In this document: in pieces, positions 1 through 64,000 of the stretch
Layout of the letters: every line of letters starts with the position of its first letter
How positions within the stretch are numbered: position 1 is the stretch's first letter
Assembly (NCBI RefSeq): GCF_048403405.1
Contig: NZ_CP183129.1
Strand: one strand, 5' to 3'
DNA from: Escherichia coli
GTDB taxonomy: Bacteria; Pseudomonadota; Gammaproteobacteria; Enterobacterales; Enterobacteriaceae
DNA: 64,000 nucleotides
Notes under the pieces: model-generated
Databases searched by the model: none
Seen by the model: the letters and a program-made list of their open reading frames with translations, nothing else
What the model was told of the DNA's origin: nothing
Made by a program: the position numbers and the translations under genes

Positions 1-151
1 TTGAGAACGGACGTTTGTCACGCTCATCCATCACTACCATCAAATACTGACCAGCACGAAAAGAAAAGGCCGCGTCTGGCACGATGCGGACACGATATAC
101 GGTATCCGTGATAGCTTCTACCGAGGTCACTTTACAGCTTAAGGTTGTCAT
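1..151 (-). CDS. fre: NAD(P)H-flavin reductase Fre, N-terminal part only (gene runs off the left edge of the window)
   Basis: Reverse-complement translation from the ATG at 149-151 gives MTTLSCKVTSVEAITDTVYRVRIVPDAAFSFRAGQYLMVVMDERDKRPFS, which I recognise as the Fre N-terminus; it lies immediately downstream of ubiD on the same strand as in E. coli. Confidence 0.8.
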   Translation of the reverse strand, partial: MTTLSCKVTSVEAITDTVYRVRIVPDAAFSFRAGQYLMVVMDERDKRPFS

Positions 152-196
152 GCGCTTTCTCTGTCGGATCGATAAATAGGGCAAAACAAACGCGCA

Positions 197-1690
197 TCAG
201 GCGCTTTTACCGTTGTTAAAAATAGCCAGTTCATCCCAGATGGCGTCAATATGCGCGACAACATCCGGATCTTTTTTGATGGGACGTCCCCATTCACGCT
301 GGGTTTCCCCTGGCCATTTATTCGTGGCATCCAGCCCCATTTTTGAACCCAGCCCGGACACAGGCGAGGCAAAATCCAGATAATCAATAGGCGTATTTTC
401 GACCAACACCGTGTCCCGCGCCGGGTCCATACGGGTGGTAATCGCCCAAATCACATCGTTCCAGTCGCGTGCGTTGACGTCATCATCGCAAACGATCACA
501 AATTTAGTGTACATAAACTGGCGTAAGAACGACCAGACGCCCATCATGACGCGCTTCGCGTGTCCGGCGTACTGTTTTTTGATCGTCACTACCGCCAGGC
601 GATAAGAGCAGCCTTCCGGCGGCAGGTAAAAATCGACAATTTCCGGGAACTGTTTTTGCAGAATCGGCACAAACACTTCGTTCAGTGCGACACCCAGCAC
701 CGCAGGTTCATCCGGCGGACGCCCGGTATAGGTGGAATGATAAATCGCATCTTCACGCTGGGTAATATGCGTCACAGTAAATACCGGGAAACTATCGACT
801 TCGTTATAGTAACCGGTGTGGTCGCCATACGGCCCTTCCGGCGCAGTTTCGCCTTGTTCGATATACCCTTCCAGCACTATCTCCGCACTGGCGGGCACTT
901 CAAGGTCATTGGAGATACACTTCACCACTTCGGTCTTGGTGCCGCGCAGCAATCCGGCAAACGCATACTCTGAAAGCGTATCTGGAACGGGGGTGACTGC
1001 ACCGAGAATCGTGGCGGGATCGGCACCCAGCGCCACAGAAACCGGGAAACGTTCGCCCGGATGCGCCGCACACCACTCCTGGAAATCCAGCGCGCCGCCG
1101 CGATGCGACAACCAGCGCATAATCAGTTTATTTTTACCAATCAACTGTTGACGATAAATACCCAGATTCTGCCGCTCTTTATGCGGGCCACGCGTCACGG
1201 TCAACCCCCAGGTAATCAGCGGCGCGGCGTCTTCCGGCCAGCAGGTCATAATGGGGATACGGTGAAGATCGACGTCATCGCCGGAGATAATTTTTTGCTG
1301 ACACGGCGCACCACGCAGTCGCTTTGTCGGCATGTTCAATACTTGCTTGAACTGCGGCAGTTTATCAAACAGGTCGCGGAAACCTTTTGGCGGCTCCGGC
1401 TCTTTCAGAAACGCCAATAATTTACCAACTTCACGCAGCGCCGAAACATCTTCCTGCCCCATGCCCATCGCCACGCGCTTTGGCGTACCGAACAGGTTGC
1501 ACAGCACCGGCATTGAGTAGCCTTTAGGGTTTTCGAACAACAGCGCAGGCCCACCGGCACGCAAAGTACGGTCAGCAATTTCAGTGATTTCCAGATGCGG
1601 ATCCACCGGGAGCGTGATACGTTTTAGCTCACCCTGCTGTTCAAGCAGCGTCAAGAAGTCGCGTAAATCGTTATATTTCATGGCGTCCAT
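197..1690 (-). CDS. ubiD: 4-hydroxy-3-polyprenylbenzoate decarboxylase UbiD
   Basis: 497-aa ORF of the expected length and sequence for the UbiD family; conserved neighbourhood with fre and rfaH. Confidence 0.93.
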
Positions 1691-1811
1691 TGTAGCCTCT
1701 TAATCTGCGCCCATTATACGGCGTTCATCTTTGCGATGCTGTAAATTTGTTAAATTAGCGTGAACTCTGACGGTATAACGCAAACCGGGGAATATAATTA
1801 ACTTAGCGTAA

Positions 1812-3124
<1,313 letters not shown>

Positions 3125-3165
3125 CCTGAACTCCATATGACAACCGCCCTGACGGGCGGTTGAAT

Positions 3166-3942
3166 TTATTCTTCAGTTTTTTCGCTTTCTGCTTCAGCGT
3201 CGTTTTCCTCTTCCCGATTTCGCCCTTTACCAACGTAAAAGCGTGAGAAGAAGACACCGATTTCAAACAGGCAGTACATCGGGATCGCCAACAGCGTTTG
3301 CGAGAAGACATCCGGCGGCGTCAGCAGCATCCCGACAACAAATGCACCAACCAGCACATACGGGCGTTTTTTGCGTAAGTCTTCTGGCGAGGTAATCCCC
3401 ATCCAGCACAGCAGCACTATTGCCACCGGCACTTCAAAGGAGACACCAAACGCCATAAACAGCGCCATAACGAAGCTTAAATAGCTGGCGATGTCGGTGG
3501 ATACCTGTACCCCTTCCGGCGCGGTATTGGCAAGGAAGCCAAATGCCAGCGGAAAGACCACAAAGTAGGCGAACGCCATGCCGATATAAAACAACAGAGA
3601 GCTGGAAACCAGCAGCGGCACCACCAGGCGACGTTCATGCTTATACAGCGCTGGGGCGATAAACGCCCACACCTGATAGAGAATCACCGGCGCTGACAGA
3701 ATCAGCGACACCATAAAGGTCAGCTTGATCGGCGTAAAGAACGGTGAGGCCACGTCGGTGGCGATCATCGTTGAACCTTGCGGCAACTGCTTGATCAATG
3801 GCGCGGATACCAGGTGATAGATGTCATTGGCGAAATAGACCAGACACAGGAATATCACGATCACCGCGATAATGCAGTTCAGCAGACGCTTACGCAGCTC
3901 AATCAGATGCGTGATAAGCGGTTGAGTATCTTCTACAGACAT
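3166..3942 (-). CDS. tatC: Twin-arginine translocase subunit TatC
   Basis: 258-aa polytopic membrane protein starting [20 protein letters not shown]; position in the tatABCD operon. Confidence 0.95.
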
Positions 3943-3944
3943 GT

Positions 3945-4460
3945 TTACGGTTTATCACTCGACGAAGGGGAAGGTGCAGCGGTTTTCGGTTCAGCGTCCG
4001 CAGCAGGTTTTACCACCGGCTCTGGCGTGGTTTCTGGCTTCTGTTCCGGCGAACTGGCCTGCGTTTGTGCAGCAGCAGGCGTTACGCCTTCATGCGCAGC
4101 TTCATTGTCTTTCACCACCGGGTTGTGGATGGTGTGCGCTTCATCACTCGCCTTTTCAGGATCGTTTGCAACGTAGGAACGCTTCATCGACTCCGCGGCC
4201 TGGCGTAGTTCATCCATCGACGCTTTCAGTTCGGGCGTCAGGTTAGTGAGGCTCGCCTTTTCAACCTTTTTCAGACTGTCCTGAAACTCCTGGAGTTTTA
4301 ACTCCTGGGTCAGTTCGTTCTGCACCGTTGTCGCCAGTGAACGCAACGCGCGAATCCAGCCCGCGACCGTTTTTACCGCCACAGGCAGTCGTTGCGGCCC
4401 CAGAACGACGAGGCCGATGATGAATACCAATAGCAGTTCGCTAAAACCGATATCAAACAC
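3945..4460 (-). CDS. tatB: Twin-arginine translocase subunit TatB
   Basis: 171-aa ORF starting [26 protein letters not shown], with the TatA/B-type N-terminal TM helix and amphipathic helix. Confidence 0.95.
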
Positions 4461-4463
4461 GGA

Positions 4464-4733
4464 TTACACCTGCTCTTTATCGTGGCGCTTCGCGTCTTCT
4501 GTTTTAGCCTGTTCCTGATTCGTATCCGCCTGCTTATCGGCGATAGTTTTCGCAGTAAAATCAGCATCCTGACTGGTTTTATCCTGCTTTGGTTCATCAT
4601 CGCTCATTGCTTTTTTAAAGCCTTTGATCGACGCACCAAGATCGGAACCGATGGAGCCGAGCTTTTTGGTGCCAAAAAGCAGTACAACGATGACGGCAAT
4701 AATCAATAACTGCCAAATACTGATACCACCCAT
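4464..4733 (-). CDS. tatA: Twin-arginine translocase subunit TatA
   Basis: The ORF is open back to 4775, but the canonical 89-aa TatA starts at the internal Met ([33 protein letters not shown]). Confidence 0.9.
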
Positions 4734-4811
4734 ACATGTTCCTCTGTGGTAGATGATGATTAAACAAGGCCGCATTATACGTTACACGGCCCGCCTTGAG
4801 CGATGAAAAAA

Positions 4812-7054
<2,243 letters not shown>

Positions 7055-7067
7055 TTCCGGTCTCCTG

Positions 7068-7823
7068 TCAGAACTTATAACCACGATGCAGCGCCACAAC
7101 CCCTGCCGTCAGATTGTAGTAGTCGACACTTTCGAATCCGGCATCTTGCATCATGGCTTTCAGGGTATCCTGATCGGGATGCATACGGATGGATTCTGCC
7201 AGATAACGGTAGCTGTCGGCGTCGTTCGCGACCAATGAGCCAATACGCGGCAGCACATGGAAGGAGTATGCATCATAGGCTTTGCTCAGCGGCTCGATAA
7301 TTGGCTTCGAGAACTCAAGCACCAGCAGGCGGCCGCCGGGTTTCAGCACGCGATACATTGAACGCAGTGCTTTATCTTTGTCGGTGACGTTACGCAGACC
7401 AAACGAAATGGTGATGCAATCAAAGGTGTTATCCGGGAACGGCAGCGCCTCAGCGTTCGCCTGAACATACTCAACGTTGCCAATCACACCGATATTACGC
7501 AGCTTCTCGCGTCCCATTTTGAGCATGGATTCATTGATATCAGCAAGGACCACTTTGCCAGTTTCTCCGACCAGGCGGGAGAATTTCGCTGTCAGGTCGC
7601 CGGTGCCACCAGCCAGATCCAGCACGGTCTGCCCGCGGCGTACGCCGCTGCAATCAATCGTGAATCGCTTCCACAAACGATGAATACCAAATGACATCAA
7701 ATCATTCATGACATCGTATTTTGATGCCACGGAATGGAAAACGTGGGCGACCATATCCGCTTTTTGTTCCTTCGCGACGGTCTGAAAACCAAAGTGCGTC
7801 GTTTCTTGTGACTTATCCACCAT
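7068..7823 (-). CDS. ubiE: Ubiquinone/menaquinone C-methyltransferase UbiE
   Basis: 251-aa SAM-dependent methyltransferase ([10 protein letters not shown] motif), first gene of the ubiE-ubiJ-ubiB cluster. Confidence 0.95.
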
Positions 7824-7917
7824 CTCAATGCCTGCTCATCAAAAAATTGTTCCAGAAGTGTAACAGATTGGGCGTCGATGCCCTAGATTTCTACCCGGCT
7901 TAACTACCCCCAATGGG

Positions 7918-9345
7918 CTAGCGCGACTGCTGATTATATTCATCATCGCGTTGATAAGCTTCATCATTCGGCTGCTCCGGAACCGACCGCAGTCGATACT
8001 CTTCATCCTGGCTCACCGCCTGTTCAGCCAAATCCGGATTAATCTCGCGTTTAATTTCTACCCCTAAACCGCGAAACGCTTCTGCCTGCGCCAGCACATT
8101 TCCGCGACCTGAAGAGAGTTTTTTCATTGCCTGGCGGTAGTTATCCTGCGCTTTGTCGAGACTTTGACCAATCGCGGACATGTCATCGATGAACAAACGC
8201 ATCTTGTCGTACAGCTTGCTGGCACGATCGGCGATTTGCTGGGCGTTGCGGCTTTGATGCTCATAACGCCACAGGTTGGCGATAGTGCGCAGCGCCACCA
8301 GCAGCGTAGTCGGGCTAACCAGCATGATATTGTTTTTCAACGCTTCGGTGATCAGCTCCGGCTGGCGGTCAAGCGCCAGTAAAAAAGCGGGTTCAACGGG
8401 AATAAACATCAGCACGTAATCCAGGGTTCGCAGCCCCGGCAGCTGTTGATAATCTTTGCGTCCCAGCAAACGGATATGGTTACGCACCGACGCGATATGT
8501 TCCTGTAGCGCGCTTTCGCGGGTGTAGTCATCTTCGGCGTTGAAATAGCGTTCATAGGCGACCAGCGTCATTTTGGCGTCGATCACCACATCTTTTCCCT
8601 GCGGCAACCGCACGATGACATCCGGCTGCATCCGCGAGCGGGCGTCATTTTCGATGCTGACCTGGGTTTCATATTCATACCCTTCACGCAGACCGGAAGC
8701 CTCCAGCACCCGCGTCAATACTACCTCGCCCCAGTTGCCCTGGGTTTTATTGTCGCCTTTCAGCGCGCGCGTCAGGTTGATCGCTTCCTGGGCCATTTGC
8801 GCGTTGAGCTGCTGGAGATTGCGAATTTCGTGGGTCAGGGTATGGCGTTCTTGTGCTTCTTTACCAAAGCTGTCCTGAACCTGACGGCGGAAACCGTCCA
8901 GTTGTTCACGTAGCGGCGACAACAGGCTGTTCAGACTCTGACGGTTTTGCTCATCAACCCGGCGATTGCTGTGCTCAAAAATACGGTTGGCGAGGTTTTC
9001 AAACTGCTCACTGAGGCGCTGCTCGCTGTTAATCATCTGGCGAATTTTATCGTCAGCATGTTGCTGTGCGGCTTCCATCCGCGTGGTTACTTCACGCAGA
9101 TCGGCCTCCAGAGAGGTGTTAATACTTTGCAGGCTGCGCACTTCGTTATTGAGTAACTCGCACTCAGCGCGCCAGTGCTCGCTTTGGGTAATTTGTTGTT
9201 TTGCCGCGCTTAACTCCGCGACCATCTCTTCACGTTCAGCTAATTGCTCGGCTTTTTGCTGCGCATGTTGATAACTGGCAAACAGCCAGCCAATTGCCAC
9301 ACCCACCAACGCAATAACTGCGTAAACCATGATTGAGAAATCCAC
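7918..9345 (-). CDS. rmuC: DNA recombination protein RmuC
   Basis: 475-aa ORF with N-terminal TM helix and long coiled-coil region; located between udp and ubiE. Confidence 0.9.
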   Translation of the reverse strand: MDFSIMVYAVIALVGVAIGWLFASYQHAQQKAEQLAEREEMVAELSAAKQQITQSEHWRAECELLNNEVRSLQSINTSLEADLREVTTRMEAAQQHADDKIRQMINSEQRLSEQFENLANRIFEHSNRRVDEQNRQSLNSLLSPLREQLDGFRRQVQDSFGKEAQERHTLTHEIRNLQQLNAQMAQEAINLTRALKGDNKTQGNWGEVVLTRVLEASGLREGYEYETQVSIENDARSRMQPDVIVRLPQGKDVVIDAKMTLVAYERYFNAEDDYTRESALQEHIASVRNHIRLLGRKDYQQLPGLRTLDYVLMFIPVEPAFLLALDRQPELITEALKNNIMLVSPTTLLVALRTIANLWRYEHQSRNAQQIADRASKLYDKMRLFIDDMSAIGQSLDKAQDNYRQAMKKLSSGRGNVLAQAEAFRGLGVEIKREINPDLAEQAVSQDEEYRLRSVPEQPNDEAYQRDDEYNQQSR

Positions 9346-9436
9346 AACGCCTCCTGACGCAACAACTTACCCGCACAAAATAGAATTGTGCTGTACAAAC
9401 GTCCAGTTGGAAAGGCATTTCCTGCGAGGCGCTACG

Positions 9437-9469
9437 CAAAAATACAAAAGGCCGAACGCGTCGGCCTTC
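9437..9469 (-). terminator. Rho-independent terminator downstream of udp
   Basis: On the minus strand: GGCCGACGCGTTCGGCC hairpin followed by TTTTGTATTTTT, about 20 nt after the udp stop. Confidence 0.6.
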
Positions 9470-9485
9470 AGACAGGAGAAGAGGA

Positions 9486-10247
9486 TTACAGCAGACGACG
9501 CGCCGCTTCCACCACGATTTTCACCGCTTGGCTTTCAGTTTGTTTCATCGTCTCAGCATTCGGGATCTCTTGCTGGGTGCGGTTAACGATAACACCCGCT
9601 ACCATACCGGCACGTAGGCCCTGACTTGCACACATGGTCAGCAGGGTTGCAGATTCCATTTCATAGTTCATTACGCCCATCGCCTGCCACTCTTCCATAG
9701 AACCTTTAAAGTGACGAACTACGCGACCAGAGTAAGTATCGTAACGTTCCTGACCTGGGTAGAAGGTATCAGAAGAAGCCGTCACGCCAACGTGAGTCGT
9801 CGCGCCGATGGATTTCGCAGCCTCAACCAGCGCAGTCGTACATTCGAAATCAGCGACAGCCGGGAATTCCAGCGGTGCGAAGTGCAGGCTCGCGCCATCC
9901 AGACGAACAGACGCCGTGGTAACCAGGACATCACCCACATTAATATGCGGCTGAATAGCGCCCGTTGTACCGATACGCAGGAAGGTGCGAATGCCCAGCT
10001 GTGCCAGCTCTTCAACAGCAATAGAGGTAGACGGGCCGCCGATACCGGTAGAGCAGACGATAACAGGTTTACCATCCAGCTCTGCACGCCAGGTGGTGAA
10101 TTCGCGGTGAGATGCCAGCTTAACCGGCTTATCCATCAGCGCGGCGATCTTTTCCACACGATCCGGGTCGCCAGGGACGATGGCAAGCGTAGCCCCTTGT
10201 AAATCGTTTTTAGTGAGGCCGAGATGAAAAACATCAGACTTGGACAT
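9486..10247 (-). CDS. udp: Uridine phosphorylase
   Basis: ORF open to 10253; canonical 253-aa Udp begins [19 protein letters not shown]. Confidence 0.95.
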
Positions 10248-10508
10248 ATACAACTCCTCTGTGAATCGGTTTAGTCAGAAGAAGCAAAAAGACACTTTAC
10301 CGAAGGGTTTAACATTTTTTCGTGATACTCATCACCATGACGCAAATGCGTTGCATAAATTTACCCACCAAAAGTGATGCAAATCACATAAATCACTCTT
10401 CATTCTGCAGGACTGCATAAAAGATGAGCCGATTCAGGCAATGTGATTTGTTGCATGCTGACTATAGTTAACATTGCGCAACATTTTTATAAGGGTACGG
10501 AGAATACC

Positions 10509-11318
10509 ATGGCAACAACACAACAATCTGGATTTGCACCTGCTGCATCGCCTCTAGCTTCGACCATCGTTCAGACCCTGGACGACGCGATTGTGGCGGG
10601 CTTCACCTCTATCCCTTCACAAGGGGATAACATGCCTGCTTACCATGCCAGACCAAAGCAAAGCGATGGCCCACTGCCAGTGGTCATTGTAGTGCAGGAA
10701 ATTTTTGGCGTGCATGAACATATTCGCGACATTTGTCGCCGTCTGGCGCTGGAGGGGTATCTGGCTATCGCACCTGAACTTTACTTCCGCGAAGGCGATC
10801 CGAATGATTTTGCCGATATCCCCACGTTGCTTAGCGGTCTGGTAGCAAAAGTGCCTGACTCGCAGGTGCTGGCCGATCTCGATCATGTCGCCAGTTGGGC
10901 TTCCCGCAACGGCGGCGATGTTCATCGTTTAATGATCACCGGATTCTGCTGGGGTGGACGTATCACCTGGCTGTATGCCGCGCATAATCCACAGCTAAAA
11001 GCCGCAGTGGCGTGGTACGGCAAACTGACGGGCGATAAGTCGCTGAATTCACCGAAACAACCTGTTGATATCGCAACCGATCTTAACGCGCCGGTTCTCG
11101 GCTTATATGGCGGCCAGGATAACAGCATTTCGCAAGAGAGCGTGGAAACGATGCGCCAGGCGCTGCGGGCAGCAAACGCGAAAGCAGAAATTATCGTGTA
11201 CCCGGATGCAGGGCATGCGTTCAACGCCGATTATCGTCCGAGCTATCATGCCGAGTCTGCGAAAGACGGCTGGCAGCGAATGTTGGAATGGTTTACACAG
11301 TATGGTGTTAAAAAGTAA
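10509..11318 (+). CDS. ysgA: Dienelactone hydrolase family protein (YsgA-like)
   Basis: ORF open from 10443; start placed at MATTQQSGFAPAAS, which is preceded by a GGAGA SD. Alpha/beta-hydrolase features (GFCWGG nucleophile elbow). Confidence 0.85.
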   Translation: MATTQQSGFAPAASPLASTIVQTLDDAIVAGFTSIPSQGDNMPAYHARPKQSDGPLPVVIVVQEIFGVHEHIRDICRRLALEGYLAIAPELYFREGDPNDFADIPTLLSGLVAKVPDSQVLADLDHVASWASRNGGDVHRLMITGFCWGGRITWLYAAHNPQLKAAVAWYGKLTGDKSLNSPKQPVDIATDLNAPVLGLYGGQDNSISQESVETMRQALRAANAKAEIIVYPDAGHAFNADYRPSYHAESAKDGWQRMLEWFTQYGVKK

Positions 11319-11574
11319 CGCCATAGTCGCTAAATCTGATGATTAAGCTCACACAATTTCAACGATTTTTTTAATCTCAAAACCATACAGCATCAAAAAA
11401 TTTGTTGCTGTATGCCACTCTTTGACTCCCTTCACATTCGTCATCACACCACCTGCTGAATGCAAAAATTTCGTTGCTGTGCGGCAAACTTTTTTCCTGT
11501 TTTGTGCCGCTTTTCTCCTGAATACTCGTTCTCAGAACAACTGGATCGTTTAAACATCAGACAGGAGATTTACC

Positions 11575-12243
11575 ATGACGCAATCCATTTTTCAGGCTCA
11601 ACCCTTTGAATTACCTTTTGATCCGCGCACAACTGCACTGGTCATGATCGACATGCAGCGTGACTTTGTCGAAGCAGGGGGCTTCGGTGAGGCACTGGGC
11701 AATGATGTTTCACTGGTACGCACGGCTATCGCACCATGTACAGAGGTGCTGGCAGCCGCACGTCAAAAAGGAATTATGGTTATTCATACTCGTGAAGGCC
11801 ATCGTGCAGACTTAAGCGACTGCCCGCCAGCCAAACTGACGCGCGGCGGAAAAACCTTTATTGGTGAACCAGGACCGATGGGACGCATTCTGGTCAGAGG
11901 TGAAGCAGGTCATGACATCATTCCTGAACTGTACCCGGTGGCAGGCGAACCGGTGATTGATAAGCCTGGCAAAGGCGCGTTTTATCAAACCGACTTACAT
12001 CTGATTTTGCAAAACCACGGTATCAAGACGCTGATAGTTTGTGGTGTAACAACCGAAGTTTGCGTAACCACCACCGTGCGCGAAGCAAATGATCGTGGCT
12101 ATGAATGCATTATCCCGGAAGATTGTGTCGGCTCCTATTTCCCGGAATTCCAGAAATACGCCCTCGAGATGATCAAAGCACAAGGTGCCATTTTCGGTTG
12201 GGTTACTGATTCCAAAGCCATTATTGCAGGTCTGGAAGGCTAA
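11575..12243 (+). CDS. Isochorismatase-family cysteine hydrolase (RutB / N-carbamoylsarcosine amidase / biuret hydrolase-like amidase)
   Basis: 222-aa ORF with the isochorismatase-fold signature: Asp in VMIDMQRDF near the N-terminus and catalytic Cys in CGVTTEVCV. AGGAGA SD upstream. First gene of accessory operon A. Confidence 0.8.
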   Translation: MTQSIFQAQPFELPFDPRTTALVMIDMQRDFVEAGGFGEALGNDVSLVRTAIAPCTEVLAAARQKGIMVIHTREGHRADLSDCPPAKLTRGGKTFIGEPGPMGRILVRGEAGHDIIPELYPVAGEPVIDKPGKGAFYQTDLHLILQNHGIKTLIVCGVTTEVCVTTTVREANDRGYECIIPEDCVGSYFPEFQKYALEMIKAQGAIFGWVTDSKAIIAGLEG

Positions 12244-12248
12244 CGCCG

Positions 12249-13109
12249 ATGGCACAGATTACGCTTTGCGCATCGTCGTTGGGATATCTTTTCCCGCAGA
12301 ATGAAACGCAAGATTTACGTCTGCATAGCGCTTTTAAACATGCGGTAAATCTGTATTCAGAAGCGGGAACATTCATCACTCTGTTGTGTGCGCAAACGTA
12401 TCTGAATCTCCCTGATGCTGCCAGAGTCTGGCTACCTGAATGTTGGGACTGGCGAAGAGAGATTGCCCATTCCGATCCCGTTCAGTTAACCCCAGGCTTA
12501 CTGCAGACACCTCGCTTTTGTGTGGCTCTCGATAACGCAACGCTCTGGCAGCCGTCATTTGTGGGAGGAAGGCTGACACTTGAGGCGTTCCCTTTGGTTT
12601 TCCAGCACTACCCAACGATGGCATCGCAACGGCTTTTATTTTGTCTGGAGCATAACGTTCAAAGCACATTGCACCTGCCGGATAGTCTCACGCACCAGGG
12701 ATTAGCGATTATGGAACATCCAGATGCGCTGGAACGCCAGGTGCCACAACTGATCGGCTTTGGTAAAGGCTTAACGCCCGATGGAGATGACTATTTGTTG
12801 GGCTATCTGGCAGCACTCTGGTTATGGCAACTCCCTGCACCACTTGCCGATCATCAATACCGGTTGCAGCAGGCAATTGATCAACATGCGCACAACACCA
12901 CGGATATCAGTCGTCATTATCTGGAGCGTGCGCTTCAGGGACATTTTTCAGAACCGATTTGCCAGTTACTCGCACAACTGGTTGGGAGCGCATCGGCAAT
13001 GACAATCGCATCCTGTGCAGAACAGGTCATGCAATTTGGCGCAACGTCAGGAGTAGATTGCCTTGCAGGAATGCTGCATGGCTTTCGAACCCTGAACACC
13101 ATGAATTGA
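12249..13109 (+). CDS. DUF2877-family protein (YlbF/YahE/AllH-like subunit of an oxamate-carbamoyltransferase-type complex)
   Basis: 286-aa ORF starting 6 nt after the previous stop; Gly-rich motifs GKGLTPDGDDYLLGY and GATSGVD resemble the DUF2877 family as I recall it. Position matches the yahE-yahF-yahG-yahI order. Confidence 0.65.
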   Translation: MAQITLCASSLGYLFPQNETQDLRLHSAFKHAVNLYSEAGTFITLLCAQTYLNLPDAARVWLPECWDWRREIAHSDPVQLTPGLLQTPRFCVALDNATLWQPSFVGGRLTLEAFPLVFQHYPTMASQRLLFCLEHNVQSTLHLPDSLTHQGLAIMEHPDALERQVPQLIGFGKGLTPDGDDYLLGYLAALWLWQLPAPLADHQYRLQQAIDQHAHNTTDISRHYLERALQGHFSEPICQLLAQLVGSASAMTIASCAEQVMQFGATSGVDCLAGMLHGFRTLNTMN

Positions 13110-13203
13110 TTTCAACCTTTTCTCCTGTAGCTCATTTATGGCGCTACACGGGGATGCTTTGCCCGAATTTTACTATCGGGCGGAATGAAACAGGCGTAAC
13201 AGC

Positions 13204-14763
13204 ATGAAAGTTAAATATAAAGTTTTCAGTAATCTTTATCAGGACTCAGTTTCTCTGATGCAGATTTCCGCGCAAATCAGCAAGTTGCCCGGTATTCAAC
13301 AGGCCTCGGTCGTCATGGGAACACCCAATAATCTCGAACAATTGCGCGATGCGGGTCTGGGTAACGAAATCAACGCCAGTCCCAATGATTTAGTGATTGC
13401 AGTCATGGGTGAAGAAGATATTTGCAATGAAGCACTGGCACTGGCCCAGCAACGTCTGACCAGCAAACCCGATGATGAAACGGATAGTGGCATTAAAACA
13501 CCGGAAAATGTCAGCCTGGACATGGCACTGGAAGCCGAACCCGAAGCCAACCTGGCACTCATTTCTGTACCGGGAGACTACGCCGCCGCCGAAGCAATTA
13601 AAGCGTTAAACCTCGGAATGAACGTGATGATGTTCAGCGATAACGTCAGTATCGCGCAGGAAAAATCCATCAAAATACTTGCCCGAGAACGTCAGCGCAT
13701 CGTAATGGGACCTGACTGTGGAACCGCCATTGTTAACGGCATTCCGTTAGGCTTCGCTAATGTGGTGAAACGCGGAGCAATTGGTGTTATTGGCGCGTCA
13801 GGCACCGGGCTACAGGAAGTGACTTGCCGAATCGACCAGCTCGGAGCGGGTATTTCTCAGGCGCTGGGAACAGGCGGGCATGATCTCAGTGAAGAGATTG
13901 GTGGAATATCGATGCTCTTCGCTTTAGATGCGCTGGCGCAAGACGATGAAACTCGCGTAATTGTGCTGATTTCAAAACCGCCTTCACCGATCGTTGCCCG
14001 GACTATTCTGGAGCGTGCCGAGGCTTGTGGAAAACCCGTGGTGGTGAATTTCCTCGGTGCGAATCCGCATGATCTGGCACGTCCCAATATCACTGCCGCC
14101 ACCACACTTGCCAGCGCCGCCGACATCGCTGTGGCGTTACTGAATGCTCAGCCACTTCCGGCTGTCGAGACCGAGATTTCCTGCGCCGATCTCACAATGT
14201 TACAAAACGCCTGTCAGCGCCTGCCAGCCCATCGCCAGGCGATACGCGGTGTTTTCGCCGGAGGAACCTTCTGCTACGAAGCGCAACTTATCTGCCAGCA
14301 AAAGGGATTCCGCGCCGCCTCCAATACGCCAGTTGCGAGTAATCGTACTCTGGCAAATATCTGGCAAAGCGAAGATCACACGCTGATCGATATGGGCGAC
14401 GATGATTTCACCCGTGGCAAACCGCATCCAATGATCGACCCGACTCTGCGCAATCAACGTCTGCTCAACGAACTCAACGACTCACACACTGCCGTCGTGT
14501 TATTCGACCTGGTACTTGGTTATGGCGCTTCCGCTACACCTGCCAGCGAATTACTGGACCAACTTTCACACATCGACATGAATAACGCACCGTTGCTGAT
14601 TGCGCACGTTTGCGGAACGGAAGCTGATCCGCAAATACGCAGTCAGCAGATAAGCGCACTACAAAATGCGGGCATCATCATTGCCAGCAGCAATGCACAG
14701 GCGGCGCTATGGGCCAGCGTCGTTGCGCAGACTCAGTTGCAGAAAAAGGGGCTAAACGCATGA
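13204..14763 (+). CDS. FdrA-like protein (CoA-binding / succinyl-CoA-synthetase-like fold; AllF/YahF family)
   Basis: 519-aa ORF sharing long motifs with E. coli FdrA as I recall it (NLALISVPGDYAA, MMFSDNVS, MGPDCGTAIVNGIPLGFANVV, GVIGASGTGLQEV, GRPHPMIDPTLRNQ). Confidence 0.8.
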   Translation: MKVKYKVFSNLYQDSVSLMQISAQISKLPGIQQASVVMGTPNNLEQLRDAGLGNEINASPNDLVIAVMGEEDICNEALALAQQRLTSKPDDETDSGIKTPENVSLDMALEAEPEANLALISVPGDYAAAEAIKALNLGMNVMMFSDNVSIAQEKSIKILARERQRIVMGPDCGTAIVNGIPLGFANVVKRGAIGVIGASGTGLQEVTCRIDQLGAGISQALGTGGHDLSEEIGGISMLFALDALAQDDETRVIVLISKPPSPIVARTILERAEACGKPVVVNFLGANPHDLARPNITAATTLASAADIAVALLNAQPLPAVETEISCADLTMLQNACQRLPAHRQAIRGVFAGGTFCYEAQLICQQKGFRAASNTPVASNRTLANIWQSEDHTLIDMGDDDFTRGKPHPMIDPTLRNQRLLNELNDSHTAVVLFDLVLGYGASATPASELLDQLSHIDMNNAPLLIAHVCGTEADPQIRSQQISALQNAGIIIASSNAQAALWASVVAQTQLQKKGLNA

Positions 14764-16184
14764 ATACCTTATTTAATCAGCCTTTGAAGGTTGTGAACGC
14801 GGGACTACACAGTTTTGCTGACAATATTCAACATGCCGGGGGAAGCGCAATTGCACTCAACTGGCAGCCACCAGCACAAGGCGATATTGACGCTGGATTG
14901 GATCTGGCATCGTTGCTACGTCATCCACTGGTAGAAAATGCCAACCAAATCGCCATGACACGTTATCTCGAAGCACAGCCCGTGCTGGTAGATGTCATGC
15001 TCGCTAAAGAGGCCATTCCAGCAATGGCTGAACAAAAACGTATTTTGCACTCTGGCCCGCCGATTGCCTGGGAAGAGATGTGTGGTCCGGTAAAAGGGGC
15101 GATTATTGGTGCCATGCTGTACGAAGGTTGGGCCACCAGCCAGCAAGACGCTGAAAACCAGATAAACGCAGGCGAAATCGACCTTGCCCCTTGTCATCAT
15201 TATCACGCGGTTGGCCCAATGGCTGGCATCATCAGCCCGTCGATGCCGTTATGGGTGGTAGAAAACAAAACCAACGGCCACCGTACTTTTAGCAATTTCA
15301 ATGAAGGTCTGGGTAAGGTTCTCCGTTTTGGCGCCAATAACGATGAAGTTCTCAATCGTCTGGCCTGGATGCGCGATGAACTGGCGCCGGCAATGAAAGC
15401 AGCAATCGCACAACACGGCGAGCTGGAACTCAAGCCATTAATGGCGCAGGCGCTGCATATGGGGGATGAAGTTCATAACCGCAATGCTGCCGCTACCGGT
15501 TTGCTGATTAAGCGCCTGCTCCCGGCATTGCTGGCCTGCTCTCTTCCACAGGAACATATCCAGCGCGTCGTGGCATTTATCACCGGTAACGATCACTTCT
15601 TCCTCAATCTGTCGATGGCTGCCTGTAAAGCAATGATGGATGCCGCCGCCAATGTACCGTTCAGTTCAATGGTTACGGTGATGGCGCGTAACGGGGTGAA
15701 TTTTGGTATTCGGCTTTCCGGTACTGGCGATCGCTGGTTCCAGGCTCCTGCCAATGCCGTTGAAGGTCTGTTCTTCCCCGGATTTGGCGTTGACGACGCT
15801 GCTGCTGACCTGGGTGATAGCGCAATTACTGAAACCGCAGGTGTGGGTGGCTTCGCGATGGCGTCGTCTCCGGCGATCGTCAAATTTGTGGGAGGCACCC
15901 CTGCCGATGCCACCAATAACAGCCGTCGGATGCAAGCCATCACCCTCGGCGGTAACCCCGCATTTACACTTCCAGCCCTCAATTTTGCCCCCACCGCAGC
16001 AGGGATTGATGCGCGTAAAGTGACCGATCGCGGCATTTTACCGGTCATCAATACGGGTATCGCCCACAAACAAGCGGGGGTCGGGCAAATTGGTGCCGGG
16101 ATCACCACTGCGCCGATGGCCTGTTTTGTCGCCGCTGTACGTGCACTGGCGGAGATCGTCGCAAAGGAGAACCATCATGGTTAA
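14760..16184 (+). CDS. DUF1116-family protein (YlbE/YahG/AllG-like)
   Basis: ORF open from 14709; I place the start at the ATG at 14760, which overlaps the FdrA-like stop (ATGA), giving MNTLFNQPLKVVNAG. Same gene order as yahF-yahG and fdrA-ylbE. Confidence 0.75.
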   Translation: MNTLFNQPLKVVNAGLHSFADNIQHAGGSAIALNWQPPAQGDIDAGLDLASLLRHPLVENANQIAMTRYLEAQPVLVDVMLAKEAIPAMAEQKRILHSGPPIAWEEMCGPVKGAIIGAMLYEGWATSQQDAENQINAGEIDLAPCHHYHAVGPMAGIISPSMPLWVVENKTNGHRTFSNFNEGLGKVLRFGANNDEVLNRLAWMRDELAPAMKAAIAQHGELELKPLMAQALHMGDEVHNRNAAATGLLIKRLLPALLACSLPQEHIQRVVAFITGNDHFFLNLSMAACKAMMDAAANVPFSSMVTVMARNGVNFGIRLSGTGDRWFQAPANAVEGLFFPGFGVDDAAADLGDSAITETAGVGGFAMASSPAIVKFVGGTPADATNNSRRMQAITLGGNPAFTLPALNFAPTAAGIDARKVTDRGILPVINTGIAHKQAGVGQIGAGITTAPMACFVAAVRALAEIVAKENHHG

Positions 16185-17133
16185 GCCACTGGCTGTTGTC
16201 GCGGTTGGCGGCAATGCGCTCATTCAGGACGAGCAACGCAATAGTATTCCCGATCAATATGTTGCAGTGATGGAAAGCGTGCAGCATATCGTTGATATGG
16301 TTGAAGCCGGATGGGACCTGGTGCTAACCCACGGTAATGGCCCGCAGGTGGGCTTTATTCTGCGCCGCTCTGAACTCGCCAGTAACGAAGTTTCTCCGGT
16401 TCCACTTGATTACGCCGTGGGTGATACACAAGGTGCAATTGGCTACATGTTCCAGAAAGCGCTGCATTACGAATTGGCTCGCCGTGGCATAAACAAACCG
16501 GTAATTGCCCTGGTGACACAAACGCGAGTCAGCCCACATGACGATGCTTTCGCCAACCCCAGTAAACCGATTGGCGCGTTTCTCGATGAAGCAACGGCCC
16601 AACAACGCCAACAACAACTCGGCTGGACGCTGATGGAGGACGCCGGGCGTGGTTGGCGGCGTACAGTTCCCTCTCCTGCACCACTGGAAATTATTGAGCA
16701 CGACACCATCGCTCACCTGGTGCGCCAGGGATATCTGGTTATTGCCTGCGGCGGCGGCGGTATTCCGGTGGTGCGAGACGGGCAACAACTGAAAGGTGTA
16801 GAAGCCGTGATCGATAAAGATCTGGCCTCCGCGCTGCTCGCCAGTCAGTTAGGCGCAGATCTGCTGGTGATCCCCACCGGTGTAGAAAAAGTGGCGATTA
16901 ACTTTGGTACACCACAACAACAGTGGCTCGACGCTATCAGCGTTGCCGAAGCGCAAACGCTGTTGCGGGAAGGTCAGTTTGGTGTCGGCAGTATGCAACC
17001 CAAAGTGGAAGCCATTGTTGATTTCATCAATGCCAGCCAGCAACAAGGCAAACAGGCCAGCGGCCTGATTACTTCACCGCAAACCATAAAAGCAGCCCTG
17101 GCGCATCAGAGCGGTACATGGATAACCCTTTAA
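16177..17133 (+). CDS. Carbamate kinase (ArcC/YahI/AllK family)
   Basis: ORF open from 16090; start placed at MVKPLAVVAVGGNALI (the classic carbamate kinase N-terminus) with an AAGGAGA SD 7 nt upstream; 8-bp overlap with the preceding gene. Confidence 0.85.
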   Translation: MVKPLAVVAVGGNALIQDEQRNSIPDQYVAVMESVQHIVDMVEAGWDLVLTHGNGPQVGFILRRSELASNEVSPVPLDYAVGDTQGAIGYMFQKALHYELARRGINKPVIALVTQTRVSPHDDAFANPSKPIGAFLDEATAQQRQQQLGWTLMEDAGRGWRRTVPSPAPLEIIEHDTIAHLVRQGYLVIACGGGGIPVVRDGQQLKGVEAVIDKDLASALLASQLGADLLVIPTGVEKVAINFGTPQQQWLDAISVAEAQTLLREGQFGVGSMQPKVEAIVDFINASQQQGKQASGLITSPQTIKAALAHQSGTWITL

Positions 17134-17149
17134 ATCTCTGGAGAACACA

Positions 17150-17539
17150 ATGACTACAACGCTTTTAGCCGTTAACGGAACGCTGATGCGCGGCCTGGAA
17201 CTCAACCCAAATATGAAAAAAGCGGGCGGTATTTTTGTCCGTGAAGACCGAACTGACGCCCATTACCGGTTGTGGAGTATTAACGATCGCCATCCGGGAA
17301 TGATTCGCGTGAATGAAGGAGGAACACACGTCGACGTAGAAATTTGGCAATTACCGCTGGCCAGTTTTGCCGCTCTGTTAATGAGCGAACCCGCTGGGCT
17401 GGCAATTGGCAAAATCAAACTTGCCGATGGTAGCGAAGTGCTGGGCGTACTGGCAGAAAACTGGCTGACCGAAGGCCAACGGGAAATTACAGAACTGGGC
17501 GGCTGGCGCAAATACACCGGGCATTTTCATACTGTGTAA
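17150..17539 (+). CDS. Small protein resembling the C-terminal domain of allophanate hydrolase (GGCT-like fold), tentative
   Basis: 129-aa ORF. The segment YRLWSINDRHPGMIRVNEGGTHVDVEIWQLPLASFAALLMSEPAGLAIGKIKLADGSEVLGVLAENW...LGGWRKY resembles the allophanate hydrolase C-terminal domain pattern as I remember it. Assignment from memory only. Confidence 0.5.
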   Translation: MTTTLLAVNGTLMRGLELNPNMKKAGGIFVREDRTDAHYRLWSINDRHPGMIRVNEGGTHVDVEIWQLPLASFAALLMSEPAGLAIGKIKLADGSEVLGVLAENWLTEGQREITELGGWRKYTGHFHTV

Positions 17540-17564
17540 CGCGCATTTATAAAGGGAACATACT

Positions 17565-18788
17565 ATGCGTAAAAAAGAAGAGAATCTGAATACGGCATCA
17601 GGATTGCGTATTGCCATGATTTTGCTGGGTATTGCCGTCACACCTGTGCTGTTGTCATCCTCAAGCCTCGGCAATCAACTTTCCAGCGGCAGTTTAATTA
17701 GCGTCGTATTGTTAGGCGGCGTCATTCTGACCTTACTTTCAGCCATCACCATTAGCGTGGGAGAAAAAGCCCGCCTGCCAACGTATGGCATTGTGAAATA
17801 TTCGTTTGGCGAAAAAGGGGCCATCGCCATTAACATTTTGATGGCGATAAGTCTGTTCGGCTGGATTGCCGTTACCGCCAATATGTTTGGTCATTCGGTA
17901 CATGACTTACTGGCTCAACATGGACTGGAAGTTCCACTGGCACTGTTAGTGGCGGCTGGCTGTGTCATTTTTGTCGCCTCTACGGCATTTGGCTTTGCCG
18001 TTCTGGGAAAAATTGCCCAGGTTGCCGTGCCGGTTATCGCGCTGGTGCTGTGTTACATCCTCTATGTGGCAACCCATACCGAAGTGGCAGTACCAGCGGC
18101 GATTGTGGAGATGAATACAGGTGTCGCCGTTTCCACCGTTGTTGGCACCATTATTGTGCTGGTTGCCACACTGCCTGATTTCGGTAGTTTTGTGCATAAC
18201 CGCAAACATGCACTGATTGCCGCAGGCGTGACGTTTCTGGTTGCCTACCCTCTGCTCTACTGGGCGGGTGCAACGCCGAGCGCCATTAGTGGTCAGGGAT
18301 CTTTACTGGGTGCGATGGCGGTATTCGGTGCGGTTCTGCCTGCGGCGCTGTTGTTGATTTTCGCCTGCGTCACCGGTAACGCGGGCAATATGTTCCAGGG
18401 CACGCTGGTGGTTTCCACACTGCTTACCCGCTTTCCCAAATGGCAGATTACCGTGGCGCTGGGTATCCTTTCCGCCATCGTAGGCAGTATGGATATTATG
18501 GCGTGGTTTATTCCGTTTCTGCTGTTCCTGGGTATCGCCACGCCACCCGTTGCCGGAATTTATATCGCTGACTTTTTCCTTTATCGCCGTAATGGCTATC
18601 AAGAGTCAGTGTTAGCCCAGGAGTCACAGATTAAAGTGCTGACATTCGCAGCATGGATCATAGGCGCAGCGGTTGGCTTTATGACCGTAAAAGGCTTATT
18701 CACCCTGACGACGATCCCTTCGGTAGACTCGATTCTGGTGGCATGTATCGCGTATGCGATTCTCAGTCGGGCAAGTCAACACCGCTAA
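17565..18788 (+). CDS. NCS1-family nucleobase/hydantoin-type permease (CodB-like)
   Basis: 407-aa polytopic membrane protein (about 12 hydrophobic segments) with length and organisation like the cytosine permease CodB. Confidence 0.75.
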   Translation: MRKKEENLNTASGLRIAMILLGIAVTPVLLSSSSLGNQLSSGSLISVVLLGGVILTLLSAITISVGEKARLPTYGIVKYSFGEKGAIAINILMAISLFGWIAVTANMFGHSVHDLLAQHGLEVPLALLVAAGCVIFVASTAFGFAVLGKIAQVAVPVIALVLCYILYVATHTEVAVPAAIVEMNTGVAVSTVVGTIIVLVATLPDFGSFVHNRKHALIAAGVTFLVAYPLLYWAGATPSAISGQGSLLGAMAVFGAVLPAALLLIFACVTGNAGNMFQGTLVVSTLLTRFPKWQITVALGILSAIVGSMDIMAWFIPFLLFLGIATPPVAGIYIADFFLYRRNGYQESVLAQESQIKVLTFAAWIIGAAVGFMTVKGLFTLTTIPSVDSILVACIAYAILSRASQHR

Positions 18789-18865
18789 TTCCTGGGTATA
18801 CTCAGGCAATGATTACGGCTGAATCTGGAGAGATTCAGCCACTTTACCACTGACCAGGGAGCCTT

Positions 18866-19771
18866 ATGTTCATCTCAGACGAAACGCTTCGTGTTATTCA
18901 TCTGGTCGCCAGACACCAGAGCATTACCATCGCAGCCGAGCAGTTAAATAAAGTCCCTTCCGCCATCAGTTACACCATCAAGAAAGCGGAAGAGAGCCTG
19001 GGCGTTGAACTGTTCATTCGTAAGGGACGCTATATTGAATTATCGCCAGCGGGAAGTTACTTCATCGAACATAGCAAAACTATTCTTGGCGACCTGGAAG
19101 CATTAAAGCGCAACACAGTGCTGATTCACGATGGTATTGAGCGTGAACTGACAATTGCGGTAAACAATATTATTCCTGGTAATTTGCTGGTGGCATTTAT
19201 TCGAGATTTTGAACGGCAATTCACATCAACAACACTGACGGTAGATCTTGAGGTATACAACGGCTGCTGGGATGCGCTGTACAGTAAGCGTGCTGATCTG
19301 GTCTACGGTGCTCCTCATGCAGTACCAAGTAGTGAAGGCATCATTAGCGAACCGGTCGGACAAATGGAATGGGATTTTGTCGTCAGCCCACTCCACCCAC
19401 TGGCAGCGAAGCGGCATCCATTAGAAAACAGTGAATTGCGTCATTATCCAGCGGTTTGTATCCGCGATACCTCCGTTAACTTCCCCCCGATGCAAGCCTG
19501 GTTGTTGGAAGGACAAAAACCCATTTTTGTTCCTGACTTCGCTACGGCAATCGCCTTAATAGAACAAAACGTCGGTATTGGTTATATTCCACATCATCTG
19601 GCATTGCCGTTATTGAACAGCGGTAAATTGCTTAAAAAGCCAATGCGCGAACATAAACACGCCACCAAGTTATTTCTTGCCGCTCGTTCCGATGGTATGG
19701 GCAAAGCCTGTCAGTGGTGCATAGAATATTTAAGAAACCCGCAATTAATGACACGATTTGTATTTAATTGA
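18866..19771 (+). CDS. LysR-family transcriptional regulator
   Basis: 301-aa ORF with N-terminal HTH (ITIAAEQLNKVPSAISYTIKKAEESLGVELFIRKGR) and C-terminal LysR substrate-binding domain. Confidence 0.85.
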   Translation: MFISDETLRVIHLVARHQSITIAAEQLNKVPSAISYTIKKAEESLGVELFIRKGRYIELSPAGSYFIEHSKTILGDLEALKRNTVLIHDGIERELTIAVNNIIPGNLLVAFIRDFERQFTSTTLTVDLEVYNGCWDALYSKRADLVYGAPHAVPSSEGIISEPVGQMEWDFVVSPLHPLAAKRHPLENSELRHYPAVCIRDTSVNFPPMQAWLLEGQKPIFVPDFATAIALIEQNVGIGYIPHHLALPLLNSGKLLKKPMREHKHATKLFLAARSDGMGKACQWCIEYLRNPQLMTRFVFN

Positions 19772-19899
19772 CAATACAATGATAAAAATATAAGTCTTGC
19801 TTTAATTAGAGCGCCCGTTTAAATTATTTTTGTGCAGTTGACGTAACTCATGAAAATTAACCGGTCTGTTAATCATTACGTTCACTGCACACCTTCATT

Positions 19900-19940
19900 T
19901 TTTCACACCTATCCACGCCTGAAAACTATGTTATAATCAG
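19900..19940 (+). promoter_or_regulatory. Putative sigma70 promoter with extended -10 (TGTTATAAT) for the RpiR-family gene
   Basis: TGTTATAAT at about 19929-19937 in an AT-rich intergenic region, about 30 nt upstream of the ATG at 19971. No convincing -35. Confidence 0.3.
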
Positions 19941-19970
19941 CACTTTCTGTCAGAATGAAATTTACTAATT

Positions 19971-20816
19971 ATGAATAACATAACCGTAAAAAGTCTGATT
20001 CAAAGCAATTACCCTACACTGCATCAGGCGGAAAAAAAGGTCGCCGACTATATTCTTAGCCACGCACATGAAGTCGTGAACTATAGTGTCACTGAACTAT
20101 CAGAAAAAAGCCATGCCAGTGAAGCGACTATCGTGCGCACCTGTAAGAAATTAGGTTATCAGGGTTATTACCATTTAAAAATTGCATTAGCAAAAGAAGT
20201 CATTAATCCTGACAATAGCTATCCTGATAATACCGATTTTACCGATATAACGTCGCTGGCCACATTTTTATTAAAAAAACAGGCCGAAGATTTAATACAA
20301 TCAACGCAATTTTTTAATGCCGAAGTGCTTGAGTCCATTCTCAAACTACTTGCTAATTGCGATACTATTTTCTTTTTTGCTGCCGGAAATTCAAACCCTC
20401 TGGCCGTTTATGGTGCTTATAAATTCAGCCAACTCGGATTAAAAACCGTTGTTCACGTCAGCCCGGAAATGCAAATTAATGCGGCATATTCTATGGGGAA
20501 ACGCGACCTGGCGATTGGTATTTCTAACTCTGGCAGCACCAACTTAATGGTCGATATCTTTAAAGTGGTGAAAGAGCGCGGTGCCAAATCCGTTTGTATC
20601 ACTAACTATATTAAATCTCCGTTATCAAAACTCTCCACCCATCAACTCAATACCGCGGTCAGCGATAAAATCTTCTTTGAAGCCTTCGACTCCACTCGCG
20701 TTCCGGCAATGGGCGTTATTGATATGCTGGTGCTGTTGTTTATGTATAAAAACAAGGCGCATTACGAGAAATACCGCACCCGTGAAGAGTTTCTCGGCTC
20801 CCGTTTCAAGGGGTAA
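19971..20816 (+). CDS. RpiR/MurR-family transcriptional regulator (HTH + SIS domain)
   Basis: 281-aa ORF with N-terminal HTH_6-type region (SVTELSEKSHASEATIVRTCKKLGYQGYYHLK) and C-terminal SIS domain. Confidence 0.85.
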   Translation: MNNITVKSLIQSNYPTLHQAEKKVADYILSHAHEVVNYSVTELSEKSHASEATIVRTCKKLGYQGYYHLKIALAKEVINPDNSYPDNTDFTDITSLATFLLKKQAEDLIQSTQFFNAEVLESILKLLANCDTIFFFAAGNSNPLAVYGAYKFSQLGLKTVVHVSPEMQINAAYSMGKRDLAIGISNSGSTNLMVDIFKVVKERGAKSVCITNYIKSPLSKLSTHQLNTAVSDKIFFEAFDSTRVPAMGVIDMLVLLFMYKNKAHYEKYRTREEFLGSRFKG

Positions 20817-20840
20817 AAGGTCATCCTTTCACCCCTTGTG
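20810..20840. terminator. Hairpin between the convergent RpiR-family and transketolase genes (possible bidirectional terminator)
   Basis: GGGGTAAAAGG-TCAT-CCTTTCACCCC inverted repeat overlapping the rpiR-like stop codon, followed by TTGTG; 30-bp gap between convergent stops. Confidence 0.4.
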
Positions 20841-20845
20841 CAGGT

Positions 20846-22843
20846 TTAGCTATTCAGTAGCTCACGCGCCTGCGCCAGGACATTTTCCGGCGTAAAACCA
20901 AAGTGTTTGAACAACACATTCGCCGGAGCAGACTCACCAAAGCTCGTCATCCCAATGACTTTACCATCCAGACCGACGTAGCGTTCCCAGAATCCGGCGA
21001 TGCTGGCTTCTACCGCCAGACGTTTGCGTACAGCTTTTGGCAATACCGATTCTTTGTACGCCGCATCCTGATTATCGAAACGCTCGGTACACGGCATGGA
21101 AACTACGCGAACTTTACGCCCTTCTTCCGTTAACGCTTTTGCGGCGCTGACCACTAACTCAATCTCTGAACCCGCAGAAATGAGGATCATCTCAGGCTGA
21201 CCGTCACAATCACTCAGTACATAACCACCACGCGCAATCTCTGCCAACTGTGCAGCGGTGCGCGGCTGTTGCGCCAGCGGTTGGCGCGTTAATACCAACG
21301 ACGTTGGGCCATCTTTGCGCTCAATCGCCTGTTGCCAGGCCACCGCCACTTCCACCTGATCGCAACCGCGCCAGGTTTCCATATTCGGCGTCAGACGCAG
21401 CGACGCCAGTTGCTCAACGGGCTGATGTGTCGGGCCGTCTTCGCCCAGGCCGATGGTATCGTGGGTATAAACAAACACCGAGCGGATCTTCATCAGCGCC
21501 GCCATGCGCAGTGCATTACGCGCATATTCCATAAACATCAGGAAAGTACCGCCGTAAGGGATAAACCCACCATGCAGCGCAAGACCGTTCATGATGGCCG
21601 ACATACCAAATTCACGCACGCCATAGGAGATGTAATTCCCCGCCGGATTTTCCCCGGTGAAATCAACCGATTTCTGATGGCGAGTCAGGTTAGAGGGCGA
21701 CAAGTCCGCCGAGCCGCCCATCAGTTCCGGCAGCATATCAGCGAAGTGATTGAGGCATTTCTGGCTGACCTGACGGGTTGCCAGCGCCGCCGGATGGGAT
21801 TGCAGATCGTGCACATATTTCTGCATATTCTCGGCCCAGCCAGCAGGCAAATCACCCTTCATGCGACGAGTAAACTCCGCCGCCAGTTCCGGCCACTGCT
21901 TCGCGTAGTCAGCAAACAGTGCATCCCATTCCTGTTGAACCTGCGCGCCTTTCTCGGTCGCATCCCATTCGGCATAAATTTCACCAGGAATTTCGAAAGG
22001 GGCATACGGCCATTGCAGACGTTCACGCACCAGCGCCACTTCATCTGCACCCAGCGCCGAGCCGTGGCAATCGTGGCTGTTGGCTTTATTTGGTGAACCA
22101 AAACCGATAATCGTTTTGCAGCACAGCAGACTGGGCTTATCCGTGACGCTTTTCGCTTCACGCACCGCAGCATCTACCGCTTCTGGATCGTGACCATCAA
22201 CGCCTTCAATGACATGCCAGCCGTAGGCACGAAAACGGGCAGCCGTATCTTCAGCGAACCAGCCTTCTACGTGACCATCGATCGAAATACCGTTATCGTC
22301 CCAGATAGCAATCAGATTGCCGAGCTTCAGCGTTCCTGCAAGACCACAGGCCTCGTGGGAGATCCCTTCCATCAGGCAGCCATCACCCAAAAATAGCCAT
22401 GTGTGATGATCAACAATATTAAAGCCCGGTTTGTTAAATTCTGCCGCCAGCGCCTTCTCCGCAATCGCCATCCCCACCGCATTAGCTACGCCCTGCCCCA
22501 ACGGGCCGGTGGTGGTTTCAACACCCGGCGTATAACCATATTCTGGATGACCCGGCGTGCGGGAGTGGAGCTGACGAAAGTCGCGAATATCATCCATCGA
22601 CAGGTCGTAGCCTGTAAGATGCAGCAAAGCGTAAATCAACATGGAGCCGTGACCGTTCGACTGAACATAGCGGTCGCGGTTAAACCACTGCGGATTTTTT
22701 GGGTTATGACGCAGGTGACGACGCCAGACCACTTCGGCAATATCCGCCATCCCCATCGGCGCGCCCGGATGACCGGAGTTCGCTTTCTGGATCGCATCAA
22801 CACTTAACATTCGGATGGCATTAGCCAGTAATTGTGAATTCAT
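20846..22843 (-). CDS. tkt: Transketolase paralog (third tkt copy; possibly the ExPEC-associated 'tkt1')
   Basis: 665-aa ORF collinear with E. coli TktA/TktB over its whole length ([81 protein letters not shown]) but clearly divergent from both, and located in an accessory island. Confidence 0.9.
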
Positions 22844-22893
22844 ACTTCAGCTCTCTCTGTCTGGCGGGCTGAAACCAGCCCGCTAATCTCGAA

Positions 22894-24402
22894 TTAGTTA
22901 GCACAGGCCACTGTCATTTCTGTCGGGCGCGGTCTGCTCATTACGGTTTTAATTTCGTCGCGCAGGATTTGCGATTTGCCGCCAAATATCACCTGTACAC
23001 CGCCATCACCCAGTTTCACTAACCCCGCAGCCCCCAACTCCTTCAGCCGTTTTTCATTCACTTTCTTATCGTCTACCAGCGCCAGCCTCAGGCGTGTTGC
23101 GCAGGCATCCACATCTTCGATATTGTCGAAACCACCTACTGCTTCGATGATTTGGTATGGACGTTCTTCGCGCGTTAATGTGGTTGCAACGGCAATCTCT
23201 TCATCCTCACGTCCCGGTGTTTTCAGATTCAACTTGCGGATCAGTACCCGAAATACGGTGTAGTAAATCGCTGCATAGCCCGCGCCTGCCAGGAACACCA
23301 GATACCACGGCGTGCGGTTTGGCATAACGCCATTCAGTACGAAATCAATAAGACCGCCAGCAAAAGGATGACCAATGTGCACATTCAGGATGTTCATCAG
23401 CACAAATGAAGTGGCATATAAGAAGATGTGAATGATGTAGAGAACCGGAGCTGCAAACAAAAATGCATATTCCAGCGGCTCCGTAATCCCGGTAACAAAT
23501 GTGGTCAGCGCACCGGAGAGTAAAAGGCCTTTAATCAGCGCCTTACGTTCCGGTTTTGCTTCCTGATACATCGCCAACGCGGCGGCAGGTAACGCAAACA
23601 TCATGATCGGGAAACGACCTGTCATAAACAGCCCCGCCGTCAACGGAACACCGTCGCGCAATTGGGCAAAGAACACCGGAATATCGCCCGTCACCAGTTG
23701 CCCGGATTTGGTCATGTAGTCGCCAAAGTTGTAATAAAACGGCACGTTCCAGATATGATGCAGGCCAAAAGGAATCAGCGAACGTTCGCCAACGGCGTAA
23801 ATAAAGGCCGCGAAGTTCGCGTTATGCCCACTGGTCACCAGCGTTGAAAGCGACGCCAGACCTTTTTGTACCGGTATCCACAGCCACGGCAATAAATAGC
23901 CGACAATAATTGCCGCCACCGCCGTAATAATCGGTACAAAGCGTTTTCCACCGAAGAAACCAAGAAACTGAGGCAATTCAATATTGTGGAAGCGGGTATA
24001 GAGCAGATAAACAAAGATGGCGACAATCAAACCGCCAAACACTCCCGTTTGTAACGTCGGTACCCCGAGGATCATCGCATAGTCACCGTTACTGGCTGCA
24101 ACGGACTCCGCGGTAATGCCAAGTTGCGTTCCCATCGTGGCATTCATGATCATGTAACTGATAATCGCTGAAAGTGATGAAGAACCATCACCTGTCAGGC
24201 CAATCACAATACCGACACAAAACAGCAAAGGAAGGTTGGCGAAAATCAGGCCGCCGCAATTCGCCAGCAGCTCAATGTTAAATGAAATCCCGATGGCTAA
24301 AATCAAACCCGCCGCCGGAAGAATGGCGATTGGTAACATCAGAGCAGAAGAAAATTTCTGCAACTTCTTGAAGTTAAACAAGGATGTTATTTTTTTGCTC
24401 AT
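22894..24402 (-). CDS. PTS glucose-family EIICB component (EIIC domain followed by EIIB domain)
   Basis: 502-aa ORF: polytopic EIIC region, then a C-terminal EIIB domain with the phosphocysteine motif DACATRLRL. No EIIA domain. Confidence 0.85.
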   Translation of the reverse strand: MSKKITSLFNFKKLQKFSSALMLPIAILPAAGLILAIGISFNIELLANCGGLIFANLPLLFCVGIVIGLTGDGSSSLSAIISYMIMNATMGTQLGITAESVAASNGDYAMILGVPTLQTGVFGGLIVAIFVYLLYTRFHNIELPQFLGFFGGKRFVPIITAVAAIIVGYLLPWLWIPVQKGLASLSTLVTSGHNANFAAFIYAVGERSLIPFGLHHIWNVPFYYNFGDYMTKSGQLVTGDIPVFFAQLRDGVPLTAGLFMTGRFPIMMFALPAAALAMYQEAKPERKALIKGLLLSGALTTFVTGITEPLEYAFLFAAPVLYIIHIFLYATSFVLMNILNVHIGHPFAGGLIDFVLNGVMPNRTPWYLVFLAGAGYAAIYYTVFRVLIRKLNLKTPGREDEEIAVATTLTREERPYQIIEAVGGFDNIEDVDACATRLRLALVDDKKVNEKRLKELGAAGLVKLGDGGVQVIFGGKSQILRDEIKTVMSRPRPTEMTVACAN

Positions 24403-24443
24403 TTTTATTCTCCTGTAGGGTATCGAGCAAATAACGGCGACGA

Positions 24444-25001
24444 CTATTCCAGATTGGCGTGGCGCTTAAACAGTTCACTTTCCGGCGCACCACTTTCAGC
24501 AGCCATCTTCATCACTAATGCATCGGCAATCACCAGCAAAGCTTGCTCATACAACGACGCCATCGGCTGTGCCGAGCGGAAAACAGAATCTTTTTGATTT
24601 TTGGAAGGGGCATTGATTTGCACGATGACGTCGACAAACTCGGTGATAGTGGCGTGTCGATTCGTGGTTAACACCGCCACAGCGCCGCCAAGCTGACGTG
24701 CTTTTTTCGCCAGTGCCACCAGTTGTGCTGTCTCACCGGAAGCGGAAGAAACGATAAACAGATCGCCAGGCCCAAAGTTCGGCGTAATGGTTTCCGTCAG
24801 AAAGTAAACCTCTTTTCCCATATGCATCAGGCGCATGGTGAAGGCTTTCATGGAAAAGCCGGCGCGTCCCAGGCCATAGCAGAAAACGCGCTGGCTTTGC
24901 TGAATAGCGTCGATCAATTTGGTGCAGTCATCCTCACGGATAGAGTCCTTAACGAAGGTTAATTCATTGATGATCTCAGTGATGTACAGCTTTGCGTCCA
25001 T
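24444..25001 (-). CDS. SIS-domain sugar-phosphate isomerase resembling 6-phospho-3-hexuloisomerase (PHI/HxlB-like)
   Basis: ORF open to 25013; start placed at the second Met (MDAKLYITEII), which has a GAGGTG SD about 6 nt upstream. About 185 aa with FTMRLMHMG, SASGET and C-terminal HANLE, as in PHI/HxlB as I recall it. Confidence 0.7.
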   Translation of the reverse strand: MDAKLYITEIINELTFVKDSIREDDCTKLIDAIQQSQRVFCYGLGRAGFSMKAFTMRLMHMGKEVYFLTETITPNFGPGDLFIVSSASGETAQLVALAKKARQLGGAVAVLTTNRHATITEFVDVIVQINAPSKNQKDSVFRSAQPMASLYEQALLVIADALVMKMAAESGAPESELFKRHANLE

Positions 25002-25307
25002 TTCACACCTCATGAAATAATTTTCTCAAACACAAAATCTCATGAAATTTTATTTCATTCCAATGCATCAGTATGAAATGTGAAGCTAGTCACAAGAAAG
25101 ATCATAGGTTGATATGTTTTTCATTAAAAAACATATAGATATCAAGTAATTTTTAATATGTGATGGAGAGGCAGATAGAAAAAATGGCGGAAATGACGAA
25201 ATTTATTTCATGAGAAGGGAATAAAGAAGATTTTCTTAAACAGGGTATGAACTGATATCTGGAATGGTTTACGCAGTATGCTGGGAAGACGTCGCTGTAA
25301 TGAGAAA

Positions 25308-25338
25308 AGACCGGGTGGTATTACCACCCGGTTTGGAT
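25308..25338 (-). terminator. Rho-independent terminator downstream of metE
   Basis: ACCGGGTGG-TATT-ACCACCCGGT palindrome just 3' of the metE stop, flanked by T-rich tracts in both orientations. Confidence 0.5.
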
Positions 25339-25339
25339 T

Positions 25340-27601
25340 TTACCCCCGACGCAAATTCTGCGCCGCCTGCACCATGTTCGCCAGTGCCGCGCGAGTTTCT
25401 GGCCAGCCGCGCGTTTTCAGGCCACAGTCCGGGTTGACCCACAGACGCTCTGCCGGAATGCGTTTTGCCGCTTTCTTCAGCAAGGCTTCAATCCATTCCA
25501 CGCTCGGTACGTTTGGCGAGTGAATGTCATAGACGCCAGGACCGATTTCATTTGGATAATCAAACTCTTCAAACGACTCCAGCAACTCCATGTCGGAACG
25601 CGAGGTTTCGATGGTGATGACGTCTGCGTCCAGCGCCGCAATCGAATCCATGATGTCGTTGAACTCGCAGTAACACATGTGAGTGTGGATTTGTGTGTCA
25701 TCTTTCGCCACGGCGGCGTTGATACGGAAAGCCTCTACGCCCCACTGGAGATATGCATCCCAGTCGCTACGACGCAGCGGTAAACCTTCGCGCAGCGCCG
25801 GTTCATCAATCTGAATGATGCCAATTCCAGCGGCTTCCAGGTCCGCGACTTCATCACGCAGCGCCAGCGCAATTTGTTTGGCGATGGTTTCACGGCTGAC
25901 ATCTTCACGCGGGAACGACCAGCAGAGAATGGTCACTGGGCCAGTCAGCATCCCTTTCACCGGTTTATCAGTCAGCGATTGCGCATACTTCGCCCACTCC
26001 ACGGTAATCGGTGCCGGGCGGCTAACGTCACCAATAACAATCGGTGGCTTCACGCAGCGGGAACCGTAGCTCTGTACCCAACCGTTTTGCGTAAAGACAA
26101 AGCCATCCAGATGCTCGCCAAAGTATTCCACCATGTCATTACGCTCGGCCTCGCCATGTACCAGCACATCCAGTCCCAAACGTTCCTGCTCAACAATGGC
26201 CTGCTTGATATGTTCCGCAATGCCCGTGCGGTAGTTGTTAGCGTCGAGATTACCCTTTTTAAAATCCAGACGCAGGGTACGAATCTCCGTGGTTTGCGGG
26301 AAGGAACCAATCGTGGTGGTCGGCCACGCGGGCAGTTTAAAACGCGCACGCTGGGCTTCAGCACGCACTTCATAGACATTCGCACGCTGACTGTCCTGGG
26401 CGGTGATCGCCGCCAGACGCTTTTCTACTGCCGGATTATGAACACGAGTAGAGTGACGACGCGCCTGAATCGGAGCGCTCCACTCTGCCAGAGCAGCCGT
26501 GTCACCACTGTTCAGCGCATCGCGCAGCAGTGCCAGTTCATGACATTTTTGCAGGGCGAAGGCAAACCAGCTTTTCACTTCTGCATCAAGACGCGTTTCC
26601 ACGCTCAGGTCGATGGGGCTGTGCAGCAGTGAGCAGGAAGATGCCACCCACAAATCGCGTTTGCCGACAATGTCCTTAATTTGCGCATACTTCTCGGTAA
26701 GATCGGCGCGCCAGACGTTACGACCATTGATCAGACCCGCAGACAGTAGCCAGTCAGAAGGCAGACGCTTGTGCAGTTCAGCAACGTCATCTTTACCATG
26801 TACAAGGTCCACATGCAGCCCCTGAACAGGCAGCGCAGTAATCGTGTCGAGATTTGGCGTTACGCCTTCAAAATAGGTAGTCAGCAGCAGTTTCACCTGG
26901 CCCTGAAGCGCGTCGTAAGCGGGTTTGTATGCGTCCAGCCACGCCTGCGGTAGTTCCAGTACCAGTGCGGGTTCGTCGATCTGTACCCACTCAATGCCGC
27001 GTTTTGCCAGTTCTGCCAGTACTTGCTGATAAACCGGCAGAATGTCGTTTAGCAGGCTCAGGCGGTCAAACTGTTCACCTTTCACTTTCCCAAGCCATAG
27101 GTAGGTAACCGGCCCCAGCAGCACAGGTTTCACCTTGTGGCCCAGCGCCAGCGCCTCGTCCACTTCCTCCAGCAGCTGCGTCCAGGTCAGTTTGAACTGC
27201 TGGCCTTTAACGAACTCCGGCACCATGTAGTGATAGTTGGTGTTAAACCATTTGGTCATTTCCGCTGCCGCCGCAGGTTCGCCAGTCGGCGCACGTCCAC
27301 GACCAATACGGAACAGGGTGTCGATATCTACCGAACCATCTTTGTTCTGATGACGTGGCGGAACATTACCCAGCAGCAGACTGGTGGTCAGTACATGATC
27401 GTACCAGGCAAAATCGCCCACCGGCAGCAGGTCGATACCCGCCTGCTTTTGTTGATCCCAGTGACGGGCACGCAGTTCACGCCCTACTGCCAGCAGTTCT
27501 TCACGCGTGGAGTTCCCCGCCCAATAACTCTCTTGCGCTTTTTTCAGCTCGCGACGCAGGCCAACGCGAGGGAAACCGAGGGTGTGATTAAGAATTGTCA
27601 T
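25340..27601 (-). CDS. metE: Cobalamin-independent methionine synthase MetE
   Basis: 753-aa ORF starting [29 protein letters not shown]; canonical MetE length and sequence. Confidence 0.96.
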
Positions 27602-27718
27602 TATATGCCCCTTATGGAATTTTTAGTATTTAGCCGTCCAGATGTTTACACATCCATAATTGGCGGTTACTGTATATTCCTCAAGCGCAAATTATTCATG
27701 CCGAAGTGAAGGACTTTC

Positions 27719-28672
27719 ATGATCGAAGTAAAACACCTGAAAACGCTACAAGCGTTGCGGAACTGCGGCTCGCTCGCAGCCGCTGCGGCGACGTTGCATC
27801 AGACGCAATCCGCCCTATCTCACCAGTTTAGCGATCTGGAACAACGCCTTGGCTTCCGGCTATTTGTGCGTAAGAGCCAGCCGCTTCGCTTTACACCGCA
27901 GGGAGAAATCCTGTTGCAACTGGCAAACCAGGTGCTGCCACAAATTAGCCAGGCACTGCAAGCCTGCAATGAACCGCAGCAGACGCGTCTGCGCATCGCC
28001 ATTGAGTGCCATAGCTGTATACAGTGGCTGACGCCCGCGTTAGAAAATTTCCATAAGAACTGGCCGCAGGTCGAGATGGACTTTAAATCGGGCGTGACGT
28101 TTGACCCGCAGCCTGCGTTGCAACAGGGCGAGCTGGATCTGGTGATGACGTCAGATATTCTGCCGCGCAGTGGCCTGCATTATTCGCCGATGTTCGACTA
28201 TGAAGTACGCCTGGTGTTAGCACCTGACCATCCATTGGCGGCAAAAACGCGTATTACACCGGAAGATCTCGCCAGCGAGACGCTGTTGATTTATCCGGTG
28301 CAGCGTAGCCGACTGGATGTCTGGCGGCATTTTCTTCAGCCGGCAGGCGTCAGCCCGTCACTGAAAAGCGTCGATAACACCTTATTGTTGATTCAGATGG
28401 TTGCCGCGCGGATGGGTATTGCCGCCCTGCCGCATTGGGTAGTAGAGAGTTTTGAGCGCCAGGGTCTGGTGGTGACCAAAACCCTGGGCGAAGGCTTGTG
28501 GAGCCGACTGTACGCCGCCGTGCGCGATGGCGAGCAGCGTCAGCCGATTACTGAAGCGTTTATTCGCTCAGCGCGCAATCACGCCTGCGATCATCTGCCG
28601 TTTGTGAAGAGCGCGGAGCGACCCACTTACGATGCACCCACAGTGAGGCCAGGATCACCAGCGCGCCTGTAA
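27719..28672 (+). CDS. metR: LysR-family regulator MetR
   Basis: 317-aa ORF starting [45 protein letters not shown], divergent from metE. Confidence 0.95.
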
Positions 28673-29459
28673 TGAACGTTGGCCAGTGCGGCTGTTGGTG
28701 CCAGATAGCCAGGTTTACCAGCAGCCCTGCCGGAACGTGCATATTATTCATAATACCCAGCGTTCCGGCGTCTACTTGGGTTGCGCCGTAGTTCCACATA
28801 AAGTAGCCAATCCCGGAAGCCACCACGCCAAGAAACACCAGAATGCCCCATTGCAACGTGGTTTGCGGCATTTTCTGCGCATTTCCCAGCAAGAACCATG
28901 CAATCACCGCCACCAGGAACGCGCCAAGATAGAACCACGCAAAGGCGTTATGCTGCGGCATCGGGCGAGTTTCCATCAGGCGTTTGTAACCCACCATGCC
29001 GATGGCAAATGTGATATTGGAGAGTTGCACCAGCAGCAAGCCAGTCCAGAAATGGTCGGTGACCTGATCATAGCGAATAATCCCGGCACCAATCACCGCC
29101 AGCAAGGCGCTAAAAGCATAGCCCCAGCGCAGACGGCGCTTACTCATGATGTCATAAATCAGCGTGATGTAGAGCGGCGTCAGTACGGTGAACAGCAGCA
29201 GTTCGGAGACCGTCAGGTAGAGATAGGCGCGGAAACTCAGCATATACATCACGCCGAGCTGCATCGCGCCCACCAGCATATACAGGCCGACCGTTTTCAG
29301 GCTATTGCCACGGGTACGCAGAAACGGCAGAAAAACGAGTGCCGCCAGGCCAACGCGCACCAGCACCGCAAAATAGCTATCGACGTGCCCCGCAAGGTAC
29401 TCGCCATAAAAGCTAAAGGAGAAGGCCCACAGAATCGTGGTGATGATAAGTAGCGCCAC
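28560..29459 (-). CDS. yigM: EamA/DMT-family transporter YigM
   Basis: 299-aa polytopic membrane protein convergent with metR; the 3' ends overlap by 113 bp. Confidence 0.85.
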
Positions 29460-29534
29460 AATGGAAAACTCTTTGATTAACGAGTATCCATTGTAGCGAA
29501 GTATCAGGTTGACAACTGACCAAATAAAGAACGA

Positions 29535-30335
29535 TTACGATAAATAGAGCTTACGCAGATAATGCGGCACTGCGTCTTCGGCGTTAGTACCAATCACTTC
29601 CAGCTCTGGATGCAGATCTTTCAGCCGTTGGTGCGCACTGCCCATAATGCAGCCTTTCCCCGCCATCGACAGCATTTCGGCGTCGTTCATCCCGTCACCA
29701 AACGCAATACAATCCTTCAGGCTGTAGCCCAGTTTCTTCGCCACTGCTTCCAACGCATGGCCTTTCGACACGCCGCCCGCCATCACTTCCAGACAGGTTA
29801 AGGTAGAGAAACTAACGTTGACGCGATCGCCCCAGCGAGCGTTGATCGCCTGCTCCAGCGGCAGCAGTTGTTCATGGGAATCGCAGGTGAAGAACACTTT
29901 GCTGACGCCTTCCGGCTCCAGTAATCCCGGCTCATACAGCGCATATTTGAACACCACTTCTTTAAAAAAGCGCATCTCTTCCGGGCGATGGCGATTCATA
30001 AACCATTCGTCGTCGCGATAAACGTTAGTAATGATGTCCGGATTGTCGTTGACTACGCCAAACAGATCGCTGGCAATGTCGCGATCCAGGTTATGAGCAA
30101 AAATCAGATTGCCATCCAGATCGTGAACGCGCGCGCCATTGGAGGTAATCATGTAAGACTTAATCTCCAGATTATCGCGAATTTGCCCCACATCAACGTG
30201 GTGACGACCGGTCGCAAACACAAAGTTGATGCCGCGCGCGGTGAGCAGCTTCAGAGTTTCTTTGGCGTAAGGGGATAACGTATGGTCGGGAGAAAGTAAC
30301 GTGCCATCTAAATCAGACGCAACAACCTGGTACAT
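29535..30335 (-). CDS. yigL: HAD-family (Cof-type) sugar phosphatase YigL
   Basis: ORF open to 30461; canonical start MYQVVASDLDGTLL (HAD motif I) is 8 nt downstream of the pldB stop. Confidence 0.85.
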   Translation of the reverse strand: MYQVVASDLDGTLLSPDHTLSPYAKETLKLLTARGINFVFATGRHHVDVGQIRDNLEIKSYMITSNGARVHDLDGNLIFAHNLDRDIASDLFGVVNDNPDIITNVYRDDEWFMNRHRPEEMRFFKEVVFKYALYEPGLLEPEGVSKVFFTCDSHEQLLPLEQAINARWGDRVNVSFSTLTCLEVMAGGVSKGHALEAVAKKLGYSLKDCIAFGDGMNDAEMLSMAGKGCIMGSAHQRLKDLHPELEVIGTNAEDAVPHYLRKLYLS

Positions 30336-30342
30336 AAGAAAT

Positions 30343-31365
30343 TTAAACCTCTGTAGAGCGGTTTCCGCTGGGTGAGTTATGCCTGTTGAAAAAATCAACG
30401 ATGGCGTGGAGCGCGACTGAGCGCATTGCGTCCTTTTCAAAAAGGATCTCATGGTACGCACCTTTAATTACCAACGGCCGTCCACCTTCGACAGGATGGC
30501 CCGCGGCGGTGCGGAGTTCACAAAAACGGTCGTGCATGCGGTTATCCACCACGCGTTCCTCTTCAGCTTGTAAGAGAAGCGTTGGCGTGGCGTCATCACC
30601 CGCACCGGCTAACACCTGTTCGCCAGCCAGAATACTTTCGCGTACCCAATGGTAGGTCGGCCCACCGACGCGAATCGTTGGGTCATCAGCATAGAAGCGT
30701 AAGTTACGTCGATATCGCTGTCTGCTGTGGGTCAGTACGTTGATAGCAAACGGCAACGCGCGCCAGCGCCCGGTGCCTATTGCATAGCCATCGCGGAAAC
30801 GTGGATGCGCTTCGGCCCAGTTGAGGATCTGCCGTGCCATAAATGACGGCATACGAATCACGATCCCAAACATTGGCGCAGTTAGCGCAATGGCGTCACA
30901 TACACCTGGATGGCGTTGCAGAAATAATGTGGAGATCGCACCGCCCATCGAGTGCGCCAGTATATAGCGTTTACGCCACGGACCGGGCTGAACCTCCTGT
31001 TGCCAGAATGCCGCCAGATCATCAACATAATCATTAAAGCGATTAACATGCCCGAGATGCGGATCGGCTAACAGGCGACCGGAACGTCCCTGCCCGCGAT
31101 GGTCGATGATTAAGACATCAAACCCTAAATGGAACAGGTCGTAAGCCAGTTCCGCATATTTTACGTAGCTCTCAATACGCCCCGGGCAGATGACTACCAC
31201 CCGGTCATGGTGCTGCGCGCGAAAACGGACAAAGCGCACCGGAATGTCATCCACACCAGTAAATTCTGCTTCATCACGCTGACGCCAGAAATCAGTCAGC
31301 GGTCCCATGGTAAAAGCAGCAAACGCGTTTTCTCTTGTTTCCCAGTCTTTTTGCTGCTGAAACAT
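30343..31365 (-). CDS. pldB: Lysophospholipase L2 PldB
   Basis: 340-aa alpha/beta hydrolase (AHSMGG nucleophile elbow) in the conserved pldB-yigL arrangement. Confidence 0.9.
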   Translation of the reverse strand: MFQQQKDWETRENAFAAFTMGPLTDFWRQRDEAEFTGVDDIPVRFVRFRAQHHDRVVVICPGRIESYVKYAELAYDLFHLGFDVLIIDHRGQGRSGRLLADPHLGHVNRFNDYVDDLAAFWQQEVQPGPWRKRYILAHSMGGAISTLFLQRHPGVCDAIALTAPMFGIVIRMPSFMARQILNWAEAHPRFRDGYAIGTGRWRALPFAINVLTHSRQRYRRNLRFYADDPTIRVGGPTYHWVRESILAGEQVLAGAGDDATPTLLLQAEEERVVDNRMHDRFCELRTAAGHPVEGGRPLVIKGAYHEILFEKDAMRSVALHAIVDFFNRHNSPSGNRSTEV

Positions 31366-31475
31366 CGGGTAATCTGCCTCTTAAACCACGTAAAATCGTT
31401 TTTTTAAGCGTGCCTGACACAACGCTGCGACAGTAGCGTATTGTGGCACAAAAATAGACACACCGGGAGTTCATC

Positions 31476-32096
31476 ATGACCTTAGAATGGTGGTTTGCCT
31501 ACCTGCTGACATCGATCATTTTAAGCCTGTCGCCAGGCTCTGGCGCAATCAACACCATGACCACCTCGCTCAACCACGGTTATCGCGGCGCGGTGGCGTC
31601 TATTGCTGGGCTTCAGACCGGACTGGCGATTCATATTGTGCTGGTTGGCGTGGGTTTGGGGACGCTATTTTCCCGCTCAGTGATTGCGTTTGAAGTGTTG
31701 AAGTGGGCAGGCGCAGCTTACTTGATTTGGCTGGGAATACAGCAATGGCGCGCCGCTGGTGCAATTGACCTTAAATCGCTAGCCTCTACTCAATCGCGCC
31801 GACATTTGTTCCAGCGCGCAGTGTTTGTGAATCTTACCAATCCCAAAAGTATTGTGTTTCTGGCAGCGCTATTTCCGCAATTCATCATGCCGCAACAGCC
31901 GCAGCTGATGCAGTATATCGTGCTCGGCGTCACCACTATTGTGGTCGATATTATTGTGATGATCGGTTACGCCACCCTTGCTCAACGGATTGCTCTATGG
32001 ATTAAAGGACCAAAGCAGATGAAGGCGCTGAATAAGATTTTCGGCTCGTTGTTTATGCTGGTGGGAGCGCTGTTAGCATCGGCGAGGCATGCGTGA
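31476..32096 (+). CDS. rhtB: Homoserine/homoserine-lactone exporter RhtB (LysE family)
   Basis: 206-aa LysE/RhtB-family membrane protein, divergent from pldB. Confidence 0.9.
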
Positions 32097-32104
32097 AAAA
32101 TAAT

Positions 32105-32134
32105 GTCGGATGCGGCGTAAACGCCTTATCCGAC
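32105..32134. repeat. REP (repetitive extragenic palindrome) element between rhtB and rhtC
   Basis: GTCGGATGCGGCGTAAACGCCTTATCCGAC, the typical enterobacterial REP consensus, between convergent genes. Confidence 0.5.
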
Positions 32135-32157
32135 TTACTCTGATGACGCGTCTGGCA

Positions 32158-32778
32158 TCAACGCGAAATAATCAAATGAATGCCAAATCCGGCAAATAAC
32201 GCCCCGGCAAAACCATCAATCCACTTCGCCAGACGTTGATAACCACGGCGCATTTGCGGCAGGGCAAACAGGCTGGCAACGACGGTAAACCATGCCAGCG
32301 TTTCGACAATAATCAGCGCGAAAATGCCCCAGCGCTCGGTGGTGCCGACGTTATCGCCGACAAACAATGAGAATACCGAACCAAAATAGATAATCGCTTT
32401 CGGATTGGCGAGATTGGTCAGTAAGCCCTTAAGAAAACTACGCCCGCTTTTCGCCAGTTCGACTTGTGGCGCAGGGGCAGAAACAACCTCTTTTTTCAGT
32501 GCACCACGTAGCATCTGGTAACCCATCCAGCAGAGATACAGGCCACCGCCCACCATAATCAGTGTATGCAGCCAGGCCATTTTTTCGATAATCAAATGCA
32601 GGCCAAGCAACGCAATCCCAGCCCAAACCATTACGCCGCAGGTAATGCCCAGCACGCCCATCATCGCTTCTTTACGGGAACGACTGACAGCGGTCTGAGA
32701 GACAAAAAAGAAATCGGGACCGGGGCTCATAAGCGCCACAATGTGCACCATGGCGACGGTGAGGAATAACATCAACAT
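32158..32778 (-). CDS. rhtC: Threonine exporter RhtC (LysE family)
   Basis: 206-aa LysE/RhtB-family paralog convergent with rhtB. Confidence 0.9.
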   Translation of the reverse strand: MLMLFLTVAMVHIVALMSPGPDFFFVSQTAVSRSRKEAMMGVLGITCGVMVWAGIALLGLHLIIEKMAWLHTLIMVGGGLYLCWMGYQMLRGALKKEVVSAPAPQVELAKSGRSFLKGLLTNLANPKAIIYFGSVFSLFVGDNVGTTERWGIFALIIVETLAWFTVVASLFALPQMRRGYQRLAKWIDGFAGALFAGFGIHLIISR

Positions 32779-32841
32779 ACATTAGACTCGCGGGGGAAAC
32801 GTTTACGGAGTCTTCATCCTGGCACTTTTTTATCCTGCTGA

Positions 32842-34677
32842 CTACTCTTCGTCATCGCCATCAACATGTGCACGAATCAGCGCCATAAACGGTTTGCCAA
32901 AGCGTTCCAGCTTGCGCATCCCAACGCCGTTAACGCTGAGCATTTCGCTGGCAGTGATCGGCATCTGTTCCGCCATCTCAATCAAGGTTGCGTCGTTAAA
33001 CACCACGTACGGCGGGACATTGCTTTCATCGGCAATCGATTTACGCAGTTTGCGTAATTTGACGAACAGTTTGCGATCGTAGTTGCCGCCGAAGGATTTC
33101 TGCATCGCTTTCGGTTTGAGCGCCACGATACGTGGCACGGCAAGTTGCAAAGAGGATTCGCCGCGCAGCACCGGACGCGCAGCCTCTGTCAGTTGTAGGG
33201 CAGAATGCTGGGCAATATTTTGCGTCACCAGGCCGAGGTGAATCAGCTGGCGGATCACGCTCACCCAATGTTCATGGCTTTTATCACGGCCCATGCCATA
33301 GACTTTCAGTTTGTCATGACCATAGTCGCGGATACGCTGGTTATTAGCGCCACGAATCACTTCCACCACATAACCCATCCCAAACCGCTGATTCACACGA
33401 CCAATGGAGGAAAGGGCAATCTGAGCATCGGTTGAACCATCGTATTGTTTCGGCGGATCGAGGCAGATATCGCAGTTCCCGCACGGCTCCTGCCGCCCTT
33501 CGCCAAAGTAGTTCAGCAGCACCAGACGACGGCAAGTTTGCGCTTCGGCAAACGCGCCCATCGCATTGAGTTTATGACGTTCGATATCCTGTAACTGCCC
33601 CTGCGGTTTCTCTTCCAGACAACGACGCAGCCACGCCATATCCGCCGGATCGTAAAACAGCATCGCTTCCGCGGGCAGGCCATCACGCCCGGCGCGTCCG
33701 GTTTCCTGATAATAGGATTCAATGTTGCGCGGAATATCAAAATGCACCACGAAGCGAACGTTTGGTTTATTGATGCCCATGCCGAACGCCACCGTCGCCA
33801 CCACAATTTGCAGGTCATCGCGCTGGAATTTCTCCTGCACATCAGCGCGAACATTATTTTCCAGCCCGGCATGATAGGCCGCCGCGCTAATTCCCTTGCT
33901 TTGCAGGCGCGCAGCGGTGTCTTCTACTTTCGCACGACTATTACAGTAAATAATCCCCGACTTACCGCGTTGTTCCTGTACATAACGCATCAACTGATCG
34001 AGCGGTTTGAATTTCTCCATCAGCATGTAGCGAATATTCGGACGGTCAAAACTGCTGATTTGAATCAGCGGATCGTTCAGCCCCAGCAGGCGCACGATAT
34101 CCTGGCGCGTGGTGTCATCGGCTGTGGCAGTCAGCGCCATAAACGGCAGCGTCGGAAAACGCTGACGCAGCTGACCGAGGGCAGCGTATTCCGGGCGGAA
34201 ATCGTGACCCCATTGGGAGATACAGTGCGCTTCATCAACGGCTAATAACACCGGATTCCAGTGCGCCAGATGCTCAAGAAAGTTATCCAGCATCAGACGT
34301 TCCGGCGCGATATAAAGCAGGCGGATTTGCCCGGTGCGACAGCCTGTCATAACTTCAAGTTGCTGCTCGCGGGTTTGCGTCGAGTTAAGGCACGCCGCCG
34401 CCACGCCGTTGGCTTGCAGTTGATCCACCTGATCTTTCATCAACGAAATCAGCGGTGAAACAACCACGGTAAGGCCGTTTAGCAATAAGGCAGGAATTTG
34501 ATAGCAAAGGGATTTTCCGCCACCAGTGGGCATGACGACGAGGCAATCGCGGCCGGAAAGCACAGTGTCGATAATTTCTTCCTGGCCGGGGCGAAACTGT
34601 TGGTAGCCAAAGGTTTCTTGTAAAACCTGTTTAGCTCCGGACTCCAGATTCAACACTTCCGCCTGCGCCACATTCAC
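32842..34677 (-). CDS. recQ: ATP-dependent DNA helicase RecQ
   Basis: 611-aa ORF with DEAH helicase motifs ([15 protein letters not shown]), zinc-binding cysteines ([10 protein letters not shown]) and an HRDC region. The canonical start may be 2 codons downstream. Confidence 0.95.
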
Positions 34678-34689
34678 CCCGATTGCCTG

Positions 34690-34720
34690 AAATAAAAACA
34701 GGCGCTATTTTCAGCGCCTG
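34690..34720 (-). terminator. Rho-independent terminator downstream of pldA, immediately upstream of recQ
   Basis: On the minus strand: CAGGCGCT-GAAAAT-AGCGCCTG hairpin followed by TTTTTATTT, between the pldA stop (34804) and the recQ start (34677). Confidence 0.5.
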
Positions 34721-34803
34721 CGCGAGAAACTGCAATGCTTTTAGTCTCTGAGAGGGTAATCCTGGATACTGGATTCCAGATTTGCCAACCACTCAACCGT
34801 TCA

Positions 34804-35673
34804 TCAAAACAAGTCGTTTAGCATAACCCCTACACCAACGCGGGTCTGGTTGAAGTTATAGTCGATGAGCGATTCGCCGTAACCGCTGTAAACCTGAGTA
34901 TAAAGGCGCACATGTTTGGTGATCGGGTAACTTAAGCCTAACTCCGCGCCGCCGTAGCCCGTGTTCCAGTTGTACTGTCCTTTCGCACTCAACACCGCAT
35001 CACCGAGGTGATAGCCAATTTTAAGCTGGTAGTAACCCATATATTTGGTGATATCCGGGTTATCGTCAGTATTACCCACCACATACCACGGCTTCACCTC
35101 TACCAGCCAGTTACCGTTTTCTGCCATCAGGCGGGTATAAAGGCGGTTCCAGCTACGGGAGGTCGGGTCTGAACGCCCGTTAGAGTCGTGGTTATACCCC
35201 ATCTCCACATCGCGCAGCGTCCAACCTGCAAAACGGTAATCGGTAGCAAAACCGAGGAACAATTGCGGTTCGTAGTTGGTTTCACGAAACGGTGAAGACT
35301 CTTCGCTATTGGACAGTTGCCACCAGGATTTTTGCGTATAAGACGCACCCAATACCGAGTTCGGGCCTAAAATCCCACGCCACAGCGGAAATGCCAGGCT
35401 CAACTGAAACTTTACTTCATCCTTACGCGCATTTTCCGCCCAGTCGTAACTGGCAATCGCTTCTTTATTCAGATCGCTGGTTTGGGTATAGATGATGTAG
35501 TTGGTGTCATAAGGATAAAGGGTGAACGGATTGTCATGCTCCTGCAGCATATTGGCGATAATACTGCCACGCACCGCTGGCGCGTCATGCACCTCTTTCA
35601 CCGTTGCCTCTTGTGCATATACTGCCATAGGCAACATAAACACCGGCAACAACCAGCCCTGCAGAGTCCGCAT
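34804..35673 (-). CDS. pldA: Outer-membrane phospholipase A (PldA)
   Basis: 289-aa ORF with N-terminal signal peptide (MRTLQGWLLPVFMLPMAVYA) and beta-barrel-type sequence. Confidence 0.95.
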   Translation of the reverse strand: MRTLQGWLLPVFMLPMAVYAQEATVKEVHDAPAVRGSIIANMLQEHDNPFTLYPYDTNYIIYTQTSDLNKEAIASYDWAENARKDEVKFQLSLAFPLWRGILGPNSVLGASYTQKSWWQLSNSEESSPFRETNYEPQLFLGFATDYRFAGWTLRDVEMGYNHDSNGRSDPTSRSWNRLYTRLMAENGNWLVEVKPWYVVGNTDDNPDITKYMGYYQLKIGYHLGDAVLSAKGQYNWNTGYGGAELGLSYPITKHVRLYTQVYSGYGESLIDYNFNQTRVGVGVMLNDLF

Positions 35674-35837
35674 CGCTCGTGTTCTCCGTAACGAATTATT
35701 GATAAGGTGAATATTTTTCTGCGGGCTATTTTACATACTTAACTCCATAGCCGTTAGTTATCCCTTCCTAAAGTAGAAACCAACAACAAAGAAGCATAAA
35801 ATCAACATTTCATTAACTAATGAAGTGTAAGGATGAT

Positions 35838-36305
35838 ATGTCTGCCGTACTGACCGCTGAACAAGCCCTGAAATTAGTGGGTGAGATGTTTGTTTATCAC
35901 ATGCCATTTAACCGCGCATTGGGGATGGAACTGGAGCGTTACGAAAAAGAGTTCGCACAGCTGGCCTTTAAAAATCAGCCAATGATGGTGGGTAACTGGG
36001 CGCAAAGCATTTTGCACGGCGGGGTCATTGCGTCGGCGCTGGATGTCGCCGCAGGTCTGGTGTGCGTGGGAAGTACCTTAACCCGCCACGAAACCATCAG
36101 TGAAGATGAACTACGTCAGCGGCTATCGCGAATGGGGACCATTGATCTTCGCGTCGATTATCTGCGCCCAGGCAGAGGCGAGCGTTTTACTGCTACCAGT
36201 AGCCTGTTACGTGCAGGCAATAAAGTCGCCGTCGCCCGCGTTGAATTACACAATGAAGAACAGCTTTATATTGCCAGTGCTACAGCCACCTATATGGTAG
36301 GTTGA
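35838..36305 (+). CDS. yigI: Hotdog-fold (PaaI-type) thioesterase YigI
   Basis: ORF open from 35820; canonical start [18 protein letters not shown]. Confidence 0.85.
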
Positions 36306-36356
36306 TAACGTAAAAGCAGGTAAACTGCTGTTACCAATTAAAAATGAGTATTCCCG

Positions 36357-37247
36357 ATGGATGCAAAACAAACGCGGCAGGGCGTATTACTCGCTCTTGC
36401 CGCTTATTTTATTTGGGGTATTGCGCCAGCGTACTTCAAGCTAATTTACTACGTGCCCGCCGATGAGATCCTGACGCATCGCGTGATCTGGTCGTTTTTC
36501 TTTATGGTGGTGCTGATGAGCATCTGCCGCCAGTGGTCCTATTTAAAAACGCTGATTCAGACGCCACAGAAAATTTTTATGCTGGCAGTCTCTGCCGTGC
36601 TGATTGGTGGCAACTGGCTACTGTTTATCTGGGCGGTGAACAATCACCATATGCTGGAAGCGAGCCTTGGTTACTTTATTAACCCGCTGGTGAACATTGT
36701 GCTAGGGATGATTTTCCTCGGCGAGCGATTCCGCCGGATGCAATGGCTGGCGGTGATTCTGGCGATATGTGGCGTGTTGGTTCAGTTGTGGACTTTTGGT
36801 TCACTACCGATTATCGCGCTGGGGCTGGCGTTTAGTTTTGCCTTCTACGGCCTGGTACGCAAGAAGATTGCTGTTGAAGCGCAAACCGGCATGTTAATCG
36901 AAACTATGTGGTTGCTGCCCGTGGCGGCGATTTACCTGTTTGCTATTGCCGACAGCGCAACCAGCCATATGGGGCAAAACCCGATGTCACTGAATTTACT
37001 GCTGATCGCCGCCGGGATTGTCACTACCGTACCGCTGTTGTGTTTTACTGCGGCTGCGACACGCCTGCGTCTCTCAACGTTAGGCTTTTTTCAGTACATT
37101 GGCCCGACGCTGATGTTCCTGCTGGCTGTGACGTTTTATGGTGAAAAACCGGGTGCCGATAAGATGGTGACCTTCGCCTTTATTTGGGTGGCGCTGGCAA
37201 TTTTTGTGATGGATGCGATTTATACGCAGCGTAGAACGTCCAAATAA
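36357..37247 (+). CDS. rarD: EamA/DMT-family transporter RarD
   Basis: 296-aa 10-TM membrane protein following yigI. Confidence 0.9.
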   Translation: MDAKQTRQGVLLALAAYFIWGIAPAYFKLIYYVPADEILTHRVIWSFFFMVVLMSICRQWSYLKTLIQTPQKIFMLAVSAVLIGGNWLLFIWAVNNHHMLEASLGYFINPLVNIVLGMIFLGERFRRMQWLAVILAICGVLVQLWTFGSLPIIALGLAFSFAFYGLVRKKIAVEAQTGMLIETMWLLPVAAIYLFAIADSATSHMGQNPMSLNLLLIAAGIVTTVPLLCFTAAATRLRLSTLGFFQYIGPTLMFLLAVTFYGEKPGADKMVTFAFIWVALAIFVMDAIYTQRRTSK

Positions 37248-37557
37248 AAAATAAATATATTCTGAAAAAATATGCCGACTCTTGCATGAGAGTGGGCATA
37301 TTGCCATGCTGACAGGAGACTCACATAAGGAAAGGCAGAATTTCCAGACGTCGTTGTATATTTTCATTTGCTTTAATAAATTTCATTTTTAGTAAATTCA
37401 GCATTATGTTATTAGCGATGAGCAAGACCAATCATTAACCAAGTTCTCTTCAGAATGTAATGAAAAATGTGAAGTGCATTTCTTTTTTAAAATTTTTTTA
37501 GCCTATTATTTCTTATCAAATTAACATTGCCCTTAATTATAAGAAAGGAGAATATAA

Positions 37558-38406
37558 ATGAACAACATATTAGGCTCATCAATTAATATGCCCTGTACAC
37601 TTTTCGAAACTATTACTTTATTCGATGATTTTTCTGCTGATGATATGCAATATGGGGATATGGAAGAACAAGATTTTCTCTCACTCGGCTTAAGCGACAT
37701 CTCTGCAAAAGTTGATCCTTACCGCCTCATTAAATACCATTTTCCTGGGCCGAATTCTACTTATGGTGCTTTTAGTGTTCCAACTTCTGGAACAAAAATA
37801 TCACAAAGTGAATGTATTGATATTTTATTTGCAGAAATGAAAGATCTGGCAAAAATGTTTTCCTTTTTTGGACAATACAAAACACTCATCCAGGATCTGA
37901 TTGATCATTTTAGATATGGAAATGGCAACAGTTTCCATAGCCAGGAATTGAACTTATCTTTTCATGAACGAATAAAAAAATATGATTATAATAGCCCAAT
38001 ACGTGTAATCAAAGAATGTATCGAAAATGATATTTCTTCAACACCTACGATAGGATACCGGCCTCTTCTCCTACAAAAGATTAAGATCGAATTACTTTCA
38101 TCAAGACTAAATAAATTCAATGATTTTAAAGATAATTTTAATGGCCTGGGAATCAGCATTCATGATATCTCAGCTCAAAAAATATCTCTTTTAAGTTTTC
38201 AAAAATACGCTATAGGATGGAGTGCAACAATTCATTTTGTAGCACAGGACCACTTCGGTCTTGATGTAACTGATATCAAAAACAAGACTTACAGCAAATA
38301 TAGATTTTTTCGCATATGGTTCTTTTTACAACGGCATAAAGACTTTGCTTTCAAACCTTTTTTCACCAATTTTAACACTATCGAAAGAATCGAAAATTAT
38401 CTATGA
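37558..38406 (+). CDS. Hypothetical cytoplasmic protein, 282 aa, in a low-GC two-gene module (possibly DUF3289-like; unverified)
   Basis: Clean ORF with AAGGAGA SD (37545-37551), acidic N-terminus, no signal peptide. Strongly AT-rich codon usage unlike the flanking rarD/corA. Confidence 0.6.
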   Translation: MNNILGSSINMPCTLFETITLFDDFSADDMQYGDMEEQDFLSLGLSDISAKVDPYRLIKYHFPGPNSTYGAFSVPTSGTKISQSECIDILFAEMKDLAKMFSFFGQYKTLIQDLIDHFRYGNGNSFHSQELNLSFHERIKKYDYNSPIRVIKECIENDISSTPTIGYRPLLLQKIKIELLSSRLNKFNDFKDNFNGLGISIHDISAQKISLLSFQKYAIGWSATIHFVAQDHFGLDVTDIKNKTYSKYRFFRIWFFLQRHKDFAFKPFFTNFNTIERIENYL

Positions 38407-38894
38407 AAAACAAACTCCAGAAAATTATATTATGTTTATTTCTTCTATGCTGCATCTATAATTTATGGACATTGCGTCCTGTACAGATTTTGTATACATA
38501 CTCTGATGCTGGCAATTCAGTCTTTCTGGTCGTTGATCATCTGCCATGGACTGACAGCGATAAAATAAATTGGTATCTGAAGCATCAGAATGAAATTAAA
38601 AATCAACATCCCCTACCAGAAGGTAGTTGGCATACCTGGTATGTCATTGATATCGGTAATGGCTTCACTGACTATAAAAAATATATCGAAGGGCCGTATG
38701 AAGATCTCTACTGTTTCCCGACAATTAAGAGCAATGATAATTGCATCGTGAAAAATTACTTAATGGTTATTAATGAATACCCTTATCGTAACACTCATAT
38801 TGGTATTAACGATTTTACTGAGTATCAATTAACACAAGAAAATAAAATAGAGCGAGTTTTCAATCCGCATGACTTTAAAAAAGACAATTTTTAG
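38403..38894 (+). CDS. Hypothetical membrane-anchored protein, 163 aa, translationally coupled to the upstream gene (possibly DUF943-like; unverified)
   Basis: Start overlaps the upstream stop (ATGA at 38403-38406). N-terminal hydrophobic segment IILCLFLLCCIYNLW, then a soluble domain. Same AT-rich composition. Confidence 0.6.
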   Translation: MKNKLQKIILCLFLLCCIYNLWTLRPVQILYTYSDAGNSVFLVVDHLPWTDSDKINWYLKHQNEIKNQHPLPEGSWHTWYVIDIGNGFTDYKKYIEGPYEDLYCFPTIKSNDNCIVKNYLMVINEYPYRNTHIGINDFTEYQLTQENKIERVFNPHDFKKDNF

Positions 38895-38935
38895 AAATAA
38901 GCCGGATAAAAAAATAGCTTTATCCGGCACTCATA

Positions 38936-39886
38936 TTACAACCAGTTCTTCCGCTTAAAATACAGATACGGTGCCAGGCCCGCGAGGATCATAAAGATAA
39001 TCGCGCCAGGGTAGCCGAAACTCCACTTCAGTTCCGGCATAAACTCAAAGTTCATCCCGTAGCTGGAAGCAACCAGCGTTGGCGGCAGGAACACGACGGA
39101 TACCACCGAGAAGATTTTGATGATGCGGTTCTGCTCGATGTTGATAAAGCCCATCGCCGCCTGCATCAGGAAGTTCACCTTCTGGAACAGGGATTCGTTA
39201 TGCGGCAGCAGGGATTCGATATCTCGCAGGATTTCACGCGCCTGCTCCAGTTGACCACCCGGTAAACGCGCCTTGCGTACCAGGAAGTTGAGCGCACGCT
39301 GGGTATCCATCAGACACAGGCGAACTTTCCAGCCGATATCTTCCAGTTCCGCCAGCGTGGAGAGCGCCTCGTCGTACTCATCGCCCTGATGCCCTTCCAT
39401 AATTACCCGGCTCAACTGCTCCAGGTCGCTGTAGATATTTTCAATTTCATCTGCCAACTGTTCGATTTTGGTTTCGAACAGATCCAGCAGCAGCTCGTAG
39501 GCATTACCGTCTACCATCGACTGGCTACGGGCACGCATACGATATAGACGAAAAGCGGGCAGTTCACGCTCACGCAGAGTAAACAGACGACCATCACGGA
39601 TGGTAAATGCCACAGTGGAGTTACCGGCGTGATCTTCCGCATCTTCAAAGAAGAAGAAGGAGTGAATATGCAGGCCGTCATCGTCTTCAAAGAAACGTGC
39701 CGATGCTTCGATGTCTTCCAGTTCCGGGCGGGTTGCCAGGCTCTGGCCAAGTTCAGATTGTACGCGCAGTCGCTCGTCGTCGTCCGGTTCGACAAGATCA
39801 ATCCATACTGCATTTACAAGGGGTTGTGACTCTTCGACTTCCAGCCGGGTCAGTCGGTTATTTTCCAGTTGAAATGCGCTCAGCAT
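38936..39886 (-). CDS. corA: Magnesium/cobalt transporter CorA
   Basis: ORF open to 39901; canonical 316-aa start [15 protein letters not shown]; C-terminal TM helices with the YGMNF motif. Confidence 0.95.
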
Positions 39887-40255
39887 GACCGGGACTCCCA
39901 ATGCTTAAAATATCGGACAGTTCGGTGGGCACACAGAAACAAATTGGGTTTCAGACCATTAAACAGCCTGACTCAGCGCGACGGGAAAAATTGAGGTCGC
40001 TGACAACCGCTAAGGCTATCAGCAAAAAGGGATAGCCTTAGGAGTTGATCCTGGATGACAGGATAGTGAGCCAGTATCTACTGGGTGTGTCCAAGGCGAA
40101 TGTCCTCTTAGAGTGATCGTGCGCGCATGTTACGCCAGCAAAATTTTGCCGTCAACACGCAACAGAACACCACAGAACAATAGTTGAACTTCGCGCTTTT
40201 TGGTACTCGTCAAGGTCGCTAACAGGATAAAAAAATCCCACATCCAGGACCTATA

Positions 40256-41020
40256 ATGGCGCATCGGCTACTCATTGGTAAAGGAATGATCACCTTGAAT
40301 CTCAAACGGATTTTTCTCACCCTCACCTTACTTCCCTTGTTTGCTGTTGCCGCTGATGATTGCGCACTCTCAGATCCGGCGCTGACCGTACAGGCGTATA
40401 TCGTTAATCCTCAAACAGAGCGGGTGAAAATGTACTGGCAAAAAGCCAATGGCGAAGCGTGGGGAACGTTACATGCTCTGCTGGCGGATATTAATAGTCA
40501 GGGTCAGGTGCAGATGGCGATGAACGGCGGCATCTATGATGAAAGCTATGCGCCGCTCGGTTTGTACATCGAAAACGGTCAGCAGAAGGTGGCGTTAAAT
40601 CTCGCTTCAGGTGAAGGGAATTTCTTTATTCGTCCTGGCGGCGTGTTTTATGTCGCGGGAGATAAAGTCGGCATCGTTCGTCTGGATGCCTTTAAAACCA
40701 GTAAAGAGATTCAGTTTGCGGTGCAGTCAGGGCCAATGTTGATGGAAAACGGCGTAATTAATCCGCGTATTCATCCCAACGTCGCCTCACGTAAAATTCG
40801 TAACGGTGTTGGGATTAATAAACAAGGGAACGCCGTGTTTTTGTTGAGCCAGCAGGCGACAAATTTTTATGATTTTGCCTGTTATGCCAAAGCGAAACTG
40901 AACGTTGAGCAGCTGCTTTATCTTGATGGCACAATTTCACATATGTATATGAAAGGCTGGGCAATCCCGTGGCAACGCTATCCTTTTGTTACCATGATTT
41001 CCGTCGAGCGGAAAGGTTAA
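40256..41020 (+). CDS. yigE: DUF2233-family protein YigE (signal-peptide protein)
   Basis: 254-aa ORF with a hydrophobic N-terminal region (IFLTLTLLPLFAVAADD); position next to corA matches yigE. Confidence 0.75.
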   Translation: MAHRLLIGKGMITLNLKRIFLTLTLLPLFAVAADDCALSDPALTVQAYIVNPQTERVKMYWQKANGEAWGTLHALLADINSQGQVQMAMNGGIYDESYAPLGLYIENGQQKVALNLASGEGNFFIRPGGVFYVAGDKVGIVRLDAFKTSKEIQFAVQSGPMLMENGVINPRIHPNVASRKIRNGVGINKQGNAVFLLSQQATNFYDFACYAKAKLNVEQLLYLDGTISHMYMKGWAIPWQRYPFVTMISVERKG

Positions 41021-41102
41021 GCATTGTACACTCGAGGAGGCCAGACAAACTGGGACTGGCTACACAGTTGGAAAATCATCAGATAAATGAAGGGAAACAA
41101 AA

Positions 41103-42005
41103 ATGAAAAAAACGCTCGCAACGTTATTTTTATTAACGTGTCTGGGATCATCATCCGCCTATGCAGATAACGCTTTGATTTTACAAACTGATTTTAGCCT
41201 GAAAGATGGTGCCGTCTCGGCGATGAAAGGGGTCGCATTCGGCGTTGACCATAATCTTAAAATCTTTGATTTAACACACGAAATTCCACCGTATAACATC
41301 TGGGAAGGCGCTTATCGCCTGTATCAGACTGCCAGTTACTGGCCGCAAGGTTCGGTGTTTGTTAGCGTGGTCGATCCGGGCGTAGGCACTGACCGTAAAT
41401 CGGTGGTGCTAAAAACCAAAAACGGTCAGTACTTCGTTTCACCAGATAACGGTACGCTCACTTTGGTGGCACAAACTCTGGGTATTGATAGCGTCCGGGA
41501 AATCGACGAAAAAGCTAACCGCCTGAAAGGTTCTGAAAAGTCATATACCTTCCACGGTCGTGACGTGTATGCCTACACCGGTGCGCGTCTGGCTTCCGGG
41601 GCGATTACGTTCGAACAGGTGGGGCCAGAGCTTCCTGCAAAAGTTGTCGAACTTTCTTATCAGAAAGCAAAAGCAACAAAAGGTGAAGTGAAGGGCAATA
41701 TCCCGATTCTCGATATTCAGTACGGCAACGTCTGGAGCAATATCAGCGACGAGTTGCTGAATCAGGCAGGAATCAAACTCAACGACACGTTGTGTGTGAC
41801 CATTTCCGAAGGTTCCCAGCAAAAATACGCAGGGAAAATGCCGTATGTCGCAAGCTTCGGCGATGTGCCGGAAGGCCAGCCGATGGTGTATCTGAACAGC
41901 TTATTGAATGTTTCCGTGGCGCTGAATATGGATAATTTTGCGCAGAAACATCAGGTTGCGTCTGGTGCTGACTGGAATATTGATGTGAAGAAGTGCGCTA
42001 AGTAA
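41103..42005 (+). CDS. DUF62-family protein (SAM hydroxide adenosyltransferase / fluorinase-chlorinase-like fold) with predicted signal peptide
   Basis: 300-aa ORF. N-terminus MKKTLATLFLLTCLGSSSAYA looks like a cleavable Sec signal; the mature part begins DNALILQTDFSLKDGAVSAMKGV, resembling the conserved N-terminal motif of SAM-hydrolase DUF62 proteins as I recall it. Confidence 0.65.
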   Translation: MKKTLATLFLLTCLGSSSAYADNALILQTDFSLKDGAVSAMKGVAFGVDHNLKIFDLTHEIPPYNIWEGAYRLYQTASYWPQGSVFVSVVDPGVGTDRKSVVLKTKNGQYFVSPDNGTLTLVAQTLGIDSVREIDEKANRLKGSEKSYTFHGRDVYAYTGARLASGAITFEQVGPELPAKVVELSYQKAKATKGEVKGNIPILDIQYGNVWSNISDELLNQAGIKLNDTLCVTISEGSQQKYAGKMPYVASFGDVPEGQPMVYLNSLLNVSVALNMDNFAQKHQVASGADWNIDVKKCAK

Positions 42006-42013
42006 GGTGCTGA

Positions 42014-42044
42014 TGCGGAATGCGGTGTGGCGCACCGCATTCCG
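42014..42044. terminator. Perfect 13-bp inverted repeat between the convergent DUF62 gene and uvrD (possible bidirectional terminator or REP-like element)
   Basis: GCGGAATGCGGTG-TGGCG-CACCGCATTCCGC; no clear T-tract. Confidence 0.4.
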
Positions 42045-42049
42045 CAACG

Positions 42050-44212
42050 TCACACCGTCTCCAACCGGGCGTAAGCCGCCACCAGCCATTTAATACCCTG
42101 GCCCTGGAACGCCACCTGCAAACGGCTATGCTCACCGCTGCCTTCCATATTGACGATGGTGCCTTCACCAAACTTAGCGTGGCGTACGCGCTGGCCGAGC
42201 TTGTAGCCGCTGTCGTTCTCGACCATCGGCGTACCCATCCGTTGATGGCTGACCGGGCGGCTTACCGTGGCGCGCAGGCGCACCTCTTCCACACACTCTT
42301 CCGGCAGCTCGCCGATAAAGCGCGATGGGCGATGGTAAACCTCTTTGCCATACAGACGGCGGGTTTCCGCGTAGGTCAGCGTCAGTTTCTGCATCGCGCG
42401 GGTTACGCCAACGTAGGCCAGACGGCGTTCTTCTTCCAGACGTCCGCCTTCATCCAGCGACATCTGGCTTGGGAACATGCCCTCTTCCATACCGACGATA
42501 AACACCTGCGGGAACTCCAGCCCTTTCGCCGAGTGTAGCGTCATCAACTGCACCGCATCCTGCCAGGTATCCGCCTGCCCCTCGCCCGCTTCCAGTGCCG
42601 CATGGGAGAGGAACGCCTGCAGCGGCATTAAATCTTCGTCTTCTTCGTTGTAGCTGAACTGGCGCGTCGCCGTTACCAGTTCCTCTAAGTTTTCGATACG
42701 CGTCTGGCCTTTTTCGCCTTTCTCCTGCTCGTACATGGTGCGCAGGCCGGAGTCTTTAATTACCCGGTCAGTCTGTACATGCAGCGGCATATCGGCAGTT
42801 TCCTGCGCTAAGGCGTCGATCAGTTCCATAAACCGCTGTAAGGCACTGGCAGCACGTCCGGCGAGGGCTTTTTCCTGCAACAGTTCACGACATGCCTGCC
42901 AGAGTGTTAACTGGCGATCGCGCGATGTCTGACGTACCACGTCCAGCGTCCGGTCACCAATACCCCGCGTTGGTGTATTCACCACGCGCTCAAAGGCCGC
43001 GTCGTCATTACGGTTGGCAATCAGGCGCAGATACGAGAGCGCATCTTTGATTTCCTGGCGTTCGAAGAATCGCATCCCGCCGTAAATACGGTACGGCATA
43101 CTTGCCTGTAACAGTGCTTCTTCCAGCACACGCGACTGGGCGTTGCTGCGGTAGAGAATGGCGCACTCGGCAAGCGCCCCGCCGTTGTCCTGCCAGGTTT
43201 TGATACGGTTAACCACAAAACGCGCTTCATCGAGTTCGTTAAAAGCGCAATAGAGGGAAATAGGCTCACCATCCGCGCCATCGGTCCACAGTTTTTTACC
43301 CAAACGCCCGTTGTTGTTTTCAATCAGGGCGTTCGCGGCGCTCAGAATATTGCTGGTAGAGCGGTAGTTCTGCTCCAGACGGATAGTTTCAGCACCGGGG
43401 AAATCATTGAGGAAACGCTGAATATTCTCCACCTGCGCTCCACGCCAGCCGTAGATTGACTGATCGTCATCGCCAACGATCATCACTTTGCCGGTATCGC
43501 CCGCCAGCAGGCGGATCCACGCATACTGAATGTTGTTGGTATCCTGGAATTCGTCCACCAGGATATTGGTAAACCGTTCGCGATAGTGCTGAAGGATATG
43601 CGGCTTGTTAAGCCACAACTCGTGAGCACGTAGCAGCAGCTCGGCGAAGTCCACCAGGCCCGCGCGGTCACACGCTTCCTGATACGCCTGATACACCTTC
43701 TGCCAGGTCTGCTCCACCGGATTACCGTAGCTTTGAATATGATGTGGACGCAGGCCTTCATCTTTCTGGCTGTTGATGTACCACATTGCCTGGCGCGGCG
43801 GCCACTGCTTCTCGTCGAGGTTCATCGCCTTGATTAGGCGTTTGAGCAGGCGTAGCTGGTCCTCGCTGTCGAGGATCTGAAAATCCTGCGGCAGATTGGC
43901 GTCCATATGGTGCGCACGCAGCAGACGGTGCGCCAGCCCGTGGAAGGTGCCGACCCACATGCCGCCCTGGCTGGTGCCCATCAGCTGCCCGATACGATGA
44001 CGCATCTCCGCCGCCGCTTTGTTGGTAAACGTTACCGCCATAATCGAATATGGCGAGCAGTTTTCCACGCTCATCAGCCAGGCGATACGGTGCACCAGTA
44101 CGCGCGTCTTACCACTGCCCGCGCCCGCCAGCACCAGAAGGTTGCTGCGTGGCGCGGCCACCGCTTCGCGCTGTTTGTCATTAAGGCTGTCGAGCAGGTA
44201 AGAAACGTCCAT
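42050..44212 (-). CDS. uvrD: DNA helicase II UvrD
   Basis: ORF open to 44401 (783 aa); canonical 720-aa UvrD starts at MDVSYLLDSLNDKQREAVAAP (ATG at 44210-44212). Walker A motif GAGSGKT. Confidence 0.95.
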   Translation of the reverse strand: MDVSYLLDSLNDKQREAVAAPRSNLLVLAGAGSGKTRVLVHRIAWLMSVENCSPYSIMAVTFTNKAAAEMRHRIGQLMGTSQGGMWVGTFHGLAHRLLRAHHMDANLPQDFQILDSEDQLRLLKRLIKAMNLDEKQWPPRQAMWYINSQKDEGLRPHHIQSYGNPVEQTWQKVYQAYQEACDRAGLVDFAELLLRAHELWLNKPHILQHYRERFTNILVDEFQDTNNIQYAWIRLLAGDTGKVMIVGDDDQSIYGWRGAQVENIQRFLNDFPGAETIRLEQNYRSTSNILSAANALIENNNGRLGKKLWTDGADGEPISLYCAFNELDEARFVVNRIKTWQDNGGALAECAILYRSNAQSRVLEEALLQASMPYRIYGGMRFFERQEIKDALSYLRLIANRNDDAAFERVVNTPTRGIGDRTLDVVRQTSRDRQLTLWQACRELLQEKALAGRAASALQRFMELIDALAQETADMPLHVQTDRVIKDSGLRTMYEQEKGEKGQTRIENLEELVTATRQFSYNEEDEDLMPLQAFLSHAALEAGEGQADTWQDAVQLMTLHSAKGLEFPQVFIVGMEEGMFPSQMSLDEGGRLEEERRLAYVGVTRAMQKLTLTYAETRRLYGKEVYHRPSRFIGELPEECVEEVRLRATVSRPVSHQRMGTPMVENDSGYKLGQRVRHAKFGEGTIVNMEGSGEHSRLQVAFQGQGIKWLVAAYARLETV

Positions 44213-44270
44213 TGGCACCGCCGCGTAAAAATAGGTTGGGCGGAGAAGCGCAACGCCCTCCGCCAAAAAG

Positions 44271-44286
44271 CTGGGTATATATACAG
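44271..44286 (-). promoter_or_regulatory. LexA (SOS) box upstream of uvrD
   Basis: CTGGGTATATATACAG (CTG-N10-CAG with AT-rich spacer) about 60 nt upstream of the uvrD start; matches the uvrD SOS operator as I recall it. Confidence 0.7.
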
Positions 44287-44295
44287 ATTTGCTGA

Positions 44296-45012
44296 TTATA
44301 TCAGCGAGGTCAGAGATGCCAACCGGGAAATTTCCAGATGCGGGAGTAAACGGCTGTCCCAGGTTTGCATCAGATCGCCATTTTCCGGTCTGATCCAACA
44401 AGCCTGCATTCCGCTGCGAATTGCCCCACCCACGTCAGTGGTGAGATCGTCCCCAACATGTAAGATCTCGCCGATCGGCACGTTGAGTTTTTCCGCAGCC
44501 AGAAAGTACATATCGCTGAACGGTTTTGAGCGCCCGTGCGGGCCAGCGCGCAGCACAAACTCAAAATAATCCCCCAAACCAAACAGTTCCGGCTGGGCGT
44601 TACCGTTGGTGATCGCCACCAGCGGCCATTTCTTCGCCAGCTGTTTTAAGGTGTCGTGGGTTTGCTGCGGGACATCGATTCGGCTGCGCCATTTGGCAAA
44701 GTTGATCATTGCCGCGTGTGCGCCTGCACTGGCTTCTTCGGCACTCAGCCCGGCGTCGAGCATGGCTTGTTCAATCGAACGAAAACGCCAGCGCGTCACG
44801 TCGTGATAAATCTCGGGTTCCGCTTCCCGTACCGCCTGGCGCAGGCGTTGCAGATCTTCATTCTGGAAGCTGCGCAGCGCCGGATGATAATTTTGCACAA
44901 AGGTAAGCGCCTCTCGCTCGGTGCGCAAAATCACCGGACGGTTATCGTAAAGGGTATCATCCAGGTCAAAGGTGAGCGCCGAGATGCGCCCCAAAGGCCG
45001 GTAAAAACGCAT
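44296..45012 (-). CDS. yigB: HAD-family phosphatase YigB
   Basis: 238-aa ORF with HAD motif I ([12 protein letters not shown]); last gene of the dapF-yigA-xerC-yigB operon. Confidence 0.85.
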
Positions 45013-45908
45013 TATTTCCCCCGTTTGGCGCGTGGATGCGCCGCATCGTACACCGAGGCAAGGTGTTGAAAATCAAGATGAGTATAGATTTGCGTGGTGG
45101 AGAGGTTGGCATGACCCAGCAGCTCCTGCACACCACGAAGATCGCCGCTCGACTCCAGCATATGCGTAGCGAACGAGTGACGTAATTTATGCGGGTGAAC
45201 GTGATTATTCAGCCCTTGTTTTATGCCCCATTCGGCAAAGCGTTTCTGCACATTACGCGCGGAGATACGCTTGCCCAGTTTCGACAGAAAAAGCGCGTCG
45301 TCTTCGCTACCAAACAGGTCGCGCAAATCAAGCCAGTGCTCAATCCACGCCACAGCGTTGCGACCAATCGGCAGGCGGCGCTCTTTGCTGCCTTTTCCCA
45401 TCACCCACACTTCGCCGGACTCCAGGTCGAGGTGTTTGATATCGAGCCCCACCAGTTCGGAAAGACGCAGACCCGCGCCGTACATCACTTCCAGCATTGC
45501 CCGATCGCGCACGGCGAGGGGATCGTTGATATCAATATCCAGCAGCCGATTCATATCATCGACGTCGATGTTTTTCGGCAGATGACGCGGCGCTTTCGGT
45601 GCCGAAACACCTTTCGCCGGGTTGGCTTTGAGCTCGTTCTGGCTGACCAGCCAGTCAAAAAAGCTACGTAGCGCAGAAAGCCGTAACGCCAGACTTGCAG
45701 CTCCCAGCCCTTTACGGCGACTGCGTACAGCGAAATTGCGCACCATCGTCACATCACATTGCTGCCAGCTTTGCAGGCCGTTTTCGCTGGCAAAATTGAT
45801 GATCGCCTCAAGCTGACGCTGGTAGTTAAGCAGGGTTATCGGGCTTAGCTGGCGCTCCACGCTCAGATAACGTAGGTAGCGTTCTACATCGGTGTGTAAA
45901 TCGGTCAT
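45012..45908 (-). CDS. xerC: Site-specific tyrosine recombinase XerC
   Basis: 298-aa ORF with tyrosine-recombinase catalytic residues near the C-terminus ([12 protein letters not shown] ... [14 protein letters not shown]); conserved housekeeping context. Confidence 0.95.
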
Positions 45909-46612
45909 ACGCGTTCAATCCAACGCTCCAGAAGCTCCGGCAACATCAGCGCAATTTCATGAAGTAACTGCGTTCCCTGCCCTTGTTGATAGTGACTGGC
46001 ATCGCGACTGGTAAACAGCACAACACCCAAATCAGCATCGCTTCCCAGCATCGACATCGCCACCGATCCCACCGCTTTCGCTTCAGGTAGCACCACCAGC
46101 AACTCCGGCCCGTTAAGCGGCCCAAGATAGTGCTGTTCCTGCCCCAGACGCTGAATACGCAGCGGTTCGAAAGACTGACGGCTTAATGCCAGATGAGTGT
46201 AGTTCGACGGTGCACCTAAACGCCAGCGATCCGGGAACAGGCGCAGACTCGCACCCGCCAGGCCGAGATCGCGCGCCCAGCGGTGAAAGCGCATCAGCAT
46301 ATCGTCGAGACTGCTGGCGGCGGTGAGACTACGCTGCAGGTAGAGTAAGCGATAAAACAGGCCTTCGTTGGCGATAGCCTGTTCCATCAACAGCGCCATG
46401 TTCTCTTCCAGAACATGAATATGATTACGTGCGCGGGCCATGTGCCATTCGACCAACGAAACGGTGCCGCGTACCGGATGCGGCACACGTATCGCTTCAA
46501 CTGCGCGCGCATTGCGGATAAAAAACTCAGGATTTTTAATCAGATAATCGACAACCGCCCGGTCATCAAGCTCCGTGAGTGTTTCCTGCAGTTCTTCCCC
46601 TGGTTGCTTCAT
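45905..46612 (-). CDS. yigA: DUF484-family protein YigA
   Basis: 235-aa ORF between dapF and xerC with overlapping stop/start codons on both sides. Confidence 0.85.
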
Positions 46613-47433
46613 AGATGAATAAATCCGTCGTAGACATGTACCGCCGGGCCAGTCATATATAACGGGTGACCCGGACCTTTCCAGGCGATATCAAGACGAC
46701 CGCCGGGGAGTTCCACGCGTACTTCTTCGGCCAGCAAACCTTGCTGGATCCCTACCGCCACCGCCGCACATGCGCCGCTGCCGCAGGCCTGGGTTTCTCC
46801 TGCCCCACGCTCATAAACGCGTAAACGAATATGCTCGCGCTTAACCACTTGCATAAAACCGATATTGGCGCGCTCCGGAAAACGCTCATGGCTTTCCAGA
46901 ACAGGACCAAGCGTTTCTACCGCCGCAGTATCGACATCATCGACCTGAATCACGCAGTGCGGATTTCCCATCGACACCACGCCACATAAGATTGTCTGCT
47001 CGGCGGCGCGCATAATATAGGTCTTTTCCGCTTTGTTAGCGCGAAACGGCACAGCGGAAGGTTCGAAGTTGGGCTCGCCCATGTTTACGCGAACCAGATC
47101 ATCATCGGTGACGGTCAGAACCATCCGCCCGTTGGCGGTGCTGACGCGGATATCGCGCTTATTGGTCAGCCCTTTCAGACGCACAAAACGGGCAAAGCAG
47201 CGCGCGCCGTTGCCGCACTGCGCCACTTCACTGCCATCAGCATTGAAAATGCGATAGTGAAAATCCAGTTCAGGATCATACGGTGGCTCAACCACCAGCA
47301 GTTGGTCAAACCCTACCCCCAGGTGCCGATCCGCCAGGCGACGAATCAGCTCCGGTGAAAAAAAGACATTCTGCGTTACCGCGTCGACGACCATAAAATC
47401 GTTGCCAAGGCCATGCATTTTCGAGAACTGCAT
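46609..47433 (-). CDS. dapF: Diaminopimelate epimerase DapF
   Basis: ORF open to 47436; canonical 274-aa start [19 protein letters not shown]; catalytic-Cys motifs GNGARCF and CGSGACA. Confidence 0.95.
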
Positions 47434-47469
47434 CATTTACTCCAATCACGCGGGTACAGAAACTGACTT

Positions 47470-47673
47470 TTAGTAATTCACCTGGGATGGACCATCGCCA
47501 GTGGCGCGGTCGTTTTTATCCGGCACTGTGGATTGCGTTTGCGTCTCTACCGGTTTGGTCGGCGGCGGTGCGTTTTTATCTGCAGGCGGGAAATAGAGCG
47601 GACCTTTCAGACCGCAGCCCGTCAGGCTGAAGAGAGTAAGTAATACAGTGAGTGCCTTAAACACGTTTTTCAT
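47470..47673 (-). CDS. yifL: Small lipoprotein YifL
   Basis: 67-aa ORF with lipoprotein signal and lipobox (LTLFSLTGCGLKGP). Confidence 0.8.
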   Translation of the reverse strand: MKNVFKALTVLLTLFSLTGCGLKGPLYFPPADKNAPPPTKPVETQTQSTVPDKNDRATGDGPSQVNY

Positions 47674-48138
47674 TATGGATTGCCTGTAAAGTTCATCGCT
47701 TTCTGCTTTCTATCATCGCAGGAGAAGGCGTAAAAGCAAGCGTTTAGCGACTCTTTATGAAGTCTGAAAAGTGAGGAAATGCTGCGAGTATAACGCTTAC
47801 TCGTGGCGATTTATGTTTTGCTGGTAGTTTCGTGATCGGCACCTCGCGCCAGGATGGCTTTATGCACTATCGCAATGTGGTTTGTTTGTTGGCTTGTTCG
47901 TTGTTTTTATCGTCGGCATGGGGATGTCGGCTTGATGAGCGGAACATAATATTTACCAGAAACAGGGAAAAGGCGTGGTGTATTTGCGCCCTTATGAAAA
48001 GACCAATCTTTCGCTATATAGAGACATTATTATTCCGTTGACGGATGAATCATGCCAGAACGCAGCAGACGAGCAAACTTTGAAGCCCTGACCCCATGCC
48101 GCTATACTGCCGCCATCACTTAAAAACAGGATACAACA

Positions 48139-48459
48139 ATGAACGACAGTGAATTTCATCGCCTGGCTGATCAACTGTGGCTGACCATTGAAGAGCGTCT
48201 GGACGACTGGGATGGCGACAGCGATATCGACTGTGAAATCAACGGCGGTGTACTAACCATTACCTTTGAGAACGGCAGCAAAATCATTATCAACCGCCAG
48301 GAACCGCTGCACCAGGTATGGCTGGCAACCAAACAGGGCGGCTACCATTTTGATCTGAAAGGCGATGAGTGGATTTGCGATCGTAGCGGCGAAACCTTCT
48401 GGGATTTGCTGGAACAGGCGGCAACGCAGCAAGCGGGTGAAACAGTCAGTTTCCGCTAA
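48139..48459 (+). CDS. cyaY: Frataxin homolog CyaY (iron-sulfur cluster assembly)
   Basis: 106-aa acidic protein [33 protein letters not shown], convergent with cyaA. Confidence 0.95.
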
Positions 48460-48498
48460 GATTGCATGCCGGATAAGCCTCGCTTTCCGGCACGCTCA

Positions 48499-51045
48499 TC
48501 ACGAAAAATACTGCTGTAATAGCGGCGTGTCGTGATCCTGATTGGCAGGCGGCATGTTGCCAATCGATTTGGTGCGGAACGGAATCACCTGTTCACGACC
48601 ATCAACCTTCACAATCTGATAGAACTGCGGCAGGTTGAAGTTGATGAAGCTTGAGCCGTAGGTAAAACGGTCGTGCGATGACGAGTAGAAGCGACTGACG
48701 TCACGCACCAGCTCCTCTTTGCTGCCTTCGCAGTGGTGATACACCTCAACCCGGTTGCTTTCGTCGAGAATGTAGATATTAAAGCCATTTTCGTCTTGCG
48801 TTTCTTCGAAGAAGAACTGGATGATCCCTTCGCTGGCAAAGCCGTCCACCACCGCCGGTAATTTGACGTGATTGGTTTCAACCTGCACTGACAGGCCGTG
48901 CAGTTTGTTATGCGAAATAGCGCCATAAAACTCGATGGCATTTTCTAGTTTCTGTACCGATACATTCAGGCGCTCGAAGAATAAGCCCCAGGTTTGACCA
49001 GAAACGCGCAGCGCCTTGAAGCGCCCGGTTTCCTGGCGGGTGCTGGAAAGACGCAGTTCAATGCACTCAGAAACCAGTTGCTGCACGCGAGTACGGATTA
49101 ATCCGCGCAGATGCTGGCTGTAGCAGAAGACTTCCACGCTATCTGGCGGTGCTGCGTCCTGATGCATTTTACCGAGAATGGTTTTCAGGGCTTCGATCAT
49201 CGACTGCTCGCCGTTGAAGTGCAACGTACGCACTTCGTTCCACGAGTTGCGGTACAGCAGGTCCACGCTACCTACCAGGCAATTTTGATTCTCGCCAAAG
49301 CTGAAGACATCCAGCTTACGGAAATCGAAATGCACCACCTGATTGCGGAACGCAGCTGTCGGGTCATATTCCAGGTTAACGATAATCGCCAGATGGCGAA
49401 TTTCACACGGGCTGTAGAGCGCTTTTGGCGTCGGTGCAGGCAGGCGCAGCGGGAAATGGTGTGACACATCGGCGACCATCTCCTGCAACTTAGGCAAATC
49501 GACAATGCCGTTGCCTTTAATATACAAGCGGGTACGCGAGGTCAGCAGGCCGTTAAACCATGCCCACGCCACCAGTTTATTCAGGTAACGGTTATATTCC
49601 AGCGGCTGATGGCTGATGATCGACTCAATATTTGGCGCGCGGTTATACAGATACCAACCTGAACGGTTAGCCCGGCCCGGCGGCACATAAATAAAGGTCA
49701 GATTCGGTTCCGAGAGATCGGGCGAAATCTGCGGGTTTACCAGCGTCACTTTACCTGGCAATGCTTCAAACGCGGCGTACAGTTTACGCGTCAGCACGCC
49801 GATATCCTGCGGACTGGCGGAGACGCTAAGGTTATTGCGACGCGCAAAGCGGATCAGATTACGGTAGCTCTGCATCATCGCGTCGAGCAGCTCGTTGTGC
49901 GCCTCACGCACCTGATCAATCTTCCAGTTAGCGCGGTTATCGAGCATTGCCAGACGAGCTTCGTCCCAACCCCACTCGCTCACTAACTGGCTCAACACTG
50001 CGCGACGCCAGCCTACACAGGCGCGTTCACGGCTGAGTTTTTCGCACACTTTTAAATAGAAGCAGCGACGCACTAAATCCAGACGGGTGAAATCTTCAAT
50101 CGCCGTCAGGTATTCAGTAACACGCTCCAGCATCATGCAGTATGGATCGAGGCCAAACGATACAATCTCGCCGTCGTGCAAACGCTGTTTGATATCTTTC
50201 GCCAGCAGACGTGGGTTCGGGTATTCCCAGGAATAGGCTTCCAGCAGCAGTGTTTTCAGCACCGCTTTGTATGGGGAATCAATACTCTTGTAGAGCTGCC
50301 AAAGGCTGGCACCAAAGTACTCTTCAGCAGAAAGTGAGCTTAAACCACCGAGATCCAGCCATTCATTTGGCGTCAGCACGCCCTGCGCGTAAAGCGTCAT
50401 CACATAGTCGTCGTAATGCTCTTCTTCGTCGCACGGCACCATATTCCACAGAATACGCTTACCAGCGAGACGCACGGCGGTACGGTAAAATTCGTCAAGC
50501 AGCAGTATATGCTGGGTGGAGCCACAATCTTCGCCCCCCAGGCTGCCGCTTTCATTATGACGGAAGCGATTTTCATCAATCAGGAAGAAGCTAACTTCCA
50601 CGCCCAGCGAGGCGGCCCAGCTTTCCAGCAGACTGCATTTACGTTGTAGTAACTGGCGCTCTTCGCTATCAAGCCAGGATTGATGACAGACCCAGATATC
50701 CAGGTCAGAGGAACAACTTTGCCCTACGGACGAGGTGCTGCCCATGGTGTATACACCAGTAATTGGAAGCTCACCTTTCGGCGGATCCTGTACTGACATT
50801 CCACGATACAGTTCAAGCTCGTTCAGGTAGTGGCGTTGAGTTTCATCAGGCGTGTAAAGGCAAATGCCTTTGGGAACGTTACCATCAAGGTAACCCGGCA
50901 TTAGCGGATGGTGATAGTGCAACAATGTCGGCAGTAGACTGTAGACCTGTTGGAATGCAGGCCCCATAGCAGCAAGCGCGCGATCCACACGCAATTGATT
51001 TATGGCATCCAGTCTCTGTTTCAGAGTCTCAATATAGAGGTACAA
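48499..51045 (-). CDS. cyaA: Class I adenylate cyclase CyaA (TTG start codon)
   Basis: 848-aa product beginning [28 protein letters not shown]; the initiation codon at 51043-51045 reads TTG on the coding strand. Confidence 0.95.
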
Positions 51046-51431
51046 GACGTATCGCCTGATTTGCTACCCGTCATGACTGTGATTCCGCCAACATCAACGG
51101 TAACACGCGGCATTCGGGATATTTCGTATGTCAAAGGTAACCGTTACCACTTTTCGCGCCTGGTTTTTTTAGTTTCACGACGAAAAAATGGTCTAAAACG
51201 TGATCAATTTAACACCTTGCTGATTGACCGTAAAGAAAGATGCGCTACATACAAGTGTAGCACCGTTTATTCTCTGTAAATTCCTTATTACGACGGCGTG
51301 AAACGCCTGTCAGGATCCACTGCCAGACCTCATTTTACGGTTTGCGCAGGCGTCTACGTTTCACCACAACACTGACATCGCTCTGGCAAGGATGTTAGGA
51401 TGGACCACGGATGATAATGACGGTAACAAGC

Positions 51432-52373
51432 ATGTTAGACAATGTTTTAAGAATTGCCACACGCCAAAGCCCACTTGCACTCTGGCAGGCACACTATGTC
51501 AAAGACAAGTTGATGGCGAGCCATCCGGGCCTGGTCGTTGAACTGGTACCGATGGTGACGCGCGGCGATGTGATTCTTGATACGCCGCTGGCGAAAGTAG
51601 GCGGAAAAGGCTTATTTGTAAAAGAGCTGGAAGTCGCGCTCCTCGAAAATCGCGCCGATATCGCCGTACATTCAATGAAAGATGTGCCGGTTGAATTCCC
51701 GCAAGGTCTGGGGCTGGTCACTATTTGTGAGCGTGAAGATCCTCGCGATGCCTTTGTGTCCAATAACTATGACAGTCTGGATGCGTTACCGGCAGGCAGT
51801 ATCGTCGGGACGTCCAGTTTACGTCGCCAGTGCCAACTGGCTGAACGCCGCCCGGATCTGATTATCCGCTCCCTGCGCGGCAACGTCGGCACTCGCCTGA
51901 GCAAACTGGATAACGGCGAATACGATGCCATCATTCTTGCCGTAGCCGGACTAAAACGTTTAGGTCTGGAGTCACGCATTCGCGCCGCGTTGCCACCCGA
52001 GATTTCTCTTCCGGCGGTAGGACAAGGTGCGGTGGGCATTGAATGCCGCCTTGATGATACACGCACTCGCGAGCTGCTTGCCGCGCTGAATCACCACGAA
52101 ACTGCACTGCGCGTTACCGCAGAACGCGCCATGAATACCCGTCTCGAAGGCGGATGTCAGGTACCAATTGGTAGCTACGCCGAGCTTATTGATGGCGAAA
52201 TCTGGCTGCGTGCGCTGGTCGGCGCGCCGGACGGTTCGCAGATTATTCGCGGTGAACGCCGCGGTGCGCCGCAAGATGCCGAACAAATGGGGATTTCGCT
52301 GGCAGAAGAGCTACTGAATAACGGCGCGCGCGAGATCCTTGCTGAAGTCTATAACGGAGACGCCCCGGCATGA
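51432..52373 (+). CDS. hemC: Porphobilinogen deaminase (hydroxymethylbilane synthase) HemC
   Basis: ORF open from 51411; canonical start [19 protein letters not shown]. Confidence 0.93.
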
Positions 52374-53110
52374 GTATCTTGGTCACCCGCCCGTCTCCCG
52401 CTGGAGAAGAGTTAGTGAGCCGTCTGCGCACACTGGGGCAGGTGGCCTGGCATTTTCCGCTGATTGAGTTTTCTCCGGGTCGACAATTACCGCAACTTGC
52501 TGATCAACTTGCAGCGCTGGGGGAGAGGGATCTGTTGTTTGCCCTCTCGCAACACGCGGTTGCTTTTGCCCAATCACAGCTGCATCAGCAAGATCGTAAA
52601 TGGCCCCGACTACCTGATTATTTCGCCATTGGACGCACCACCGCACTGGCGCTACATACCGTAAGCGGACAGAAGATTCTCTACCCGCAGGATCGGGAAA
52701 TCAGCGAAGTCTTGCTACAATTACCTGAATTACAAAATATTGCGGGCAAACGTGCGCTGATATTACGTGGCAATGGCGGTCGTGAGCTAATTGGGGATAC
52801 CCTGACGGCGCGCGGTGCTGAGGTCACTTTTTGTGAATGTTATCAACGATGCGCAATCCATTACGATGGTGCAGAAGAAGCGATGCGCTGGCAATCCCGC
52901 GAGGTGACGACGGTCGTTGTTACCAGCGGTGAAATGTTGCAGCAACTCTGGTCGCTGATCCCACAATGGTATCGTGAGCACTGGTTACTACACTGTCGAC
53001 TATTGGTCGTCAGTGAGCGTTTGGCGAAACTCGCCCGGGAACTGGGCTGGCAAGACATTAAGGTCGCCGATAACGCTGACAACGATGCGCTTTTACGGGC
53101 ATTACAATAA
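52370..53110 (+). CDS. hemD: Uroporphyrinogen-III synthase HemD
   Basis: 246-aa ORF with ATGA overlap with hemC. Confidence 0.93.
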
Positions 53111-53131
53111 CTCTCATAACAGGAAGCCATA

Positions 53132-54325
53132 ATGACGGAACAAGAAAAAACCTCCGCCGTGGTTGAAGAGACCAGGGAGGCCGTGGACACCACGTCACAA
53201 CCTGTCGCAACAGAAAAAAAGAGTAAGAACAATACCGCATTGATTCTCAGCGCGGTGGCTATTGCTATTGCTCTGGCGGCGGGCGTCGGTTTGTATGGCT
53301 GGGGTAAACAACAGGCCGTCAATCAGACTGCCACCAGCGATGCCCTGGCTAATCAACTGACGGCACTGCAAAAAGCCCAGGAGAGCCAAAAAGCTGAGCT
53401 GGAAGGCATTATCAAGCAACAAGCTGTACAGCTTGAGCAGGCGAATCGTCAGCAAGAAACGCTGGCAAAACAGTTGGATGAAGTCCAACAAAAGGTCGCC
53501 ACCATTTCCGGCAGCGATGCTAAAACCTGGCTGCTGGCTCAGGCCGATTTTCTGGTGAAACTCGCAGGACGGAAGCTGTGGAGCGATCAAGACGTCACGA
53601 CCGCTGCAGCGTTGCTGAAAAGTGCAGATGCCAGCCTGGCGGATATGAATGACCCGAGTCTGATTACCGTTCGTCGGGCAATTACCGATGATATCGCCAG
53701 CCTTTCTGCGGTATCGCAGGTGGATTATGACGGCATCATCCTTAAGCTTAATCAGCTTTCAAATCAGGTAGATAACCTGCGTCTGGCCGATAATGACAGC
53801 GATGGTTCGCCGATGGATTCCGACGGTGAAGAGCTTTCCAGTTCCATCAGCGAATGGCGTATCAATCTACAAAAAAGCTGGCAGAATTTTATGGACAACT
53901 TCATTACGATTCGCCGTCGTGATGACACCGCCGTACCGCTGTTAGCGCCAAATCAGGATATCTATCTGCGCGAAAATATTCGCTCTCGCCTGCTGGTCGC
54001 AGCACAAGCTGTACCGCGTCACCAGCAAGAGACTTATCGCCAGGCGCTGGAGAACGTCTCCACCTGGGTACGTGCTTACTACGATACTGATGATGCCACC
54101 ACCAAAGCGTTCCTCGACGAGGTGGACCAGTTAAGCCAGCAAAATATCTCGATGGATCTTCCGGAAACCCTGCAAAGCCAGGCGATGCTGGAAAAACTGA
54201 TGCAGACTCGCGTGCGTAACCTGCTGGCACAACCGGCAGCGGGGACAACGGAAGCTAAACCTGCACCTGCACCTGCACCTGCACCGCAAGCTGATACTCC
54301 GGCAGCCGCGCCGCAAGGAGAATAA
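53132..54325 (+). CDS. hemX: HemX (uroporphyrinogen-III methyltransferase-like membrane protein)
   Basis: 397-aa ORF with N-terminal TM helix, coiled-coil-rich body and Pro/Ala-rich C-terminal tail. Confidence 0.9.
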
Positions 54326-54327
54326 CC

Positions 54328-55524
54328 ATGCTAAAAGTGTTATTGCTCTTTGTTTTGCTGATTGCGGGGATAGTGGTTGGCCCGATGATTGCCGGTCATC
54401 AGGGTTACGTGCTGATCCAGACCGACAACTACAATATCGAAACCAGCGTCACTGGCCTGGCGATTATTTTGATTCTGGCGATGGTAGTGCTGTTTGCCAT
54501 TGAGTGGCTACTGCGGCGGATCTTCCGCACAGGCGCACACACCCGTGGGTGGTTTGTCGGACGTAAGCGTCGCCGTGCCCGTAAGCAGACCGAGCAGGCG
54601 CTGCTGAAACTAGCGGAAGGCGATTATCAGCAAGTTGAAAAGCTGATGGCGAAAAATGCCGATCACGCTGAACAACCGGTGGTGAACTATCTACTGGCTG
54701 CCGAAGCCGCGCAACAACGTGGTGATGAAGCACGCGCCAACCAACATCTGGAACGTGCAGCGGAGCTGGCCGGCAACGACACCATTCCGGTAGAAATCAC
54801 CCGTGTACGTCTTCAACTGGCCCGTAATGAAAACCATGCTGCACGCCACGGCGTGGATAAGCTGCTGGAAGTTACGCCACGCCATCCGGAAGTATTACGT
54901 CTGGCGGAACAGGCGTATATCCGCACAGGTGCATGGAGTTCGCTGCTGGATATCATCCCATCAATGGCGAAAGCCCACGTTGGCGATGAAGAACATCGTG
55001 CAATGCTGGAACAACAGGCATGGATTGGCCTGATGGATCAGGCGCGCGCCGATGACGGTAGCGAAGGTTTGCGAAACTGGTGGAAAAACCAAAGCCGGAA
55101 AACGCGTCATCAGGTGGCGTTACAGGTGGCAATGGCGGAACATCTTATTGAATGTGACGATCATGATACTGCTCAGCAAATTATCATCGACGGCCTGAAA
55201 CGCCAGTATGATGATCGTCTGCTGCTGCCGATCCCGCGTCTGAAAACCAATAACCCGGAACAGCTGGAAAAAGTGCTACGCCAGCAAATCAAAAACGTCG
55301 GTGATCGCCCGCTGTTGTGGAGCACATTGGGTCAGTCACTGATGAAGCACGGTGAATGGCAGGAAGCATCGCTCGCCTTCCGCGCGGCGCTGAAACAACG
55401 TCCGGACGCCTACGATTACGCATGGCTCGCCGACGCGCTGGACAGACTGCACAAACCAGAAGAAGCTGCAGCGATGCGCCGCGACGGTTTGATGTTAACG
55501 TTGCAGAACAACCCGCCACAGTAG
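54328..55524 (+). CDS. hemY: HemY (TPR-containing membrane protein)
   Basis: 398-aa ORF with two N-terminal TM segments followed by TPR-like repeats; last gene of hemCDXY. Confidence 0.9.
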   Translation: MLKVLLLFVLLIAGIVVGPMIAGHQGYVLIQTDNYNIETSVTGLAIILILAMVVLFAIEWLLRRIFRTGAHTRGWFVGRKRRRARKQTEQALLKLAEGDYQQVEKLMAKNADHAEQPVVNYLLAAEAAQQRGDEARANQHLERAAELAGNDTIPVEITRVRLQLARNENHAARHGVDKLLEVTPRHPEVLRLAEQAYIRTGAWSSLLDIIPSMAKAHVGDEEHRAMLEQQAWIGLMDQARADDGSEGLRNWWKNQSRKTRHQVALQVAMAEHLIECDDHDTAQQIIIDGLKRQYDDRLLLPIPRLKTNNPEQLEKVLRQQIKNVGDRPLLWSTLGQSLMKHGEWQEASLAFRAALKQRPDAYDYAWLADALDRLHKPEEAAAMRRDGLMLTLQNNPPQ

Positions 55525-55534
55525 TTCTTTCTCA

Positions 55535-55568
55535 CCCGGAGGCAAGCACCTCCGGGACCTTTCTGATA
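55535..55568 (+). terminator. Rho-independent terminator of the hemCDXY operon
   Basis: CCCGGAGG-CAAGCA-CCTCCGGG hairpin followed by ACCTTTCTGAT, 10 nt after the hemY stop. Confidence 0.5.
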
Positions 55569-55571
55569 CAT

Positions 55572-55777
55572 AAAAAAACGCCTGCTCTTATTACGGAGCA
55601 GGCGTTAAAACAGGTCTGTATGACAACAAGTGGGTGCTTCACTCAACGTTGTGTCCATGGTGTCTGATGAGGCATAAGCGACATCTGTCAGTGGACGATA
55701 AGCACCGTAAACGGCTCTGCGTCATTCCGGAGTTTATGAGGCACTAAGGCGAACATAAGAGATGGAATGAGCATCTA
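55572..55777 (-). ncRNA. glmZ: GlmZ small regulatory RNA (activator of glmS translation), including its own terminator
   Basis: The reverse complement of 55572-55777 reads GTAGATGCTCATTCCATCTCTTATGTTCGCC ... ACAGACCTGTTTTAACGCCTGCTCCGTAATAAGAGCAGGCGTTTTTTT, which matches GlmZ as I remember it, in the expected hemY-aslA intergenic position and ending in a hairpin plus U-tract. Confidence 0.8.
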
Positions 55778-56202
55778 CTCGTTTATTATGCCACAGAGAA
55801 CCGGGAAATAACATCCCTTAACACTTTTTATGAGATAATTCTGTAATCCTCTTTGCTTCCTGAGTAATAACTTCCTGAGTGAATATTTCTCCTGCGCACG
55901 ATTCTACACATATATATAATGAATAATAAAAGTCATTCAATTAATAACATATATATTAATTGCCGTTAAAACTAAAAACAGCATCAATAATCAACGCGAT
56001 ATAACATCACCGCCTTACATATCACCTGCGCCAGAGGTAGGATTGAAAACGCTCTCCTGATTTTCCAATTCATTATCTGGATAAATAAATAATTTATTTT
56101 CATCACTATTATTTATGCAATCATCCTGTCAGGGAGAGGGATCTCAATTATCAATGCTTAATTACGTCAACATTTTGACGACATGAAACCGGAGCATTTT
56201 GC

Positions 56203-57858
56203 ATGGAATTTTCGTTTTCACCCAAACTTCTTGTTGTGGCTGTCGCCGCCGCTCTTCCACTCATGGCCAACGCAGCAGATACCCCGTCAACCGCCACCGC
56301 ACGCAAAGGCTTTGCCGGATACGATCACCCAAACCAGTATCTGGTTAAACCGGCGACCACTATTGCCGACAACATGATGCCGGTGATGCAGCATCCTGCA
56401 CAAGACAAAGAAACCCAGCAGAAGCTGGCAGAACTTGAGAAAAAAACCGGTAAGAAACCGAACGTGGTTGTTTTCTTGCTGGATGATGTGGGCTGGATGG
56501 ATGTTGGCTTTAACGGCGGCGGCGTGGCGGTGGGTAATCCTACACCAGATATCGACGCCGTTGCCAGCCAGGGGCTGATTTTAACTTCGGCGTATTCTCA
56601 ACCGAGTTCTTCCCCAACCCGCGCCACGATTCTTACCGGACAATACTCCATCCACCACGGCATTCTGATGCCGCCAATGTACGGGCAACCGGGCGGTCTG
56701 CAAGGGTTAACCACTCTGCCGCAGTTGCTGCACGATCAGGGCTACGTCACTCAGGCCATCGGGAAATGGCATATGGGGGAAAACAAAGAGTCGCAGCCGC
56801 AGAACGTTGGCTTTGATGATTTCCGCGGCTTTAACTCGGTATCCGATATGTATACCGAATGGCGTGATGTTCACGTCAACCCGGAAGTCGCCCTGAGCCC
56901 GGATCGTTCTGAATACATCCAAAAACTGCCGTTCAGCAAAGATGACGTTCATGCCGTGCGCGGCGGTGAACAGGAAGCCATTGCCGACATTACGCCGAAA
57001 TATATGGAAGACCTGGATCAACGCTGGATGGAATATGGCGTTAAGTTCCTCGACAAGATGGCGAAGAGCGATAAGCCTTTCTTCCTCTACTACGGCACTC
57101 GCGGCTGTCACTTCGATAACTACCCAAATGCGAAATATGCGGGTAGCTCTCCGGCGCGCACCTCTTACGGCGACTGCATGGTGGAGATGAACGATATCTT
57201 CGCCAATCTGTATAAAGCACTGGAGAAAAACGGTCAGCTTGATAACACGCTGATTGTGTTCACCTCTGATAACGGTCCGGAAGCCGAAGTTCCGCCACAC
57301 GGTCGCACGCCGTTCCGCGGTGCGAAAGGTTCTACATGGGAAGGCGGCGTTCGTGTGCCAACCTTCGTTTACTGGAAAGGCATGATCCAACCGCGTAAAT
57401 CTGACGGCATTGTCGATCTGGCGGATCTCTTCCCTACGGCGCTGGATCTGGCGGGGCATCCTGGGGCGAAAGTAGCGAATTTAGTACCGAAAACCACCTT
57501 TATCGATGGTGTGGACCAGACATCTTTCTTCCTGGGAACAAATGGTCAGTCTAACCGTAAGGCCGAGCACTACTTCCTCAACGGTAAACTTTCTGCTGTG
57601 CGTATGGATGAGTTCAAGTATCACGTCCTGATCCAGCAACCGTACGCGTATACCCAGAGCGGGTATCAGGGTGGATTCACCGGCACAGTAATGCAAACGG
57701 CGGGATCGTCGGTGTTTAACCTGTACACCGATCCGCAGGAAAGCGACTCCATCGGCGTGCGCCATATCCCAATGGGTGTACCGCTACAGACCGAAATGCA
57801 CGCGTATATGGAGATCCTGAAAAAATATCCACCACGCGCGCAGATTAAATCTGATTAA
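56203..57858 (+). CDS. aslA: Arylsulfatase-family protein AslA (periplasmic)
   Basis: 551-aa ORF with signal peptide ([26 protein letters not shown]) and sulfatase fold; the active-site motif reads [12 protein letters not shown] (Ser-type). Confidence 0.9.
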
Positions 57859-57894
57859 GCCGGCGCTATCGCTACATCGGGCCACACTGACCTT

Positions 57895-57924
57895 GCCGGA
57901 TGCGACGTGAACGCCTTATCCGGC
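57895..57924. repeat. REP element between aslA and aslB
   Basis: GCCGGATGCGACGTGAACGCCTTATCCGGC, the typical REP consensus. Confidence 0.5.
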
Positions 57925-57936
57925 AATTAACCGCAG

Positions 57937-57962
57937 GCGGCCACAAAATGGCCGCTTTTTTA
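57937..57962. terminator. Bidirectional rho-independent terminator between convergent aslA and aslB
   Basis: GCGGCC-ACAAAAT-GGCCGC hairpin flanked by an A-tract upstream and TTTTTT downstream. Confidence 0.55.
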
Positions 57963-59195
57963 CTTATTCACCACCATCAAATGCGCCTGCATAATGTCGC
58001 TGGCCGGACGACCGTGCGCCAGCAAATCAGCCATTGCTTTAAGATATGGCGGTAGATGGCGGAAATAACGCTGATACCCGGCACACAAATAATTCAGCCC
58101 GGGTTTGCCGCTGGCATCGAGCATAAAGCGGTGTTTCGGACAGCCTCCCCAGCACGCTTTTAACACGTTGCAACTGCGACACTGCGCCGGTAACTGCTTA
58201 AATTTATCTTCACCAAACACCTGCTGTTGCGGGGAATCTACCATTTCTGCAATTGTTTGCTGGTGCATATTCCCCAGTCGATATTGCGGATAAACATAGT
58301 GATCGCAGGCGTAAACGTCGCCGTTGTGTTCAACAATCACCGAGCGCCCACAGGTTGGCTGATGATGGCAAACCGCACCTGGCGCACCAACAAAATTGGC
58401 AAACGCCCATTCGATATTCATCACGAAAATCTTGCCGACGTCGCGTTTGATCCAGTGGTCGAATATCGCCACCAAAAATTCACCGAACTCATCGGGGCGT
58501 ACCGACCATTCCGTCAGTTCGCCCTGAATATCGCCGGGAGCATGTAGCTTAAGTCCAGCATGAGCAGCCGTTTCATCAGCCAGGCGCTCGACCACCGGAA
58601 TAAACTGGATGAACTCAGCGCCTGCATCACACAGAAAATCATAGACTTGCAAAGGTTGTAACGCACTGGTGCGATTAACGCAGACCAGCACGTTATAGTC
58701 GACATGATGTTTTTGCAGGAGCGTCAGGGCACGCATCACCAGCTTATGCGTTGGTCTGCCGCCTTTGGTCACGCGATATTGATTGTGGATCTCAGCCGGA
58801 CCATCCAGCGATAACCCTACAAGAAAATGATTTTCTGCCAGAAATGCACACCATTCGTCATCAAGCAGAACGCCGTTAGTCTGGAAGCTGTTACTTATCT
58901 TCCTGCCAGCACCATATTTCGCCTGTAGCGCCACGGCACGGCGGTAAAAATCCAGCCCGAGTAACGTTGGTTCGCCGCCCTGCCAGGTAAAAGCCACTTC
59001 GTTTTGGGTTTCGCTGGCAGCGATATAGTGACGGACATACGCTTCCAGCGTGTCATCGTCCATATGCGTGACTGGCTTTTCGCGGTAAAGGGATTGTTTT
59101 TCGAGATAAAAACAGTAGTCACAGTTCAGATTACAATCGGAACCGCTCGGTTTCGCCATCACATGAAAAGCACGCGTTGGAACCTGTTGCAGCAT
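57960..59195 (-). CDS. aslB: Anaerobic sulfatase-maturating enzyme homolog AslB (radical SAM)
   Basis: ORF open to 59225; canonical start MLQQVPTRAFHVMAKPSGSDCNLNCDYCFY with the radical-SAM CxxxCxxC motif and additional C-terminal Cys clusters. Confidence 0.9.
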   Translation of the reverse strand: MLQQVPTRAFHVMAKPSGSDCNLNCDYCFYLEKQSLYREKPVTHMDDDTLEAYVRHYIAASETQNEVAFTWQGGEPTLLGLDFYRRAVALQAKYGAGRKISNSFQTNGVLLDDEWCAFLAENHFLVGLSLDGPAEIHNQYRVTKGGRPTHKLVMRALTLLQKHHVDYNVLVCVNRTSALQPLQVYDFLCDAGAEFIQFIPVVERLADETAAHAGLKLHAPGDIQGELTEWSVRPDEFGEFLVAIFDHWIKRDVGKIFVMNIEWAFANFVGAPGAVCHHQPTCGRSVIVEHNGDVYACDHYVYPQYRLGNMHQQTIAEMVDSPQQQVFGEDKFKQLPAQCRSCNVLKACWGGCPKHRFMLDASGKPGLNYLCAGYQRYFRHLPPYLKAMADLLAHGRPASDIMQAHLMVVNK

Positions 59196-59341
59196 GGTCG
59201 CTCCTTGCCTGAAGTCATCCTTCAATAAGTTAAGGGCGAAATCATACCGTGGCGCAATGAGTTATTACGGGCGTTTATTGCGAAGGGAAAGAGACGAAAT
59301 GCACAGAAAACAAAAAACCCCGCCGAAGCGGGGTTCAAAAT

Positions 59342-59418
59342 TGGTCGGCGAGAGAGGATTCGAACCTCCGACCCACTGGTCCCAAACCAGTTGCGCTACC
59401 AAGCTGCGCTACTCGCCG
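59342..59418 (-). tRNA. proM: tRNA-Pro (anticodon TGG)
   Basis: Reverse complement reads CGGCGAGTAGCGCAGCTTGGTAGCGCAACTGGTTTGGGACCAGTGGGTCGGAGGTTCGAATCCTCTCTCGCCGACCA; cloverleaf with a TGG anticodon loop. Confidence 0.9.
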
Positions 59419-59460
59419 AAATACTGCTTTTTGAATTTTTAGTTCAATTCTTTAAAGTCG

Positions 59461-59546
59461 TGGTGCGAGGGGGGGACTTGAACCCCCACGTCCGTAAGGA
59501 CACTAACACCTGAAGCTAGCGCGTCTACCAATTCCGCCACCTTCGC
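59461..59546 (-). tRNA. leuT: tRNA-Leu (anticodon CAG), long variable arm
   Basis: Reverse complement reads GCGAAGGTGGCGGAATTGGTAGACGCGCTAGCTTCAGGTGTTAGTGTCCTTACGGACGTGGGGGTTCAAGTCCCCCCCTCGCACCA. Confidence 0.9.
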
Positions 59547-59566
59547 ATTGTCACAACTTCTAATAA

Positions 59567-59642
59567 TGGGGTGGCTAATGGGATTCGAACCCACGACAAC
59601 TGGAATCACAATCCAGGGCTCTACCAACTGAGCTATAGCCAC
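59567..59642 (-). tRNA. hisR: tRNA-His (anticodon GTG)
   Basis: Reverse complement reads GTGGCTATAGCTCAGTTGGTAGAGCCCTGGATTGTGATTCCAGTTGTCGTGGGTTCGAATCCCATTAGCCACCCCA. Confidence 0.9.
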
Positions 59643-59700
59643 CACTACAAATCTTGTTACGCGGTATTACTACCACCGCAGCTCAAGCGCCGGGACTAAA

Positions 59701-59777
<77 letters not shown>

Positions 59778-59879
59778 TTAGCGCCGTTGCGGGGGTGGAT
59801 AATACGGACTTCCCACCCCTCTGTCTAGTCCCTTTTTAAATAAATTGCGCGTTTGGTTACGGTTTGTGCGTTTTGCTGC

Positions 59880-61265
59880 TTATTCCTCCAGTTTATGCGC
59901 TTTCCCGTGGCGATTAAGCCCAAAAACTTTATAAATCGCCGTCACCGCCAGCATAAAGATGATGCCGACAAACAGCGACATACGCGTATCTTCATTAAAG
60001 TACATGCCGATCAAAACGCAAATCAGGAATGCCATTGTTACGTAGTTGGCCCACGGGAACAGGATTGAGCGGAACGGATGGCTGGCAATCGCCGCTTTAT
60101 GCGCACGACGAAAACGCAGCTGGCTTATCAATATCACAAACCATGGCACCATCCCCGGAAGCACGCTGGCACTGTAGACGTAGACAAACACACGCTGCGG
60201 ATTGGGAATGATGTAGTTCAGGCATGAGCCAATTAACAGGATAGCAATAGATACTGCCACACCCGCAACCGGTACGCCGTGACGGGAAACTTTCGCCATC
60301 GCCGTCGGTAACTGACGGTTTTTCGCCAGTGCGTAGAGCATACGTCCGCAACTGTACATGCCGCTGTTACAGCCAGAGAGCGCAGCCGTCAGCACCACAA
60401 AGTTGATAATGCCCGCCGCTGCGGTAATGCCGATTTTGGCGAAAGTCAGTACGAACGGGCTGCCGTTACTGCCTATTTCATTCCACGGGAAGATAGTAAC
60501 GATAACGAAAATCGCGCCTACGTAGAAAATCAGGATCCTCCACAGCACTTTGCCTACTGCACTGCGCAGCGTCACCTGCGGATTCTTCGCTTCACCAGCG
60601 GTAATGCCAATCAGCTCCACGCCCTGGTAGGACGCCACCACAATACACAATGCGGTCAGGAACCCTTTCCAGCCCCCCGCAAAGAAACCGCCATGCTCTG
60701 TGAGATTGCTAAAACCAATCGACTGCCCGCCATTGCCAAAACCAAAGAAAATCACGCCCAGGCCAATGACAATCATCACGATAATCGTGGTGACTTTGAT
60801 CATCGCGAACCAGAACTCGATTTCGCCGTACAACCTCACCGCAGTCAGATTCGCCAACGCCACCAGCGCCACCGCGATTAATGCGGGTATCCACTGCGCC
60901 ATCTCCGGGAACCAGAACTGGACATAAACGCCAATGGCGGTGATTTCTGAGATCCCCACCGCCATCCACATAAACCAGTAAGACCAGGCGGTGAGATAGC
61001 CAAAGAACGGGCTCATATAACGATGCGCATAAACGGCGAACGAACCGGTAACCGGTTCGAGGAATAACATTTCGCCCATTGAACGCATGATGAAAAAGAC
61101 GAACAGCCCGGCGATGATATAGGCCAACAATACGGATGGCCCGGCCCATTTCAGGGTACTGGCGGCCCCCATAAACAGGCCGACGCCAATGGTGCCCCCC
61201 AGGGCGATGAGTTCGATATGTCGAGCTTCCAGCCCACGCTGTAGCTCTGGTTTGTTATCTGCCAT
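59880..61265 (-). CDS. yifK: APC-family amino acid permease YifK
   Basis: 461-aa 12-TM amino-acid permease in the conserved position beside the argX-hisR-leuT-proM tRNA cluster. Confidence 0.9.
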
Positions 61266-61455
61266 AAATCCTCGTGTTGTGTTTGCATGCTTTCCGGTGT
61301 TACCGGTTATCGTTATGGGTACATCGAGTGTTGCGAATGTTTTCGTAATTCAGGAGAAATGGCAAATAAAGCATTAAAAATTTGAATGCTTTGTGTAATA
61401 AAAAAGCAGGAAGGCGACGAAGTGACCACTCCGTCGCTTTACAGAGAGAGGAAAA

Positions 61456-62196
61456 TCAGAGGTTGCCGGTGTAATGCCAGCGTAAATAACGCAGCAAACG
61501 AAGCTGACGCTTAATGCGGCTCGGCTGCGAAAGCAGGCGGTAGAGCCACTCCAGCCCCAGCGTTTGCCAGATTTTCGGTGCGCGTTTCACGTGACCGGTG
61601 AAAACATCGTAGGTCCCGCCAACGCCCATATACAGCGCATCTGGATGCACCAGACGGCAGTCGCGCATGAAGATCTCCTGCTTTGGCGATCCCATCGCAA
61701 CGGTGACGATTTGCGCTCCGCTGGCATGAATGCGTTCAAACAGCGCCTGACGCTGCTCGGGTTTAAAATAACCATCCTGGCTGCCAACGATATTCACATT
61801 CCACTGGTTGTGCAGTTTAGCTTCAGTTTGCGCCAGCACTTCAGGTTTACCGCCCACAAGAAATACCGGTGTCCCTTCTTTGCCTGCGCGCGCCATCAGC
61901 TCTTCCCAGAGATCGGCCCCTGCAACGCGGGAAACCTGCGCCTGCGGGTACTTTTTACGTACTGAACGTACAACGCTGATGCCATCCGCATATTTAAATT
62001 CGGCAGCGTTAATTAACTCCCGGACCTCGGCGTTATCTTCAATGGTCAGCATTTTTTCGGCATTAATGGCAACCAGCGTTCCCTGCTTAAGCTTCCCGTC
62101 AGCGAACAGATAATCGAGGGCGTGCTGCATATCACGCCAACCTATCAACTGTAAGCCACGCAGCGTATAGGTCGGTGCCGTGGTGTTGTTATTCAT
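61456..62196 (-). CDS. wecG: UDP-N-acetyl-D-mannosaminuronic acid transferase WecG (ECA biosynthesis)
   Basis: 246-aa WecB/TagA/CpsF-family glycosyltransferase, last gene of the ECA cluster. Confidence 0.9.
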
Positions 62197-62198
62197 TG

Positions 62199-63551
62199 TT
62201 ATCCTTCAACCTGCGTCCGGAGCGATGATTTTGTTCGTTTATGAATGAGTCCGGCGCTTTCAAAAAGCCAGTACAACAGTTTTGCGATCATCAGACATGC
62301 GCCGAAGACCACGATAAAAAAGACCACGCGTGAGACAAACGAATCCAGCCCTTCACGCGCCAGCACGATCATATTGAAGATCGCCCCGAAGCAGAAACTG
62401 TGCAATATCGCAGCTTTATAGCGATTAGGCTCGCGGTTGCCCAGCTCATACAGCCAGTCGAACCATTTGATGATCAGTCCAACAACAATCGCCCCGAGCG
62501 GGATGAACAACGCGCCGCCCATCACCACCAGTGAGCCTATAAGCGTAGGCGAGATCGCCAGTCCGGAGTGGTTATTCAGCACTTCCCAGGTAAAGTAGTT
62601 GGCGGAGTTCAGCACCATACTCGGGCGACCCGGCCACAGCCAGGAAGGGATAAAGACATAGAAATCGCGGACAATGGGAGCCAGGCCCTGGAAGTCGATG
62701 TTGTCGTAGTTCTGCAACAGCAATGCCAGATTCTCCCACGGCGAAAAGGTATCGCGGGTGAGATAGAGAAACGTATAGAACGCTTCATCACCGCTCACAT
62801 TCATTCCATAGCGTTTTAGCGCCAGCCAGAACATGCCAACAATCCCCAGCACGCCCGCTGCCGCCAGCATCCACAACGAAATCCAGCCGCGAATAATGCC
62901 AATAAACAGGAAGATAGCGAATGCGATAATGATATTGGCGCGAGTGCCGCCGACAATCATATAAGTCAGCAAGCCAAAAGCGACCGTGCTGACGAGGAAA
63001 AACAGCCACGCTTTGCTGTCCTGGCGCAGAAAGTAGACCACCAGCATCGCCGGGATGAAAAAGTAAAAGAAGCGTTTTAACGCCACGCCGGAGACTTCAC
63101 TGGAGAAGATCTGACTGTAGGAGTTAAGCCGGAACAGCAAAAAGCCGTTGTGCATGAAGAAGATGCCGACGCTTACCAGCGCGATGCCCATCAGGATCAC
63201 CCACGTGAGATTGGTCTCCACGCGGTTCATGGTAAACAGCGGACGGCGCGGTACATCGGCAACGCGTTTGCGTAGGCGGGTTTTGTAGGTGACGTAGTAA
63301 ACCGCGTAGAAGCAGCCCGCAGAAAGCAACGCCTGCAACAAGATTTCTGGCGGCGCGACACCAACATCAAAGCGAAATACCAGCACGCTGGTCAGCGGGA
63401 AGCCGAAGAAAAAGGTGAGCAAAAACAGCAATGAAAAGAAGACATTGAAGTTAAAACGCACACGGCGAAACTCAAACCAGGTCAGCGTGGCAATAAACAG
63501 CGTGCAGAGCAGCCAGACAATAAACAGGCCACTGAATTGCAGCAGACTCAT
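62199..63551 (-). CDS. wzyE: Enterobacterial common antigen polymerase WzyE
   Basis: 450-aa polytopic membrane protein between wecF and wecG; start overlaps the wecF stop. Confidence 0.9.
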
Positions 63552-64000
63552 GCAACCTCCCCGGCGGCAATCGCCAACGCCCGCTGCCAGCCTTGCAGAT
63601 AGTTCGGGCTAAAGAAGGCAATGGTGTTTTTATCCACCGACGCCAACTGGCGCTGCGCTTCACGCACAATATCCTCGTTGAGATCGTCGGTAGTAAACAG
63701 TACTGGCAAATGCTGTTCCGTCATATCCTGCCAGAACGGATTTTCCCGGTTAAGCACACAAGGAATGCCCGCCTGAATCAGTAAGCAAAGCGTACCAATG
63801 CCCTGCTGGCGGGCAAAAATAAAGTAACCAAGATCGCACTGACGAAGTAGCGCCAGATAGGCGTCAAATTCCAGTTTTTCGTTCAGAATTTGCAGATTTT
63901 CTTCGCTGAATAACTCCAGCCCCGCCTGACGAACTTCCTCAATGTACGCTTCGTTATTAGGCGGATATCCCATCGGCACCACCACTTTTACCGTATCGCC
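63548..64000 (-). CDS. wecF: TDP-Fuc4NAc:lipid II Fuc4NAc transferase WecF (RffT), C-terminal part only (gene continues past the window end)
   Basis: C-terminal ~150 aa are in the window and the reading frame stays open to position 64000; conserved order wecF-wzyE-wecG. Confidence 0.85.

Follow-up and report, generated by a model that had tools for sequence, protein, structure and literature searches.

A 6-phospho-3-hexuloisomerase-family gene without an adjacent hexulose-6-phosphate synthase in a probable four-gene sugar-catabolic module of Escherichia coli

The window analyzed here, a 64-kb stretch of Escherichia coli DNA, contains a gene for an isomerase of the 6-phospho-3-hexuloisomerase (PHI) family, which probably acts independently of hexulose-6-phosphate synthase (HPS), as part of a self-contained, horizontally mobile four-gene module of sugar catabolism. 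Judged from the sequence, its most likely role would be that of a CRP-controlled catabolic isomerase, converting a sugar 6-phosphate delivered by a PTS into a substrate of transketolase. Directly established are the integrity and family of the gene, the layout of its operon, the absence of HPS, the split of the family into two clades, the recurrent gene neighborhood, and the CRP consensus. The features of the locus, with positions in the window, are as follows.

19968..25062, no strand: four-gene module (PHI-like isomerase gene, EIICB gene, tkt1, rpiR), 5.1 kb; one block in common with Klebsiella at 74.8% nucleotide identity (blastn)
19971..20816, plus strand: MurR/RpiR-family regulator (HTH_6 and SIS), convergent with tkt1; NCBIfam RpiR/HexR/AlsR-type matches
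20846..22843, minus strand: transketolase Tkt1 (665 aa), encoded last in the operon; TIGR00232, 1009 bits (cut-off 682)
22894..24402, minus strand: PtsG-like PTS permease, EIIC-EIIB; TIGR02002, 608.6 bits (cut-off 591.8)
24444..25001, minus strand: single-SIS sugar-phosphate isomerase of the PHI family (HxlB-like), 185 aa, encoded first in the operon; from the ORF, motifs, and TIGR03127
25006..25011, minus strand: Shine-Dalgarno sequence GAGGTG, 4 nt upstream of the ATG at 25001; from reading of the sequence
25010..25048, minus strand: two copies of ATTTCATGA at 25010-25018 and 25040-25048, shared with the upstream regions of orthologues; candidate operator
25079..25094, no strand: predicted site of activation by cAMP-CRP, with a perfect match to the consensus core (TGTGA-N6-TCACA) 78-93 bp ahead of the start codon
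25310..25332, minus strand: metE terminator hairpin, 10-bp stem (7 GC pairs) plus T-run

The open reading frame of the isomerase extends over 24444..25013 on the minus strand and contains a second ATG at 25001, which is the RefSeq start and yields the 185-aa protein WP_000339042.1, annotated as hxlB. In an alignment of upstream regions, the GAGGTG preceding this ATG is kept in Klebsiella, and GGAGG is found at the equivalent site in Serratia. The protein contains the motifs FTMRLMHMG (residues 54-62), SASGET (86-91), and HANLE (181-185) as well as one Pfam SIS domain (PF01380, residues 33-155), and it matches the NCBIfam model TIGR03127 (RuMP_HxlB) with 205.3 bits (cut-off 160) over model positions 2-178 of 178. 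The closest solved structures are YckF of Bacillus subtilis (1m3s, E 3e-39), AF1796 (E 1e-29), and MJ1247 (E 9e-25), each aligned over approximately the full length. Furthermore, all 32 positions that are more than 95% conserved in both PHI clades (see below) are kept in the isomerase, including R46, H60, E70, T71, S86, S88, G89, T91, K134, Q145, P146, M147, E152, H181, and E185. ORF, motif, and family checks thus bear out the earlier note, which had described a PHI-like gene with these three motifs beside a PTS permease and a transketolase. In the comparison with its orthologue in Klebsiella, dN amounts to 0.146; as dS has reached saturation, no dN/dS ratio is given. The gene is real, intact, and under purifying selection. 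Membership in the GmhA-type (model NF010547, 25.7 bits; cut-off 320) or KdsD/KpsF-type families (KpsF/GutQ model TIGR00393, 20.4 bits; cut-off 203.7) is not supported.

In the operon, the isomerase gene is followed by the genes for the PtsG-like EIICB and Tkt1, with intergenic gaps of 41 and 50 nt, and the RpiR gene is convergent. The EIICB has the EIIB phosphorylation motif CATRLR, is devoid of an EIIA domain, and is 90% identical to the transporter of the like cluster in Klebsiella (Serratia, 84%; Sebaldella, 70%; Rhodococcus, 62%). Tkt1, which aligns end-to-end with E. coli TktA (2r5n, 1073 bits) and shows a dN/dS of 0.028 relative to Klebsiella, is by sequence a canonical transketolase. 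Orthologues of the RpiR protein, the presumed phosphosugar-sensing regulator of the operon, are present in the clusters of Klebsiella, Serratia, Sebaldella, Enterococcus, and Secundilactobacillus. When the window was searched by blastn, homology to Klebsiella ended exactly at the rpiR start.

The CRP core upstream of the isomerase gene is the sole exact match to TGTGA-N6-TCACA in the window in a targeted pattern search (0.09 expected by chance), which argues for catabolic regulation, and its TGTGA half-site is invariant across the aligned upstream regions of Klebsiella and Serratia. In the alignment of E. coli, Klebsiella, and Serratia, upstream conservation extends to ATTTCATGA, which occurs 4 times in the window (0.93 expected), with 3 of the 4 copies within 25010-25213; these repeats are possibly an operator for RpiR, a function that we infer. 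A sigma-70 consensus scan upstream of the isomerase gene returned no match, and the metE terminator hairpin marks the edge of the core genome beside the module. A formaldehyde-type regulator, such as a divergent HxlR, is absent at the locus, the flanking regulators being of the RpiR and LysR families.

The earlier note had stated that the gene lacks an HPS partner, and indeed no HPS was found in the window by tblastn with HPS of Bacillus methanolicus, a verified HxlA (TIGR03128, 282 bits; cut-off 200), the sole match at E ≤ 10 being a 15-residue fragment (E 8.5). An HPS gene adjacent in related islands, which the earlier note had named as a finding that would speak against it, was encountered in none of 14 contexts of relatives at least 44% identical to the isomerase, a small sample that stems from 11 exact-protein look-ups and covers at least 4 phyla. 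In contrast, canonical PHIs (at most 43.8% identical to the isomerase) have HPS adjacent, approximately 600 bp away, in 70 of the 78 loci among the matches listed, which are mostly from Bacillaceae (mainly Bacillota). This division recurs in a midpoint-rooted neighbor-joining tree of 176 proteins, the one method behind the clade split, which separates 75 from 101 proteins and places all 70 HPS-adjacent proteins opposite the clade of the isomerase; the bipartition was recovered in 97 of 100 bootstrap replicates (80 labelled sequences). Moreover, one contig (L093) encodes both a canonical HxlA-linked paralogue and a separate transketolase-linked paralogue from the clade of the isomerase. Since HPS is adjacent in none of the 14 contexts, the clade is separate, and both paralogues coexist on this contig, a role of the isomerase outside the RuMP pair is well supported.

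The clade-typical residues are L44, A47, Q93, and A148, where canonical PHIs have A, S, S, and G. Strict criteria for specificity positions retained only L44 versus A, and looser ones retained ten positions; as none of these is obviously catalytic, they provide no sequence evidence for changed chemistry. The earlier note is upheld as regards a role outside the RuMP pair, whereas the different substrate that it proposed is only a possibility: all residues invariant in canonical PHIs are retained, so that the isomerase may still perform the same chemistry and even act on a hexulose-6-phosphate-like substrate. In the part of one genome that was examined (strain MS 69-1), UlaD is encoded 0.49 Mb from an identical module; this protein reaches 149.6 bits on the HxlA model (cut-off 200), passes the KGPDC models, and is 32% identical to B. 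methanolicus HPS.

Across the 14 clade contexts, a transketolase is encoded within 5 kb of the clade member in 10, and its recruitment took two forms: a full-length enzyme in Proteobacteria and one split into N- and C-terminal parts in Firmicutes and Fusobacteria. Uptake genes comprise a Glc-family PTS in 8 contexts and ROK and/or ABC uptake genes in the other 6. Sebaldella, which belongs to another phylum, has the same four-gene core standing alone with a transporter 70% identical to that of E. coli, and the core is therefore likely to be self-sufficient. Clade contexts often add a GFO dehydrogenase, an AP_endonuc_2 enzyme, an alpha/beta-hydrolase, and a glycerate kinase: the dehydrogenase/AP_endonuc_2/hydrolase branch is found in seven contexts, three of which also encode glycerate kinase, and it joins isomerase and transporter in some relatives while replacing the transketolase in others. 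It adjoins the module as an accessory operon in Klebsiella and Serratia, and the Enterococcus cluster contains a phosphoketolase. As the glycerate kinases beside the branch belong to two unrelated folds, the MOFRL type (Klebsiella, Serratia) and the Gly_kinase type (Enterococcus), glycerate is probably a product of the branch. Its composition also suggests that the clade acts on 3-keto (3-ulose) sugar phosphates arising by oxidation at C3, and its GFO-type dehydrogenases lend indirect support to the 3-keto hexose phosphate that the earlier note had considered. The GFO dehydrogenases of the relatives match the models of glycoside 3-dehydrogenase, levoglucosan dehydrogenase, DgpA, and IolG weakly and far below the cut-offs, and searches of the accessory enzymes against NCBIfam and PDB returned distant sub-threshold matches that identified no sugar. 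The DNA of the Klebsiella accessory operon (dehydrogenase, AP_endonuc_2, hydrolase, and glycerate kinase) had no match in 5426 E. coli genomes. E. coli is thus devoid of the dehydrogenase branch, and a 3-keto sugar phosphate, if that is the substrate, has no explained source there.

Within E. coli, the four-gene module represents the metE-proximal 5.1 kb of the published 16-kb tkt1 island of ExPEC (PMC3349570), and the RefSeq annotation of an identical locus agrees with that island in its metE/ysgA insertion and gene order (sugar isomerase, PTS IIBC, tkt1, two regulators, permease, and carbamate kinase; PMC3349570). The isomerase gene was found in 1134 of 5426 complete E. coli genomes, full-length and with at least 95% nucleotide identity in all 1134 (approximately 98.4-100% among the genomes listed), and in the sampled genomes each of the three structural genes is intact. 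The island is enriched in ExPEC B2 lineages, and tkt1 is required for APEC virulence (PMC3349570). In addition, hxlB has been statistically associated with E. coli clades linked to necrotizing enterocolitis (p 7.3e-10; PMC4819403). A K-12 transketolase mutant was not complemented by overexpression of Tkt1, and the reported phenotype of the tkt1 mutant concerns the use of dipeptide nitrogen and not of sugar (PMC3349570), observations that run counter to a sugar-catabolic model. Full-text literature searches revealed no biochemical work on the isomerase or its clade, and a genome paper from 2026 still lists the island as uncharacterized except for tkt1.

For the role that we consider most likely, what we infer comprises the sequence of steps, the chemistry of keto migration, the control of the operon, and the kind of sugar. 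A glucose-like sugar would be imported and phosphorylated by the PtsG-like EIICB, which, being devoid of an EIIA domain, would itself be phosphorylated via the general EIIA-Glc. The isomerase would then shift the carbonyl of the sugar 6-phosphate via an enediol, comparable to the C3 to C2 interconversion by PHI, to yield a 2-ketose phosphate, which the canonical transketolase could use as donor, so that carbon would enter the pentose-phosphate pool. RpiR would sense the phosphosugar, and cAMP-CRP would confine expression of the operon to the absence of better sugars. A dedicated transketolase would seem needless if the product of the isomerase were fructose-6-phosphate.

A broader reading, which we hold tentatively and consider rather doubtful, is that the clade represents an undescribed sugar-catabolic route, widespread in Proteobacteria, Actinobacteria, Firmicutes, and Fusobacteria, in which a PHI-like enzyme converts 3-keto hexose 6-phosphates to 2-ketose phosphates that proceed to transketolase, or in which a hydrolase branch is used instead. 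The 3-keto sugars could be taken up as such in oxidized form or arise through a GFO-type 3-dehydrogenase after phosphorylation by PTS or kinase, and in the alternative branch the alpha/beta-hydrolase might cleave hydrolytically to glycerate and a triose phosphate. ExPEC, Klebsiella, and enterococci could then scavenge oxidized sugars released by other microbes. The candidate substrates weighed purely on chemical grounds were 3-ketoglucose, 1,5-anhydrofructose, kanosamine, LPS heptose, rare ketohexoses, and glucosylglycerate; we endorse none of them.

An unlikely alternative is that the protein is an aldose-ketose isomerase and not a keto-migrating PHI, acting, for example, on a PTS-delivered heptose 7-phosphate to give sedoheptulose 7-phosphate (GmhA in reverse) or on a rare aldohexose 6-phosphate to give a ketose, with transketolase consuming the product. 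GmhA and KdsD are SIS aldose-ketose isomerases of similar size, so that enzymes of this kind are known to perform such reactions, and the neighbors of the gene in the ABC-type clusters include ROK glucokinase-like kinases, whose substrates are aldoses. Moreover, sedoheptulose-7-phosphate is a transketolase substrate, which would explain the dedicated transketolase as well as the phosphoketolase in Enterococcus. However, the scores on the GmhA and KpsF/KdsD models are marginal whereas the PHI model is passed, the PHI-invariant residues are all conserved, and E. coli already has GmhA and two transketolases.

That the E. coli module is a leftover of a larger locus of the Klebsiella/Serratia type, its pathway incomplete after loss of the accessory operon, appears quite improbable. 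The extra operon beside the module in both genera, the failure to match its DNA in E. coli, the end of Klebsiella homology exactly at the rpiR start, and the lack of complementation by Tkt1 (PMC3349570) would all fit such a loss. Nevertheless, the same core stands alone in Sebaldella, the three structural genes are intact in the sampled genomes and the module is present in 1134, purifying selection is strong, the promoter region is conserved with a perfect CRP site, and the island is enriched in ExPEC B2 lineages (PMC3349570). Finally, an ordinary 6-phospho-3-hexuloisomerase in a split RuMP pathway or formaldehyde detoxification, with HPS supplied in trans by UlaD or SgbH and transketolase regenerating ribulose-5-phosphate as in RuMP clusters, would agree with the score above the HxlB equivalog cut-off, the intact family-invariant residues, the UlaD gene 0.49 Mb away with its 149.6 bits, and the promiscuity of KGPDC and HPS enzymes indicated by two references (36 and 37) in PMC5980557, but it is very unlikely in view of the lack of an adjacent HPS in all 14 clade contexts when canonical PHIs almost always have one, the separate HxlA-PHI pair on the contig with the transketolase-linked paralogue, an operon that has a sugar PTS, RpiR, and a CRP site in place of a sensor for formaldehyde, and a UlaD score below the HxlA cut-off of 200.

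The preferred reading of an HPS-independent catabolic isomerase bears on annotation, since PGAP labels every clade member as 6-phospho-3-hexuloisomerase, which implies formaldehyde assimilation in ExPEC, Klebsiella, and enterococci, while the genomic context argues for a sugar-catabolic role. The clade context points to an undescribed route of sugar breakdown on a known island of pathogenic E. coli; identification of the sugar would assign a function to what is now an orphan island in major pathogens and could uncover a new entry into the pentose-phosphate pathway. As the module is small, with four genes on 5.1 kb, it can be tested directly in K-12.

The island and tkt1 are published, and the separate HPS-independent PHI clade is delimited here. 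The study of the tkt1 island (Li et al. 2012, BMC Microbiol 12:51, PMC3349570) describes the same metE/ysgA locus, with the isomerase ORF as APECO1_2643, "putative sugar isomerase", followed by a glucose-type PTS IIBC and tkt1. It investigated tkt1 alone (prevalence, lack of complementation, and dipeptide nitrogen phenotype) and did not treat the isomerase and its family, the lack of HPS, or how the module is distributed outside E. coli.

Like canonical PHIs (HxlB/YckF of B. subtilis, 1m3s; MJ1247, 1jeo; Phi of B. methanolicus), the isomerase matches the same family model, has a single SIS domain and approximately 185 aa, is 39-44% identical to them, and keeps the S-x-S-G-x-T phosphate loop, QPM-x-SL-x-EQ, and the C-terminal H-x-N-LE. 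Unlike them, it has no adjacent or fused HPS, belongs to a separate clade, and is encoded in a PTS-transketolase-RpiR operon with a CRP site. The L-ascorbate (ula/sgb) pathway is the mirror case, in which an HPS homologue, UlaD or SgbH, occurs without a PHI in a PTS-dependent operon feeding the pentose-phosphate pathway. That pathway includes the AP_endonuc_2-fold epimerase UlaE and the hydrolase UlaG, whereas in the module described here it is the PHI half that was recruited, and the PTS is of the glucose and not the ascorbate family. A GFO-family 3-dehydrogenase with an AP_endonuc_2-fold partner serves in 3-keto-sugar routes such as E. coli YcjS/YcjR, glycoside 3-dehydrogenase systems such as BT2158/2159, and levoglucosan LgdA, and the clusters of the relatives similarly pair a GFO_IDH_MocA dehydrogenase with an AP_endonuc_2 protein. 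In contrast to these routes, however, they act downstream of a PTS and hence presumably on phosphorylated sugars, and beyond this pair they contain an alpha/beta-hydrolase and a glycerate kinase along with the PHI-like isomerase.

The window covers the E. coli chromosome around udp-ysgA...metE-metR-recQ, and the isomerase gene within it is real: the longest version of its ORF begins at 25013, and the ATG at 25001, preceded by GAGGTG, is the start adopted by RefSeq. The three motifs quoted in the earlier note for a protein resembling 6-phospho-3-hexuloisomerase (PHI, HxlB) were located at residues 54-62, 86-91, and 181-185. The product, which contains one Pfam SIS domain, passed the curated HxlB model TIGR03127 (205.3 bits against a cut-off of 160), did not pass the GmhA and KdsD models in profile scoring, and has the PHI-family proteins YckF, AF1796, and MJ1247 as its closest solved structures. 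Against Klebsiella, its dN is 0.146, with dS saturated. The PTS permease and transketolase named as its partners indeed follow downstream on the same strand, the permease after a gap of 41 nt, and form a module with a regulator gene:

24444-25001, minus strand: PHI-like isomerase, 185 aa (WP_000339042.1, annotated 'hxlB: 6-phospho-3-hexuloisomerase')
22894-24402, minus strand: PtsG-like EIIC-EIIB permease (TIGR02002, 608.6 bits against 591.8; CATRLR phosphorylation motif)
20846-22843, minus strand: transketolase tkt1, 665 aa, 50 nt after the permease gene
19971-20816, plus strand: RpiR-family regulator, convergent with the transketolase gene

No EIIA domain was found in the permease. Tkt1 and E. 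coli TktA align over their full lengths (1073 bits), and the tkt1 gene has a dN/dS of 0.028 against Klebsiella; judged from their sequences, the partner proteins look functional. Moreover, permease identities of 70% to Sebaldella and 62% to Rhodococcus show that the EIICB transporter is strikingly conserved across phyla within such clusters. At 41.3%, the G+C content of rpiR is much below that of the whole window (51.5%) and of its neighbours, 50.5% for the isomerase gene and 54.7% for tkt1.

E. coli and Klebsiella have the four-gene block in common (19968-25062; 74.8% nucleotide identity); it runs from the start of rpiR and ends 60 bp upstream of the isomerase gene. In APEC/ExPEC, a 16-kb 'tkt1 genomic island' occupies the interval from metE to ysgA, and the block represents its end nearest metE; in the published table of the island, the isomerase ORF was entered only as 'putative sugar isomerase' (PMC3349570). 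The module was found in 1134 of 5426 complete E. coli genomes, with a full-length isomerase gene in each of the 1134; one of the 1135 module matches in the genome collection sits on a plasmid record, not on a chromosome. An unrelated cluster, which may extend further leftward, towards ysgA, makes up the remainder of the island:

13204-19771, plus strand: FdrA, DUF1116, carbamate kinase, a 129-aa protein, NCS1 transporter, LysR regulator

The 129-aa protein resembles no more than the C-terminal end of allophanate hydrolase, the transporter is cytosine-permease-like, and the regulator is AllS/PunR-like; upstream, RefSeq also has genes for a DUF2877 protein and a cysteine hydrolase. The cluster resembles a gene set for breaking down a nitrogen heterocycle or a carbamoyl compound, and it might relate to the published nitrogen-source phenotype of the island.

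The absence of a hexulose-6-phosphate synthase (HPS, HxlA) partner was confirmed by tblastn with the verified Bacillus methanolicus PB1 HPS (L057:9345-9980; TIGR03128, 282 bits against a cut-off of 200), which revealed no HPS in the 64-kb window, the sole match at E<=10 being a 15-residue fragment (E 8.5). Strain MS 69-1 has a 100% identical module and encodes the HPS homologue UlaD at a distance of 0.49 Mb, within the ascorbate operon; UlaD shares 32% identity with HPS, stays under the HxlA cut-off of 200 (149.6 bits), and passes the KGPDC models. The premise that PHI is normally paired with HPS also held: among the matches listed, HPS lies about 600 bp away in 70 of 78 canonical loci (PHI at 43.8% identity or less to the E. 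coli protein), which are mostly from Bacillaceae and Paenibacillus and skewed towards Bacillota, and most of the other 8 are at contig ends. An HPS adjacent in related islands, which would have suggested gene loss here, was seen beside this paralogue in none of 14 contexts of relatives at 44-80% identity, a small and partly metagenomic sample:

Klebsiella: PHI-PTS-TKT (transketolase) plus a convergent operon of GFO_IDH_MocA (GFO) dehydrogenase, AP_endonuc_2, alpha/beta-hydrolase, MOFRL glycerate kinase, RpiR
Serratia ficaria: PHI-PTS plus the accessory operon as in Klebsiella, without transketolase
Two metagenomic contigs with enterobacterial-like order: TKT-PHI beside ROK and ABC uptake genes (hydrolase and AP_endonuc_2 also in one of them)
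Glutamicibacter, Rhodococcus: GntR; PHI-PTS-(HPr-EI)-GFO-AP_endonuc_2-hydrolase
Enterococcus thailandicus: GFO, hydrolase, glycerate kinase, phosphoketolase, PHI, TKT-N, TKT-C, PTS, RpiR
Enterocloster: ABC, PfkB, Fe-ADH, ROK, PHI, class II aldolase, TKT-N/C
Secundilactobacillus: PHI, RpiR, TKT, ROK
Lachnospiraceae MAG: PHI, psicose 3-epimerase, tagatose-kinase-like, GatZ-like, TKT-N/C, GFO, AP_endonuc_2, hydrolase, within a large rare-sugar cluster
Sebaldella: PHI, TKT-N, TKT-C, PTS, RpiR, a four-gene core identical to that of E. coli
Two more: metagenomic Firmicute-like contigs

The trio of dehydrogenase, AP_endonuc_2, and hydrolase recurs beside this clade in Proteobacteria, Actinobacteria, and Firmicutes (comparison stretches L002, from Klebsiella, 13211-16558; L004, 647-5872; L008, 8782-11530; L091, 13830-16587). 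No close characterised or solved relative of the trio was found, and the AP_endonuc_2 protein had no PDB match at E<=1e-5. The Lachnospiraceae MAG (L012, 1149-1724 and 6162-10207) also encodes a second, divergent PHI-like paralogue under the cut-off (130 bits), and its cluster, with a D-psicose 3-epimerase above cut-off, a GatZ/KbaZ-like protein, a tagatose-kinase-like PfkB, and an unassigned 277-aa ORF, hints that rare ketohexoses or hexitols are metabolised in the surroundings of these isomerases. On metagenomic stretch L005 (1-4752), the TKT-PHI pair directly adjoins the conjugative-transfer genes TrbK, TrbL, VirB8, CagX, and TrbI, which fits a horizontally mobile module.

In a distance-based (neighbour-joining) tree of 176 family members, all 70 HPS-adjacent proteins fell on one side and all included HPS-less contexts on the other, a bipartition with a bootstrap of 97/100 and an internal branch of 0.18 on 80 labelled sequences. 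Furthermore, an 18-kb span of the metagenomic Firmicute contig L093 holds three PHI paralogues. The one adjoining a true HxlA is closest to canonical members and the one adjoining transketolase is a member of the E. coli clade, so both kinds coexist, each with its own partners. The HxlA (274 bits against 200) and its canonical-type PHI (635-5648) are interleaved with the dihydroxyacetone kinase subunits Dak1 and Dak2 downstream of an EIIA_2/IIB/IIC PTS, making this an HPS-PHI pair within a PTS and dihydroxyacetone-kinase operon; the third paralogue (17042-17602) is the last gene of a sigma-54/LevR-controlled mannose-type PTS operon. Canonical PHIs are conserved above 95% at 32 positions; the HPS-less clade matches this conservation at every one of them, and few positions distinguish it (L44, A47, Q93, and A148 in E. 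coli against A, S, S, and G); therefore, comparison of invariant positions gave no sign of altered chemistry, and enediol-type carbonyl migration on a 6-phosphosugar would be the default.

The isomerase upstream region comprises 340 AT-rich bp bounded by the metE terminator (25310-25332). The perfect core of a predicted CRP site, reading TGTGAAGCTAGTCACA, lies at 25079-25094; it is the only perfect core in the window (0.09 expected by chance), and the aligned Klebsiella and Serratia upstream regions keep its TGTGA half unchanged. Exact TCATGAAAT / ATTTCATGA copies number 4 in the window, 3 of them within 25010-25213, the 200 bp upstream of the isomerase; two ATTTCATGA repeats are kept in the three-genus alignment, and the copies represent a possible operator. 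Together, the predicted site and the conserved repeats read as the signature of a catabolite-controlled sugar operon, and nothing in the 340 bp pointed to formaldehyde sensing.

Gene order, family assignments, the lack of HPS, and the recurring neighbourhood are established by the data above. For the module, we infer an order of steps, a chemistry, and a regulation that, taken jointly, represent the most likely mechanism and appear reasonably probable: a glucose-like sugar would be imported and phosphorylated by EIICB, the PHI-like isomerase would shift its carbonyl to give a 2-ketose phosphate, and Tkt1 would channel the carbon to the pentose-phosphate pool, with expression governed by RpiR and CRP. 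Transketolase was recruited twice in clade contexts, as a full-length and as a split gene, and Enterococcus adds phosphoketolase, which speaks for a ketose phosphate as the product, one obliged to traverse the pentose-phosphate network. The glycerate kinase accompanying the trio is of MOFRL or Gly_kinase type, and these two unrelated folds argue that the dehydrogenase/hydrolase branch, not found in E. coli, releases glycerate. Since a GFO-type dehydrogenase adjoins the isomerase in relatives, 3-keto sugar phosphates are hypothesized as their shared intermediates. However, Tkt1 did not complement a K-12 transketolase mutant, and a tkt1 mutant was defective in dipeptide nitrogen use (PMC3349570), phenotypes that do not yet fit a sugar role.

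The transketolase link also makes an aldose-ketose isomerase attractive, for example from heptose-7-P to sedoheptulose-7-P, but the failed GmhA and KdsD models and the retention of every PHI invariant render this unlikely. That the module is a decaying remnant is less likely still, given strong constraint, a conserved promoter, intact genes in the sampled E. coli genomes (module in 1134), and the identical core standing alone in Sebaldella. Least likely is a RuMP or detoxification route with HPS supplied in trans through UlaD/SgbH promiscuity, as the clade is consistently independent of HPS in its 14 contexts, the canonical pair coexists in L093, and regulation is of the sugar-operon type.

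The locus, the gene, and the family name are already in databases and literature, and associations of the tkt1 island with ExPEC virulence (PMC3349570) and of hxlB with NEC-risk E. coli clades (PMC4819403) have been reported. In the literature searched, such 'hxlB' genes were neither recognized as a separate HPS-independent clade linked with sugar uptake, transketolase, and the dehydrogenase/hydrolase/glycerate-kinase branch, nor assigned a substrate. The module would represent an orphan, transferable four-gene pathway.

Follow-up and report, generated by a model that had tools for sequence, protein, structure and literature searches.

The RpiR-family regulators whose structures have been solved are all tetramers with a phosphosugar effector in the SIS domain, and some members of the family act as activators (PMC12713135). 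A member from Escherichia coli is MurR, whose inducer is a phosphosugar (PMC9177960); a MurR tetramer has been proposed to connect two sites separated by 17 bp, in a 47-bp span that takes in the -35 and -10 boxes (PMC12713135). RccR and HexR of Pseudomonas are likewise tetrameric, with the phosphosugar KDPG as effector. The RccR operator is the 15-bp sequence TGTAGT-N3-ACTACA, and sites of other spacer length are also bound (PMC5489143; PMC11014249); the HexR operator is TTGT-N7-8-ACAA (PMC5489143). For NanR of S. pneumoniae (SpNanR), the sequence TCTGAAAGTACTTTTAGA is an 18-bp near-palindrome in which TGAAAG and CTTT(C/T)A half-sites are separated by 2 bp (PMC12713135). Autoregulation is true of MurR and RccR, but not of all members of the family.

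The tkt1 island of E. coli is known; it is strongly associated with B2 ExPEC, APEC and NMEC strains, and in chickens, signature-tagged mutagenesis identified tkt1 itself as virulence-associated (PMC3349570). The same island is the region called 'GR 29' of strain BEN2908 in PMC12928451. Regulation of the tkt1 operon is not addressed in either of these two papers, and a full-text literature search for it likewise came back empty. Here we describe the control region of this operon within a 64-kb stretch of E. coli chromosome (the window). An earlier annotation made from the letters of the window only (the original prediction) had drawn attention to an AT-rich region with repeated copies of a short motif and had proposed these as operators, either for an RpiR-family regulator or for a global one. 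We find that the set of putative operators is real, conserved and previously undescribed for hxlB-ptsG-tkt1.

The control region and its setting

The region lies between metE and the hxlB-ptsG-tkt1 operon, both on the minus strand, and is the 5' control region (promoter-operator) of that operon in the tkt1 island beside metE (Table 1). That it controls a sugar operon headed by a PHI-like gene had been predicted, and both points are borne out: the region is directly 5' of hxlB-ptsG-tkt1, and the product of hxlB scores above the cut-off of its NCBIfam model. The AT-richness is equally real, with a GC content of 31% over 25014-25307 and 29% over 25002-25255, as against 51.5% for the whole window. 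Strains without the island align to the window only from position 25256 onward, so that island DNA stops ~45 bp past the distal motif; of the interval first proposed as island control region, 25014-25307, the part up to 25255 stands, while the remaining ~50 bp (25256-25307) are core DNA downstream of metE. For the start of hxlB, the mechanical list of open reading frames gives an ATG at 25013 (189 aa) and PGAP an ATG at 25001 (185 aa); we favour the latter because of the Shine-Dalgarno sequence GAGGTG at 25006-25011. The ATG at 25013 falls within one of the sites described below, O2.

Table 1. Features of the hxlB-ptsG-tkt1 control region and of the neighbouring genes (window coordinates; sites are predicted from sequence).
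Feature	Position	Strand	Remarks
metE	25340-27601	-	
metE intrinsic terminator hairpin	25310..25332	-	core E. coli DNA outside the island; insulates the operon from metE read-through
O3	25197..25210	+	CGAAAT-TT-ATTTCA, 2-bp spacer; inverted, 153 bp upstream of O1; motif 2 of the original prediction; proposed auxiliary operator
CRP-binding site core	25079..25094		TGTGA-agctag-TCACA; centre 36.5 bp upstream of the O1 centre
TTGGAA	25058..25063	-	abuts O1 on the sense strand; conserved TGGAA block
O1	25043..25057		perfect 15-bp palindrome TGAAAT-TTT-ATTTCA, 3-bp spacer; motif 1 of the original prediction; proposed main operator
O2	25013..25026	-	14-bp AGAAAA-TT-ATTTCA (sense strand) with 2-bp spacer; immediately precedes the ribosome-binding site
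Shine-Dalgarno GAGGTG of hxlB	25006..25011	-	read from the sequence; start codon at 25001
hxlB-like SIS-domain isomerase (6-phospho-3-hexuloisomerase family)	24444..25001	-	operon gene 1; TIGR03127 (NCBIfam), 205 bits vs 160-bit cut-off
ptsG-like PTS IIBC transporter	22894..24402	-	TIGR02002, 608.6 bits vs 591.8-bit cut-off
tkt1 transketolase	20846..22843	-	final gene of the operon; Li et al. 2012, PMC3349570
MurR/RpiR-family regulator (HTH_6 + SIS)	19971..20816	+	convergent with tkt1; proposed binder of O1/O2/O3

The proximal part of the region is carried by ~1134 of 5426 complete E. coli genomes, which puts the island in ~21% of them. The left part of the island (window about 9000-19771; L001 1176-9372) is a separate module under a LysR-type regulator, with genes for a cysteine hydrolase, DUF2877, fdrA, DUF1116, carbamate kinase, an allophanate-hydrolase-related protein and a cytosine permease; its role is probably in catabolism of a nitrogen or pyrimidine type, with no connection to the sugar operon. 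In K. huaxiensis-type contigs (L094 5489-13039; L091), hxlB-ptsG-tkt and a convergent rpiR gene are found directly downstream of metE as in E. coli, which suggests a common insertion point or transfer via flanking homology. In Salmonella, the whole module adjoins TraI/UvrD-type genes of a conjugative element.

Three palindromic sites

The three strings named in the original prediction were found where it had placed them: TGAAATTTTATTTCAT at 25043-25058, CGAAATTTATTTCATG at 25198-25213 and TCATGAAAT at 25010-25018. The motif is an inverted repeat, a TGAAAT/ATTTCA palindrome, of which there are three copies, O1, O2 and O3. The two copies described as near-identical are both real, but their spacers are unequal by one base (3 bp vs 2 bp); the supposed third copy is present as well, but is half of a full, conserved proximal site, O2. 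From the arrangement of the sites we suggest that the functional central pair is O1 together with the full site O2, and not the two copies that were singled out at first. The centres of O1 and O2 are 30.5 bp apart, or about three helical turns, with a gap of 16 bp between the sites and a total span of 45 bp.

Such an assembly of sites is not expected by chance. The pattern GAAAT-N2/3-ATTTC has only two matches in the 64 kb, namely O1 and O3, where 0.19 would be expected. When a first-order Markov model is fitted to the AT-rich region and used as chance background, at least two sites with at most one mismatch to TGAAAT-N2/3-ATTTCA turn up in 254 bp with a probability of ~2e-4; and of the 20 ATGAAAT/ATTTCAT heptamers in the window, 5 lie within these 254 bp, a number that was reached in none of 5000 simulations.

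The same region also contains a 10-bp inverted repeat, ATATGTTTTT / AAAAACATAT, at 25113-25137, between the CRP site and O3. We dropped it as a regulatory element since it is not conserved in the K. huaxiensis-type loci.

Conservation across orthologous loci

Orthologues of HxlB with 72-91% identity are found in Klebsiella huaxiensis, K. grimontii, Salmonella, Raoultella, Scandinavium and Serratia ficaria. For the comparison we used the window plus seven orthologous loci of the K. huaxiensis, Klebsiella/Salmonella, Raoultella and Serratia types, obtained via exact-protein look-ups; a profile search of contigs with the HxlB alignment returned, among the matches listed, only distant Firmicute and archaeal hxlB loci (at most 44% identity), which are unusable for footprinting. 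O1 is located at -56/-57 from the ATG in all 8 loci, and its 3-bp spacer is kept in every lineage. O2 is located at -25/-26, with a 2-bp spacer in all lineages but Serratia, where both proximal sites have 3-bp spacers; in Serratia the starts of O1 and O2 are 30 bp apart, whereas the other six orthologous loci and the window all have an offset of exactly 31 bp. Every orthologous locus also has, at -92 to -94 from the ATG, a CRP-like core of two mismatches or fewer. The sequence between the CRP, O1 and O2 blocks, as well as that upstream of the CRP site, has diverged among the loci. By this alignment, the CRP site, O1 and O2 appear as the invariant core of the layout.

To scan both strands of the window, weight matrices were built from sites outside Escherichia only. 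The O1-type matrix puts O1 on top with 27.7 bits, the best unrelated match reaching 16.1 bits; with the O2-type matrix the two best matches are, in this order, O3 (30.0 bits) and O2 (23.1 bits), while the best unrelated match has 7.8 bits. Because O3 tops the scan with the O2-type matrix, the second copy of the original prediction is a genuine O2-type site in inverted orientation. One further dyad with a single mismatch, TGAAATGTATTTCC, was seen in the Raoultella-type locus (L092 9235-9248), inside a second PTS EIIC gene inserted between ptsG and tkt; it may be due to chance.

The original prediction had named lack of conservation in orthologous islands as one observation that would speak against it. 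Its first motif and the "third" copy are conserved; the second copy, O3, is absent from some loci. As a whole, the copies are palindromic, statistically unexpected, held in position across genera and found together with an RpiR-family gene, and in all this they behave like the operators they were proposed to be. The sites, their statistics, their conserved positions and this co-occurrence are direct observations.

The distal site and its loss

O3-like sites are found at -210 in the K. huaxiensis type (1 mismatch), at -178 in L089 (1 mismatch) and at -181 in the Klebsiella/Salmonella type (2 mismatches); the Raoultella-type locus (L092), which has an IS remnant upstream, and the Serratia locus (L084) have no such site. 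The K. huaxiensis-type O3 is about 20 bp past that species' own metE terminator. In E. coli, 461 of the ~1134 island-bearing complete genomes (~41%), Nissle 1917, ATCC 11775 and FDAARGOS_1300 among them, lack O3. In these 461 genomes, window 25102-25255 is swapped for ~2.3 kb (L002 6702-8960) with two small hypothetical ORFs and a pseudogene of tssD (Hcp); this replacement variant has no O3-like site. Since so many islands lack it, O3 is best regarded as accessory or dispensable.

Where O3 is present, its centre is 122.5, 124.5, 153.5 or 154.5 bp away from that of O1; these distances, from about three independent lineages, are within ~2.5 bp of one helical phase. By analogy with RccR, we can speculate that O1 with its 3-bp spacer, O2 with its 2-bp spacer and the distal O3 are functionally paired and not just variation that is tolerated, and that the sugar phosphate might make the tetramer switch from one spacer class to another, or alternate between bridging O1 with O2 and looping O1/O2 to O3, resulting in graded or dual control; we offer this tentatively and regard it as doubtful. 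If it were true, the replacement of O3 by the T6SS remnant in ~41% of the islands would be a natural regulatory polymorphism that alters expression of a fitness-associated operon between ExPEC lineages.

CRP site and core promoter

A global regulator had been offered as an alternative reader of the repeated motif. This part of the original prediction is not upheld: the global input would come through a separate, predicted CRP site that it had overlooked. The perfect core TGTGA-N6-TCACA has a single match in the 64 kb, with 0.09 expected, and a scan for consensus sigma-70 promoters gave no match in the control region; the two observations together fit an activator-dependent promoter. No good -10 hexamer is present in either of the two CRP registers (-41.5 or -61.5), so O1 and O2 can be placed only tentatively relative to RNA polymerase. 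The block TGGAA is found directly 5' of O1 in five of six aligned sequences, and among the loci compared it is the Serratia one that does not have it. The TTGGAA of the window may serve as a -35-like element or else extend the operator.

The candidate regulator

The regulator at the far end of the operon (WP_001060027.1) is named 'MurR/RpiR family transcriptional regulator' by PGAP, and PF01418 and PF01380 are recorded on its orthologues. Its matches to the NCBIfam models for HexR, MurR and AlsR are all below the equivalog cut-offs (for MurR, 70 vs 408 bits), and we therefore consider it an uncharacterised member of the family. Orthologues are 79-80% identical (63% in Serratia) and hardly vary in the HTH region, where the helix-turn-helix stretch SEATIVRxCKKxGYQGYY is the same in all four aligned sequences. 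The regulator also has the SIS phosphate-loop pattern S-N-S-G-S-T, which by analogy to the S-x-S-x-x-T contacts of NanR fits a phosphosugar effector.

Every motif-bearing locus with sufficient flanking sequence also has an RpiR-family gene (the window, L083, L084, L092/93, L094 and L095/96; a small sample), and no other regulator is shared by all of these loci. An SgrR-like gene is absent from the E. coli island, and none was seen in the flanks examined of L083, L094 and L095/96. Conversely, hxlB loci with LysR or ROK regulators and without RpiR (L085, L090) have no O-type sites. We suggest from this pattern that the palindromic sites are probably bound by the island's own RpiR-type sugar-phosphate regulator. 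Upstream of rpiR (19772-19970), no full site with at most two mismatches was found, only the half-sites TCATGAAAA at 19849 and AATGAAAT at 19955. Autoregulation through a site at the rpiR promoter is thus not evident, and it is the co-occurrence that ties the regulator to the sites.

Around rpiR, several further observations can be made. An extended -10 promoter, TGTTATAAT, at 19930-19938 is conserved in the Klebsiella and Raoultella-type loci; these loci also have a long inverted repeat, GGCGCGAAAAT-N41-ATTTTCGCGCC, near rpiR that E. coli does not have. Outside E. coli, rpiR ends a GFO_IDH - AP_endonuc_2 - hydrolase - MOFRL (glycerate-kinase-like) operon (L083 11216-14558; L084 1-6762; L092 14561-21035; L095 11215-14558), beside which a divergent SgrR-like regulator is found where the flank is long enough (L084, L092); the GFO_IDH-to-MOFRL part has been lost from the E. 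coli island. The divergent intergenic region between GFO_IDH and the SgrR-like gene (L092 20049-20255) has a perfect CRP core, TGTGA-tgttaa-TCACA. No TGAAAT/ATTTCA dyad was found in this divergent promoter in the Serratia and Raoultella-type loci.

A model for regulation of the operon

Starting from these observations, we infer the identity of the binding protein, whether it represses or activates, where transcription begins, a possible loop and the nature of the inducer as follows. The promoter would be activated by CRP, and an RpiR-family tetramer sitting on O1 and O2 would repress it in the way reported for MurR; repression would be relieved by a sugar phosphate, with O3 as an auxiliary site. 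We give this reading a probability of roughly 60%.

Transcription from the weak promoter would depend on cAMP-CRP binding to its predicted site, and the RpiR-family regulator of the island would keep the promoter off via O1 and O2. Placed as they are, after the CRP site and ahead of the ribosome-binding site, these two sites would cover the core promoter and the region of the transcription start. One tetramer probably bridges O1 and O2 in the manner proposed for MurR. In a class I register (CRP at -61.5), TTGGAA would be the -35 box, O1 (~-32 to -18) would fill the spacer, and O2 (~-1 to +12) would cover the start; in a class II register (CRP at -41.5), O1 would be over the -10 box and the start. 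In either register, a tetramer on O1 and O2 would block RNA polymerase until the sugar phosphate of the pathway releases it. The most likely inducer is either the sugar phosphate that the PTS transporter generates or the isomerase product of that compound, which would bind the SIS domain and so make the repressor let go of the DNA. O3, as an auxiliary operator, may add cooperativity, raise the local concentration of repressor, or permit a DNA loop.

Alternative explanations

The sites might instead be operators for another transcription factor encoded elsewhere, such as an ArgR-like protein, another sugar regulator found throughout the Enterobacterales, or an SgrR-like protein where present. 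The rpiR gene itself does not have a full upstream site, the 14-bp sites match the textbook ARG-box core TGAAT-W4-ATTCA at 12 of 14 positions, and an SgrR-like gene is directly upstream of hxlB in L084 and L089. ARG boxes, however, come as two 18-bp boxes with 2-3 bp between them and centres ~21 bp apart, while here every locus whose O2 has a 2-bp spacer shows a centre-to-centre distance of 30.5 bp, and O1 is 15 bp long; the ARG-box reading, and likewise a Cra/LacI-type one, was rejected on spacing. An SgrR-like protein is difficult to reconcile with sites that are unchanged both in the E. coli island, where the gene is absent, and in L083, L094 and L095, where none was seen in the flanks examined. 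More generally, the sites vanish in the hxlB loci that lack RpiR (L085, L090), and their geometry agrees with known RpiR-family operators, and we thus consider a factor from elsewhere unlikely.

A second alternative keeps the RpiR-family protein on the sites but as an activator or dual regulator, comparable to SpNanR or RccR, with the sugar phosphate stabilising a tetramer that helps RNA polymerase. Members of the family can activate, and the effector of SpNanR stabilises the tetramer with the affinity for DNA unchanged (PMC12713135). RccR switches spacer classes upon ligand binding, and here a 3-bp and a 2-bp class are both conserved; a weak core promoter would also suit an activator. Against this, O1 and O2 are downstream of the CRP site and extend up to the ribosome-binding site. 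Because in both registers they would lie over the core promoter or the first transcribed bases, we infer a repressor position, and consider activation unlikely.

It is also conceivable that there is no specific operator, and that the motif reflects AT-rich acquired promoter DNA silenced non-specifically by H-NS, conserved signals for promoter function and translation initiation, or both. H-NS had been raised in the original prediction solely on the grounds of AT-rich acquired DNA. The island is horizontally acquired, the region has 29% GC in a window of 51.5%, and O2 abuts the ribosome-binding site. Yet the sites remain significant when the background model is itself derived from the AT-rich region, their dyad symmetry is strict, and their positions are kept to the base pair while the AT-rich flanks diverge; moreover O3, 200 bp from the start codon and inverted, is still the top match of the O2-type matrix. 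This makes it very unlikely that the sites are a by-product of composition or of initiation signals; silencing by H-NS could nonetheless act on top of a specific system, as the two are not exclusive.

Action at the RNA level is the least credible reading: although a fold of 25062-24985 (z = -2.1) pairs UAUUUCAU, half of O2, with GUGAAAUG, which includes the AUG, so that a 5'-leader hairpin with the Shine-Dalgarno sequence in its loop would mask the ribosome-binding site, we reject it because the 3' arm (GAAAT at the start codon) is not conserved, being absent in L089, L091/L094 and L084 and degraded in L092, while in addition no compensatory changes were seen across genera, an Rfam search gave only sub-threshold chance matches, the modest z-score is driven by the DNA palindromes, and O1 and O3 are left unexplained.

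We thus return to repression by the RpiR-family tetramer with CRP as activator. Control by a local phosphosugar-sensing repressor together with CRP is a familiar, textbook kind of logic that will not surprise specialists. What the layout of CRP site, O1/O2 and, where present, O3 provides, along with the candidate regulator, are concrete targets for studying what the tkt1 island does. If sugar phosphates release the regulator from the 45-bp operator DNA, this would give a handle for finding the inducing sugar, and strains with and without O3 offer a natural comparison between major ExPEC lineages.

Comparison with known RpiR-family systems

The closest parallel in architecture is MurR. Paired adjacent dyads with a 16-bp gap and a 45-bp span at hxlB correspond to the 17-bp gap and 47-bp span of MurR, and on murQP, too, a local RpiR-family regulator (HTH_6 + SIS) is combined with cAMP-CRP to control a PTS sugar operon (Jaeger & Mayer 2008, cited in PMC9177960). 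As sequences, the sites are not related: no TGAAAT/ATTTCA dyad occurs between murR and murQ of K-12, and since this operator region shows no sequence resemblance, MurR is comparable in architecture only. The gene arrangement also differs, murR being divergent and autoregulated, whereas the regulator gene here is convergent, at the far end of the operon, and without a full upstream site; the third, distal site of the hxlB operon is another difference.

With RccR, O1 shares the same 6-3-6 geometry (TGAAAT-N3-ATTTCA), although the half-site sequence of RccR is different. Both RccR and HexR resemble the present system in that more than one spacer length is used or tolerated (for RccR, 15-bp vs 28-bp sites). 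The second class of RccR sites, however, has a 16-bp spacer, while the two classes here differ by one base (2 bp vs 3 bp); and in contrast to RccR and HexR, which serve central metabolism and have many targets, the regulator described here looks like a local one dedicated to a single operon.

SpNanR differs in being an activator whose effector leaves DNA affinity unchanged, in its Gram-positive host, where CcpA rather than CRP gives catabolite control, and in the adjacent second site, which is a degenerate half-site only. In the DNA itself, it is SpNanR that comes close: its half-sites are one letter each from the O2/O3 type TGAAAT-NN-ATTTCA, and there, as here, several sites are spread across the locus, with bridging or looping by the tetramer proposed. 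Judged from their sequences, the O sites, as dyads of ~14-18 bp with half-sites of 5-6 nt and a short spacer, match in geometry the RpiR-family operators that have been defined experimentally.

Follow-up and report, generated by a model that had tools for sequence, protein, structure and literature searches.

A metE-metR divergent control region with a short, ERIC-less metE leader in Escherichia coli

The window analyzed here is a stretch of Escherichia coli DNA of 64,000 nucleotides (contig NZ_CP183129.1 of assembly GCF_048403405.1), numbered from its first letter. Within it, the metE-metR intergenic region occupies positions 27602–27718 (117 bp), with divergent genes on either side. On the minus strand, the metE coding sequence (25340–27601) encodes a cobalamin-independent methionine synthase of 753 amino acids. 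On the plus strand, the metR coding sequence (27719–28672) encodes a LysR-type regulator of 317 amino acids. Both genes were located as open reading frames and their products score well above the cut-offs of NCBIfam equivalog models: MetE reaches 1193 bits against NF003556 (cut-off 541) and MetR reaches 741 bits against NF011950 (cut-off 382). MetR also matches the structure of the MetR DNA-binding domain (PDB ID: 5fo5) with an E value of 6e-53. In agreement with these assignments, the 517 bp at 27402–27918 are 100% identical to strain TUM14771, in which the two genes are named metE and metR by the RefSeq annotation. When the same 517 bp were used as a query, matches were found in 5425 of 5426 complete E. 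coli genomes. An earlier note on this DNA had described a 117-bp metE-metR divergent control region; the boundaries 27602–27718 prove exact, and the gene identities are supported by the matches above.

Several other features are present around this locus. The metR gene is convergent with bioP (yigM), and the 3′ ends of the two genes share 113 bp (28560–28672), as is the case in the K-12 annotation. On the metE side, an island of ~13.5 kb (about 11575–25001) separates ysgA from metE; in K-12, ysgA is found 39 bp downstream of metE. The genes of this island are those for a cysteine hydrolase, a DUF2877 protein, fdrA, a DUF1116 protein, arcC, an allophanate hydrolase-related protein, a cytosine permease, LysR-type and RpiR-type regulators, tkt, a ptsG-like PTS IIBC component and hxlB. 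Elsewhere in the window, Rfam matches at the gathering score include the Erse sRNA (6449–6700, minus strand, 318 bits), the GlmZ/SraJ sRNA (55572–55778, minus strand, 218 bits) and four clustered tRNA genes (59345–59777, minus strand). Within the metE-metR intergenic region itself, the Rfam search returned no RNA family, with neither a cobalamin nor a SAM riboswitch detected.

Conservation of the region was evaluated by using a degenerate pattern for MetR residues 5–15 to retrieve 107 Enterobacteriaceae species from genome contigs and extracting the DNA upstream of metR. The approximately 92–95 bp proximal to the metR ATG form a gapless alignment of 107 sequences (89 distinct), and all spacings in this segment are thus fixed. 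The inverted repeat IR1 (27706–27720) has an identity to the window of 0.997. In the second inverted repeat, IR2, the half-site TTCAT (27695–27699) has an identity of 0.985 and the half-site GCGCA is invariant (1.00); the central N5 of this repeat (27690–27694) has an identity of 0.663. The block at 27668–27690 has an identity of 0.984 among alleles with a short intergenic region, with values of 0.82–1.00 per column across the 89 distinct sequences, and the tandem octamers at 27632–27655 have an identity of 0.935. The metE leader segment (27602–27628) is the least conserved part of the region, with an identity of 0.675. For the 47 fourfold synonymous sites in metR the value is 0.605, and just 4% of the synonymous metR sites are conserved at 0.98 or above. 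Of 5425 complete E. coli genomes, 5353 match the 93-bp control region at 99% identity or more, and at this length such a value corresponds to no mismatch. Two of the retrieved records are unusual. In Leclercia adecarboxylata NCTC13032, the reading frame of metR is interrupted beyond codon 15, owing to either a frameshift or an assembly error, and a record labelled Chryseobacterium sp. 18061 has a metR of enterobacterial type together with the conserved control region and is probably mislabelled or contaminated.

IR1 and IR2 are the candidate binding sites for MetR. IR1, the proposed high-affinity site 1, reads GTGAA-GGACT-TTCAT, and its core, TGAAGGACTTTCA, spans 27707–27719, with the final base of the core serving as the A of the metR ATG (27719). 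This 13-mer is an exact match to TGAA-N5-TTCA, and the surrounding 15-mer is one mismatch away from ATGAA-N5-TTCAT. Both of these forms are given in the literature as the MetR consensus and are found in the metE-metR regions of beta- and gamma-proteobacteria; metE and metR constitute the core MetR regulon. IR2 (27685–27699), the proposed weaker and promoter-proximal site 2, reads GCGCA-AATTA-TTCAT, or ATGAATAATTTGCGC on the metE strand. IR1 is assigned from the consensus, its conservation and its identity to Salmonella, and IR2 from its conservation and its published position of −41 (PMC5002191). In Salmonella, MetR has been footprinted on two tandem inverted repeats with the consensus TGAAnnTnnTTCA, and E. 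coli is described as having a conserved IR1 (ATGAA-N5-TTCAT) centered at −63 and a weaker IR2 at −41 relative to the metE transcription start (PMC5002191). According to the same source, the two sites were demonstrated in Salmonella and not directly in E. coli, and the enhancement of MetR binding at site 2 by homocysteine was likewise reported for Salmonella. In the window, the centers of IR1 (27713) and IR2 (27692) are 21 bp apart, a spacing that is invariant in the 107 species and that is in line with the published −63 and −41 positions, which are themselves counted from a metE start taken from the literature. The earlier note had placed a TGAA-N5-TTCA MetR site at 27707–27719 over the metR start; that element is exact, conserved and of the published consensus, and the note had overlooked its partner, IR2.

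A scan for the MetR motif, which that note had proposed as a check, recovers 27707–27719 as an exact match, with the motif at chance frequency in the window. TGAA-N5-TTCA is found twice in the 64 kb where 1.19 occurrences are expected, and ATGAA-N5-TTCAT with up to one mismatch is likewise found twice against an expectation of 2.83. Because of this chance frequency, motif frequency was rejected as the sole validation of a MetR site, and the weight of the assignment comes from position and conservation. Within a 130-bp target, about 0.002 chance matches to TGAA-N5-TTCA are expected. The second exact match, TGAATTGATTTCA at 13102–13114, falls where the DUF2877 gene ends, ahead of fdrA, and is consistent with chance.

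The position of IR1 also calls for a different explanation of its conservation to be weighed. The metR Shine–Dalgarno sequence AAGGA, read from the sequence at 27709–27713 on the plus strand, lies 5 nt before the ATG and is embedded in IR1, so that the dyad overlaps both this element and the start codon at 27719. TGAAGGACTTTCA could in principle be conserved merely as the ribosome-binding site and start codon of metR, as a translation signal and not as a MetR-binding site. The N5 spacer of IR1 is invariant, in contrast to that of IR2, as the embedded Shine–Dalgarno sequence can explain, and the chance frequency of TGAA-N5-TTCA fits this explanation as well. The MetR half-sites show evidence of purifying selection, a result that is confounded at IR1 by the same Shine–Dalgarno sequence and ATG. 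A purely translational role is nonetheless very improbable. The outer IR1 bases at 27706–27708 (TGA/GTGA) fall outside of the Shine–Dalgarno sequence yet have a conservation of 1.00, and the dyad fits the MetR consensus of the beta- and gamma-proteobacterial metE-metR regions. Moreover, an identical sequence is present at the homologous position in Salmonella, where the two tandem sites were footprinted (PMC5002191), and the partner site is located exactly 21 bp away. A translation signal and a MetR site can also coexist. The outer bases at 27706–27708, taken with the exactness of the dyad, argue for selection on MetR binding at IR1 as well, beside the translation signals.

On the metE-proximal side, three tandem 8-bp metboxes, AGCCGTCC (27632–27639), AGATGTTT (27640–27647) and ACACATCC (27648–27655), form a candidate operator for MetJ. 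The matrix and thresholds used to evaluate this array were those of Augustus & Spicer 2011 (PMC3228920, Table 3), and the entire 64-kb window was scanned. By this published criterion, an operator consists of at least two adjacent 8-bp boxes resembling AGACGTCT, each scoring no less than one quarter of the consensus and all together totalling at least 12.58 bits, the consensus score (PMC3228920). The boxes at 27632–27655 score 7.25, 9.34 and 4.47 bits, for a total of 21.06 bits, and the site both passes these thresholds and ranks first in the window. Metbox sites are expected by chance at 0.57 per 64-kb window, and among 200 random windows generated from a first-order Markov model, one contained a site of at least 21.08 bits. 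The sole other site that passes the thresholds is a two-box element, AAACATATAGATATCA, at 25129–25144 (13.0 bits), downstream of the metE stop codon, which is within the chance expectation. In the published collection, the K-12 metR/metE site is agccgtccagatgtttacacatcc, with three boxes, a score of 21.08 bits and a distance of 63 bp from the metR start (Augustus & Spicer 2011, PMC3228920, Table S1). The 24-mer in the window is identical to this K-12 site, and the 63-bp gap to metR is also equal. The tandem MetJ boxes that the earlier note had sketched at about 27632–27655 can thereby be given exact coordinates and a score, and the MetJ matrix scan that it had suggested places them at the top of the window.

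The metbox array sits in the metE-metR intergenic region, where it covers the putative metE start, and is conserved among orthologous regions. An in-phase three-box site is found in all 107 Enterobacteriaceae species, with scores of 13.0–26.4 bits and a median of 21.6, and the substitutions among these species occur at positions where the matrix is itself degenerate (A/G at position 1, C/A at position 3, G/A at position 5 and C/T at position 8). The octamers that flank 27632–27655 in phase have negative scores, and the array is therefore bounded at three boxes. That this run is a chance resemblance, or that ACACATCC is no true third box and the array works through its first two boxes, is likewise very improbable: every box does depart from AGACGTCT, and the third is weak (4.47 bits here and 1.9 bits in some species), but the 21.06-bit total is matched by 0.5% of the random 64-kb windows, 107 of 107 species keep the site in phase with the columns of box 3 conserved at 0.70–1.00, the published list (PMC3228920) gives three boxes, and the negative in-phase flanks set the same limit. 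As judged from its sequence, 27632–27655 is the MetJ operator, a statistically exceptional array with conserved elements and conserved spacing, for which the assignment of the protein is based on the literature.

The promoters between these sites are proposed from geometry and conservation. In Salmonella, the MetR footprints of Wu and colleagues (1995) reportedly extend from −48 to −71 (site 1) and from −24 to −47 (site 2). These limits would fit a metE start at ~27653. Placement of the IR1 center (27713) at −63 (PMC5002191) would instead put the start at about 27650, and the metE start is accordingly given here as 27650–27653, with transcription proceeding leftward. On the metE strand, the putative −10 hexamer is AATTAT (27656–27661), which is separated by a 17-bp spacer from the putative −35 hexamer TTGAGG (27679–27684) and by ~6 nt from the derived start. 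The bases at 27656–27660, inside this −10 element, are well conserved; the −35 element falls within the conserved block at 27668–27690 and abuts MetR site 2. For metR, the putative −10 hexamer on the plus strand is TATATT (27673–27678), preceded by TG at 27671–27672, in the conserved block TACTGTATATTCC. This hexamer would thus sit inside the otherwise free spacer of the metE promoter. A sigma-70 consensus scan of 27500–27820 gave one unconvincing match on the minus strand and called neither expected promoter. The scan was set aside as uninformative, since the metE promoter is activator-dependent and a miss is expected. Literature searches for transcription starts measured at metE or metR yielded no relevant report.

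Taken together, the region is very probably the classical E. coli metE-metR divergent control region, present here as its short, ERIC-less allele. In the mechanism proposed for it, the bound proteins and their effects are taken from the literature, in which MetR is an activator of metE and an autorepressor, and MetJ acts as the repressor of metE and metR alike. In vivo work in K-12 likewise describes an increase in metE on metJ knock-down and MetR dependence in minimal medium. MetJ dimers loaded with SAM would bind cooperatively to the three tandem metboxes at 27632–27655, where they would cover the metE start (roughly −5 to +19) as well as the −35 region of the promoter that drives metR rightward. 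Because both elements would be covered, high methionine or SAM would shut off both genes. MetR, in turn, would bind the high-affinity IR1 upstream of metE, ~60 bp from its transcription start, and, with homocysteine, would also occupy the weaker IR2 adjoining the metE −35. From these positions it would recruit RNA polymerase to the intrinsically weak metE promoter and activate metE. With a metR −10 in the TACTGTATATTCC block, transcription of metR would begin ahead of both MetR sites, which would account for autorepression; as these sites would then follow the metR promoter, with IR1 over the metR Shine–Dalgarno sequence and ATG, the same binding would repress metR. This switch is already known, and the locus is ordinary apart from its ERIC-less metE leader.

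The metE leader in the window is short. On the minus strand it would span 27602–27650 (~49 nt), with a 5′ end inferred to ~3 nt from the placement of IR1 at −63 (PMC5002191), and its Shine–Dalgarno sequence is AAGGGG (27608–27613). In the K-12 intergenic region (positions 418–653 of the extracted K-12 record), ~119 extra bp, made up of an ERIC-type repeat plus some neighboring leader sequence, are found between the metboxes and the metE ATG, outside of all regulatory sites, and the corresponding segment of the window (27602–27631) is without them. The 117-bp length reported in the earlier note is thus exact, but the note had been unaware that this length marks an ERIC-less allele of a region that measures 236 bp in K-12. 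The K-12 insert is a dispersed repeat; at 60–90% identity, E. coli genomes contain it in a median of 8 places each. ERIC/IRU elements (enterobacterial repetitive intergenic consensus) are imperfect palindromes of about 127 bp. The core of the K-12 insert, GGGAGCTTACTGAAGTAAGTGACCGGGG (GAGCTTAC...AGTAAGTGAC), matches the standard ERIC1R and ERIC2 primer sites, and on this basis the insert is an ERIC/IRU element. A BLAST search with the K-12 intergenic region found no other copy of the repeat in the 64-kb window. The window lacks a copy at metE-metR: the core GAGCTTAC..AGTAAGTGAC is present in 0 of 46 short alleles, with that of the window included, and its strict form is present in 43 of 58 long alleles.

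The two leader forms are both common. Among 5425 complete E. coli genomes, 3325 (about 61%) have the short allele and 2100 the long one. In the 104 species for which the intergenic length could be measured, the distribution is bimodal, with 103–118 bp in 46 species and 186–262 bp in 58, and each of the two forms is represented within Escherichia, Citrobacter, Klebsiella, Enterobacter, Kluyvera, Leclercia and Pluralibacter. The inserts comprise at least two subtypes of ERIC arm, one K-12/Kluyvera-like and the other Salmonella/Klebsiella/Kosakonia-like. At the junctions, the short and long alleles share ATGGA(A)TTTT and ATTT(T)AG-like strings, and a by-eye alignment is ambiguous between an empty site and a deletion derivative. 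Three synonymous metE differences are clustered in codons 3–4 (27593–27590), which read ATT CTT here and ATA TTG in K-12. The location of this cluster beside the indel suggests that the leader alleles may be distinct haplotypes that reach into the metE coding sequence.

The predicted folds of the two leaders also differ. The short leader is predicted to be unstructured (−3.1 kcal/mol, z of +1.5), whereas the K-12 leader (486–665 of the same record) has a predicted fold of −39.6 kcal/mol (z of −1.3) that includes the ERIC hairpin. In the minimum-energy model of the latter, the metE Shine–Dalgarno sequence GAGGAAG pairs with the ERIC arm CUUCCCU. With a structured ERIC leader in one allele and an unstructured short leader in the other, the stability or translation of the metE mRNA could differ while the transcriptional switch is identical. 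ERIC presence/absence polymorphism is well documented in general, and a search of the available literature for an ERIC element at metE returned no relevant paper. It is conceivable, but rather doubtful, that the presence or absence of ERIC in the metE leader (absent here, present in K-12 and Salmonella) is a functional polymorphism. If it were, quantitative metE behavior learned from K-12 could differ between lineages, and the patchy distribution of the two forms within several genera would reflect recurrent gain or loss, or selection.

The metE-metR region is among the best-studied bacterial control regions and is unchanged in the window, so that its recovery here matters little beyond correct annotation. 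The leader, however, has a practical consequence. K-12 coordinates and lengths are not directly transferable, as most E. coli metE leaders, that of this strain among them, are ~119 bp shorter and have a different ribosome-binding context, and both distance-based site annotation and metE reporter constructs derived from K-12 should account for the leader allele.

Comparison with K-12 shows that the 90-bp segment that begins with the metboxes and runs up to the metR ATG (27629–27718) is 100% identical by BLAST, and the sites mapped in K-12 within this segment therefore transfer one-to-one to the window. The differences lie on the metE side: the intergenic region is 236 bp in K-12 and 117 bp in the window, the metboxes are 149 bp from metE in K-12 and 30 bp here, and the Shine–Dalgarno context is GAGGAAG in K-12 versus AAGGGG in the window. 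The metE-metR region of Salmonella typhimurium aligns to the window without gaps, and its IR1 is identical. In these alignments with K-12 and Salmonella, of which the earlier note had named the one with E. coli as a check, the sites coincide, with the published positions drawn from secondary sources. More broadly, in the classical layout of a LysR-type divergent promoter, the regulator has a site of high affinity near −65 and a weaker one near −35 relative to its target, and its own gene is autorepressed. The metE-metR region resembles this layout in its divergent regulator gene, in a high-affinity dyad roughly −60 to −63 from the start of the target and in a weaker, half-matching site 21 bp closer that abuts the −35. 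It differs in that its dyad is TGAA-N5-TTCA and not the generic T-N11-A box, that MetR site 1 lies over the Shine–Dalgarno sequence and ATG of metR itself, and that the region is shared with a second regulator, MetJ.

Follow-up and report, generated by a model that had tools for sequence, protein, structure and literature searches.

Long overlaps between bacterial genes were surveyed by Palleja et al. (2008; BMC Genomics, PMC2478687), who considered 54 of 968 overlaps of more than 60 bp possibly real, all of them convergent. Most long convergent overlaps were found to be conserved among very close species only (Palleja et al., 2008). The long convergent overlaps of Rogozin et al. (2002), to the extent that they are described in PMC2478687, lie tail to tail over more than 60 bp, involve well-characterised genes and have lengths consistent with those of orthologues. 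Convergent genes with 3'-overlapping transcripts include arfA-mscL, for which antisense cross-talk has been described (PMC10070815), and the collision-terminated pairs, in which, according to the abstract of the preprint, a stem-loop in the nascent RNA places the collisions between the gene boundaries (bioRxiv 10.1101/2022.10.23.513370). The overprinted Escherichia coli genes laoB, asa and htgA are whole new ORFs inside older genes, so that protein is translated from the antisense of a constrained gene.

In E. coli, yigM (bioP) "overlaps substantially" with metR, and deletion of metR also inactivates biotin transport (Cote et al., 2016; mBio, PMC5120140). The primers of that study leave only the last 6 metR codons in the metR deletion, and the boundary of the yigM deletion lies after the metR stop, sparing metR (Cote et al., 2016). 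When mapped here, the metR deletion removes BioP residues 270-299. Deletion of yigM leads to loss of high-affinity biotin uptake and makes the cells sensitive to a BioA inhibitor (literature including Cote et al., 2016). The overlap is already annotated in RefSeq and published and is therefore not new; added here are a site-by-site map of constraint, the interlock of the stop codons, the distribution in Enterobacterales and the lineages in which the genes are separated. The overlap opens no new question and holds no surprise for the specialist.

The metR-bioP pair is like the overlaps of Rogozin et al. (2002) in the features listed above. Judged as in Palleja et al. (2008), the two genes are well characterised, their lengths are consistent with orthologues, neither 3' end is extended by a frameshift or lost stop confined to one genome, and the overlap is conserved beyond very close species; unlike most cases in that survey, it spans at least three families. 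As in arfA-mscL and the collision-terminated pairs, the genes are convergent; their transcripts would be expected to overlap at the 3' ends, which would make antisense effects or collision physically possible. Unlike in the collision pairs, the coding regions themselves overlap and there is no stem-loop terminator in E. coli. As in laoB, asa and htgA, a stretch of each protein comes from the antisense of a constrained gene, but metR and bioP are two old, unrelated genes with C-terminal extensions only, and these extensions look largely non-functional.

The pair can serve as a textbook case of a long convergent overlap that persists with little dual coding, its stops locked by residues of the partner, and it also shows the escape routes from overlap, by inserted DNA or a terminator. 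Deletion, insertion or recoding at the 3' end of either gene also affects the other. The metR deletion of Cote et al. (2016) doubles as a biotin-transport mutant, which calls for caution in the design of knockouts and recoded genomes.

The metR-bioP locus and its two proteins

The window analysed is a stretch of 64,000 nucleotides from the E. coli contig NZ_CP183129.1. The metR CDS (27719..28672, + strand; ORF call and RefSeq) encodes a LysR-type activator of metE and metH of 317 aa, and the bioP (yigM) CDS (28560..29459, - strand; ORF call) starts with GTG and encodes an EamA/DMT biotin transporter of 299 aa. By ORF coordinates, the two share 28560..28672, 113 bp read on both strands. metE lies immediately upstream at 25340-27601 (-), divergent from metR, and this arrangement is the same in RefSeq and in every related locus inspected. 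RefSeq gives the same geometry for strain TUM14771, which is 100% identical over an 801-nt query around the site, and the geometry of K-12 MG1655 (bioP 4011076..4011975, metR 4011863..4012816) is identical to that of the window. Of the 5426 complete E. coli genomes, 5424 contain the locus as traced with the 801-nt query. The metR-bioP overlap is thus confirmed as real, convergent and conserved. The earlier note had named both genes and given the coordinates of their convergent overlap, its length of 113 bp and the protein lengths of 317 and 299 aa, all of which agree with the ORF calls, RefSeq and the family matches.

MetR matches Pfam HTH_1 at residues 5-63 and LysR_substrate at 86-288, and scores 741 bits against the NCBIfam equivalog NF011950 (cutoff 382), with coverage of 1-317 of 317. 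A structure match, PDB 5fo5, is the DNA-binding domain of E. coli MetR; PDB 4ab5, the effector domain of Neisseria meningitidis MetR, aligns to residues 87-296 of the E. coli protein, not beyond. An AlphaFold model of MetR was discarded for its mean pLDDT of 48, the alignment being shallow (29 sequences, at least 83% identical). Mean pairwise amino acid identity is 93% in residues 1-280 and 96% in 281-302 but only 57% in 303-317, which matches that of four-fold synonymous sites (58%); judged by these identities, the last 15 residues of MetR (303-317) change as fast as synonymous sites do. Up to A299/R301/P302, MetR shows little or no variation across Enterobacterales; beyond this point both sequence and length vary (307-318 aa).

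BioP matches Pfam EamA in two stretches and TIGR00950 with 310 bits (cutoff 230). Its AlphaFold model has ten helices (mean pLDDT 89, pTM 0.86), of which helix 10 comprises residues 259-285; pLDDT drops to 56 over residues 281-290 and 47 over 291-299, and the tail is predicted to be disordered. Mean pairwise identity falls from 87% in residues 1-262 to 83% in 263-284 and 69% in 285-299. Alignments with remote relatives stop near residues 270-285. Relatives of about 50% identity are 292-294 aa long and occur in other genomic contexts, where metR is not adjacent. Two BioP relatives, P0128 and P0130, have genes fragmented at the locus in their genomes and are uninformative.

Constraint and stop codons in the shared segment

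Codon positions 1 of the two genes face each other in the overlap, position 2 of metR faces position 3 of bioP, and position 3 of metR faces position 2 of bioP, so that a synonymous change in either gene always alters the second codon position of its partner. Constraint was measured as per-site entropy over 72-77 species, a site being called variable at entropy above 0.3. In the zone 28560..28612, where MetR F281-S298 is encoded opposite the BioP tail (~284-299) and the bioP stop, 13/17 sites at metR position 3 (bioP position 2) are variable and 2/17 at metR position 2. The zone 28626..28672 encodes BioP I263-K278 opposite the MetR tail T303-L317 and the metR stop; over 28626-28669 the variable sites are 11/15 at bioP position 3 (metR position 2) and 4/15 at bioP position 2. 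The difference between zones by class of variable site has p = 0.0025 (Fisher test), and the switch is sharp at about 28613-28625. On this pattern, 28560-28612 evolves as MetR, encoding the end of the effector-domain fold while the BioP tail drifts along, and 28626-28672 as transmembrane helix 10 of BioP, with the MetR tail taking whatever residues result.

The junction between the zones (28613..28625) encodes MetR A299-E300-R301-P302 and BioP W279-V280-A281-P282-R283, is constrained in both frames and is among the three most conserved 13-nt windows of the 1741-nt two-gene span. The wobble bases of MetR A299, R301 and P302, which are the second positions of BioP P282, V280 and W279, are invariant in 3/3 cases versus a baseline of 3% at four-fold sites. 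CGA and CCC are rarely used codons in E. coli. A weaker dual constraint extends from 28613 back to about 28608 (BioP S284). Reduced variation at all three positions of both frames, the mark of dual-frame purifying selection, was not seen outside about 28608/28613-28625, and true dual coding is limited to these ~13-18 nt, not 113. The claim of the earlier note that the overlap constrains both sequences consequently stands for ~13-18 nt; elsewhere the entropies indicate that one frame dominates and the tail in the other drifts, with second positions that vary at, or close to, the synonymous rate.

Some signals of constraint remain in the tails. The wobble entropy of bioP in 28626-28672 is not depressed (0.98 vs 1.03 elsewhere), whereas that of metR in 28560-28612 is 0.63 vs 0.92 elsewhere, about 30% lower and in the lowest 1.1% of comparable windows, and this holds for two-fold and four-fold classes alike. 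At the two metR wobble bases that specify E299 of BioP and its TAA stop, all 74 sequences agree. On this evidence, the BioP tail is not completely free of constraint. BioP V268 is GTG in 76/77 species; a change to GTT or GTC would leave the BioP residue as it is but make MetR 5 residues shorter, and the bias may reflect weak selection for MetR length. The simplest reading of these residual signals would be weak selection on the C-terminal residues of BioP or on the length of MetR.

The stop codon of each gene lies in codons for conserved residues of the other. The metR stop, TAA or TGA (28670..28672, +), is the complement of BioP codons I263 (ATY) and T264 (A..); T28670 and A28672 do not vary, 28671 carries A or G, and all variants keep both the BioP residue and the stop (72 species). 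The bioP stop, TAA (28560..28562, -), is the complement of MetR codons F281 (TTT) and I282 (ATT), and positions 28559-28566 (TTTATTCG) around it are invariant in 74/74 aligned sequences, those of Yersinia, Pectobacterium and Rahnella among them. A stop arises in this phase wherever the partner has an NTT, NTC or NCT codon followed by a codon that starts with A. Because the residues I263-T264 of BioP and F281-I282 of MetR are conserved, the stops cannot move, and the length of each protein is set by purifying selection on its partner.

Natural truncations occur at other codon pairs of the partner. MetR of Citrobacter gillenii (L031) has 312 aa and an overlap of 98 bp, its stop coming 15 nt sooner, in the codons for BioP V268-I269. 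BioP has 284 aa in the locus L063 (overlap 68 bp) and in P0075, where the stop comes 45 nt sooner, in the codons for MetR V296-K297. From the positions of these stops, the causal bases would be V268 = GTY and V296 = GTY before AAG, as expected by the stop rule. Truncated forms of BioP ending in WVAPHS or WVAPRSA stand for sequence clusters of 42 and 66 members, the 285-aa protein of Salmonella Gaminara included.

Distribution of the overlap in Enterobacterales

In Enterobacteriaceae, sampled at one genome per species, 80 loci were recovered, with BioP identity down to 81%. The overlap is present in 80/80 species and is exactly 113 bp, without indels, in 76/80, all of which have MetR of 317 aa and BioP of 299 aa. 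Besides C. gillenii and L063, the exceptions are L033 and L081, with MetR of 318 aa and an overlap of 116 bp. Beyond Enterobacteriaceae, the two genes share 113 bp in Yersinia, 116 bp in the relative L096, 98 bp in Dickeya and 95 bp in Pectobacterium and Rahnella, and BioP has 299 aa in all of these. Thus at least three families have it: Enterobacteriaceae, Yersiniaceae (Yersinia, Rahnella) and Pectobacteriaceae (Pectobacterium, Dickeya). By parsimony, and with a handful of genomes from outside Enterobacteriaceae, the overlap would be ancestral to the sampled members of these three families.

Stops in these antisense frames occur every ~16-35 codons, with a median open run of 25 codons. The lengths of the tails are within chance, and since chance alone yields open runs as long as these, the tails need no selective explanation; the conservation of the 113-bp geometry exceeds chance. 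The earlier note had proposed conservation of both C-termini as a check. Lengths of 317 and 299 aa are indeed kept where the genes overlap, but proteins are shorter in the lineages with separated genes and in the natural truncations. The extreme C-termini of MetR and BioP, though encoded, appear dispensable.

Transcript ends and explanations of the overlap

Intrinsic terminators after either E. coli stop were sought by a consensus scan and sliding RNAfold, and no hairpin with a T-run was found on either strand; a bidirectional intrinsic terminator between the stops, sought as a G+C-rich stem-loop with T- and A-runs on its flanks, was likewise not found in the E. coli window. With no terminator at the overlapping coding ends, each transcript would be expected to run at least 113 nt into the partner gene. 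The RNA 3' of both stops is richer in C than in G. A region of Rho-dependent termination on the bioP strand (-) has been published with its peak at K-12 4011704 (+), which corresponds to 28831 in the window by the conversion window = 29459 - (x - 4011076) (Adams et al., 2021; eLife, Supplementary file 2). Counts upstream and downstream of it are 98 and 21 without bicyclomycin, a five-fold drop, and 300 and 326 with it, giving a Rho score of 5.07 (p = 1.3e-12) at the coarse resolution of 800-nt windows; no Term-seq 3' ends are listed for K-12 4011700-4012299, and none for metR or bioP (Adams et al., 2021). Rho probably ends both transcripts, the published support being for the bioP strand only and the metR strand being judged from base composition. 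A candidate conserved hairpin at the bioP stop (28551-28571, loop TTTATT) was rejected, its pairing and covariation being no better than in column shuffles of 74 sequences.

The locus is probably an ancient tail-to-tail overlap of two unrelated functional genes, a frozen accident rather than 113 bases of dual coding. The conserved cores would abut, that of MetR reaching to R301-P302 and that of BioP to W279-S284, with ~13-18 nt in common. Past the junction, each frame would continue through the antisense of the constrained core of its partner to the first stop, and the outcome would be a 15-residue tail on MetR and one of ~15 residues on BioP, weakly constrained or unconstrained. Space for an intergenic terminator would be absent, and the transcripts would end inside the partner, presumably by Rho acting on untranslated C-rich RNA. 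Separation of the genes would need insertion or duplication of DNA, as in Serratia and Erwiniaceae.

That one gene really ends earlier, the overlap being an artefact of annotation or sequencing, could be argued from earlier reports. The MetR of Salmonella was reportedly first described as a protein of 276 aa; in two loci of Salmonella enterica (subsp. diarizonae and arizonae), MetR has 317 aa. Most annotated overlaps of more than 60 bp are misannotations (Palleja et al., 2008; PMC2478687). A convergent overlap is, however, set by stop codons and is independent of the choice of start; an earlier stop was looked for in the E. coli metR and bioP frames and found in neither. The same stops recur in thousands of E. 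coli genomes and in 76/80 species, and the MetR fold, by homology to 4ab5, reaches residue 296, which like BioP helix 10 is inside the overlap. This reading is effectively refuted, with next to no probability left to it. Dual coding of all 113 bp, with both C-terminal tails functional and selected, is very improbable. It would agree with the near-invariant length of both ORFs in Enterobacteriaceae, the low wobble variation in 28560-28612, the invariant TTT-ATT at the bioP stop and the preference for GTG at BioP V268, which avoids a premature MetR stop. Length invariance, however, follows from the conserved residues of the partner that fix the stops. The loss of BioP function in the metR deletion of Cote et al. 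(2016) might also be cited in favour of functional tails, but this deletion also removes half of transmembrane helix 10 and is therefore uninformative on the BioP tail alone. Against selected tails stand the synonymous rate of the MetR tail, the variation of the tails in sequence and length between families, the truncated natural BioP alleles in clusters of 42 and 66 and the predicted disorder of the BioP tail.

Selection of the overlap for coupling of expression, with polymerase collision or double-stranded RNA causing mutual repression of MetR and BioP, is unlikely. The lack of an intrinsic terminator at or shortly past the gene ends of E. coli would suit it, as would the extension of the bioP-strand transcript antisense to metR under Rho inhibition, and head-on collisions of polymerases are reported to contribute to termination at convergent E. 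coli pairs (bioRxiv 10.1101/2022.10.23.513370). The persistence of the arrangement across several families also fits, but is equally explained by the difficulty of separating interlocked cores. Biotin synthesis uses S-adenosylmethionine, which gives such coupling a conceivable logic. Protein-level constraint nevertheless accounts fully for the substitution pattern, conserved RNA structure was not found at the bioP stop, and no stable 3' ends are mapped in the region. The genes are, moreover, separated in Serratia, Mixta and Pantoea, in Serratia with a terminator between them, so that any coupling is dispensable. A literature search for reciprocal effects of metR and bioP on expression found none. 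The mutual antisense effects suggested in the earlier note are conjecture. A more specific form of the idea is a long shot: the terminator-less interlocked 3' ends might act as a conserved regulatory device in which convergent transcription, held in check by Rho and perhaps by RNase III cleavage of a duplex of at least 113 nt, makes MetR expression and biotin uptake antagonistic. If true, supply of methionine and S-adenosylmethionine would be linked to biotin acquisition, and both the weak constraint left on the BioP tail and the invariant TTTATTCG at the bioP stop would be signals at the RNA rather than the protein level.

The lineages with separated genes show the routes out of a frozen overlap. 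By parsimony, Serratia and Erwiniaceae would have separated the genes secondarily. In Serratia the gap is 32 bp, BioP has 287 aa (ending in WVAPKIVSK) and MetR 316 aa, and the gap contains a stem-loop followed by a T-run on the + strand (L091, 3458-3481). Mixta has a gap of 476 bp, with BioP of 282 aa (ending in HRRWVLR) and MetR of 307 aa. In Pantoea a DUF1456 gene lies between bioP and metR, and the proteins have 287 and 313 aa, respectively. A possible origin of the Serratia metR tail by duplication and decay of the sequence antisense to helix 10 in the bioP gene of Serratia itself was also considered, and was rejected since the score of the nucleotide local alignment was not above that of shuffles. 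At the protein level, the tail of Serratia MetR resembles the tails of overlapping relatives (RPSAGVASVKPLASQP vs RPNAGVPTVKPLSLPHPQ), a likeness that is suggestive only.

Sequence invariance at the bioP stop codon

The octamer TTTATTCG (window 28559–28566), which covers codons F281-I282-R283 of MetR together with E299 and the stop codon of bioP, shows no variation in 74 sequences belonging to three families, and its invariant positions include two wobble bases of metR. In Serratia, where metR and bioP do not overlap, the I282 codon is ATC. A hairpin was tested as the cause of the invariance of this octamer and was rejected.

On the bioP strand, a Rho-dependent termination region has been mapped to K-12 position 4011704 (+ strand), corresponding to about 28831 on the minus strand of the window, and was classified as internal to yigM (Adams et al., 2021). 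It lies approximately 270 nt upstream of the bioP stop codon, at a mapping resolution of 800 nt, and may reflect either premature arrest of much of the bioP transcription or simply termination close to the gene end.

Lineages with separated metR and bioP

In Serratia liquefaciens, metR and bioP are separated by a 32-bp gap containing a hairpin with a 10-bp stem (3458–3481 of locus L091), preceded by AAATAT and followed by GTTTATTT. With these flanks, the hairpin resembles an intrinsic terminator acting in both directions; it was called by the prediction tool on the + strand only. Additional DNA separates the two genes in Erwiniaceae, including a DUF1456 gene in Pantoea sp. B65 (3551–4027 of L095) and an 82-aa ORF in Mixta calida (3612–3860 of L093).

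Disrupted and irregular loci

In one of the 5424 E. coli genomes, strain NIPH17_0020 (L002), about 240 bp of non-aligning DNA takes the place of the entire overlap and of the 3′ ends of metR and bioP. The replacement spans about 1735–1985 of that locus, equivalent to about 28435–28870 of the window, and both genes are labelled pseudogenes by RefSeq.

In a Logan-assembled contig resembling Dickeya solani (556–1455 of L084), the BioP frame is shifted relative to that of E. coli over residues about 205–250 and is restored afterwards, owing either to a mistake in the assembly or to a frameshift compensated by a second one; because of these out-of-frame residues, the protein shows up as a cluster representative of 57% identity. 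BioP fragments of 58–77% identity were found in three other loci (L087, L088, and L089), in genomes where metR, metE, and adjoining genes are split into short ORFs; such gene breakage resembles that of degrading genomes, possibly of symbionts.

Other reading frames around bioP

The ORF listing contains a 255-aa ORF on the + strand (window 28686–29453), antisense to bioP across nearly all of its length. This antisense phase has just three stops over the length of bioP, and the ORF is probably a shadow ORF arising from codon bias. On the minus strand, the mechanically called yigL ORF (window 29535–30461) has a GTG start and encodes 308 aa, whereas the RefSeq annotation gives 801 nt (266 aa), which is an ordinary difference in start codon.

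What the first reader, a model, noticed from the sequence alone, without database searches (positions are those of the whole stretch)
32105..32134. REP elements at convergent gene junctions
Typical REP palindromes occur at 32105-32134 (rhtB/rhtC) and 57895-57924 (aslA/aslB), and a related palindrome sits at about 48462-48497 (cyaY/cyaA). They are ordinary features of the enterobacterial backbone but mark core intergenic regions, in contrast to the REP-free accessory segments.
Basis: partly seen in the sequence, partly recalled or inferred. Interest (0 to 1): 0.15.

Follow-up and report, generated by a model that had tools for sequence, protein, structure and literature searches.

The report
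Two ordinary REP hairpins, one look-alike
Two of the three flagged palindromes are ordinary copies of the well-known E. coli REP repeat sitting between converging genes, the third is a one-off terminator hairpin that only resembles a REP, and none of this is new.

Summary
The window is E. coli chromosome, reversed relative to K-12 (about 4,026,677 to 3,978,152). Two sites are genuine y-type REP palindromic units at the stated coordinates. A covariance model built from 54 independent K-12 REPs scores 32104-32138 (-) at 48.9 bits (E~1e-12) and 57894-57924 (-) at 39.0 bits (E~1e-9). The first is the orthologue of K-12 REP289, a mapped bidirectional terminator between rhtC and rhtB. The second is a solo REP without the 5' GTAG. 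It looks like a two-REP BIME collapsed by deletion between 7-bp repeats; K-12 still has a BIME there.

The third site (48464-48495, cyaY/cyaA) is a real, stable hairpin but not a REP. It scores 8.8 bits (E~2.4), has no GTAG, no AA/GC bulge and no upper stem, is single-copy, and carries no REP name in the published K-12 table, where it is listed as a bidirectional terminator.

The contrast between REP-bearing core and REP-free accessory segments is not statistically supported (P~0.55). The REP junctions are themselves variable sites: other strains carry genes or rearranged BIMEs there, and in this window an accessory gene occupies the place of K-12 REP288.

Verdict: already known, low interest.

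The parts
32104..32138 (-). y-type REP palindromic unit, orthologue of K-12 REP289, between rhtB (stop 32094-32096) and rhtC (stop 32158-32160). Read on the - strand: GTAA-GTCGGATAAGGCGTTTACGCCGCATCCGAC-A. The lower stem carries a compensatory C-G to T-A change, and GTAG is mutated to GTAA.
   Evidence: Consensus hit; CM 48.9 bits, E 1.2e-12, full length 1-35; identical in K-12; named REP289 and listed as a bidirectional terminator in Harris et al. suppl. Table 16; RNA hairpin -22.9 (+) and -28.1 (-) kcal/mol.
57894..57924 (-). Solo y-type REP core between aslA (stop 57856-57858) and aslB (stop 57960-57962). AATT stands where GTAG should be. It looks like a collapsed derivative of an inverted BIME.
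   Evidence: Consensus hit with 1 mismatch; CM 39.0 bits, E 1.4e-9, model positions 5-35 only; allele comparison A2; the same allele in 603/5426 genomes.
57935..57963 (+). Canonical intrinsic terminator (9-bp G+C stem, T-run) for aslA, immediately downstream of the REP. It overlaps the aslB stop codon and is partly deleted in K-12.
   Evidence: Terminator scan; fold; alignment A2 shows it in 4 of 5 strains and a 9-nt gap in K-12.
48464..48495 (.). cyaY/cyaA hairpin (GCCGGA-T-AAGC loop CTC GCTT-TCCGGC, extended by GCAT/ACGC). It fills a 39-bp spacer, 4 nt from the cyaY stop and 3 nt from the cyaA stop. It is a bidirectional terminator-type hairpin, not a REP.
   Evidence: Inverted repeat; folds; CM 8.8 bits, E 2.4; single-copy in E. 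coli genomes; K-12 orthologue 3993701-3993736 listed as a bidirectional terminator with no REP name.
38897..38929 (+). Hairpin GCCGGATAAA-N8-TTTATCCGGC between a DUF943 gene and corA, inside the segment that replaces K-12 yigF/yigG. It has the REP lower stem only and is a borderline REP-like hit.
   Evidence: CM 17.3 bits, E 0.006, upper stem deleted; sequence; fold -15.5 kcal/mol; K-12 has a different terminator hairpin here (row 317).
42014..42046 (.). Perfect 15-bp palindrome between the accessory SAM-hydrolase-family gene (41103-42005) and uvrD (stop 42050-42052). It occupies the position of the second unit of K-12 BIME REP288, and its right arm resembles that unit. Possibly a diverged, collapsed BIME.
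   Evidence: Sequences; fold -31 kcal/mol; not detected by the CM at E<10; K-12 REP288 units score 51.4 and 22.5 bits.
25310..25332 (.). metE/ysgA terminator hairpin ACCGGGTGGT-ATT-ACCACCCGGT. Its K-12 orthologue overlaps the annotated 'REP290', although it is not a canonical y/z REP. It sits at the right edge of the 13.9-kb island.
   Evidence: Sequence; Harris et al. Table 16 row 319; no CM hit.

Best explanation
Sites 1 and 2 are y-type REP palindromic units of the E. coli REP/BIME family. Both are in the orientation whose GTAG-bearing strand is the window's minus strand. When transcribed from either converging gene, each folds into the characteristic bulged stem-loop in the 3'UTR. Most likely that stem-loop acts as a two-way transcription stop and 3'-exonuclease block. 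At rhtB/rhtC the REP hairpin is followed on the rhtC strand by AUUAUUUUU, so it resembles an intrinsic terminator. At aslA/aslB the REP sits just upstream of a separate canonical terminator. At the DNA level both are relics of elements spread by the REP-associated transposase TnpA_REP, and both are probably immobile now. Site 1 has GTAA instead of GTAG. Site 2 lost GTAG when a two-REP BIME collapsed by deletion between ATCCGGC repeats. Site 3 is not a REP. It is a locus-specific hairpin serving as the shared terminator of cyaY and cyaA, and may be an old REP remnant. Shown: identity, structure, orthology, population polymorphism. Taken from the literature for the K-12 orthologues: overlapping transcript 3' ends at sites 1 and 3. 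Inferred: function in this strain, immobility, and the deletion pathway.
For: The consensus search finds only these two sites, with 0 in shuffles. The CM built from independent K-12 REPs gives 48.9 and 39.0 bits, strand-specific, and held-out K-12 REPs score 49-61 bits. The family hairpin shows covariation: 97.3% of cells are paired and 5 of 11 pairs carry compensatory changes, including the C-G to U-A change seen in site 1. The AA/GC bulge is present in both sites. The site 1 query finds a median of 4 places per genome, the extra ones matching only the REP part, so it is a dispersed repeat. [quoted passage not shown] About 60% of E. coli REPs lie between convergent genes, 30% of convergent junctions hold one, and REP325 was shown to be both terminator and mRNA stabiliser. 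GTAG and the bulge are required for TnpA_REP activity (PMC8266576). Alignment A2 shows the window allele equals the E400634-type BIME minus the stretch between two ATCCGGC repeats.
Against: No transcript data exist for this strain. Harris et al. report that REP effects are context-dependent and that terminal REPs do not lengthen mRNA half-lives genome-wide (section titles). The aslA/aslB REP is not in the bidirectional-terminator table, and aslA has its own terminator, so that REP may add little. Neither site carries an intact GTAG, a feature PMC8266576 treats as characteristic, so they are imperfect members. CM E-values are rough because of the short calibration. The name 'REP287' for aslA/aslB could not be verified, because the local NC_000913.3 copy carries no REP features.
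Confidence: 0.8

Rival explanations
1. The REPs are selfish or neutral relics with no present function. They are leftovers of TnpA_REP-mobilised REPIN/BIME elements that persist in tolerant spots between converging genes, and the hairpins do nothing the cell needs.
For: Both copies are defective for the GTAG needed by the transposase. All three junctions are freely rearranged, collapsed or replaced in other strains without loss of the flanking genes. aslA has an independent terminator. [quoted passage not shown]
Against: The REP allele at rhtB/rhtC is kept in about 88% of 5,426 genomes with its stem preserved by a compensatory change. The K-12 orthologue coincides with mapped convergent transcript 3' ends in log and stationary phase. 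When a REP is lost, another strong hairpin takes its place (L013; window 42014-46, 38901-28), which suggests the hairpin function is needed.
Confidence: 0.25
2. The rhtB-proximal REP acts mainly on translation. A stable REP hairpin starting 8 nt after the rhtB stop codon stalls the terminating ribosome and triggers tmRNA-mediated rescue, lowering RhtB output. This is the mechanism reported for REPs within about 15 nt of a stop codon (Liang, Rudd and Deutscher 2015, cited from my own knowledge; the paper could not be retrieved).
For: The distance from the stop codon TGA 32094-32096 to the hairpin base at 32104/32105 is 7-8 nt. The hairpin is stable at -22.9 kcal/mol, z -4.3.
Against: It does not apply to site 2, which is 36 nt from the aslA stop and 35 nt from the aslB stop. 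It is compatible with the best explanation rather than exclusive of it.
Confidence: 0.2
3. The REPs act at the DNA level, as binding sites for gyrase, IHF, HU or Pol I that organise the nucleoid or supercoiling domains.
For: This is the classical proposal for BIMEs (own knowledge). The K-12 BIMEs at aslA/aslB and yigE/uvrD have a linker with an IHF-like motif...AATTTATTGAAT....
Against: Both window copies are solo REPs without any linker, so the IHF-site-bearing part is absent. Harris et al. 2026 found no REP-REP long-range contacts and no nucleoid effect for REP325.
Confidence: 0.07
4. Site 3 (cyaY/cyaA) is a true but degenerate REP, a collapsed remnant that kept only the lower stem, so the first reader's word 'related' is correct by descent.
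For: It shares GCCGGATAAG (10 of 10) and TCCGGCA (7 of 7) with the y-type unit. GCCGGA...TCCGGC hairpins are about 50-fold over chance in 320 kb of K-12 (37 against about 0.75), and a third of them are short non-canonical forms. A live example of a BIME collapsing to its outer arms exists at aslA/aslB in strain A1.S1.126.
Against: CM score of 8.8 bits, E 2.4. It has no GTAG (GCAT instead), and AA pairs with TT so there is no bulge. It is single-copy, carries no REP name in the K-12 table, and is the same in K-12 and in at least 4,629 genomes with no BIME-bearing allele seen.
Confidence: 0.25

Closest known systems
E. coli REP palindromic units, y type (REP/BIME family; Gilson, Bachellier and Hofnung; Ton-Hoang 2012; Corneloup 2021, PMC8266576)
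   Same: The roughly 30-nt imperfect palindrome GCCGGATAAGGCG-TTYA-CGYCGCATCCGGC, with the lower stem, AA/GC bulge, 4-bp upper stem and 4-nt loop, extragenic and dispersed in many copies.
   Different: Neither copy has an intact 5' GTAG: GTAA at site 1, AATT at site 2. Site 1 has the GTCGG/CCGAC lower-stem variant, also seen in the K-12 ppc/argE BIME.
K-12 REP289 (rhtC/rhtB, 4008395-4008435)
   Same: Site 1 is its positional orthologue with an identical REP sequence.
   Different: Nothing within the REP. The flanks differ by two substitutions.
BIMEs / REPINs (pairs of inverted REPs with a linker, mobilised by RAYT/TnpA_REP)
   Same: The aslA/aslB locus carries a y-linker-z2 BIME in K-12, O157 and E400634. 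The window REP is one arm of such an element.
   Different: The window has single units only, with no linker, no partner REP and no IHF-like motif, so it is not a BIME or REPIN in its present form.
Bidirectional intrinsic terminators between convergent genes (306 in E. coli; table reproduced in Harris et al. 2026, Table 16)
   Same: Site 1 and site 3 orthologues are both entries of that table. Each is a strong hairpin filling a short convergent spacer.
   Different: Site 3 lacks clear U/A tracts on either side. Site 2 is not in the table.

Membership tests
E. coli REP palindromic unit (y/z1/z2) | Imperfect palindrome with lower stem GCC(G/T)GAT...ATC(C/A)GGC and a 4-6 bp upper stem | tested here: met
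   Sites 1 and 2 have all 11 model pairs formed; site 1 has a compensatory T-A and site 2 one G-U. Site 3 has 6 of 7 lower-stem pairs and no homologous upper stem, so it does not meet this.
E. coli REP palindromic unit (y/z1/z2) | Conserved AA / GC mismatch bulge in the stem (PMC8266576) | tested here: met
   GATAAGG...CGCATCC is present in sites 1 and 2, and the folds show the internal loop. Site 3 does not meet this, because AA pairs with UU.
E. coli REP palindromic unit (y/z1/z2) | 5' GTAG tetranucleotide (needed for TnpA_REP binding and cleavage) | tested here: not met
   Site 1 has GTAA (3 of 4). Site 2 has AATT, and the CM aligns only positions 5-35. Site 3 has GCAT. In K-12, 50 of 58 harvested units have GTAG, and the annotated REP289 itself has GTAA. 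So the feature is typical of active substrates but not required for annotation as a REP.
E. coli REP palindromic unit (y/z1/z2) | Significant score against a family model built from independent members | tested here: met
   48.9 bits (E 1e-12) and 39.0 bits (E 1e-9) for sites 1 and 2. Site 3 scores 8.8 bits (E 2.4) and does not meet this. Held-out K-12 REPs score 49-61 bits.
E. coli REP palindromic unit (y/z1/z2) | Repetitive: many dispersed copies per genome | tested here: met
   The site 1 junction query gives a median of 4 and up to 12 places per genome, the extras matching only the REP. There are 58 units in 320 kb of K-12. The site 3 query gives a median of 1 place per genome and does not meet this.
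E. coli REP palindromic unit (y/z1/z2) | Extragenic location, mostly at the 3' ends of genes | tested here: met
   All three lie in convergent intergenic spacers.
E. coli REP palindromic unit (y/z1/z2) | Listed in the curated K-12 REP annotation | tested here: inconclusive
   Site 1 is REP289. The site 3 row has no REP name. The aslA/aslB name (presumably REP287) was not found in the stored part of the supplement, and the local NC_000913.3 copy has no REP features.
E. coli REP palindromic unit (y/z1/z2) | Strand-specific binding and cleavage by TnpA_REP | not testable with these tools
   This needs the in vitro assay of PMC8266576. The GTAG defects predict no activity.
BIME / REPIN | Two or more REPs in alternating orientation separated by a conserved linker | tested here: not met
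   The window has single units only. K-12, O157 and E400634 have the two-unit form at aslA/aslB.
Bidirectional intrinsic terminator | Overlapping 3' ends of convergent transcripts at a hairpin | not testable with these tools
   Reported for the K-12 orthologues of sites 1 and 3. No transcript data exist for this strain. The simple terminator scan calls only the separate aslA terminator at 57935-57957.

The most novel reading that the evidence does not exclude
REP/BIME junctions in this chromosomal stretch may be recurrent exchange points rather than passive markers of core DNA. In this reading, hairpin- or microhomology-mediated events at REPs (in-place BIME inversion, collapse to solo REPs or bare hairpins) go together with gain or loss of single accessory genes: the Rpn-family nuclease gene at rhtB/rhtC and the SAM-hydrolase-family gene at yigE/uvrD. 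REPs would then help create the accessory/core mosaic.
Probability: 0.15. Interest if true: 0.4.

Novelty: already known. Interest (0 to 1): 0.1.

Why it matters
It matters little. REPs are the commonest non-coding repeat of E. coli and have been described since the 1980s, and site 1 already has a name (REP289) and a mapped terminator role in K-12. The useful outputs are corrections. The cyaY/cyaA hairpin should not be counted as a REP. Two REPs in 64 kb cannot support a contrast between core and accessory DNA. REP junctions here are among the most variable intergenic spots of the species, so they are poor markers of stable backbone. The allele series at aslA/aslB is a clean natural example of how a BIME inverts and decays into a solo, GTAG-less REP.

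Tried and rejected
(1) A degenerate 33-nt pattern with a fixed 5-nt loop found nothing. This was my mis-specified spacing, not evidence against REPs.

(2) The K-12 RefSeq record as held locally shows no repeat_region/REP features, so the direct comparison with K-12 REP annotation had to go through the supplement of Harris et al. 2026.

(3) A literature search by gene names together with 'repetitive extragenic palindromic' gave only irrelevant papers.

(4) Liang, Rudd and Deutscher 2015 (REPs near stop codons and trans-translation) could not be retrieved. That mechanism is therefore cited from memory only.

(5) Rfam has no family matching these elements. It found only EsrE, GlmZ and four tRNAs.

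(6) The idea that the 42014-42046 palindrome is a recognisable REP was rejected, because it gives no CM hit at E<10. Only positional and arm-level resemblance to the second unit of REP288 remains.

(7) The simple terminator scan does not call the REPs or site 3, because the bulged stems and weak T-runs fall outside its rules.

Full report
**What the window is.** The region matches E. coli chromosomes at up to 100% identity. It is collinear with K-12 MG1655, reversed: window 1-64000 corresponds to about K-12 4,026,677-3,978,152. Three stretches are absent from K-12:
- 11317-25258, a 13.9-kb block between ysgA and metE;
- 37391-38935, which replaces yigF/yigG;
- 41021-42023, between yigE and uvrD.

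It also confirms that all three flagged sites lie between converging genes: rhtB+/rhtC-, cyaY+/cyaA-, aslA+/aslB-.

**Checking the observation.** A y-type REP consensus, written from memory, hits only 32105-32134 (3 mismatches) and 57895-57924 (1 mismatch) in the whole window. No hit occurs in 100 dinucleotide-preserving shuffles.

For a formal and independent test I harvested 58 REP units from 320 kb of K-12. I removed the four that are orthologous to the window, aligned the other 54 (A1), and built covariance model R1 with the published stem / AA-GC bulge / stem structure. That structure is well supported in the training set: 97.3% of cells are paired and 5 of 11 pairs show compensatory changes.

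With filters off, R1 gave the following:

| Window position | Strand | Score | E-value | Note |
|---|---|---|---|---|
| 32104-32138 | - | 48.9 bits | 1.2e-12 | full length |
| 57894-57924 | - | 39.0 bits | 1.4e-9 | model positions 5-35 only |
| 38897-38929 | + | 17.3 bits | 0.006 | lower stem only |
| 48464-48492 (cyaY/cyaA) | + | 8.8 bits | 2.4 | level with chance hits in coding sequence |

The held-out K-12 REPs at aslA/aslB, yigE/uvrD and rhtC/rhtB are recovered at 49-61 bits. The K-12 cyaY/cyaA hairpin again scores 8.8 bits. E-values from this short calibration are rough, but the gap between about 40-50 bits and about 9 bits is not.

**Site 1 (rhtB/rhtC).** On the minus strand it reads GTAA-GTCGGATAAGGCGTTTACGCCGCATCCGAC-A.
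- It has the AA/GC bulge, a 4-bp upper stem and a TTTA loop.
- Its lower stem carries a C-G to T-A compensatory change. The same variant occurs in the K-12 ppc/argE BIME.
- The tetranucleotide is GTAA rather than GTAG.
- The REP is identical in K-12.
- In supplementary Table 16 of Harris et al. 2026 (bioRxiv 10.64898/2026.03.23.713779) it is REP289. [quoted passage not shown]
- The hairpin starts 7-8 nt after the rhtB stop codon and 19 nt after the rhtC stop codon.
- As RNA it folds at -22.9 kcal/mol on the plus strand and -28.1 kcal/mol on the minus strand. On the rhtC strand it is followed by AUUAUUUUU.

**Site 2 (aslA/aslB).** The core GCCGGATAAGGCGTTCACGTCGCATCCGGCA is a good y unit, but AATT stands where GTAG should be. 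Comparison of strains explains this (A2).
- K-12 and O157 carry a two-unit BIME: z2 inverted, an IHF-like linker, then y.
- Strain E400634 has the window's left flank and the same BIME inverted in place.
- The window equals the E400634 form minus about 74 nt lying between two direct ATCCGGC repeats. The lost stretch holds CTAC/GTAG, the linker and most of the z2 unit.
- Strain A1.S1.126 shows an independent collapse of the K-12-type BIME down to its two outer arms.
- The window's allele is shared by 603 of 5,426 complete genomes.
- A separate canonical terminator (57935-57957 plus a T-run) follows the REP on the aslA strand. K-12 has a 9-nt deletion there.

**Site 3 (cyaY/cyaA).** The palindrome is real: arms 48464-48473 and 48486-48495, folding at -20/-24 kcal/mol with z about -5. 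It fills a 39-bp spacer. With a REP it shares only GCCGGATAAG and TCCGGCA. Several things count against REP identity:
- The preceding tetranucleotide is GCAT.
- AA pairs with UU, so there is no bulge.
- The upper stem is unrelated.
- It is single-copy in E. coli genomes, with a median of 1 place per genome. The site 1 query gives a median of 4, the extra places matching only the REP.
- In the Harris table its K-12 orthologue (3993701-3993736, cyaY:cyaA) is a bidirectional terminator with no REP name. Neighbouring rows carry REP288, REP289 and REP290.

Descent from a REP cannot be excluded. GCCGGA...TCCGGC hairpins are about 50-fold over chance in K-12 (37 observed against about 0.75), and a third of them are short non-canonical forms. 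The A1.S1.126 allele shows how such forms arise.

**The core-versus-accessory claim.** With two canonical REPs, finding both in the 47.5 kb of core is expected by chance: P=0.55 by length and 0.57 by intergenic length. The window is REP-poor overall, with 2 units against about 9.6 expected at the K-12 mean of 697 units per genome.

The REP loci are also where the variation is.
- K-12 REP288, a two-unit BIME between yigE and uvrD, is missing from the window. Its place is taken by a SAM-hydrolase/halogenase-family gene plus a perfect palindrome at 42014-42046. This gene allele occurs in 2,413 of 5,426 genomes.
- At rhtB/rhtC, about 650 genomes carry an Rpn-family recombination-promoting nuclease gene, flanked by other hairpins, instead of REP289.
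- The metE/ysgA terminator, which K-12 annotation calls REP290 although it is not a canonical unit, sits at the right edge of the 13.9-kb island.
- The borderline REP-like hairpin at 38897-38929 lies inside the segment that replaces yigF/yigG.

**Mechanism.** The best-supported reading is that the two REPs work as RNA hairpins in the 3'UTRs of both converging genes. They would stop read-through transcription in both directions and block 3'-exonucleases.

This rests on three things. The K-12 3'-end data cover the identical site 1. Harris et al. showed that REP325 is both a partially Rho-dependent terminator and an mRNA stabiliser. They also found that convergent pairs with a REP are expressed more highly.

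The function is inferred, not shown, for this strain, and it is weaker for site 2, which has its own terminator next door. A translation-level effect on rhtB, from a REP within about 15 nt of the stop codon, is possible but rests on my memory of Liang et al. 2015.

As DNA, both copies are probably immobile. GTAG and the bulge are needed for TnpA_REP activity and GTAG tolerates no mutation (PMC8266576).

**Comparison and verdict.** Sites 1 and 2 are members of the E. coli y-type REP family by sequence, structure, copy number, location and model score, with a defective GTAG. Neither is a BIME in this strain. Site 3 works like a bidirectional terminator and is not a REP. Everything here is already known in kind, and for site 1 in person. 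Interest is low (0.1). The only mildly interesting thread is that REP junctions may be recurrent exchange points for single accessory genes. BIME polymorphism and REP targeting by mobile elements are established themes (own knowledge: Bachellier et al. 1997; Tobes and Pareja 2006), so even that would be an extension, not a new kind of thing.

Noticed in passing
window 11317-25258 (repeats 11284-11304 and 25260-25280): A 13.9-kb block absent from K-12 is inserted in the 3' end of ysgA and flanked by a 21-nt direct repeat, TGGAATGGTTTAC(A/G)CAGTATG. It encodes cysteine hydrolase, DUF2877, FdrA, DUF1116, carbamate kinase, an allophanate-hydrolase-related protein, cytosine permease, LysR and RpiR regulators, transketolase, a PtsG-like IIBC and HxlB. 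No integrase is annotated.
   Followed up: partly
window 41021-42046; K-12 L003 149-253: K-12's two-unit BIME REP288 between yigE and uvrD is replaced here by a 300-aa SAM hydrolase/SAM-dependent halogenase family gene plus a perfect 15-bp palindrome. The gene allele is in 2,413 of 5,426 complete E. coli genomes.
   Followed up: partly
L013 2443-3498 (strain 1449), orthologous to window 32097-32157: In about 12% of complete E. coli genomes the rhtB/rhtC REP is absent. An 861-bp Rpn-family recombination-promoting nuclease / putative transposase gene sits there instead, flanked by unrelated hairpins.
   Followed up: partly
window 57859-57959; L002 9195-9352; L010, L011, L012: There are four structural alleles of the aslA/aslB spacer: the K-12/O157 BIME, the same BIME inverted in place (E400634), a solo REP from deletion between ATCCGGC repeats (this window), and a collapse to the outer arms (A1.S1.126). 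K-12 alone lacks 9 nt of the aslA terminator.
   Followed up: yes
window 37391-38935: K-12 yigF/yigG are replaced by a YPO3983-family gene and a DUF943 gene. The corA-side terminator is a different hairpin (38901-38928) from the K-12 one at 4002383-4002417.
   Followed up: no
K-12 loci L002-L009 (320 kb) and window 38901-38928, 48468-48491: Hairpins of the form GCCGGA...TCCGGC number 37 against about 0.75 in shuffles. Twelve are not canonical REPs, and most of those are short GCCGGAT..ATCCGGC stems. They may be collapsed REPs that now serve as plain terminators.
   Followed up: partly
window 25310-25332: The metE/ysgA terminator hairpin ACCGGGTGGT-ATT-ACCACCCGGT corresponds to what the K-12-based table calls REP290, yet it has no resemblance to y/z REPs and gives no model hit.
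   Followed up: no
window 6449-6700, 55572-55778, 59345-59777: Rfam finds the EsrE sRNA (overlapping the ubiJ 3' end), GlmZ, and the four-tRNA cluster argX-hisR-leuT-proM, as in K-12.
   Followed up: no
window 47862-48016: MS 69-1 annotation marks a frameshifted, truncated DKNYY-family pseudogene upstream of cyaY, where K-12 annotates yzcX.
   Followed up: no

Follow-up and report, generated by a model that had tools for sequence, protein, structure and literature searches.

A canonical Rho-independent terminator has a GC-rich stem, a short loop and a U-tract in which the RNA 3' ends fall, and its read-through is low. The hairpin next to recQ in Escherichia coli shares all of these features. 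It differs from the canonical type in two ways: neither its loop nor its 3' arm varies between genera, and it ends 18 nt before the start codon of the next gene. An overlap between the frd terminator and the ampC attenuator in E. coli was reportedly described by Grundstrom and Jaurin in the early 1980s. Since ampC transcription starts upstream of the hairpin, the ampC leader contains it and ampC expression is attenuated. The pldA-recQ junction is similar to frd/ampC: the terminator of the first unit directly precedes the second gene, whose promoter would overlap the end of the first unit. frd/ampC was also the model in mind in the initial annotation of this DNA, which was made from the sequence alone. 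In contrast to ampC, the main recQ start would lie inside the 3' arm, so the hairpin would be absent from recQ mRNA and could be an attenuator only for the minor RNAs that are initiated upstream or read through from pldA.

Sigma-70 promoters of the rrnB P1 type have a GC-rich discriminator and are sensitive to ppGpp and DksA. The putative recQ promoter likewise has a -10 followed by a GCGCC-type discriminator, and the Salmonella recQ start was seen in early and was absent in late stationary phase. Repression by ppGpp is stronger with higher GC content of the discriminator (Ramachandran 2014, PMC3963941). Unlike the rrnB P1 type, the recQ promoter would be weak, with a non-consensus first base in its -10, and its putative likeness to the ppGpp-sensitive class is seen in its sequence and in growth-phase use of the Salmonella start. 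Reiterative transcription at a T-run near +1 controls the pyrBI, codBA and upp promoters. The initial transcribed sequence of recQ would similarly be U/G and then UUUUUAUUU; however, the T-run at recQ is explained by its role in the terminator. Finally, recQ was reportedly described as SOS-regulated by Irino et al. in 1986. It shares with LexA-repressed SOS promoters a CTG...CAG motif just downstream of the start (CTGTTTTTATTTCAG, 34701..34687). Compared with the LexA box (CTGT-N8-ACAG), the spacing is N9 and not N10, and neither Salmonella nor Citrobacter has kept the CAG half. The 1986 claim of LexA control may have taken this CTG-N9-CAG over the U-tract for an 'SOS box'.

The analysis of the pldA-recQ junction indicated that one element of about 50 bp serves as the pldA terminator when read as RNA and as a weak sigma-70 promoter of recQ when read as DNA. 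The probability of this reading was estimated at about 0.78.

Locus and termination of pldA transcription

The window is the whole stretch of 64,000 nt that was analysed. The 501 bases around the hairpin matched 5425 of 5426 complete E. coli genomes, which identifies the window as E. coli chromosome. The order on the minus strand is pldA, a spacer of 132 nt, recQ and rhtC. Window positions were converted to MG1655 coordinates as 4005864 + (34671 - window position). In MG1655, recQ occupies 4005864..4007693 and pldA 4004862..4005731, and the spacer differs from the window at one base. The features of the junction are listed in Table 1. recQ and rhtC are 63 nt apart (32779..32841) and share one transcript in Yan 2018, extending both RegulonDB single-gene operons.

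Table 1. Features of the pldA-recQ junction, in window positions
Feature	Position	Strand	Basis
pldA CDS, outer-membrane phospholipase A; transcript ended by the hairpin	34804..35673	-	ORF list; RefSeq
pldA 3' UTR upstream of the hairpin	34722..34803	-	comparative alignment
-35-like hexamer TTGCAG of the putative recQ promoter	34730..34735	-	conservation 0.96; always 17 nt before GAAAAT; within the listed promoter of the Salmonella TSS
17-nt promoter spacer (putative)	34713..34729	-	3' half is the hairpin 5' arm; in the 5' half the sequence varies, the length never
Terminator hairpin: 5' arm 34721..34712, loop AAAA 34711..34708, 3' arm 34707..34698	34698..34721	-	terminator scan, fold; RegulonDB pldA terminator via Yan 2018
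Putative -10 hexamer GAAAAT, equal to the hairpin loop plus closing G·U pair	34707..34712	-	invariant in 42/42 TTG-type sequences; TAAAAT in Hafnia, Edwardsiella, Budvicia
Putative GC-rich discriminator AGCGCC, core of the 3' arm	34701..34706	-	conservation 0.98; kept in Budvicia, where the hairpin is lost
Inferred recQ TSS (+/-1 nt), MG1655 4005835, 29-nt leader	34700	-	homologous T mapped in S. Typhimurium SL1344; transferred by sequence identity
U-tract UUUUUAUUU of the terminator; also first transcribed bases of recQ mRNA (inferred start)	34690..34698	-	terminator scan
Mapped pldA mRNA 3' end in MG1655 (4005841), within the U-tract	34694	-	Yan 2018 Supplementary Data 1, Rich_TTS (PMC6131387)
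Shine-Dalgarno GGGG, 5 nt before recQ GTG	34677..34680	-	conservation 0.93
recQ CDS from the conserved GTG, 609 aa	32842..34671	-	RefSeq; GTG kept in 46/46 aligned sequences

The recQ start in RefSeq and in MG1655 is the second GTG (34671). The mechanical ORF list begins the gene at GTG 34677 (611 aa; 34669..34677), a codon that overlaps the Shine-Dalgarno sequence. In the alignment, GTG 34677 was confined to E. coli and the species nearest to it; the codon at this position is GTT or similar in Salmonella and Citrobacter. Because the 34677 GTG is missing outside this group, the alignment identifies 34671 as the true start of recQ. The GGGG five bases upstream of it was kept in all 46 aligned sequences, as was the GTG itself.

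The terminator scan reported a stem at 34721..34698 on the minus strand, with 10 pairs (6 G-C), a loop of 4 and the tail TTTTATTTCA. The terminal pairs of the hairpin are G·U. Folded alone, the hairpin had an energy of -16.6 kcal/mol (z = -3.1), and 2 of 200 shuffles were equally good. Since the plus-strand version of the hairpin is followed by no T-run, the terminator is unidirectional. In SMRT-Cappable-seq of MG1655 grown in rich medium, pldA transcripts ran from a TSS at 4004814 to 4005841, and the match listed for this 3' end is the pldA terminator of RegulonDB, whose centre at 4005825 is window position 34710 in the loop (PMC6131387). Among 64 reads from the pldA TSS, 17 stopped at 4005841, 30 stopped within the next 50 bp and 1 continued for at least 50 bp (PMC6131387). 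Read-through in these published data was thus about 1 in 48 of the pldA reads that arrived at the site, a ratio of small read counts. The hairpin is a working intrinsic terminator of pldA in vivo. The initial annotation had assigned the hairpin and U-tract on the minus strand to pldA, and the scan, the fold and the 3' end at 34694 all agreed with it. It had also placed the terminator 13-19 nt before the recQ start, which agrees with the gaps found from the end of the U-tract: 12 nt for GTG 34677 and 18 nt for GTG 34671.

The proposed recQ promoter and its start site

Before the transcript data were found, conservation had led to the prediction that a recQ promoter lies inside the terminator and that transcription begins at about 34701-34698. 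The candidate site, TTGCAG-17-GAAAAT, matched the consensus at 7 of 12 positions (3/6 + 4/6), with A as the second and T as the sixth base of its -10. No other sigma-70-like site within 400 nt upstream of E. coli recQ scored as well, and the corresponding site ranked first in 41 of 80 loci. About 0.23 equal or better sites are expected by chance per 132 nt, with a weight matrix built from remembered textbook frequencies, so this match is not above chance on sequence alone; its support comes from conservation and TSS mapping. The standard promoter scan at a threshold of at least 9/12 gave no site in the pldA-recQ spacer. From conservation and the mapped start, we infer that the two hexamers are functional elements of the recQ promoter.

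In dRNA-seq of S. Typhimurium SL1344 from a single laboratory, the primary recQ TSS was 4184092, listed with the upstream sequence ATTGTGTTTTAAACATTGCAGTTTCTCTCGCAGGCGCTGAAAATAGCGCCT, which ends in ...CATTGCAGTTTCTCTCGCAGGCGCTGAAAATAGCGCCT (Ramachandran 2014, Table S7, PMC3963941). The TSS is the last base of the listed sequence, a T that lies 7 nt after GAAAAT and inside the 3' arm, and is homologous to E. coli 34700. The Salmonella and E. coli elements were identical at 37 of 38 positions, CATTGCAG through the start. The first annotated base of SL1344 recQ (4184139..4185950, 1812 nt) is 18 nt into the ORF of the E. coli type; this puts the GTG at 4184121 and gives a leader of 29 nt. The T-to-GTG distance in the Salmonella locus of the comparative set (L005) is the same, and the frame and length arithmetic was consistent. 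Given this identity, E. coli probably uses the same recQ TSS as Salmonella. As the mapped +1 is T, an uncommon initiating base, transcription may in fact begin at the neighbouring G. The initial annotation had seen no room for a recQ promoter beyond the hairpin. That view did not hold: the candidate promoter overlaps the hairpin, where only the start site has to fall past the 5' arm, and a recQ promoter independent of read-through is mapped at the orthologous Salmonella locus (TSS 4184092).

Transcripts of E. coli were consistent with this. In Yan 2018 (Supplementary Data 3, PMC6131387), the RegulonDB recQ operon is extended to b3822|b3823 (recQ-rhtC), with pldA not covered, and the pldA operon is extended to b3821|b3822, that is, to a pldA|recQ transcript; one read suffices for each extended-operon call. 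Since recQ|rhtC transcripts free of pldA and pldA|recQ transcripts both exist in E. coli, recQ has a start of its own as well as a read-through form. The read-through transcripts exist but are minor. One transcriptional context of recQ was recorded in M9 and two in rich medium (Yan 2018, Supplementary Data 4, PMC6131387). There was no recQ entry among the rows listed in the Kim 2012 E. coli TSS tables, and the Adams 2021 Term-seq tables held neither a pldA nor a recQ entry, with no pldA 3' end or sRNA. The literature search returned nothing relevant on the recQ promoter, the recQ/pldA terminator, the predicted TSS coordinates or a promoter-terminator overlap; PMC12948059 names both pldA and recQ and is irrelevant to the locus.

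The proposed mechanism is as follows. The pldA RNA would carry both arms, form the hairpin with its U-tract and be released at about 34694. RNA polymerase holoenzyme would read the same DNA differently: the -35 would come shortly before the stem, the 17-bp spacer would include the 5' arm, and the loop and the 3' arm would serve as the -10 and the discriminator. With recQ transcription beginning within the 3' arm, at about 34700, the recQ mRNA would hold only the last base or two of this arm. Because the 5' arm is missing, recQ transcripts could not form the terminator. The recQ mRNA would carry the U-tract first, within a U-rich leader of 29 nt, and then the Shine-Dalgarno GGGG and the GTG start. 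The pldA 3' ends and recQ 5' ends would overlap by about 7 nt, and read-through from pldA would be a minor second route to recQ mRNA. It is plausible that the weak promoter (7/12) and the GTG start keep RecQ low.

Polymerase recycling after termination has been seen in single-molecule work in vitro. A polymerase that ends pldA RNA at 34694 would have the recQ -10 about 15 bp behind it and could re-initiate there while still bound to the DNA, or pldA transcription could occlude the promoter; the U-run at +2 to +10 could add UTP-sensitive slippage. Such effects were judged quite improbable. If re-initiation were true, recQ initiation would be coupled to pldA transcription without read-through. 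If either hand-off or occlusion were true, the invariant loop/-10 would offer a natural in vivo test case for hand-off between terminator and promoter.

The locus carries a lesson for annotation: a gene whose start codon closely follows a terminator need not lack a promoter. A promoter can sit inside a terminator, with its start site past the 5' arm. Deletion of pldA or of its 3' end, or insertion of a cassette there, would remove the recQ promoter. The locus would also be a clean natural substrate for studies of how termination and initiation interfere with, or hand over to, each other. The parts of the arrangement are already public, namely the RegulonDB pldA terminator, the separate recQ unit and the Salmonella TSS table. 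The gain is an understanding of a nested dual-use design and not a new kind of element; the arrangement is neat but largely ordinary.

Conservation of the element and alternative explanations

Conservation was investigated in the recQ loci of 80 Enterobacterales species. The upstream neighbour of recQ was pldA in 77 of the 80, and the length of the intergenic spacer was between 19 and 860 nt. In 47 of 80 loci, a -35-like hexamer was followed by (G/T)AAAAT, (A/G)GCGCC and then 30-42 nt to the GTG, and the promoter spacer between the hexamer and (G/T)AAAAT was exactly 17 nt in all 47. The combination was TTGCAG, TTGAAG, TTGCAC or TTGAAC with GAAAAT in 43 of these, and nnGACA with TAAAAT in the other four (Hafnia, Edwardsiella and two Budvicia). 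The majority-base frequency in 42 sequences was 1.00 for the -10/loop (a value inflated by selection of sequences with a core regular expression, which is offset by the presence of the core in 39 of the 43 closest relatives, the four exceptions being indels), 0.98 for the 3' arm/discriminator, 0.96 for the -35 and 0.91 for the 5' arm. It was 0.62 for the leader between the U-tract and the Shine-Dalgarno sequence, and 0.60 at four-fold sites of recQ in the same genomes (0/60 invariant).

The exact 18-nt core of the element, GGCGCTGAAAATAGCGCC, was found in 35 of 41 loci. The rhtC-rhtB terminator region of the same loci was used as a control: it shared a 12-mer with E. coli in 4 of 41 loci, compared with 40 of 41 for the element, and its hairpin region was repeatedly replaced. 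In Escherichia, the convergent spacer between rhtC and rhtB (32095..32157) contains a REP-like hairpin, GTCGGATAAGGCGTTTACGCCGCATCCGAC; in other genera the hairpins are unrelated or the spacer is missing. Among E. coli genomes, the 58-nt element was 100% identical in 5414 of 5425, and the neighbouring 58 nt of the spacer had several alleles. The pldA 3' UTR before the hairpin is polymorphic in E. coli and unconserved between genera except for its last 14 nt or so, which hold the -35.

In the test for compensatory changes in the stem, 88% of cells paired but shuffles did equally well; there was 1 double change, and the stem was nearly invariant. It showed invariance without covariation. Invariance of the loop is unexpected for a plain terminator and therefore points to double duty, as RNA structure and as DNA signal. 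Such a double constraint probably explains the invariance of the element. The 3' arm would be held constant by its role as discriminator and -10-proximal DNA, and pairing would then require the 5' arm to follow; the stem would be invariant without covariation because its 3' arm is also constrained at the DNA level. The hairpin frozen across Enterobacteriaceae, loop included, would mean that every base serves both RNA structure and DNA signal.

According to the initial annotation, recQ is expressed largely by read-through or from promoters on the pldA side. The corresponding explanation gives recQ no promoter of its own near the hairpin and treats the hairpin as an attenuator that keeps RecQ low. 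Its minor part stands, in that pldA|recQ transcripts exist in E. coli. TSS 4184092 of Salmonella is an early-stationary start and is absent in late stationary phase, when TSS 4183994 is present (Table S2, PMC3963941). The latter lies inside pldA, just downstream of a TATAAT spelled by D-Y-N codons (L005 2359..2374), and counts in favour of this explanation. The spacer of Pantoea and relatives (L062, L068, L069, L074) is only 19-25 nt long and has neither the hairpin nor the element; a strong sigma-70-like TTTACA-17-TATGGT lies inside the 3' coding region of their pldA, about 92-95 nt before the recQ GTG. This suggests that the recQ promoter of the Pantoea lineage is intragenic, or that pldA and recQ are co-transcribed there. 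A genomic-SELEX peak of sigma-28 (FliA) inside pldA, at coordinate 4003446 or window position about 35112 (Shimada 2017), also fits.

The claim that these are the main routes did not stand. Only 1 in 48 pldA reads arriving at the terminator went at least 50 bp further, the primary Salmonella TSS is inside the 3' arm, and a recQ|rhtC transcript exists without pldA. No antiterminator fold stands out, and the whole spacer had z = +0.66. At the D-Y-N codons of pldA, E. coli has TATAAC (about 34846..34851), compared with the perfect TATAAT of Salmonella. The invariant loop would also be left unexplained. Expression mainly by read-through or from pldA is therefore considered unlikely. As a minor route to recQ, read-through may matter in stationary phase, and the upstream promoter within pldA may, going by the codons, be specific to Salmonella. 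A sigma-28 promoter under the SELEX peak was rejected, its match being 10/16 and at chance level. The nearest sigma-28-like sequence to the peak (35060..35067) has a 7/8 -10 (GACGATAA) and a poor -35.

Two leader-based candidates were also rejected. As an antiterminator or alternative fold, the spacer plus leader folded no better than shuffles, and pairing of the U-tract with the Shine-Dalgarno sequence gave -5.2 kcal/mol (z = +0.99). As a leader attenuator of recQ, the hairpin is not wholly downstream of the main TSS, which lies inside the 3' arm, and has no competing fold; this class fits just the minor RNAs from upstream starts or read-through. The Rfam scan of 33500..36500, with E up to 1, gave no leader or riboswitch family, nor any other hit.

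The invariance might also come from a palindromic operator (GGCGCT-N6-AGCGCC) for a dimeric DNA-binding regulator, or from cruciform-prone DNA. The inverted repeat is a perfect one of 8 bp, and invariance of the primary sequence without covariation is what an operator would show. However, Hafnia, Edwardsiella and Budvicia keep only the right half and TAAAAT, with no palindrome. In Hafnia, the retained 3' arm pairs with another 5' arm and TAAAAT falls in a 14-nt loop (-13.6 kcal/mol, z = -3.3), and Budvicia has kept ACGACA-17-TAAAAT-AGCGCC with no hairpin there and with a separate pldA terminator farther upstream. The distance between GAAAAT and the mapped TSS is also the expected one, the LexA-like match does not exceed chance, and no regulator is known. 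A LexA box was rejected as a candidate: the best match was CTG-N9-CAG, at 11/20 of the 20-mer consensus, there were 376 equally good sites in 128 kb, and the match was unconserved. An operator or cruciform-prone DNA was judged very improbable as the cause of the invariance, and either would be compatible with the promoter rather than exclusive of it.

Scarcely credible is a reading of the conserved block upstream of the hairpin (CAUUGCAGUUU) as the seed of an Hfq-type sRNA derived from the pldA 3' UTR and ending at the terminator, which has the usual sRNA layout of a conserved single-stranded stretch beside a terminator with a U-tail but finds no Rfam family even at E = 1 and no pldA entry in the Adams 2021 tables, leaves the invariant loop and fixed 17-nt spacing unexplained, and meets a 'seed' changed to TTGCACTCT in Klebsiella and Raoultella with the hexamer spacing kept.

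Lineages in which the proposed promoter and the hairpin part

The loci in which the junction has been rearranged bear on the reading of the element as both terminator and promoter. The hairpin-free element of Budvicia and the altered hairpin of Hafnia, compared at the sequence level, show that the terminator and promoter functions are separable in evolution. The element also stays with recQ when its neighbour changes. In locus L029, a redoxin-family gene is upstream of recQ, and the whole element is still beside recQ. In E. albertii (L004 1949..2431), a gene for a 160-aa WapI-family immunity protein (Pfam PF24716, E = 5e-20) stands between pldA and recQ; the insert stops just before the -35, and the entire element is intact beside recQ. 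Partial matches to the spacer were also seen within E. coli; the annotation reads 'WapI family immunity protein' for H56 and no more than 'hypothetical protein' for H40.

The reverse was found in loci L022 (an Enterobacter sp. MAG) and L028 (a record named Citrobacter freundii M-21), where the hairpin/promoter block has been replaced and the leader remains. From the U-tract/leader onward the sequence again resembles that of E. coli; this is clear in L022, and L028 is more diverged. A divergent gene for a 185-aa DUF3828 protein (1688..2245) is located between pldA and recQ in L022, and pldA has a different terminator right after its stop. In the 664-nt spacer of L028, no inserted ORF of at least 70 aa was found.

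Yersinia (L053, L061) has a different perfect palindrome, ACAGGCCGGTTAACCGGCCTGT, in the corresponding place, about 30-55 nt before the recQ GTG, with neither a U-tract nor a good -10. The stretch folds at -20.7 kcal/mol (z = -2.9), and candidate roles for it are a Rho-dependent pause, a protein site or a degenerate terminator.
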